Under the pieces are notes generated by a model that saw only the letters and a program-made list of their open reading frames with translations, ran no database searches and was not told where the DNA came from. Source: Wallemia ichthyophaga EXF-994 (Eukaryota > Fungi > Basidiomycota). From it: 32,000 nucleotides of DNA. The stretch covers positions 1 through 32,000 of the forward strand of contig NW_008806278.1 of the NCBI RefSeq assembly GCF_000400465.1, in the 5' to 3' direction. A program made the position numbers and the translations under genes. Shown in pieces: positions 1-32,000 of this stretch; position 1 is the stretch's first letter, and every line of letters begins with the position of its first letter.

Positions 1-321
1 AAGCCCAAACCTTAACAAAACCTTAACATTAACACTTTGAGAGACCAAAGTCTGCTTAGAAAATTCGTATCGGGTTCGGAAACCAACACCGTACGCCGAT
101 GCTAGTCCTTAATTTTGATACATACCGCCTCATATTATTAAATTAGAAGAGAATGATGTCATAACAAAGCATAGAACTCTCAGTAGAACGAATGACATGG
201 ATGATATGAAAAAACCACAAATCCAGTGTGTAAAGAGCGTGTAACGAAAGATATAAAAGTCCAGTGAGTATTGTTGAAGAGAGTAAAACATCAATCAGTC
301 AGTCGGGGCGTATGAGTCCAC

Positions 322-885
322 TTAAGCGCTGCAATCATCCCACTCTGGCTTTGATACCGGCATAATGTTAGCTACTGGAGGGCTGGCCCAGTCGGCAACG
401 TCGTTAATGGATTGCACAGGTGCGTAATCTGGCATGGTGTAATCAGGGACTTTGACGCCATTGTGAACGCAGAGAACCTCGTCGACGTATACGTTACCGC
501 AATGTTCATCGATTTGGGGGTTGTTGAGCCAGAGAACCGTGGTGTTAATCTAAATCAAGTTAGTAAAACACTACAAAAAGTAAAGTAGACCTACTTGGTT
601 GTTGTACGCGATAGAATTGCACGTGTCATTTTCCTTGACAACGTAAGTCTCTGTGCAGTCTGAGCCAGGCCAGCCGAGACAAAGCTCCTCGCCCTTCTGG
701 AGGTTTGTGCATTCTTCGTTGATCTTGTCAAAGTTGGTTGCGGCTAATTGGTATGTGGAGATGCCTTGATCAGCTGAAATCTGGTCGCAATATTCACCAC
801 CCTTGACGGTGTAGTTGCGTGTGCACGAGGCACTGACTGATGCGACAATTGCTGCCAAAGCGAGTGACTGGACTGAGAATTGCAT
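322..885 (-). CDS. Secreted LysM-domain (x2) protein, ~172 aa
   Basis: Exons 885-595 and 549-322 with a 45-nt intron (GTAGGT..TTTAG, CTAAC branch). Signal-peptide-like MQFSVQSLALAAIVASVSA, then Cys-flanked fungal LysM repeats (CTRNYTVKGGEYCDQIS..NL..GEELC; CTETYVVKENDTCNSIA..INTTVLWLNNPQIDEHCGNVYVDEVLC). Confidence 0.9.
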
Positions 886-1196
886 TTTATTAGGTTGTAA
901 AACGGGTATTCCAGAAGACAGTGGTGGTAGATTCCTAAGGAGCAACCATTTGCTATTTTGGGGTGGCTCTCAGCGGAAGGGGTGTTTTGTGCGGTCTGTG
1001 CACTGATTGCACTCACGTGATAAGGCGGACGCGGGCAGTAGTAGTAGTTATATTTTTTATTATAATTATAATTTAATTTCTATATAAATTTATACATCTA
1101 TTTCTTATGCTTAGAAGCCATTTCAAGCCAATACGACCTCTCATCCTCGAATGAGCGCGTCTGCAACTGCGTAACTGTTAGTAAATTAAATTACAC

Positions 1197-3122
1197 TCAG
1201 TTACGTAAACTCACAGCTAGTGCCGAGTACGCGCTCGCTAGCCAATCTCCATTCTCGCTCCTGCCTGCTGCTTTCTCGATAACACTCTGCACCAACGAGC
1301 GCAATCTCTTGATGTTTGATTGCATCATCATCTGATCATCAGATGTAGAAAGCTCCTTTAATGAACTGTACAGAGTCGCGTATCTCCTGCTGACCTTCTC
1401 AGCCAGTTCCGGGCTAACTCTTTTTCCACTAAAACCCATCGACGAGCTGACAAAGTTGCCAGCCGTACCGAGAAGACTGGCGGAGGGCGCCTGGGTTTCC
1501 TCAGCAAGTGTCTGTAAGGCTAGTACTCTGGCATCCATCTCCTTCTGAAGCAGCGGCCAAAGCGAAATCCTCAAGCCTGCACAGAGATTGCTTGCCGGTA
1601 GACAACCCCTATTCAAGCACACCTGGTGTGCCTCGTCGTTTATTCTGATCATACTAAAAATAGCGCTTGGTAAGGTGGTCGCCGTGGGTATCTTGAGTAA
1701 GTCACCTTTTATCTGATTAAATGCCGTCTCAAACACTTGATTCCAGATGTGTTGTGTGGATTTAAGAGATCCTAGCTCGCTTGCAATGGCAACCTCCTTC
1801 TCCGAGAGAAAGACGCCAGGTTTGATGCTTTTGTCGTGGTATAATGAGTGCAGCGAGTCGTCGAAGAAGCGAGCACAGAATGCAAATTCTGAGCACGCAT
1901 TGTCTATGAAGACAAGCAATAAGCTTCTGAAGATTGCTTCAGGGGGTAATTTCTATAAGAATCTTATGTTAGAATCACTCTCACGTTGTTTTCAACCCAC
2001 AAAGTTCTGATCGTCAGCCTGGTATGCCAAAAAGACTGACGGTCCATCCAAAGTAGAGTAAGTGAGTCGCTGCTTGACACTATCGAGTTCATATGGCTCT
2101 TCGTTGCTTTCCCATGCATTTGCCGAGTTGCCGATTGCGAGCTCTTGGAATCTGGGTTCGATCTTGAACGCCTCTCTCGTATATCTCACCAAGCACGTCT
2201 CGTAGTAGCCTCTCGCGGCATTTGCATAGACACGTTCAACCTCATGAGCAGCCCGTGGCTCTTGTCTTTTGAGAAATGCGTACAAAGGCGCGTACTTAAA
2301 CAGCACTGCTGTCTGATGAAACGCGATGTTGGACGTCGCGGAGGCTTGGAAGGGCACAAACAGACTAAATAGTTTACCACGTATCTTGTCTGCAGCCTGT
2401 AAATGTTTTGAGCTCATCCCATACCTGTCAACACCCCACAAACCTTCGTTTTGAGCGCCTGTAAGACACTCTGCAACTGTACTCTAGCTTTGACATGCTG
2501 ATGCTTCTCAACTGAGCGCAGAAAGCCCTCGATGCTCTTACACCCGCTAATCCAAGCATCAACATCTGTTAGCTCCTGGTTCATGATGAGGTTGATGAGT
2601 TGCGGAGGAATGATTAGCTCTTTGAGTAGCCCATCGATTTCAGCTGCCTGTGCTCTCTGTTTGTGCAACTGATTGTCTATTTCGATGGATTTCGTCTGTA
2701 AAGAGCTGATCTGTGAACTCGTTGATAACATAGATTGCTGGAATGTGGAGAGGAAGTTCGCGAGTGTTTCCGTATCTTGTACGGAATGCTTGATAGAGCT
2801 ATCCAATTCCATCGTCTGTGCTGCCGTGCTCAGGACTGGATGATCAGCGTTATCTTAAGATTACGACGCAGCTCACATTCGTCATCGACGGTGCGCTTAA
2901 GAGAATCATAAACATCTTCTATATCTCTATCGTCACGTTTAAGCATTTCAATGACGCACTGCCATTCCTCGTCAGTGCCTTGGTATGACACATCTTCCCT
3001 GATTGCTGGAGATGGCGCTGGGTCGAAGATTGCGTCGAGCTGATGGAGATATGAGATTAATGGAAAATACGCTATATGCCACGCACAGCTGGCGCTATCG
3101 GCGCTGTCGGTGCTGTATCCAT
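1197..3122 (-). CDS. VPS52: GARP complex subunit Vps52/Sac2 family protein, ~580 aa
   Basis: Exons 3122-3087, 3039-2877, 2835-2444, 2396-2001, 1952-1197 join in frame via 47, 41, 47 and 48-nt GT..AG introns. Family-like motifs ETLANFLSTFQ..LS..S.QI..LQ.KS, IIPPQLI, FRSLLLVFIDNACSEFAF. The two 5' exons are missed by the ORF track. Confidence 0.85.
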
Positions 3123-3146
3123 CTTGGCTGTTGGAGATTAACCACC

Positions 3147-3878
3147 ATGAACAGATTCACGAGAGGGATAACAACAACGGTAGCCAGACTCAAGACGGTC
3201 AAAGTGGGTCGAATGGGCTGTCAGTATTCATCTCACGCTCGTAGGACTCGAAGATGTCTGGTGTCTTCTATCACCAGCAGCAACCAGAACGCTGGGCTGT
3301 TAGTTTGCTTGATAAGCTCCCAGAGAACGCGCCAAAAAAGCTAGTGTGTGGATACGTCAATACTGCTAGCCCAGTCTCAACGGAACTCTACAAATCACTC
3401 GAGCAAAACGATGAATTCATCGATTTGCTACAATCTGTTGTGCAGAATAACTTTACAAAAGATCAGCACGTTATGTGAGTTGATTGAGTGCGTTATCAAA
3501 TAACAAATCTCATCGATTTCCAGTCAAGACGCTTTTTTTAGAGGTGAAGGTTGGATACCTGTGATGGGTGCGTGGCATGCTCTCTTGCCAGCAATCTGTT
3601 TATAGCGCAAACCTAGATGAACGCGCTCCTCAGACTTTAGGTAGAGCCGGTGACCCTGATGACTATCTTGGCATGGTTTTGGTGGAAGGTGGCGGTAAGG
3701 TGAGTATATGCTAGCTAGACGTACGCAACACTCTCATGCAACACCCTCATAGATCAATGCGTCTACTTACGAGCGCACGCCTACTTACAGATTAGCAACA
3801 CGCGACAATGGCTTCATGAAGTTATCGCCCGCTCTCGACAAAGCCCTGAGAGAAGCGCTTAAAGTTGAAACAAAGTAG
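3147..3878 (+). CDS. Conserved fungal hypothetical protein, possibly mitochondrial
   Basis: Exons 3147-3203, 3245-3474, 3524-3567, 3617-3699, 3753-3878 join in frame via 41-53-nt introns. Spliced core EGWIPVMDERAPQTLGRAGDPDDYLGMVLV..YERTPTYRLAT resembles a fungal family I recall but cannot name. The N-terminus MNRFTRGITTTVARLKTVK is basic with no acidic residues. Confidence 0.75.
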
Positions 3879-4034
3879 ATTCATACTAGAACATTCCCTC
3901 AACAACTCTGTAATGTAGTACATTTATTATTGCTGTCGTCAATTTTCTACTTGATTGATAAGAAAATACAAATTGAATCCCAAGTGTGCAACACTTCTAT
4001 TAAAACACTTCCTTTACGAACCTTCTATTCTCTT

Positions 4035-6377
4035 CTAGCTATCATCAATCTCCTCGTCATCTGAAAGTGCAAACTCTTCAGACACGTTCTCCTTTTTGGC
4101 TTTTCTCCGTTGCTCAAGAGACGCCCATTCGCCTTCTCTCTCGCCAGTATACGTGAATCCTCTAAAAGTATCGTGAGTGCGGTTGTTCTCGTTAGGTATC
4201 GGGTTTTCGTCAATTTTTGGCCTGTCGTCAGATACATGCGGCCTTTCTGTTTGTTTATCGAATGATTTGCGTGGCTCTTTGTTGCTTTCACGGCTCTCGC
4301 GATTCACGTGCTGACCAGATGGTGTTCCATGTCCAGAACCAAGTGCTGGCTTGAAGACTTCCTCATTTCCATCCACATCAACTCTGTCTGGAGCAGCAAC
4401 ATCGTCATCCCAAGGCACACCGTGCTCTCTAATGTCAGCACCTGTAAACTCAGTGTCAAAGTTGGCGACACTCTCATCACTTTCAACCAGCGGCTTGAAC
4501 GGTGGGGTGACCTGTCTGTTGGCAAGTGCATTCCAGTCAATTGATTTGAAAAATGGATCTTCCTTAAGCTCTGCAGCGTCTCTCTTGCTGCCCATCCTGT
4601 GTTCTGGGTTTCTGTTTAAAAGACCTTTGACAAATTGCTTTCCTTCATCTCCAATAACTCCCTTTGGGAATCTAATCTTCCCGAAGCATATGTTTTTGTA
4701 CATTTGTTGTGTATCTTCGGCATAAAATGGTGACCAACCACAACACATCTAAAAATCGTTAGTAAGCAAACAAACACAATATTTTCACATACCTCAAACA
4801 ACAACACTCCTAGTGACCAAAAGTCAACCAGCATGGAGTATCCATCGTCATTGAGTAGTACCTCAGGTGCAAGGTACTCTGTTGTTCCACAGAAAGTTGA
4901 AGTGAGTTGGTCTGCTGGTAAATCAGGTTTTGATAATCCAAAGTCACATAAAGCAACGTGACCAGTTGCATCCAGTAAGATATTTTCAGGTTTAAGATCA
5001 CGGTAAACAATGTCATATTTGTGGAGGTGTTCGAGTGCAAGTACGAGCTCGGCTATGTAGAATCTTGCCCTTTCTTCGCTAAATCTGCCTTCTCTTTGTA
5101 AATGCCAGAAAAGCTCACCACCAGATTTGTAATCCGTGACAAAATAGAGCTCTTTTTCAGTCTGGAAGCTGAACTTCAAACCAACTAAGAATGGACACTC
5201 CAGCGATACTTGCAGAATCTTACGCTCTCCAATAGTGTGAGCAACTTCTTTCTTTGCAATGATTTCCTTCTTAGAGAGAACCTTCATGGCGTAAATACGC
5301 TTAGTATCTTTCTTGCGAACCTGGAAAACTCTACCAAAGGTACCTCTGCCGATCAATCTCAGAAATTCAAAGTCTTTCGGAATGAGAGAATGTTTATTGG
5401 CGAAGCGTTCATATAATATCTGCAAACGAATTTCACCGGTTGTAATTTCTTTACCATCATCGCCAAATCTGGAGAGCTCATACCAGTGATCGATTTCAGC
5501 ACCTGGAGCGAGGTGTGGACGGATTTCCTTACTACCAACGTATTTCTCTCCCTCATAACCCAAGTAGTGTACAACGCTGTCGTCTTCACCTGGTTGGGGG
5601 TCAATGGTGAGGTTAGCCAGACTTTCATCCGCAGTTTGATTTGAAGGGCTTAAAGTGGCTGCAACGTTTGGTGCTGAGCGATCTCTATCGTAAACAGCAA
5701 TTTCAAGAGGGGAATCCTCTCTTGAAACGTCGAAAGTGACTTGATGCTTCCATACCGGAGAATCTCCGTTTTGACCTAAAACGCCGGTGACTGGTGGGCT
5801 TGATTTGTTGGTAGGGTCTGGAGTTGTAGGAGTACGAGCACCGGATGATGGCGTTCTTTTCAAAGTGGATTCCAACTTCTTGGGGAAACCTCTGGCAACG
5901 CCTTCTGTTGCACCGATTGGCTCTCTACTAACAAATTCATTGTTTTCAAATGAGACGACTACGTATGAATGTGCTTTTGTGCTATCAACCACAGCGAGTC
6001 TCCTCGCCTCCATAACCTTGACTGTGAGCAATCCCTTACTGCCAAGAACATCCTTTGAGGATTGAGATTTGAACGGTGGCTTTGTATTTGTCAACGGTGT
6101 ACTGGCGCCGGATGTGGTGGCTGAAGTCGCCGTGGTTGAACTAGATAAATGGGGAGCTGGATATAGTGTAAGGGAGTATTTTTATTTAATCATCAAACCT
6201 ACCTGTATTATGTTGGCTGATTTCTTTCTCCCGCCTCTCTTTGATCGTCGTCTCGAATGGATTTGGCTCCTGCCTCGAATTTGCAGACCGTGGCTTGGGC
6301 GTCGCAGAATCCTCTGCGTTACTCTTACTAGACGTCAGGTGCGTCGTCGGTGCCGCTGGCGTCTTGATTTGCTCCAT
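4035..6377 (-). CDS. SCH9: AGC-family Ser/Thr kinase Sch9/Akt-like with C2 domain, ~750 aa
   Basis: Exons 6377-6203, 6156-4793, 4748-4035 (46 and 44-nt introns). C2-like region, then GRGTFG, YRDLKPEN, DFG, activation loop TFCGT and C-terminal hydrophobic motif FRGFTY. Confidence 0.93.
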
Positions 6378-6433
6378 TGATGATTGTCGAATATTGAGAG
6401 TGATCTCAGTTATCCATGGAGTACAAAATTAAA

Positions 6434-7991
6434 TTACTTGGAATTTACACTGGTGGATAATATGCTCTGCCTAAGGTTATGCGCTTTCTCACGCGTGCTC
6501 TTTGATGCCGCTGGTGTTTGCGTCGTCTGCTCCTCGTCAGAATCGTCGTGAACGCCTCCCGGAATAAGCAGTTGGTCAAGTTCCTCTTGAGTCAGTTGAC
6601 GATTCTCTTCTTTAAGCACTGTCATCTTACGTTTAATTACCCTTCTTATCAGATTTAGCTGTTCTTCTGTGTAAAATCCGGTGTTTGAATCAAAATTCTC
6701 GATATGGCCTTGTTCATCATGAATCAGCTTGTAGCAATCTTCATCAGTCACATCACATAGCTGGAAGTTTGCAGCATCTGTTACATTCTTTCCATCAAAC
6801 TTGTGGCTTTCTGCGCTTGGTTCTTTCATCTGAGACGTTTCGGGTGCTGTTGTCCCCGGAGTTGATTGCGGAACTGAATTAGCTTTACCGGAGTTTCCTG
6901 TACTTGCTCGGCTTGTAAATGTTTGCCTGTGCTTGCGGTCCCTCACCCCTACCAGACGAGTCTGGATACGTTGATAAATGCGATTTGCGCTATCTAATCT
7001 GGGATCCCAGTTAATTCGACACATAACATCTGCAAATGGTCCCGACTGGAATGTGTATGAGTAAGCTGCCATTGATATCTTGTGGTTCAATAAAAATCGC
7101 GAATCCTGAGGTGAAAATTGGTTCAGTAACGATGCTCTCGACCACGCTGGCCTCTCTTTGAAAAGGTTTTCAAGCCTCTGCAGCACATCTTTCCTAGGGT
7201 ATGTATCTATAAACTCGGACGCCTCCTTAACAGGTGCTGAAGGAGCTGGATATTGATCCCAAGTGATTGTATCACCACTGTCAACCTTTGCGCGATTTTT
7301 GCTGATGAGACGCTCGTAAGTCTGTCCAGTGGCCTTGTTAACACCTGTAGTCTTTTCAGGGTTGTATCTGCTCTGGTATAGGTAGTTGTTGAATGTCTGT
7401 GCTCTGTAGAATTTAGGGGGTTGAATGAGACCTATCGGTTGACTGTTTAAGCCCTCGATATTCTCGCCGCGCGCCTTCCTCAGACGATTGCCTTTTACAC
7501 GACTCTCCAGAAACTCAATTTGATCGCCATTTTTCGGCAATTGAATGTTTCTAAGTGCATGGATGCTTTCATTGAGATTGTCGGAAAATACTCTCTCGTT
7601 GATGTTATCCAAATAGTCCTTCTGCGGTAGATGTGATGTAAAATCTGCGATTTCTGCGCGCTGTTAATTATAAACGCTACGCCCGCTAACCCCACCAACC
7701 TCTGAACTTGGCTGTGACAGGAATAGAGCCAATAATCTCCGCTTTGAACTGGTAATGCCACTGACCCTCGATCATCTTCCTTCTGCGCCTTATTCTCAGT
7801 GCGTAGTTGTTGCTTTCGCTGTACGTCGCCGTTATGCTGCTATTTACGCTGATATCGAGGCAGAGCGGCAGGCGCTTATCGAAAGCATCTTTGATAATAT
7901 CTACGCCACCAAAAATGCTCAAATATTGCAATTTTTCTTCCTCGCTGACGCTACCGAATAATTCGATTGCTTCCAATTGAGTTAACGTCAT
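6434..7991 (-). CDS. TFC1: RNA polymerase III transcription factor TFIIIC subunit (Tfc1/tau95/GTF3C5), ~503 aa
   Basis: Exons 7991-7700 and 7653-6434 (46-nt intron) give ..IPVTAKFREIADF... Other motifs: IQPPKF, LENLFKERPAWSR, YTFQSGPF..RINWDPR, FQLCDVTD, GFY. Confidence 0.85.
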
Positions 7992-7998
7992 CGTAGAG

Positions 7999-9135
7999 AT
8001 GGAAGGAGGATTGAACAAGATAAGCTGGCTCAGAGGGAACAATGGCTTCCTTAACAGCGTATTCAAGCAGTCCAAGTTTATTCCACTGCATAATCTTAAT
8101 CCATTGATTAGAAATGGGGATAACACCTTGGCTTCGATACCTTACAGCGAAGCAGAGCCTTATATTGGAAGCAATAACTACGGTGAAGGCATGTCCCAGA
8201 TCAATCAGCGCTTTTTGGAAGGCTATAGGCAGTCGAAAACTGTGGTGGCGTTGCTAGGCGTGAAGGAAAGCATCGATCAGAAGGCAAATGATCCACAATA
8301 TACGCCTTCAGGAACTGTTTACTTTTGTTTCGACGCTTCTTCTTACCCCAAGGAGCATTTCGAATCTCATGACGTAAAATTCCGCGATTCTCGCTCTTTG
8401 ATTGGCTATCTCAATCTACACGACTCAAAGATTATCGCCCAAGCGAGATCTATTGTGGATTGGAATTTACGACACAAGTACGATTCTGGTTCTGGGAAAC
8501 TCAATTATAGCTGCTGGGCAGGTTGGAAGCTCTGTTGCAGTTCTGTGTTTGATAACCAGGATCAACCATCACATAGCTGGAAAGGCGTTCAAAACTACCA
8601 CTACCCACGCACAGACCCTGTTGTCATTATGGCTGTTTTGTCTCCAGACAGATCAGCTATTTTGCTCGGACGTAACAAGCGCTACGCCGGTGGTATGTAT
8701 AGTTGCTTAGCTGGTTTTGTTGAGGTTGGTGAGACATTTGAAGAGGCAGTCGCCAGGGAGGTGCATGAAGAGGCTTGCGTGCGTGTTCTCGACGTGAAGT
8801 ACTTCGCCTCCCAGCCATGGCCATATCCAAGTTCACTCATGACTGGATTTTATGCAATCGCCGATGTCAACAGCAACTATGAGATATCTAGAACGGACTT
8901 AGACGGAGAATTGGAAGGTGTGTTGGAGCAAGTTGTAGTAAAACAAATCATTAACAATGAAACAGACGCTAGATGGTTCACACGCGAAGACGTTGAGGAG
9001 ATGGTAAAGCGCTCGCCTATCAGTCTTGGTGATAAGCCACCAGATAATGTTCCCTTCGTTCCAAACAAGCATGCTATCGCAGGTGAACTGATTAGAAACT
9101 GGTTGGCTACTTTTGAAAAAAAGAGCGCAATTTAA
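7999..9135 (+). CDS. NPY1: NADH diphosphatase (NudC/Npy1-type Nudix hydrolase), ~362 aa
   Basis: N-terminal LNKISWLR, YPRTDPVVI, Nudix box GFVEVGETFEEAVAREVHEEA and NudC signature SQPWPYPSS. Removing a 48-nt in-frame intron (8918-8965) restores DGELEDARWF. Confidence 0.9.
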   Translation: MEGGLNKISWLRGNNGFLNSVFKQSKFIPLHNLNPLIRNGDNTLASIPYSEAEPYIGSNNYGEGMSQINQRFLEGYRQSKTVVALLGVKESIDQKANDPQYTPSGTVYFCFDASSYPKEHFESHDVKFRDSRSLIGYLNLHDSKIIAQARSIVDWNLRHKYDSGSGKLNYSCWAGWKLCCSSVFDNQDQPSHSWKGVQNYHYPRTDPVVIMAVLSPDRSAILLGRNKRYAGGMYSCLAGFVEVGETFEEAVAREVHEEACVRVLDVKYFASQPWPYPSSLMTGFYAIADVNSNYEISRTDLDGELEGVLEQVVVKQIINNETDARWFTREDVEEMVKRSPISLGDKPPDNVPFVPNKHAIAGELIRNWLATFEKKSAI

Positions 9136-9411
9136 TAGATTGAATTGGTATTCCTCATAAAAGAGGTAAACTAATGTTGAAAATTAGATTCTTTCAATGT
9201 ACATATATGGATAGGTAAAATGTTCACACATTTGTGGTGGAAAGTAGTAAATTCTGATGGTATTCCGTTTTAGTAACCTACACGTGTATTACAAACGTAA
9301 ATTTGAAATTTCGTGTTTTACATCAAAATCTTCTGAGAAGACCTAACAGGTATATACGCTGATTGAGTAATGAGAGGTGCTATTGATTTGCAACCGAATC
9401 ATCCCACAATG

Positions 9412-10816
9412 TTAAAACAAACCCAAACCATCACACCCCCTATACCACTCATTGTACCTTTCGTACTCATCAAACTCGTCATTCATATCCAAATCGAGAA
9501 GCTCGGTAGCTTCAAATATCTCGGTATACTCTATGTCGTCGTAAATACTTAGTATATCGTCATCTTGTGCGACAAAGTTCTCTAGATTTGCTGAAATTTT
9601 ACTTGGGAGTAATTCGTTACATTTCAAAGCAATGACTGTGTGCAATTTTGAATGTAAGTTAATAAATCTGTTCAAAGCTACCAACTTAATGTTGTGGCGT
9701 CTGCTACAGATGTTTAGCTCCTCCAGTAGTGGCATAGCAAAGTCGAAATGGCCTTTGTTGAACATATCTGAGAAAACAGGCGAGTAATATCCTTCTATGC
9801 TGAATTTGCGCACATTCTTGAGCTTGCTGAGAAACTCAGGCGCAAAAATATCATGATCAGCTGAGAAAACTGACCTAGGCAGCTGAACGTTTCTTAATTG
9901 ATCTCCTAATCCGTGCCATTGAGAAATATCGGCAAATCCCCAATAACACAAGTTCCGAAGTTTCGCTAATCGACAATTGCTGATGTCTGCGTAAATGCGA
10001 TTGAGCGTTAGGCTTTCAAGTCTGTCCATTGAATCTGGTAGGTTTACTTCACGATACTCTCTTGGAGATCTTGTTATCCGCTGCTCACGAGCATCTACTT
10101 TGAGAAGCTTTAAATTTGGCATGAGGCGGAGTATGAACGCCAGCGTTGATGGTCCGCGTACCCACTCAATACTCAAGTCGTAAACAAAGCTCTGTACCTT
10201 TTCGAAGCAGAAGTTGAGCATATCAAGCCCAGTGAAAAACTCGAAAGAGACATTATTTAGCATTATGTGTTTCAGACTGCTGCGAAGTTCTTTTGAAAAG
10301 CAGGCTGGGCGTAAAATAGCCTCCTGATCGCCTCCGTTAATGAATAAGTATTTGGCGTTAAGATTGCGTGGCAGTGTGACCTCTCTCGTGTTGATGTGAT
10401 ATACAACGCTAAATCTTGAAACATTCAAATCAACCAAGCCGTAGCTATCCTCGCATAGTTTGTTGTAAATGTCCTTATTCTCGATTATCAAGAATATCTG
10501 TCCAGTCTTCTTAGACTTGAGGCGCGGTGAAGCCATCCATGACTTCAGTCTCTGGGCATCCACGTCATTCTGGAGTTTGAGTACGGCCGATGAGTAGACT
10601 TGCGTAAGATGTTGATAAGTAATTGAATCTGCACTGCAGCCAAAACTCACTATGTGAATGTGTGAGCGCTTCACTCCAATGTTTGTTGACGGCTGATAGC
10701 TGGTAGTTCAATTTCCGATATTTATCGGTGAGGGTGTCGGTGGTGCGTTTATCAAGGTGGTTAAATATCGACAGCAGAATATCAATAGGTAAATCTGACG
10801 CCTTAGATGTCCTCAT
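9412..10816 (-). CDS. F-box protein with degenerate LRR-like C-terminal region, ~450 aa
   Basis: Exon 10816-10651 has an F-box-like DLPIDILLSIFNHL..LSAVNKHW. A 52-nt intron (GTGAGT..CAAG) joins it in frame to exon 10598-9412, which has Leu-periodic segments (LRLMPNLKLLKV, LSKLKNVRKFSI, MPLLEELNI). Confidence 0.7.
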
Positions 10817-11016
10817 GAGGTTGACTGTAGATGTGCAAGATATGTTGTGTGCCGAAGTGGCGAAAAACCACTATAGAGGCACGCTGCTGGAGCACTTGAA
10901 AAGTTTGTAACTGAAAAATTATTGACATTATATTGTGACTCAGAATGTATCTAAATGCATGTGATGCAAACGAAGTTATACAAATTACGAAATAAACCGT
11001 TAAATCAAGCGGTGCT

Positions 11017-13162
11017 CTAGAGTAGTGCAGTACCAGCAAGAGATACAGATATGAGCAGTAACGTAAATGAGAATACAGTTTGCGCGCTTCCAGAGAATGT
11101 TTGTGATTTTCCTGATTCATTTGGTTGAATCAGAGGATCTTCATTTGACCTTTCCTGCACAAATTGAGGAACGCTTGGGATTTCCGGTTCATACTTAGAC
11201 ACATCCGACGTGTCGACCTGTTCACCATTCCAACACCAGTCGTTGAAGCAAGTCTGACACTCTTCACTTCTGTCTATGCCGTTTCTTTCTCTAGCTCTAT
11301 CAACAAGACCGCATGCGAGACAGCGCTTCCATTCGCCATCCTTGACTAAGCCGTTGAGAGACGTAGATGCCTCAGCGTTCTTCATAAGCGTAGAAGCCTC
11401 TTCCCAATCATATTCCAATTTGAAAGAACTCGTATTGACAGCTCCGACATATGGGTAATTTGGAATATAGGCAATGATTGGAGTGTGTCTGGATTCGTTG
11501 TAGTTTGTCACATCGGAAGAGTTACACCCAAAGAATGTTGGACGCGTGTTCAGGCCCTGCGCTACGAACTGTTCTGGTGTTGGTACATTCGCGAATGAGA
11601 TTTGATCATCATCGTGCATGGTACGATTGTAAGTGACGTATAGACTAGTGCCGTTTGGCCATCCATTGTTTGTGTTGGACGTTGCATCAAAGCCTATAGC
11701 CAAGTCCACTTGTCGTTCAGGTTTGATGTGTGCATTCAGTGGCAGGTTCTCGTGAGCTTCTGTTCGCAGCCTTAGTAATTACAACATTTGAGAAATAATA
11801 CCCACCTCCACCATCAATCAGAACGACATTTTCTGCATCGCTGATTTTGTTGGTGTCGTTTTTCCATCCATAGAATGGGTTTCTCCATTGTGCAACATCG
11901 TCTCTAGTCTCTGAAAAGTCACTGAGAACACTTTCGGCCATGTCTTGGAAGATGTCCCAGCCAGACAATGAGCCTTGTGCTTTGATAACGCCCTGGTTGA
12001 ATAGTGTCGCTGAGGTGCCAATAACAAATCCAAAGTTGTCCAATCCATTGACACACTGGTCGGTACCATTTAGTTGGCCGTCGAGGAGCTTTGTCCCGAC
12101 AAGAGCGATATCAATAAAGCCGTTTGGACTGGAATCACGCGCACCACCTCCGAGTGGGCCGTATGTCCCGAAGGAGTGGGGTGTCATCTCCCATATACTC
12201 GCATTCTGACCAACAATAATCTGATCAGGCTGGCGCTCAAGTGCTTGTACAATCGGGTAGGGCATGTCGTTCGATTGGAAGGTGCTTGCATCTCTAATGG
12301 CTCCAGAGAATGTAGTGTTTCTGCCATAGCCAGGGAACTTGCTCTCTGGTTCAGCGAGAAGATGGTAGCTGGGTGAAATTTAGACATTAAGAAAGCTTAG
12401 AAACTACCAAACCGACCTCAAAGCCCTCGCCCAATAGTCCGATATAGCGACTTCAAATCCAGCGTGTTTTTTATCCTCGATATCCTCAAACATATCATAA
12501 AAATAACTGAAACTGTCTAAAAATCCTGGATAAAAGATATTTTCGTCAAGTCTCGCAGTCTCCATCCATTCCCAAGTTGGCTTCATGTCCTGCGCAGCAA
12601 AACCGCCGACTGCCCAGGAACCGCCTGAGAGGCCAGACATGTAAGCGGCAGACTGGAGGAGACCAGCAGTCTCAAAGTCGACCGAGGAATTGCGGTTATC
12701 GAGTGCATTTATAAACCCAACGCCCTGGAAATAAAGTCAGTCTGAGGTACGCGAAATACGCAAGGTGCATATGTGAAAGAACACACTTACACCCAACATG
12801 GCACGATAACCTCCTCCAGACACAGCTATACCGAGTTTGGGTGCATTTGTGGAATTACTTGTAAGTTTATCCATGTCGTACGAGAGGTTTGCGCTGTCGA
12901 GCCAATCTGTGAGTGGATCGATGATCTTCTGCATACGTGCGTTGATATAGTCAGTCTCATTGGCGGAGAGTGCCTGTCCCGTCCTGATGAAGTCTGTGAC
13001 TCCCGCTGGGCACGAAGTGTTGTAAGGTGCGTATGAGAGATCACCCTCATCCCTGGAGTGGAGAGCTGGGTTGAAGGCTCGTGCGGCCAGATCGGAAGGC
13101 GGACTAGGGAAAGCGTTCGAGATCACTGCCAGCGTGAGTGCGCCAAATATCGCAGACTTCAT
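11017..13162 (-). CDS. PLB: Lysophospholipase/phospholipase B, secreted and GPI-anchored (copy A), ~661 aa
   Basis: Exons 13162-12791, 12724-12417, 12368-11806, 11759-11017. Signal peptide, catalytic motifs SGGGYRAM, GLSGGSW and IDGGE, and a hydrophobic GPI-type C-terminus. Confidence 0.93.
11483..11592. repeat. 110-bp segment identical to 14116-14225 (PLB paralogs)
   Basis: Base-by-base comparison shows no mismatch, while the flanks differ at many synonymous sites. Confidence 0.88.
11991..12251. repeat. 261-bp segment identical to 14578-14838 (PLB paralogs)
   Basis: Base-by-base comparison shows no mismatch. Confidence 0.9.
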
Positions 13163-13667
13163 TGCGGTCTTTGTGGATATAGATGAGGACGCTAAGTCAT
13201 CTCGGTGAATTTTATGGTCCCGTGAAAAATTGGGGTAGCGGAGTTGCGAGGAGGTACACATGGTGTTATTTGGAAGCTAAGAAAATCTACTTGGCATTAC
13301 TTTCTAACCTAAATATTGCCGTGTAAAACCCCTTGCTTACCTAATCAGCTCTCAAGGCACAGCGATCTGCAGATCTTAAAACACGCTTGAGGGATTTGAC
13401 ACGTAAATCATGCGAAATCTCACTCTCACAGCATGGAGCACAGTCACATTCTATCTGCAGTGTGAATAGAGGTACATTTGGTGGCTAAAAATAGCAGCAG
13501 GACCAGATTTTGTTGGCGCCAAGCGGTCCGATGTGTGACAGAATAAATAAGACATATCAAGATCGCTCAGATAACAAGAGTAAAATAGATATACTACGTA
13601 TTCGTACTAGGATTATACAACCATAGTTTCATAAGATGAGAATTTCCATAAGAGTCAGTCCAACGAA

Positions 13668-15758
13668 CTAAAGGAGCGCAGCACCAACAATCACTGCCAT
13701 AGCGAGGAGGACTGTGGTGGAAAATAAATTTTGCGCGCTTGCAGAGTCATTGGTTGCTTGAATCAAAGCATCACCATCTGATCTGTCCTGAACGAATTGA
13801 GGAACGCTGTTAATATCTGGCTCATATTCTGAGACATCTGATGTGTCGACTTGATCGCCACTCCAGCACCAGTCATCGAAGCAAGTCTGACACTCTGCGC
13901 TTCTATCTACGCCGTTCCTTTCTCTAGCTCTGTCGACGAGAGCACATGCAAGACAACGCTTCCACTCGCCATCGCTAACTAAGCCATTGAGAGATGTAGA
14001 TGCCTCACCATTATTTATCATGCCAATGTACTCCTCATCTGAATATTCCAGCTTGAATGTGCTCTGATTACTTTCAAAGACGTACGGATACGATGGAATG
14101 TAACCAACGATTGGTGTGTGTCTGGATTCGTTGTAGTTTGTCACATCGGAAGAGTTACACCCAAAGAATGTTGGACGCGTGTTCAGGCCCTGCGCTACGA
14201 ACTGTTCTGGTGTTGGTACATTCGCAAATGAGATCTGGTCGTCGTCGTTGATAGTACGGTTGTAAGTAGCAAACATGCTAGTGCCGTTTGGCCAACCCGA
14301 GCTGGTGTCAGCTGAAGCGTCAAAGCCAAGAACTAAATCGACTTGACGCTCTGGTTTAATGTGCGCATTGAGTGGTATGTTCTCGAGAGCTTCTCCTCCA
14401 TCTACCAAGACTACATTGGATACGTTGGAAATCTTGTTGGTGTCATTCATCCAGCCATAGAATGGGTTCCGCCATGATGCAACATCATTCTTCGATTCTG
14501 AGAAGTCACTGAGAACATTTTCAGCTATATCTTGGAAAACAGACCAGCCGGAAAGGGAACTCTGGGCTTGTATAACACCCTGGTTGAATAGTGTCGCTGA
14601 GGTGCCAATAACAAATCCAAAGTTGTCCAATCCATTGACACACTGGTCGGTACCATTTAGTTGGCCGTCGAGGAGCTTTGTCCCGACAAGAGCGATATCA
14701 ATAAAGCCGTTTGGACTGGAATCACGCGCACCACCTCCGAGTGGGCCGTATGTCCCGAAGGAGTGGGGTGTCATCTCCCATATACTCGCATTCTGACCAA
14801 CAATAATCTGATCAGGCTGGCGCTCAAGTGCTTGTACACTCGGGGAAGTCGATTGGAAGGTGCTTGCATCTCTAATAGCTCCAGAGAAGGTAGTGTTCCT
14901 GCCATAGCCAGGGAACTTGCTCTCTGGTTCAGCGAGAAGATGGTAGCTGGGTGAAATTTAGACATTAAGAAAACTTAGAAACCACCAAACCGACCTCAAA
15001 GCCCTTGACCAATAGTCAGCCAATTGAACCTCAAATCCAGCATTTTCCTTTGCGTCGACGTCATTGAAGATGTCGGAAAAGTAGCTGAATGCGTCGAGAA
15101 AGCCTGGGTAGAAGATGTTTTCGTCGAGTCTTGCAGTTTGCATCCACTCCCAGACAGATTTCATGTTCTGCGCGGCAAAACCACCGACTGCCCAGGAACC
15201 ACCCGACAAGCCGGACATATAAGCAGCAGACTGGAGGAGACCTGCAGTCTCGAAATCAAGAGAGGAATTGCGGTTGTCGAGTGCACTGATAAAACCGGCG
15301 CCCTGGATATTATGTCAGCTTCAGGAACGCAAGGCACGTGAGGCACGTGGAGGAGCACTCACGCCCAACATGGCTCTATAGCCGCCTCCAGACACAGCCA
15401 AACCGAGTCTAGGAGCGTTGGAGGTATTTGAGGTGAGTTGGCTGATATCGTATGAGAGACCAGCGCCGTTTAACCAGTCAGTGAGTGGGTCGATGATCTT
15501 CTCCATGCGTGAATTAATGTAATCAGTCTCGTCGGTGGAGAGTGCCTGTCCCGTCCTGATGAAATCTGTGACTCCCGATGGGCAGGAAGTGTTGTAAGGT
15601 GCATATGAGAGATCTCCTTCGTCTCTCGAGTGTATTGTGTTCTGCTGTGCAGCGTGTATGATGCCGCGGGAGATGAGATCTTCGGGAGCACTCGGGAAGG
15701 CGCTGGATGTGGTTGACAGTGTTATTGCCGCTGTTGCTCCCAGTATTCCAATTTTCAT
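13668..15758 (-). CDS. PLB: Lysophospholipase/phospholipase B, secreted and GPI-anchored (copy B), ~660 aa
   Basis: Exons 15758-15363, 15302-14995, 14946-13668. Same catalytic motifs (SGGGYRAM, GLSGGSW, VDGGE), signal peptide and GPI-type tail. Tandem paralog of copy A. Confidence 0.92.
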
Positions 15759-15902
15759 TTCACCGTCGTGCGTAAAGACGGCGAGTGCCAGCCAAGAGAA
15801 ACAGAATTATTAAGCTGTGTGAATAACCGTCTTAACTAATCGGATGCAAATATTCACAACAATTTCGAATTAAAGCGCCTTGTTTGCCCTCCTCCATCTT
15901 CT

Positions 15903-18154
15903 ATGAAATCACAAATATCAAATGACAGCAGCAATCAGTTCACGTGCGGGTTTTTATATTTTGTTTTATTTTCTAATTCCACGCAGACACATCCTCCTCC
16001 AGTTTCATCTCCCCTGCCAGCACGACGATGACGACGATTGGTCTTATCGCCTCCACGGCGTCCATGACGAGCACGACGAGCACGGCGCGCACCACCCCCA
16101 GAAAGTGCTTCTATGCCAGAGCAGCACGCCATTAGCCGCAGCCGCAGCCAACTCGTCCCGCTCTCTCTTTATATCGTGGGTTCAGTGTGGTTGTGATGAT
16201 AGACAGCTCACGCGATATCAGCACAGCCACCGATCCAGCGACGCTGCAGGAAGTAGCCATACCCACGCTCCACCCACTCAATCAATCCACGCTTGACGCG
16301 CCCATCACCTGCATTTCAACGGATACCTACGATAGCTACATTGCAGCAGCCACCACGACAAACATCCATATCTTGAGCCGCGACTTGCACCTGCTCCATA
16401 CGCTCGAGTCACCCGCCCCCCACATCCACAGCCTCTGCCAAAGATACTTGGCCTATATCCACCCCCACCCCACTTCCACTTCGGGTATTATCGCCGCTAA
16501 CAATCTCAATTACGCAGACAGGCCGAGCTACTCCACTGCCGAAATTGCCTCCCATCTCGCCAGCTACATTGAAGCCGGCTACAAACGTGGGCACAACACT
16601 TTCGACTCTCTGCGCAACACCTACTACAGCAGATCAGCGCCTGTTCCGAGCGAGAGTGTGAGTGCATCACCTCAGTCTCATTCTCAGGCTCAGGTTCAGT
16701 TTCAAGACTTATACCGCCACAGCAAGCATACACACGTAGTGCGAGTGCTCGACATACCCACTCAGCGCACAGTCGGTCTATTCGACTCGTCGCTTTCCCC
16801 CCTATCACACATCTCGCTCAGTCCTAGCAGCAGGAATGTTTTGGTAGCAGATACCAATGCGCACGTGTTCCACATCTACGAATTGCGTCCACGCCCGCTC
16901 ATCGGCGTGCATATGCGCGAAAACGACAGCGATTACGACTGTGTGTGGCACAGGTATGCACTGAGGCGGGGATACACGACTGCGCGCGTGCAGAATGTAT
17001 CTTGGAGCAGAAACGAGAGGTGGGTAGGTGTCACTACGCACACGGGTACCACACATGTATATCCTCTCAACCCTAACTCGGGTGGGAGAGTCACTGAGGC
17101 GCATGTCTCAGGTGAGCCTATCAGCATGGGGGCGGTGAGCAGTCACTCACACTCCCACTCTCACCTCTCTACCACCCTCAACAGCATTGTCAAAATAAGA
17201 CCCAGTGGGTCAGACGAGGGGGATCGGCAGCGTTGGCACACAATGCACACTATGCACTCCACGCACTCGGCTCACTCCACACGCTCCCCCTATGATGTCG
17301 CTTTCGCTTTCGCAGATGTGCACACACCCGCCAAGGGCAGTCTGGTGGTGTATGTCGCCGACAGCGCCCGAGACAAGTTTGCGCAGCTCGACTATACACT
17401 GAGTTGGAGCGAGGGGGGTGACTTGAGCGAGAAGCAGATGCAGACACAAAAGAAACCTCCCTCCGTGCATGCCGCACTGGGAAAGGTTTGCGACGTGGTC
17501 ACACAAGAGGAATCAAACGGGACATCAAAGGAGCAGCATATTTCACACACCATCTCACACCCCAGCAACCCTCCCCCCATTTGCCAAATGTCGCGTGGCG
17601 AGATCGAGACATTTGACGTATCGGCTTTGCGTAGTATATTCTCATCGCGACAGATTGAATTCAGGGCAGCGTCGACGGATATACTAGCGCGGTATGCGGA
17701 TGATGCGACTGAATTGATACGCCACTCGTATGTGTATAGAGTAAGACCGGAGGTGGAGGTAAGGAAGGAGAGGGAGAAGGCTAACGATGACGAGAAGAAG
17801 GACAGTAACGATAATGACATAGAAAAAGACATAGAAAGCACCATCGAATACACCATCGACCCCTCGTCTATCCATCACATCATCCCGGCTCTGCCCAACG
17901 GCGTCAATTATAAAAGCAGCTTGTCACTGCCTGATCAGCACACATTGAGAAAAATAATCAAGGGCTCTTATAGTAGAATCTCATCCACGTTCGGCAGTCC
18001 TGAGGCTGTGGCGGGCGGAGACACGGAAGACAATGATACTGCATCCGTAGAGGGTGATGTGAGGGTGTACAAAGAGGCAAAGGAAGCGTCTGAAGAAGCT
18101 GACCGCTTTGTTGTTGGGCTGGTCGACGATGAGGAGGAAGGGGAGGGGGAGTGA
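15903..18154 (+). CDS. BCAS3/Atg18-like (PROPPIN-related) WD40 propeller protein, ~720 aa
   Basis: Proposed exons 15903-15943, 15987-16175, 16222-18154 (43 and 46-nt introns, frame-consistent). Core motifs VVRVLD..LSHISLSPSSRNVLVAD..HVFHIYEL, WHRYALRRGYTTARVQNVSWSRNERWVGVTTHTGTTHVYPLNP. The 5' exon structure is less certain than the core. Confidence 0.75.
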
Positions 18155-18193
18155 GAGGGAGCAGCCATTTTGTGTCTTAATTCTTGCGCGCAA

Positions 18194-18216
18194 GCGCACA
18201 CACACACACGCGCGCA
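18194..18216. repeat. Alternating purine-pyrimidine tract GCGC(AC)6GCGCGCA between convergent 3' ends
   Basis: Read directly in the 104-nt gap between the BCAS3-like and PDK stop codons. Confidence 0.7.
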
Positions 18217-18258
18217 TTCTTGGATAACAAACAATACATAGATATAGTACATTTCCAA

Positions 18259-19746
18259 CTACTGCAGAGGTTCTGCACTAGAGGATAAGCGGTTGACTGT
18301 GGGAAGTGTGAGTATTAGTTTAGTTATCGAAACAGCATGCAATCTACTCACGATGAATATACACATCAGTCCCATATCCTTCCATGGAGATAAGGCGCAG
18401 ATCGCCACCGACTGAAGGAGGGTGAGATGAAAACAGTATGATGCACTCAACAACTCACAATAGCGTGCGTAAAGTCTCGATAACGGTAAGCCATACCCAA
18501 GACCGGCCATCGGAGCTTTATAGTCGCTGCCCGATTGCTCGAATTCGGGATCAAGGGCCGATCCCTCCATGGTAGTGTACATATACGTCCAGATGAGCGG
18601 GATAGCGCTGCGCGGTATACCACCACCCTCGTCCGAGATCTTGATAGTAATATCCTCATTCCCCGCTGCGACAATCACCTTAATAGGTGGCATCTGATCT
18701 TCGGCATCCACTCCGAAGCGCTCGATCACAGCTCGAAGGGAGTTTTTGATAATCTCAAAGACGATGTGGTTGAGGTGTCCAGGAACGTACGAAATTTCAA
18801 GATTGGGAGGGCAGATGAGCTGAACCTGTGGCGGTTTGAAGAGAGCGTAATGATCCTCAGCAATAAAGCGAGCATTGTCGATCGCTTCATCGCAAACATC
18901 GCGCACATTCGTCCTCTTGCATATGATGCCTACGTAATCAGGGTGGTGAGGAGTGAGAGCGTTGAGAGCGACATGCTGGCCAATGAGGAAACGTATACCA
19001 ATGCGCGACATGTAAAAGCGATCTAGGAATGACTGAATATCAGTGTCGACACCACCCGCACTGCGCTGATGTTGTTTGTACTCTAGCACTCCTTGCGCTA
19101 TAGTCGGTACGACGCTATCGTGTCGCCGTTTTATACCCTCGAGCAACCGCGTGAAGCTTTCGTTGTAGTGCGCGACAGAAGGTGGCCATTCGAGATCGGG
19201 TGTGTGAGCATGGTAGCGGGATTCGATGGGGATGCGACGGTATTTGTGTGTAGTTTGTGCGGCGTTATTGCCGTTGGTATTCCCGTTGCCGTTACCAATA
19301 CCATTCCCGCTCCCACTCCCACTCACTGGACCCGGCGTGTTCTCATCTTCCAGCTGCGCTAGATTCGGACTCGCTTCGGGAAGTCGGTCGGCGCGTCTGT
19401 TGGTCGGAGCGAACAATTGCGCGCGCACATCTGGCGGAATATTCGGCTGAGGGAAGTGTACGAGCTCGTCGAACGAGTGCGCATACCAACCCAGCACCTT
19501 CCTTATACTGGGCATCTCCGAGAGTTCGTTCGGTAGCGTGTTCAGCTCAACGCAGCGGTGCGCTAATCTTATTGGCAGCTCTTCCGAAAGGAAATTGCCA
19601 GCTCGCAACAACGTCCCCTGTGACGGATTAGATCCGAACATAACCATCTGCTGTAGTGATATACCCGACTGTGGGAAACTTGAGAAGTGGAGCAGCTTGT
19701 TCCACATCTTGGGCGTGATATTGTAGAATGCACTGCTGGCTGACAT
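18259..19746 (-). CDS. PDK: Mitochondrial pyruvate dehydrogenase kinase / alpha-ketoacid dehydrogenase kinase, ~461 aa
   Basis: Exons 19746-18459, 18411-18352, 18296-18259 (47 and 55-nt introns). Motifs [81 protein letters not shown]. An alternative in-frame ATG lies at 19821. Confidence 0.92.
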   Translation of the reverse strand: [495 protein letters not shown]

Positions 19747-19919
19747 TTCTTGAATTAATCGTCGTCGTCGTCCGTGAAAGAGTGACTCGACTCGTATAAT
19801 TCCGCTGACGTCAATTGTCATTCCCTCACGTGCACTCTGTTCCGATATTTCTCTATTATCTGTTTTTCACAACCGATGCAAGGTGATTGATAAATATACA
19901 TGATTTTACTTTTACATCT

Positions 19920-22823
19920 TCACAGCTGCCACGCTGAGTCGCCATAGAGCTGAGCGCCTTGACTGCGCATTGGGGCTGGAGCGTGAGAATAGTGGAGCTG
20001 GCCCAAGTGTGTTGGGTGGGTGACTGGGAGGTGAGGAGTGTGTGGAGTGTGGGGAGTATGAGAAAGGTGCTGGACATGCTGCAAATGCTGTACATTGGGG
20101 AGGTGCATAACGGGTGGAGAAGGACGTGATTGTGCGTGTGTGTGTGTATTAGGGTGTGAATGAGAGTGTGAGTGTGGCTGCATTACTGGCTGAGACCCTG
20201 ACCCCGACACCACCCCCGACGTCTCCCCTTGAGTCTCTTCCAGACCCATAAAATAAGGCGAAGGAAAGATCCCATCAGCCGTAATATCCGACAGTTCACT
20301 ACTCAATACATTCACGCCAGGATGTCTATTCGGCACCTGCGGCTGTATAGGTTCGGTAGGGCACGGGAAGACGTCATTCCAGCCGACGCCGATAGGCACG
20401 CCCTGTGCCTCGGCACTCTCCATCAGCATCCGCTTGATGCCGCGTGGGCCGGGTGCATGTGCGTGTTCGTGTGATGATTCTCCATGCTCACCCTCACGCT
20501 CACCCTCTTCATCCTCCGCCCGCTGTATGTCGTACACATCCATTAGCATGTCGTACGCCCGGCCAGCAGCTGGCCATGTGATCACCATAGCCTTGAGCGC
20601 TTCCATCGTTCTTCGCAAGTTGCGCCGCGCAACTGGAGCGATATCTGGATACTGGAGGTTGAAGCAGTGAGTAATACCCGCAGTGAAGATGTGGTATATA
20701 AGAAGACTGGGAGCTTTGTTGAGAAAGTCGTGTCGCGTGTTAAGCGAGTTGACAATAGAGGTAATGGAGTTAGCCGCCATGCTCATAATCTGGTGCGAAG
20801 GGTAAGGCGATGGAGTGGTGACGTAAGGGCGGTGGAGTAGGATGAGAGTGCAATGGAAAGCAGTGTGTAGCGTGAGGACGTGCGGAGGAGGAAGGTGCTG
20901 CGAGGATGCAGTGTATTTGAGATGGCGTGGGAGATCGATGGACCACTGATCGACGCGCTGGTGCAGCTCTGAGAGCATCCCTATACTGTCTCCGCTACCG
21001 TGCTTGATCGAGTAGCAGTGCTCGAGTATGCTGTTCTCGAGCGCTGATAGTCGGCTGAAGTGATTGAAACATGACAAAGCATAGCTCGTCTGTGGAACTG
21101 TCCAATTAAACGGATGGTCCTGGTCATTTAGATCGCACGCATCTCGACTGCACGTCACATGCGCTTCGATCGGCATCCAGGCTTCGGTCTCCTCTATCTC
21201 ATCTTCTTTGCACTCGCGCGTGTCGTAATCTCTCCCACGTATAGCCGTCGGTCTGCCGATGTAGGAGGAGATGTACGTGTCGAGAATAACACAGCCGTGC
21301 CATGTCCGCTTCCGTGCTTCTACTTCAACGTCACTCAAGCGAATGCGTCCGTTAGGGTGGAAATGACTGACGTCTCTGTGCAAGCCTAAGTCTTCAGCCA
21401 TGCGCACAGCGTGTCCGAGGAACATCCATGCACTCTTCATATCACCCAAACCAACACTCCTGTAAGTGAGAAGTAGGAATGCTTGTACGCTGGAGAGACG
21501 CGAGTTTGGGTGATCGAGGTGGGTGATTTCTCTCGCTCGCTCTATGTATAAGGTACCGGCTGCCCAGAGAGCAGGGTAGTCGGGGTTGTTGACAGCGCTG
21601 TAACGAGAAGCCACACCGAATACACAGAGAAGGAGGAGAGTGGGGAAGGATTCGTCGGGGACGTCTGGGTTGTGAGGAGACGATTGCTGAGACAGATTGA
21701 AATTTTGCAAAAACCAGGATTTGTGGATGATGGGGAGAACAGGATGGACGTAAGAGAAGTAGAGTTCGATTAGCTTTTCCTGGACTTGCATGTCAGGGAG
21801 ACATAGCTTGGCACCACTCAACTCGACCACCTCGGTTTGACTGAGCTTTTTAAGTTCATGGCTGGCTGGCCAGATGCCGGGAGCAGGGAAATTCCAAATG
21901 CCTTGTTGGTGGCGCCTATTGTTTGTGATGAGGTGAAGGCCGGAAGCTTTACCATGGTAGCGAATATTTTCGTTTTCATCGATGGAAAGCTGACCGATGG
22001 AGTCAGCGATGGAGTCATCGATGTGGGTGATAGAGGGAAGTTGCGTGGAGTGGTTGGGGAAAGAAGGGTAGTCGTCTAAACGTCTTCTTTGAGTGTGGGT
22101 GGATTGTATGTAGCTAGAGTCAGCGGGGAGAGTGGGAGAAGGACCCGAGGGAGCAGAAGGGCCAGAAGAAGCAGAATGAGCAGAGCCCCCGAAACCCCCA
22201 GAACCAGTCAAACCAGCACCCAGAACTCCCTGTACAATATCCTTTGTAATTGGGTCATTTTGTGTGATTGAATTGATAACGTGCGTTGAACCGGGTAATT
22301 CAATGAGATTAGCCAAGACCACCTCTAACCTGCCAAGCTTATCAGATAAGCTGTCTATATAGCCTTTAGGAGGGCCTCTCTTTTTAGTTGCACCTTGGAA
22401 GATGCACTCTGTATCATCATCGCTGTGAATAAAAAAATCGAGTGCTTAATCAGCGATGACGTACCAACTCTGGCATTTAGGCAATTTTCACAAGGGCCAT
22501 CTGCAGCGTTGTTCGGTCGTGAGCATTTTGATTTAATTTTGCGGCAGTGTAAGCAGGCTGCGTGGGTGTAGAGAGGTGGGAAATGGGTGTTGAATAATGG
22601 GAAGATGAGAGAAATGGAGTAATTGAGAGATAAGAGATGGGAGATAAGAGATGGGAGATAAGAGATGGGAGATGGAGATGAGATGAGATTAGCAAGATCA
22701 GCATTCTCAATGAAAAGACAACGCACCTTTTGAAGATCTCTTGCGATGTTTGTCAATAGGATTAGGATTGTTATTAGGGTTGTTTAGATAATTATTTAAA
22801 TCTAAATTATTATATTCATCCAT
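19920..22823 (-). CDS. Zn2Cys6 binuclear-cluster transcription factor with fungal-specific TF (middle homology) domain, ~892 aa
   Basis: Exons 22823-22727, 22557-22465, 22408-19920 rebuild RKRSSKACLHCRKIKSKC..CENCLNARVEC..KKRGPPKGYI. Downstream motifs YFSYVHPVLPIIH, AEDLGLHRD, RKRTWHGC. Confidence 0.92.
22627..22668. repeat. 14-bp tandem repeat (GAGATAAGAGATGG)x3 plus degenerate GAGAT units, inside the 169-nt first intron of the Zn2Cys6 gene
   Basis: Read directly from the sequence. Confidence 0.9.
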
Positions 22824-22869
22824 CGTTTAGATAATGGTTGTAATGGATCAAGGTTGAATTGATACAGTG

Positions 22870-23493
22870 ATGAGCCAGCACAGAAAATCGAATAGACAGA
22901 AATTAATTTCAGAGATCGAAGATGAGGAGGAGGGGAGTGTGCAGGTTGGAGGATTGAAGGCGGAGAGGGATGGAGAGGGGGTTGCAGGGACAAGGACGCA
23001 GACGACGCAGACACCGACAAAGACTCCTACAAAGACTCCAACAAAAACTCCAAATAGGCGTGGGAATAGAAGGCAGCCTCAGAGTGTACCTGCGAAATCA
23101 AGTCAGATAAACTGGGATATGCCAGTGAATAACCAGCAGCAAAGGAGGAATGAACCGTATAACTGGCAGGAGGTGTTGCAGACGTTACCTGGAGCTGGAG
23201 CGGGGGTATCAGGTGTATCAGCAGCACCACCTACAGCCCCATCCTCATCCACAACACCTAGAAAGAAAACAAAAGGGAAACAGCGCACGAAATCAGCCAG
23301 TGATGGGATTTCAGGGTTGAATTGGCAGCAAATACAATTGACAAGAAGCACAAACACGCCAAATAAGCCATATAATAGAAGACCACATACGGATAATCCA
23401 AATACAAATACAAATACAAATCCATACGCAGGTGCAGCATTTCATAATTCACCTGCACCAGATGAGTTGCCTGCACCAAAATTCCTCAAGTAG
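22870..23493 (+). CDS. Disordered protein with C-terminal PNRC/Edc1-type decapping-activator motif, ~207 aa
   Basis: Intronless ORF, ATG at 22870. It ends YAGAAFHNSPAPDELPAPKF, matching the YAGxxF..SP.P..LPxP motif of PNRC2/Edc1-type Dcp1-Dcp2 activators. Confidence 0.8.
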   Translation: MSQHRKSNRQKLISEIEDEEEGSVQVGGLKAERDGEGVAGTRTQTTQTPTKTPTKTPTKTPNRRGNRRQPQSVPAKSSQINWDMPVNNQQQRRNEPYNWQEVLQTLPGAGAGVSGVSAAPPTAPSSSTTPRKKTKGKQRTKSASDGISGLNWQQIQLTRSTNTPNKPYNRRPHTDNPNTNTNTNPYAGAAFHNSPAPDELPAPKFLK

Positions 23494-23630
23494 AATAAAT
23501 GAGTCGTGTTTATACCAAATTGATTTTTAATTTTAAAATTACAAGTATCCCGATTACGTCATAATCAGATGGATATAATGGCATGTTGCCGCTTTAACTA
23601 CTACGGTCATCATCAAATTAGTCAATTAAA

Positions 23631-24756
23631 ATGGTTAAAGAATCTGTTGCAGTTATTGGATCGGGTGAGTTGAAGTTTCTTACGTAGACAGACACTAATC
23701 CACTCATAGGCAACTGGTTAGTTCACACGTACAATCAATTAAGCATTCTCTCATACAAATCACAGGGGATCAGTTGCCGCTAGAATGGCTGGTCAAAGCT
23801 GTTTAGAGAAGCCTGACTTATTCGAAAGAGATGTCCCTATGTGGGTTTTCGAAGAACAAGTCGATGGTAGAAACCTCACAGATATCATCAACGAGAAGCA
23901 CGAGAATGTCAAATATCTTCCTGGCGCTAAATTCCCTGAAAACGTTATCGCAAACCCAGATCTCATTGACACGGTTGAAGACGCAACACTCCTGATCATT
24001 GTCATCCCCCACCAATTCCTTCCAAAGACTTTAAACACCCTTAAAGGCCACATCAACCCAAAAGCACGCGCTGTTTCTCTCATCAAAGGTGTTGAAGTCG
24101 TTGGTGATAACATCAACATCTTTGCAAAGGTTATTGAGCGTGAATTGGGAATTAGATGCTCTGCTCTCTCCGGCGCAAACATCGCCAACGAAATTGCTCT
24201 CGAAAAATTCAGTGAAACTTCCATTGGTTACGCTGACAGAAAAGATGGTGAAATTTTCCAAAAACTCTTTGACAGACCTTACTTTAGAGTTTCCATCGTT
24301 GAAGATGTTGAAGGTGTTTCTCTCTGTGGAGCAATGAAGAACATTGTCGCCATCGCTTGTGGTTTCAACGACGGTATGAACTGGGGTGACAACACAAAAG
24401 CTGCAATCATGAGAGTTGGTTTGCTTGAAATGAAGAGATTCTGTCAAGACTTCTTCCCTTCATGCAAAGATGCTACTTTCGTTGAAGAGTCTGCAGGTGT
24501 TGCCGATCTCATTACCACCTGTCTCGGTGGTAGAAACCGTAAGGTCGCCGCTGCTCACGCTGAAACTGGTAAATCTTTCGAGCAACTCGAGCAGGAAATT
24601 CTCGGTGGTCAAAGATTGCAAGGTACAGGCACTGCAAAGGAAATTCACGAATTCCTCAGCCACAAAGGCAAGGTTGACAATTACCCTCTCTTCAAGACTG
24701 TTTATGAGATTGCCTTCGAGAACAAGCCTGCTAAGGAGCTTACTTCTAGACTTTAA
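23631..24756 (+). CDS. GPD1: NAD-dependent glycerol-3-phosphate dehydrogenase, ~343 aa
   Basis: Exons 23631-23664, 23710-23716 (7 nt) and 23766-24756 give MVKESVAVIGSGNWGS. Also NVKYLPG, SLIKG, LSGANIANE, CGAMKNIVA, DLITTCLGGRN. Strong codon bias suggests high expression. Confidence 0.96.
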
Positions 24757-24860
24757 AACAGCAGTTAACCGTAATGTTTTTGTTTGAATAATGTTATATA
24801 TAATGACTTTTTGTTATAAGTGAGTTGGTTATTACAAAATAAATCTGGTATATAGCGACT

Positions 24861-25384
24861 TTATATATAAATAGTATTCAGTCGTGTGCACAATTCTCTC
24901 GCACTTACTGGTGTCGCATGCGTTGGAAGTGTGACTACCGTCGTGCTTGTGTATGCCATCTTGCTCCCGACGTTACTATTACTGATCACTCGATCTGGTG
25001 GTGCTGCTTTGTCGAAACTCTGCACATGGTCGCTGCCGAAGCTCACGCTTCTCTTGCGCGTCAGTGGGGATGGTGTATTGAAGCTGACTGGTGGGGGTGT
25101 TTTCAATGTGCTTTTCTTAGCGGGCGACGTGGTGTGTTTGGTGTGTTTATTGTGGCTGCTGTGACTGCCGCTCTCTGCGTGATTTGTTTCATTTGTTTGG
25201 TTTGTCTCCTTCGCAATTTGTGAGAATTGAGTGAAAAATGTCAGCAAGTTCAACTCACACTTTCTATACTCCCAATCTCCAACCCTAACCCATGTCCACT
25301 CGGCGCACTATATGCGTAGCTGTTACATCTGAAGGAGCTATCTTTGCTGATATCGTACTCCAAATCTTCAGCCTCGAATATCAT
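24861..25384 (-). CDS. Small hypothetical disordered protein with candidate PP1-docking RVxF motif, ~157 aa
   Basis: Proposed exons 25384-25259 and 25208-24861 (50-nt intron GTGAGT..GAAG). Contains RKRSVSF..VQSF. No family recognised. Confidence 0.45.
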
Positions 25385-25642
25385 GTCAATTTCTTGATCT
25401 CAATGATGTCGTCTCGCAAGATGGCATATGCTGGACTATGTTAGGAATTATTAATGACGCACACCTCCCCCCGCTTTACATTCATTACTTCCTAATCGAG
25501 TTGCATGTTTCATATGTGAAAGTTTTATACGTCACCAGTCGTCATTGCACTCACCCTCAAACACAAATATTTCCTTATCCGGTATACTTCCTCGGTGATC
25601 TCTCCGCGTATCGTAGATTATCTCCACATGATCCACTTTCAT
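25381..25642 (-). other. Putative spliced upstream ORF (49-54 aa) whose TGA overlaps the next ATG
   Basis: ATG at 25642. Exons 25642-25555, 25491-25480 (or 25465) and 25430-25381 are frame-consistent. Splice sites are plausible but unverified. Confidence 0.3.
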
Positions 25643-25821
25643 GCGCCGATTTTGTGCTATATTTTATTAGCAACAGTTCTGGTACGTGTACGTGCATAAA
25701 TACGTAAATAATGATAATAAACATAAATTAGGCGTATCAATAAATTTAAGTCAATATATAACTAGCGTTATTAGAGATATGGAATATTCCTGTCTTTTTC
25801 CGTGTTTAACTTGTCTTTCAA

Positions 25822-28800
25822 TCACATCACATCTCCTCTCCTCCTCTGCTCATCCTGCAGACGTCTCTTGGACTCCACTCTGAGTGTCTCCCAATCCATG
25901 TCCTGTACTGTATTCTCTTCAGCGCGCTCTTCAGTGCTGCCGTTGTCATCCGCATCCACCTCATCCACCTCATCGCTTAATCCTAATCCTATATGCTCAG
26001 CGGGCAATCTGAACCTTTGTGAGGAGCGTGAAGGAAGTGCATTGTTTTGCGATGAATGCGAGTAGTGTGGGTAGTGAGTATCTTGTGTATTTTGCGTATT
26101 TCGCGCAGCTTGCATATGCGTCGCCTGTCTCCCACTCCCGCCTCTCTCGCCCCGCTCAGGCGCAGGACTAATATGTTCGATAGTCGACCGACTCTCGCTG
26201 TGGCTCACCGTGGGTGTAGGTGTGTACGGCGGGGGTGGGGAAGCGGAAGAGACACCTTCGAATGGACTTGCAAAAGCACCTGTGAATGTACCAGAGAATG
26301 CACCCACAGTCTCCGTCTCCACGCCATCCTGGTTCACATTATACCCGTCGGCCACTGCCTCACTCGATCCTTCACCCACGCGCGCACGATCCACCACCGT
26401 CTGCGATGACCCACGCTTCTTCTTCAGTTTGCGACTCAAGTAGCTTGTCATTCGAGAGAGTGAGCTCGAGCTGCCACTGTTAGTGCTGTGTTGGGATAGA
26501 TCCGAAGATGATCCTGACGAGCCATTAGAGGAGTTGTTGGCGGTATTGTTGTTATTGTTGTCATTATTATTATTGTTGTTGGTGCTGGTATGGCTAATAT
26601 TACTGGTAATCATATCATTACTGTTGGTATTGTGAACGTTGCTACTGCTGCTAATGCTTGCTTCTGCTCCTCCCCCTACCCCTCCCAGCCCTCGCTCAGG
26701 CGTTAACGAAAAATCATCCAACATCCGACTCGTCGACTGGATAGGTCCGAGTGCGTCGCGGCTCTCGCTCGCTATGAGATCCCTCTCTATGCTGGATTGG
26801 CGGGAGTGTACGGGGTGTATGGGGTGTGTGGGGTCTGTAGAGTGTATAGGATGTGTTCGGTGTGGGTGTGCCTGGAGCTGGTGGCTGCTACTTCCACTCC
26901 CACTCCCTTCGCTCCCCTCTTGTCTTGTCGCAAACTCGTCCGAAATGGATGTAGGTAGTGGAGGCACCGGCAGTGTCCCGTAGCTATCGTCACGCGGGAG
27001 GCCATTAGCACTGCCATTGCCGCTGGCGCTGACACTTCTACTTGCACTCCCACTCCCACTCCCACTCCCACTCCCACTCCCACTCCCGCCAGTACCGCCG
27101 CCCACTACTGCACCTAGACTGGACATGGTTGTCGTCGAGTCGCGTGCTGCGACTATCCGCGGCGAGGCTGCTGATCGGCTTTGGCTGTACTCTGTCGGCG
27201 CGCGCTCGGGCGTGTGCCAGCTGGTGATACTCAGCGGGCCTGCTGAGGTGATTGAAGGGGTGTGAGTGGGTGTGTGAATGGGTGTATGAGTGGCTATGTG
27301 TGGGTGAGTGTGCGTTTGTGTATGCTGTGGATGCTGTGGATGCTGTGGATGGTAAGGCTGGTTTGAATGCTCCGATGACTCGCTAGATTCGCTAGACTCG
27401 CTAGAATCACTCGAATCACTAGCCCCACTGCTCTCGCTACTCTGACTGATCTCACCCGTTTCCCTATTGAAATGTCTAGTCTTTCTCTTCTTGGTCTCTT
27501 CATCCCCCTCCGCACTCCCACTCCCACTCCCGCTAGTCGACGGTGTGGCGCTGCTAGCGCATCTATCTACATCCATGACAGGCGTAGCGACGAGGGAATT
27601 TTCCGTAATGCGAACGACGGGAGCAGATCTCGATGTGACAACGACAGAGTCCGACAGACTCGAGCTCCTCACTCTATCGCGACTGAGGGTGTGTGGCAGA
27701 TTAAGAGTAGTTGGTCTATCTCTCACGCTCCAGCTGAATCTCTTTTCCTGAGCAGCAGGGCTGACAGCATGTCTAAAGACAGACTCGATGCGCTCCTCCA
27801 TGCGCCCCGCCCACGCCGCGCTGCGGGTGGTAGCGCGCGCGTGCACCAGCGCCTCCTTGTCAGCCGCCATCGACGGTACGCTTACGCTTGTGCACGCCAG
27901 AGCGAGGTGGTGCAGCGCGAACGCGGCGAGAACTATCCCCATTCGCACACCCACCCACGCCACATGCGCTATAAGCACACCAGCTGCGTAACGCGTCAGC
28001 TGGGCGTCTGTGCGGAAAAAGGCGTTGACCGGTATAGAGAGGAGTGCGGGGTGATAGAATTGGAGGATTATCGCGAGCGAGACTGCCGCACGGGGTATGC
28101 ACGTGAGTATTATCGGGTAGTCTGCGTAAACATTGGTTAGATGGTGGGTGGCGGCTTAGTCAAGACTCGCACAACTCACTGTTCAGGTAGTGGTGGGTAC
28201 TTTCGAGCGTGTAGTCTCGCTTGCTCTGCCGCCAAGCCTCCTTGCGTATATTCCAGAGAAATCTGAAATGCTGCACTGATCTCGTGCTGCTCAGATTGAA
28301 CAGCCTGTTCGAAACATATGCACTGGTCACAGGCGGTCTGCCCATTCCCCAGTATCTGTTGTACGCATACAGATCAGCTATCAGGATTATGAACCAGTAA
28401 ACTGCAACGGCTACCGAGTACACGGCAAGTGCCCAGATGTAGCTGTTGAACTGAATCAGACAAATCAAGACATAGAAAACATTCGCGTCGAAAAAGATAG
28501 AGACTGGTATGTGGATATATATAACCATCATGTAGCCAATGTAGGCTGGTATACTAGGCCATTTGTACTCGTGTATGTTGAAATACGGCTCGTTGAATCT
28601 TGGTGGAGCCGGTGGATGTTCTGATTTCACAGTGGTGGTTGTGGTGAGTGGTGTGGGGTTGCGTATTGTCGTTGATTGTGAGTTTCGTGTATCGTGTGCG
28701 TCGTGTTCGTCGTGAGTCTCATGTCTTCTTTGTTCGTTGGGCGTGTGCGTGGTTTGATTGGCGCTGGTTTGATTGGCACTAGTATTCTCACCAGTACGCT

Positions 28801-28909
28801 CCCCATCCAAGATGTCCTCCCCACCGTCCACCAACGGCTGCAGCCAATTAGGCAGCCAGTTGTTCAACGTGTTGAGCGTATTCGTCGATGGCTTCCCGTT
28901 CAATTTCAT
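25822..28909 (-). CDS. Uncharacterised multi-pass membrane protein with long low-complexity C-terminal tail, ~1009 aa
   Basis: Exons 28909-28180 and 28121-25822 (58-nt intron). Several hydrophobic helices (YIGYMMVIYIHIPVSIFF, WALAVYSVAVAVYWFIILI, IPRAAVSLAIILQFY, VLIAHVAWVGVRMGIVLAAFAL), then a Ser/Gly/His/Asn-rich disordered region. Confidence 0.75.
27046..27087. repeat. (CACTCC)n hexamer microsatellite encoding a Gly-Ser run on the minus strand
   Basis: About 7 units read directly. Shorter copies near 17150, 19310, 26895 and 27513. Confidence 0.85.
27323..27349. repeat. (TGCTGTGGA)x3 9-mer repeat encoding HPQ repeats
   Basis: Read directly. Adjacent 9-bp periodic Ser-Ser-Glu/Asp repeat at ~27371-27425. 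Confidence 0.85.
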
Positions 28910-29121
28910 CGTCACTGAACAACCATACAACGTTTCTCAATTCTCGGAATTTGAGATTCCTGCCTTGGCTGGCTTCCTACTCGGAATTCGGAATTCCAAC
29001 TATGTATCCTAAGAAGGCACGCGTGCTTTCCCCACAAACGCGCACATGCCTTAGAAATAAAATGTTTCAAGTTTAAAGTAAAATATAATATTTGCATGTA
29101 CTCTTGTTCATTTCTACAATC

Positions 29122-30939
29122 CTAAGTAATAGAATACTTGGGACCACCACCTCCCTGTGGCGTCGTCCATGTGATGTCTTGCGTCGGTGTCTTGATCGAG
29201 CAAAGTTTACAGTGTATGCAGTTTTGCGAGTTGATGACGAATTTATGCCCCAGAGCATCCTCTTTCCCGCCATCCTCAGCTGTGTCTCTATACTCGTACA
29301 CCGCCGCTGGACACGCTCTGCCAAGCAATCCTCCATAAACACCCACATTCTGCGCTGTGTGGTACTTGGGTGATGACGTCAACTTCAGATGCGACGGCTC
29401 ATCCTCTTCGTGGTTCGTAGACGTGCGCGATACCGATGTGAGTATATCGAAACTAATTTTCCCGTCTGGATTTGGGTATTCGATCGGCTTGTAGTCGTGC
29501 TTTGGTCTTGTCTGGGCGTAATCAGGTCCCGGGTGATGGAATGTCCAAGGCGTCCGTCCCTTCAACAAGAGACTGTCGATGCCCGAGTATATCAATCCAC
29601 CGAGGTTTCCGAGCACCGAATGGAATGACGGTCTGATGTTTCTCACTTCATGTAACTCCTTCCATATCCAACTATTTTTTACCTTGTCCTCATACCCTGC
29701 CATATCAACAGAGGCAGGTTGGAATTCCACCTCTTGATCCTTCTCATTCGAGATACTCTCGTGCGCCGTTTCCGCGGCAAGCATACCACTCTTCATCGCG
29801 TTGTGCACACCTTTGATCTTGGGCACATTCACGAATCCAGCTGAGCATCCAATCAGCGCACCACCTGGGAAGTGGAGCTGGGGGATGGATTGCAAACCAC
29901 CCTCATTAAGTGAGCGACCTCCATAGGCTATACACTCACCACCGTCCAACAAATCCTTGAAAACAGGGTGGTGTTTCATCCTCTGGAACTCTCTAAATGG
30001 TGAGAGGTATGGATTGTGGTAATCGAGGCCAATCACGAGACCAATTGATACGAGATTGTCTTCCATATGGTAGCACCAGCTACCGGCGTAAGTTTCGTTG
30101 TCGATTGGCCATCCAACCGTGTGGGTGATGTTGCCTGCTTGGTGTTTCGATGGGTCCACACGCCATACCTCCTTAATACCAATACCGTAAGTTTGTTCAT
30201 CCTTACCTTCTCTCAGCTTAAAGTGGTTAATTACTTTCTGGGAGATAGAGCCATGCGCGCCTTCGGACAAGAGAGTAGCTTTGGCGTTGAAGACCATACC
30301 AGGCTCAAAGTGTTCAGTGGGTTCACCACCCTTCCCGACTCCGATCTCGTTAGTAACAACGCCGCCAACTTTTCCATCCACCCAGTTCAAACCAGCTGCC
30401 GCGAAGCCCGGGTAAATCTCAACGCCCAGCTCCTCGGCCTTCTCAGCGAGCCAGGCAGTTAATCTGGAGAGACTAATGATGTAGTTGCCGTGGTTAGACA
30501 TCTGCGGCGGGTGTGGTATAGGCAGAGCGTAGTTTTTAGTGAGAAATTTCATGCTGTCGTTTGTAGCAGGTTGGTTGAGTGGAGCGCCGAGTTGTTTCCA
30601 ATTTGGGAGTAGCTCGTCTAGCGCTTTTGGCTCGATAACGGCACCAGAGAGAATATGTGATCCAACTTCTGCACCTTTCTCCAAAATCACAACTCTGAGA
30701 TTCTCGTTGAGCTGCTTGAGCTTGATCGCAGCGCTGAGGCCAGCAGGACCAGCGCCGACGATGCATACATCGCACTCGTCCTGTGCCCTGTCTGCGTCCT
30801 TAACAAAGTTGAATGGCGACGTGCTGTGGCCATCGACGCCGCTCGAAGAGAGAGATGAAGGCGTGGTGGAGAATTTAGGCAATAGCCGCGGCGTATAGCA
30901 GCCAGATCTCCTGAGTCTGGTGAGCCCACGCAGAATCAT
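29122..30939 (-). CDS. ETFDH: Electron-transfer flavoprotein-ubiquinone oxidoreductase, mitochondrial, ~605 aa
   Basis: Intronless. FAD-binding IVGAGPAGLSAA, HILSGAV, NVPKIKG.HNAMKSG, and 4Fe-4S motif CPAAVY..NCIHCKLC. First in-frame ATG is 30939; the ORF track start is TTG. Confidence 0.96.
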   Translation of the reverse strand: MILRGLTRLRRSGCYTPRLLPKFSTTPSSLSSSGVDGHSTSPFNFVKDADRAQDECDVCIVGAGPAGLSAAIKLKQLNENLRVVILEKGAEVGSHILSGAVIEPKALDELLPNWKQLGAPLNQPATNDSMKFLTKNYALPIPHPPQMSNHGNYIISLSRLTAWLAEKAEELGVEIYPGFAAAGLNWVDGKVGGVVTNEIGVGKGGEPTEHFEPGMVFNAKATLLSEGAHGSISQKVINHFKLREGKDEQTYGIGIKEVWRVDPSKHQAGNITHTVGWPIDNETYAGSWCYHMEDNLVSIGLVIGLDYHNPYLSPFREFQRMKHHPVFKDLLDGGECIAYGGRSLNEGGLQSIPQLHFPGGALIGCSAGFVNVPKIKGVHNAMKSGMLAAETAHESISNEKDQEVEFQPASVDMAGYEDKVKNSWIWKELHEVRNIRPSFHSVLGNLGGLIYSGIDSLLLKGRTPWTFHHPGPDYAQTRPKHDYKPIEYPNPDGKISFDILTSVSRTSTNHEEDEPSHLKLTSSPKYHTAQNVGVYGGLLGRACPAAVYEYRDTAEDGGKEDALGHKFVINSQNCIHCKLCSIKTPTQDITWTTPQGGGGPKYSIT

Positions 30940-31048
30940 CGTCGTTTGAGATGAGATGTGTAGAGGTTGAGATCGAGTGCCCAATGAGAAAGCAGCCAAT
31001 CAGCTTCATTGTATTTCTAAAGAGTAAAAATGAATTTTCTACAATAAT

Positions 31049-31747
31049 TCAAGGCGCAGGGCTGCCGTCGAAACCAGGACCAGCTGCACCGGCGTTAGAG
31101 CGTGGGTAGGTGAGATAAGCGCTGCCCAATTTTGGTGGATCGCTGAGCTTTACGAATTCAGTCTTGACAGGAATCTTAGCCTGTGCTAGACGAAGGGCTG
31201 GAGGGTATTAGCAGGAGGTTTTATGTGCTAAGTGGTATATCAATACACACCCTCTTGAGCCACTTCAGAACGCATTCCACCGCCGCCAACTTCAAATATA
31301 ACTTTGCCTGGCTGGGCTCTACACGCCCAGTATTCAAATGTACCCTTGCCCTTACCCATTCTGGTCTCGTTGCCCTTTACGCAGACAGGAATATCGGGGA
31401 ATACTCGCATAAAGCACTGGCTGCCTTTGAGTGGCTTTATCTTGCGCTTGATAGACTCCTCGCAGCTCTGGAGCGTCTTGGCTGAGAGCCTGGTGCCTTG
31501 CTTGACCCTCAGGCCAAATTCACCGAATGCAAGGGTAGTACCAGCAGTGCTGCCACCAGTTGGACATCCCACTCTACCCTTGTGGCTTTTGCGGTACTAT
31601 TCGAGACGTGCGTTAGACTATGGCTTCTGTTGGAGTACAACGCACTTTTGTCCGCCTAGGCGCAAGCTGGCCTCTGAATCTCAGCTGCTGGGACGACTTG
31701 TTGAATGTAAGCGAGGATCTGAATGCGGATATAAGCTGGTTGAGCAT
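31049..31747 (-). CDS. MRPL16: Mitochondrial ribosomal protein uL16m, ~198 aa
   Basis: Exons 31747-31646, 31596-31251, 31197-31049 (49 and 53-nt introns) give [39 protein letters not shown] and [10 protein letters not shown]. Confidence 0.95.
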
Positions 31748-32000
31748 TGGTGGTGGGAGTGTGCAATGAAAGCTATCCAGTAGACCTAAACAGGAATCAA
31801 AGAATAAAAAGAAATACATATTGATAGGAACATAGAAACATAGAATAGATTTATGCTTTATACTGTACAACTTTACTTGGTCTTGGCCTTGGATAGGTGA
31901 TAATTTATGCTATTCGCCTTTTTAGGTGCAGAGCGGCCCTATAAGCAGCAGCATCAGTATGTTCAACGGCTCATTAGAATATACACACCTTGGTCGACAT

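Follow-up and report, generated by a model that had tools for sequence, protein, structure and literature searches.

TFC1 and NPY1 form a conserved head-to-head gene pair with 7–10 nt between start codons in Wallemia

In Wallemia, TFC1 and NPY1 form a real, conserved and extreme head-to-head gene pair, reflecting a known effect of genome shrinkage and no new mechanism. Within a compact genome, the intergenic DNA of the pair has collapsed to 7–10 nt and, as deduced from this layout, the transcription start sites (TSSs) of the two genes are on balance likely to be crossed.

The window, i.e., the whole stretch of 32,000 nt that was analysed, is identical over positions 1–17991 to the beginning of the W. 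ichthyophaga EXF-994 scaffold KE007228.1. The names TFC1 and NPY1 are orthology labels taken from S. cerevisiae, while the host is a basidiomycete and not a budding yeast. The two genes are organized as follows (window coordinates):

6434–7653, minus strand: TFC1 exon 2 including the stop codon, with the Tau95 HTH domain (Pfam PF09734, E = 2.2e-24)
7654–7699, minus strand: TFC1 intron, 46 nt, GTTGGT...GCGCAG; splicing gives FREIADF, to be compared with the annotated FREMADF of W. hederae
7700–7991, minus strand: TFC1 exon 1, 97 codons plus 1 base, with the Tau95_N triple-barrel domain (Pfam PF17682, codon-position differences)
7989–7991, minus strand: start codon of TFC1/sfc1 (TFIIIC tau95 subunit), CAT on the plus strand with first base 7991; the spliced product corresponds to XP_009267034.1 and the ATG is kept in all Wallemia loci
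7992–7998, no strand: spacer cgtagag, 7 nt, the sole non-coding DNA separating the two genes, which includes positions -3 to -1 relative to both ATGs
7999–8001, plus strand: start codon of NPY1 (NADH pyrophosphatase/NudC-type NUDIX hydrolase), adopted in the MAKER models (362 aa) for W. ichthyophaga strains (P0123, TIA77728.1)
7999–8190, plus strand: NPY1 codons 1–64, with a third-position excess, absent from XP_009267035.1 (which starts at Met65, 8191)
7999–8917, plus strand: NPY1 exon 1, with the Pfam NUDIX-like (residues 25–155) and NUDIX (208–310) domains and supported by the family alignment
8918–8965, plus strand: NPY1 intron, 48 nt, in frame, GTGTGT...AACAG; its removal reproduces the 362-aa P0123
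8966–9135, plus strand: NPY1 exon 2 including the stop codon, from sequence reading and agreement with P0123

The identity of both products is supported by domain matches. The minus-strand ORF translation begins with MTLTQLEAIELFGSV, in which LEAIELFGSV corresponds to residues 6–15. After splicing, TFC1 has 503 aa and is identical to the GenBank entry "Transcription factor tau subunit sfc1"; the public EXF-994 sfc1 model also starts at 7991. Its domain boundaries were taken from Pfam and PDB matches, and a homology search with the spliced protein gave two matches only. As in the TFIIIC tau95/Tfc1/Sfc1/GTF3C5 family, the protein combines a Tau95_N domain at the N-terminus with the Tau95 HTH DNA-binding domain after it. 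The Tau95_N match reaches 26.5 bits against a cut-off of 23.1, residues 23–103 being aligned with profile positions 15–119 of 121, and PDB sequence matches comprise S. pombe Sfc1 (4bji, E = 8.7e-16), human GTF3C5 and yeast tau95. The plus-strand ORF translation begins with MEGGLNKISWLR, LNKISWLR being residues 5–12. Both PF09296 (NUDIX-like) and PF00293 (NUDIX) match the NPY1 product, and its REVxEE and SQPWPYPSS motifs align with invariant columns of the family alignment (Nudix box and SQPWPFPxS, respectively). The four-cysteine zinc ribbon (PF09297) located between these two domains gave no match in the Pfam search; Wallemia NPY1 has KYDSGSGK where other fungi have KFCPxCG, so that the first Cys pair is lost.

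The plus-strand sequence of the junction is gttaacgtCAT, then cgtagag, then ATGgaagg, TFC1 being read leftwards from 7991 and NPY1 rightwards from 7999. The original prediction of a CAT-cgtagag-ATG arrangement with 7 nt between the starts is therefore confirmed in the window, and the arrangement recurs across Wallemia. The same 7-nt distance is given by MAKER models, in which the starts have locus coordinates 2993(-) and 3001(+). The CAT-spacer-ATG layout is present in 10/10 other W. ichthyophaga assemblies fetched (spacer CGTAGAG) and in W. hederae (TGTCAAG, 7 nt); the spacer is TGTCGTCAAG (10 nt) in the Wallemia lineage from run SRR25399871, and CGTCGTAAA (9 nt) in W. mellicola and its close relative from SRR33769984. 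The comparison of spacing in related genomes, which had been proposed as a check, thus yields 7, 7, 9, and 10 nt across the sampled Wallemia lineages, and never less than 7 nt. A purine is kept at -3 of both ATGs in every Wallemia lineage (A in the case of TFC1); in the window, the start contexts are GTAGAG before the NPY1 ATG and TCTACG before that of TFC1. Because the same layout is found throughout the Wallemia loci, a chance juxtaposition of ORFs is excluded, and the sequences compared indicate that the 7–10-nt layout has been retained since the sampled lineages split. In the two outgroups compared, Tremella mesenterica and Ramaria rubella, Tau95 was not found adjoining NPY1. An ancient TFC1-NPY1 linkage was rejected on this basis, and the adjacency is lineage-specific.

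Comparison between species shows both ATGs to be the true first codons. Right from each ATG, substitutions are mostly at third positions, and domain matches start about 9–25 residues after each Met. For TFC1 exon 1 (62–82% amino-acid identity across Wallemia), the differences by codon position range from 10/9/27 to 23/16/56 between species. For NPY1 codons 1–64, Wallemia comparisons give 7/3/26, 7/5/31, and 17/9/32, as expected from a coding frame under purifying selection. Two public models, XP_009267035.1 (W. ichthyophaga) and XP_006959793.1 (W. mellicola CBS 633.66), nevertheless begin at Met65. With such a start, NPY1 would begin at 8191, the DNA from 7999 to 8190 would be promoter or leader of TFC1, and the intergenic region would be an ordinary one of 199 nt. 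This is very improbable. Residues 1–64 are 71–88% identical across Wallemia, show the strong third-position excess and contain the family motif LN(K/R)(I/L)SxLR, which is N-terminal in fungal homologues too; the NUDIX-like domain also begins well before residue 65, which is a Lys in W. mellicola P0132 and P0140. Moreover, the W. ichthyophaga reference model was produced ab initio by GeneMark-ES (PMC3849046). The original prediction had argued that conserved motifs lie within a few codons of both Met, so that neither start could easily move downstream, and had named a downstream ATG as the alternative. Its reasoning stands: Tau95_N begins at about residue 9 of TFC1, with the next Met (M72) inside the domain, and LNKISWLR is present from residue 5 of NPY1, the Wallemia N-terminus being already cut to the border of the (A)G..LNRLSxLR motif in the family alignment. 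Domain borders, the third-position excess from codon 1 and the lack of conservation of Met65 all oppose a downstream shift.

Neither can the starts move upstream, since in W. mellicola the upstream in-frame extension of either gene stops after 5–7 codons without any AG before the ATG, and since spacer length varies between species by non-multiples of 3. In W. ichthyophaga NPY1, an in-frame TGA is located 6 codons 5' of the ATG. It could be imagined that one or both genes possess an additional 5' coding exon, the abutting ATGs then being internal Met codons, as the TFC1 frame of W. ichthyophaga is open for 50 codons 5' of its ATG. However, this 50-codon extension, which corresponds to NPY1 codons read in antisense, lacks an ATG, the spacer differences mean that no frame is kept across the spacer, the W. 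mellicola frames are closed with no AG acceptor in between, and both ATGs are conserved together with their -3 purines. Such an exon is hardly credible.

It should be noted that three public annotation sets treat the locus differently and that each is wrong somewhere. NPY1 is short by 64 residues in the reference strains (XP_009267035.1, XP_006959793.1), it is over-extended into TFC1 in the W. hederae annotation, and TFC1 is fused to the downstream kinase in the population-genome annotations. In gene-dense fungal genomes, start-codon curation is required before relying on intergenic statistics.

Once both starts are fixed and the spacer is set at 7–10 nt, the location of the promoters within the partner's coding sequence, as originally predicted, follows. 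Indeed, 7 nt is too short for a core promoter, so that each promoter has to be inside the partner's coding sequence. Any leader of more than 7–10 nt must extend into the partner's coding sequence as well. It can be proposed that the intergenic DNA between these two unrelated, conserved housekeeping genes shrank to 7–10 nt, each promoter being accommodated within the first ~50–150 nt of the partner's coding sequence. Most likely, TSSs would then be crossed, with NPY1 initiating within TFC1 codons and TFC1 within NPY1 codons. The leaders would be short (some tens of nt), AUG-free and antisense to the first codons of the partner, and ordinary scanning would lead to translation from ATGs having a purine at -3. 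Expression of both genes is probably low, so that head-on interference over a short overlap would be tolerable, and the coding DNA does not seem to be constrained by any strong sequence-specific promoter element. As a counterpoint to crossed TSSs, convergent polymerase traffic and complementary 5' ends might be selected against.

In all five Wallemia lineages, a zone of at least 81 nt ahead of both starts is free of upstream ATGs. About 25% of random 81-nt antisense-of-CDS windows also lack an ATG, and the five lineages are not independent. For the other genes of the window, the median stretch free of upstream ATG is 64 nt vs. 41 nt expected, with no clear depletion. The ATG-free zones are thus weakly consistent with crossed leaders. 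RNA-derived contigs for the locus were sought via protein clusters, and the Logan/ENA members were all unspliced genomic ORF calls or corresponded to the kinase. TSS or UTR data were not found in two Wallemia genome papers, and a literature search on overlapping or bidirectional genes in Wallemia returned nothing. A hidden RNA gene at the junction was rejected, there being no Rfam or tRNA match anywhere in the window.

Alternatively, the mRNAs may be nearly leaderless, both TSSs being located within or at the edges of the 7–10-nt spacer. The 5' UTRs would then not exceed ~10 nt and the two transcripts would hardly overlap, with the core promoters still in the partner's coding sequence. A precedent is found in the compacted genome of Encephalitozoon cuniculi, where 5' UTRs are shorter than 7 nt, and of 1–2 nt in some genes (PMC2803860). 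The floor of 7 nt observed for the spacer is close to the minimum allowing separate -3 to -1 contexts at both ATGs, and an AT-rich GAATAATTC, 36–44 nt 5' of the NPY1 ATG, occupies the place where such a TSS would require a TATA-like element. However, this AATAAT element is not kept, W. hederae having CAATTC and the SRR25399871 lineage TAAGTC at this place. A CCC-like motif directly 5' of the ATG, the mark of ultrashort leaders in microsporidia, was not found for either gene in any Wallemia lineage. In fungal scanning initiation, leaders shorter than ~12 nt cause leaky start recognition, which also argues against such mRNAs. Finally, Wallemia, a basidiomycete of free-living habit, has ordinary introns, and no reduction of its translation machinery is reported. 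Overall, nearly leaderless mRNAs appear rather unlikely, and crossed TSSs are preferred.

Two stretches deserve mention as regards embedded promoter elements:

7995–8024, minus strand: pyrimidine-rich tract, 25/30 C/T, directly 5' of the TFC1 ATG; antisense of NPY1 codons 1–9 plus 4 spacer bases
7921–7936, no strand: best-conserved DNA block, AAATATTGCAATTTTT, with palindromic core ATTGCAAT, in TFC1 codons 19–24, 63–78 nt 5' of the NPY1 ATG; candidate promoter element only

The first had been proposed to serve both as protein code and as promoter or leader. The CT-rich tract does exist, as the reverse complement of the NPY1 side of the junction, but the dual constraint finds no support. Its CT richness results from the conserved NPY1 residues M-E-G-G-L-N-K-I-S and, in the five lineages, synonymous conservation is no higher in NPY1 codons 1–30 than in the rest of the gene. 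The comparison of synonymous sites suggested with the original prediction thus gives no clear extra constraint at the 5' end of either gene. As for the second stretch, the mean pairwise codon difference is 0.27 in TFC1 codons 16–30 vs. 0.40–0.68 elsewhere, with n = 7 codons only, and synonymous sites were consequently rejected as positive evidence for embedded elements. The 8-mer ATTGCAAT occurs once in the window vs. 0.87 expected by chance, so that the palindrome was rejected as a shared site; the AAATATTGCAATTTTT block, the sole candidate for a shared regulatory element, is statistically indistinguishable from chance. A 12-nt perfect inverted repeat (7966–7977/8164–8175) was treated as fortuitous, the NPY1-side residues IGSN varying between species. 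An AT-rich, nucleosome-free-like island at the junction was also rejected: there are two modest dips only (GC of 0.33 at 7900–7939 and at 8060–8099), the synonymous positions of which are not conserved.

The setting of the pair was overlooked in the earlier reading, of which the premises on starts and geometry are upheld. The W. ichthyophaga genome has 9.6 Mb, about three quarters of which is coding (PMC3849046). In the same window, 24 nt separate Vps52 from a 179-aa gene of divergent orientation, and the TFC1 stop is 56 nt away from the ATG of sck1, arranged in tandem. The TFC1/NPY1 pair is the extreme of a genome-wide habit of compactness, not a singular device. This bears on the idea that crossed promoters would make TFC1 and NPY1 expression mutually exclusive or anticorrelated, through interference or duplexes of 5' ends, and that the layout would be conserved for this reason. 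Interference between overlapping transcription units is well established, and the 7–10 nt were retained over a span in which synonymous sites diverged heavily. However, a Pol III factor and an NADH pyrophosphatase have no functional link, and the two genes are not adjacent in Tremella and Ramaria. Moreover, the tight packing of unrelated neighbours points to general deletion pressure rather than to a selected device, and conservation of the layout may merely reflect the rarity of insertions in the Wallemia genome. A regulatory switch is therefore quite improbable.

More broadly, it is conceivable, though unlikely, that Wallemia Pol II promoters routinely lie within neighbouring coding sequences, TFC1/NPY1 being a bidirectional promoter almost devoid of non-coding DNA, with leaders either of at most 10 nt or crossed and made of the partner's first codons. 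If this were true and general for the 7-, 24-, and 56-nt spacers, Wallemia would become a tractable model of promoter function encoded within coding sequences. In any case, the locus offers a clean, conserved natural case of two eukaryotic protein-coding genes with almost no shared 5' non-coding DNA, which implies that the signals recruiting Pol II are written into coding sequence. With a few hundred bp, two conserved genes and several comparable species, it is a handy test bed to ask how small a bidirectional promoter can be and how a free-living fungus copes with crossed or ultrashort leaders.

Head-to-head pairs with bidirectional promoters, in which the TSSs of opposite-strand genes are by definition separated by less than 1 kb, are well studied in human, yeast, and plants (PMC2648788). 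As in these pairs, the 5' ends of TFC1 and NPY1 are adjacent on opposite strands, regulatory DNA is necessarily shared or interleaved, and adjacency is conserved. Ordinary bidirectional promoters, however, contain ~100–1000 bp of non-coding DNA, which accommodates a nucleosome-free region and a pair of start sites facing outwards. The 7 nt available here exclude a purely intergenic promoter, so that start sites have to be crossed or squeezed into the spacer.

In the microsporidia E. cuniculi and Antonospora locustae, 5' UTRs do not reach 7 nt, and long 5' ends that are antisense to adjacent coding sequences are seen in some cDNAs (PMC2803860; PMC3629993). In these organisms as at the Wallemia locus, compaction drives transcription signals against or into adjoining genes, although Wallemia has a free-living lifestyle, a genome of 9.6 Mb and normal introns. 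In E. cuniculi, most apparent head-to-head overlaps of coding sequences vanished upon correction of start codons, and signals stayed intergenic. At the Wallemia locus, by contrast, start-codon correction tightens the spacing from 199 nt to 7 nt.

Another expression route for basidiomycete genes with short spacers is offered by polycistronic transcripts. Such transcripts, as well as read-through ones, are said to have been described in basidiomycetes by Gordon et al. in PLoS One in 2015. This route is relevant to the 56-nt TFC1-sck1 tandem junction, but it is limited to same-strand neighbours and cannot account for the divergent TFC1/NPY1 pair. Finally, animals have cis-natural antisense pairs overlapping at their 5' ends, such as TP53/WRAP53, whose overlap is generally made of non-coding first exons and long introns. 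If TSSs are crossed, TFC1 and NPY1 would resemble TP53/WRAP53 in having mRNAs with complementary 5' ends and promoters in the transcribed region of the partner. The predicted overlap would differ, however, in that it would involve the first coding codons of the partner.

On the plus strand, the junction reads gttaacgtCAT-cgtagag-ATGgaagg, with the minus-strand start codon of TFC1 as CAT at 7989-7991 and the NPY1 ATG at 7999-8001. The TFC1 ORF opens from 7991 with MTLTQLEAIELFGSV and the NPY1 ORF from 7999 with MEGGLNKISWLR. This reading bears out the original prediction in its coordinates, its 7-nt spacer and the motifs quoted from both proteins; the CT-rich tract placed upstream of the TFC1 ATG matches the reverse complement of 7995-8024. 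A purine at -3 is kept for both ATGs in all Wallemia lineages compared, and the spacer is little beyond the two start-codon contexts. The W. ichthyophaga genome measures 9.6 Mb and is about three quarters coding (PMC3849046); positions 1-17991 of the window match the beginning of scaffold KE007228.1 (strain EXF-994) exactly.

TFC1 and NPY1 are orthology labels, the host being a halophilic basidiomycete and not budding yeast. TFC1 carries a Tau95_N triple-barrel domain in exon 1 and a Tau95 HTH domain in exon 2; after intron removal, its 503 aa are letter-for-letter those of XP_009267034.1 ('Transcription factor tau subunit sfc1 [Wallemia ichthyophaga EXF-994]'). NPY1 has Pfam NUDIX-like and NUDIX domains, and its nearest named relatives are Wallemia proteins. 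Since its intron is in frame and free of stops, an unspliced ORF of 378 aa runs across it, the form that ORF-based gene callers report on Logan contigs.

Introns of the two genes
7654-7699, minus strand: TFC1 intron, 46 nt, GTTGGT...GCGCAG
8918-8965, plus strand: NPY1 intron, 48 nt, in frame, no stop

At residues ~158-185 (8470-8560), Wallemia NPY1 reads KYDSGSGK at the site of the first zinc-ribbon Cys pair of other fungi (KFCPxCG), and it has no PF09297 (zinc ribbon) match. The C-terminus (9121-9135) is -KKSAI, whereas other fungal homologues end in SKL/SKM/AKM-type tripeptides; thus, peroxisomal targeting may differ.

Public NPY1 models conflict on the start (window 7999-8190), which is placed at Met65, at Met1 or 35 codons further upstream. 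The reference models of W. ichthyophaga EXF-994 and W. mellicola CBS 633.66 begin at Met65 (298 aa), which would give an ordinary-looking 199-nt gap; that of W. ichthyophaga is an ab initio GeneMark-ES prediction (PMC3849046). A start at Met65 is nevertheless very improbable. Identity over residues 1-64 is 71-88% across Wallemia, their substitutions fall mostly at third codon positions (7/3/26, 7/5/31 and 17/9/32 by codon position in three species pairs), and they include the family N-terminal motif LN(R/K)(L/I)SxLR. Moreover, the NUDIX-like domain spans residues 25-155, and lysine takes the place of Met65 in strains P0132 and P0140 of W. mellicola. In TFC1, residue 23 pairs with profile position 15 of Tau95_N, which puts the domain start near residue 9; the next methionine, M72, lies within the domain. 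This coding signal and these domain edges uphold the view that neither start easily moves downstream. The 8-20 residues that other fungi have ahead of the conserved motif are missing from Wallemia NPY1, a state consistent with a gene trimmed to its functional edge.

Upstream, NPY1 meets an in-frame TGA six codons before its ATG. In W. mellicola, both frames are closed by a stop 5-7 codons ahead of the ATG, and no AG dinucleotide lies between that stop and the ATG, which excludes both read-through and an upstream coding exon in that species. In W. hederae, the GenBank NPY1 model (395 aa; 3993-4098 region of locus L002) extends 35 codons further upstream into TFC1, overlapping its annotated form by 98 nt, through a frame that is not open in W. 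ichthyophaga. Population-genome models start at Met1 (362 and 368 aa), and in the MAKER models of W. ichthyophaga exactly 7 nt separate the two starts; this annotation drew on protein evidence and ab initio prediction, without RNA evidence (PMC6738226). The original reasoning on start codons is sound.

The CAT-spacer-ATG layout is common to every Wallemia locus fetched, and its spacing, which was originally suggested for comparison in related genomes, is held at 7-10 nt.

Spacers between the two start codons
CGTAGAG, 7 nt: 10 of 10 other W. ichthyophaga assemblies fetched
TGTCAAG, 7 nt: W. hederae
TGTCGTCAAG, 10 nt: Wallemia species from run SRR25399871
CGTCGTAAA, 9 nt: W. mellicola and a relative from run SRR33769984

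These lengths differ by non-multiples of three, hence no reading frame is conserved across the spacer. Meanwhile, synonymous sites have diverged heavily (mean pairwise codon difference 0.4-0.55 at conserved residues). The head-to-head feature is real and conserved. Tau95 was not found beside NPY1 in Tremella mesenterica or Ramaria rubella, which places the origin of the adjacency in the Wallemia lineage.

This pair is the tightest case of a close-packing pattern in the region: two of the three reference-annotated divergent junctions of the window are too short to hold an intergenic promoter.

Gene junctions in the window
7991 (minus) / 7999 (plus): TFC1 and NPY1 ATGs, divergent, 7 nt
3122 (minus) / 3147 (plus): Vps52 and 179-aa gene ATGs, divergent, 24 nt in the reference annotation
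15758 (minus) / 15903 (plus): PLA2_B and BCAS3 ATGs, divergent, 144 nt
6434 (stop codon 6434-6436) to 6377: TFC1 stop to sck1/SCH9-like kinase ATG, tandem on the same strand, 56 nt
Remaining tandem gaps: 200-505 nt
Convergent stop-to-stop gaps: 156 and 276 nt

Two other species have a slightly longer Vps52 spacer, ~28 nt in the one from SRR25399871 and 34 nt in W. hederae, whose GenBank models of that pair overlap by 2 nt at a CATG. With a gap of only 56 nt (73 nt in W. hederae), either the kinase promoter lies inside the TFC1 coding region or both genes are co-transcribed. MAKER GenBank models fuse TFC1 and the kinase in W. ichthyophaga (1258 aa; strain loci L007-L014, 1-2993) and W. mellicola (1172 aa; locus L001, 1-3656), probably a side effect of this spacer, and one chimera is named 'Serine/threonine-protein kinase SCH9' in UniRef. 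Elsewhere in the window, a 450-aa gene with an F-box-like N-terminus (9412-10816; no Pfam match on the main ORF) separates NPY1 from two tandem lysophospholipase (PLA2_B) genes (11017-15758, minus strand; reference lengths 660 and 661 aa); in W. mellicola (L001), the gene next to NPY1 is PLA2_B, 136 nt past the NPY1 stop. G+C is higher at 16000-21000 and 26000-28000 (0.51-0.59 versus 0.38-0.50 in the rest), the latter stretch coinciding with a 718-aa ORF (25822-27978, minus strand) without Pfam match.

A core promoter does not fit into seven nucleotides, and each gene must have its promoter inside the coding DNA of its partner, as originally proposed; this follows directly from the verified geometry. 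We lean towards crossed start sites, at positions that we infer, whereby short leaders would be antisense to the partner's first codons. Fungal scanning initiation is poor with leaders under about a dozen nucleotides, and a scanning-type context is kept at both ATGs; both points were counted for crossed starts. The main rival, start sites within the spacer giving ultrashort leaders, has a documented precedent in E. cuniculi (PMC2803860) and is rather unlikely here. At least 81 nt ahead of both starts are free of upstream ATGs in five of five lineages, weak support as chance alone leaves about a quarter of such windows without an ATG; no clear depletion was seen at other genes in the window. 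A selected interference switch between TFC1 and NPY1, though possible, is unsupported and quite improbable: the genes have no functional link, and spacing is just as tight between other unrelated neighbours.

Synonymous-site conservation gave no positive sign that promoter elements constrain the coding sequence. NPY1 codons 1-30 are conserved as the rest of the gene, and the only dip in codon difference, at TFC1 codons 16-30 around AAATATTGCAATTTTT (7921-7936), rests on 7 codons. The CT-rich tract arises from conserved purine-rich codons for MEGGLNKIS and bears no extra synonymous constraint, which lends no support to the dual role as code and promoter or leader suggested for it. A perfect 12-nt inverted repeat (7966-7977, ATTGCTTCCAAT; 8164-8175, ATTGGAAGCAAT) puts the same 12-mer on the sense strand of both genes, probably by chance, since the NPY1-side residues vary in other species.

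Our literature search found no paper describing this abutting pair in Wallemia. The point of interest is how two promoters would work without non-coding DNA. By orientation, TFC1/NPY1 fits the definition of head-to-head pairs, but, unlike ordinary bidirectional promoters, it is without intergenic DNA. It resembles the compaction effect in microsporidia, although Wallemia is a free-living, intron-containing basidiomycete without the microsporidian CCC motif. In E. cuniculi, most apparent head-to-head overlaps vanished on start-codon correction (PMC2803860), whereas here correction tightens the spacing. We read the pair as an extreme case of what genome compaction is already known to cause, not as a system of a new kind.
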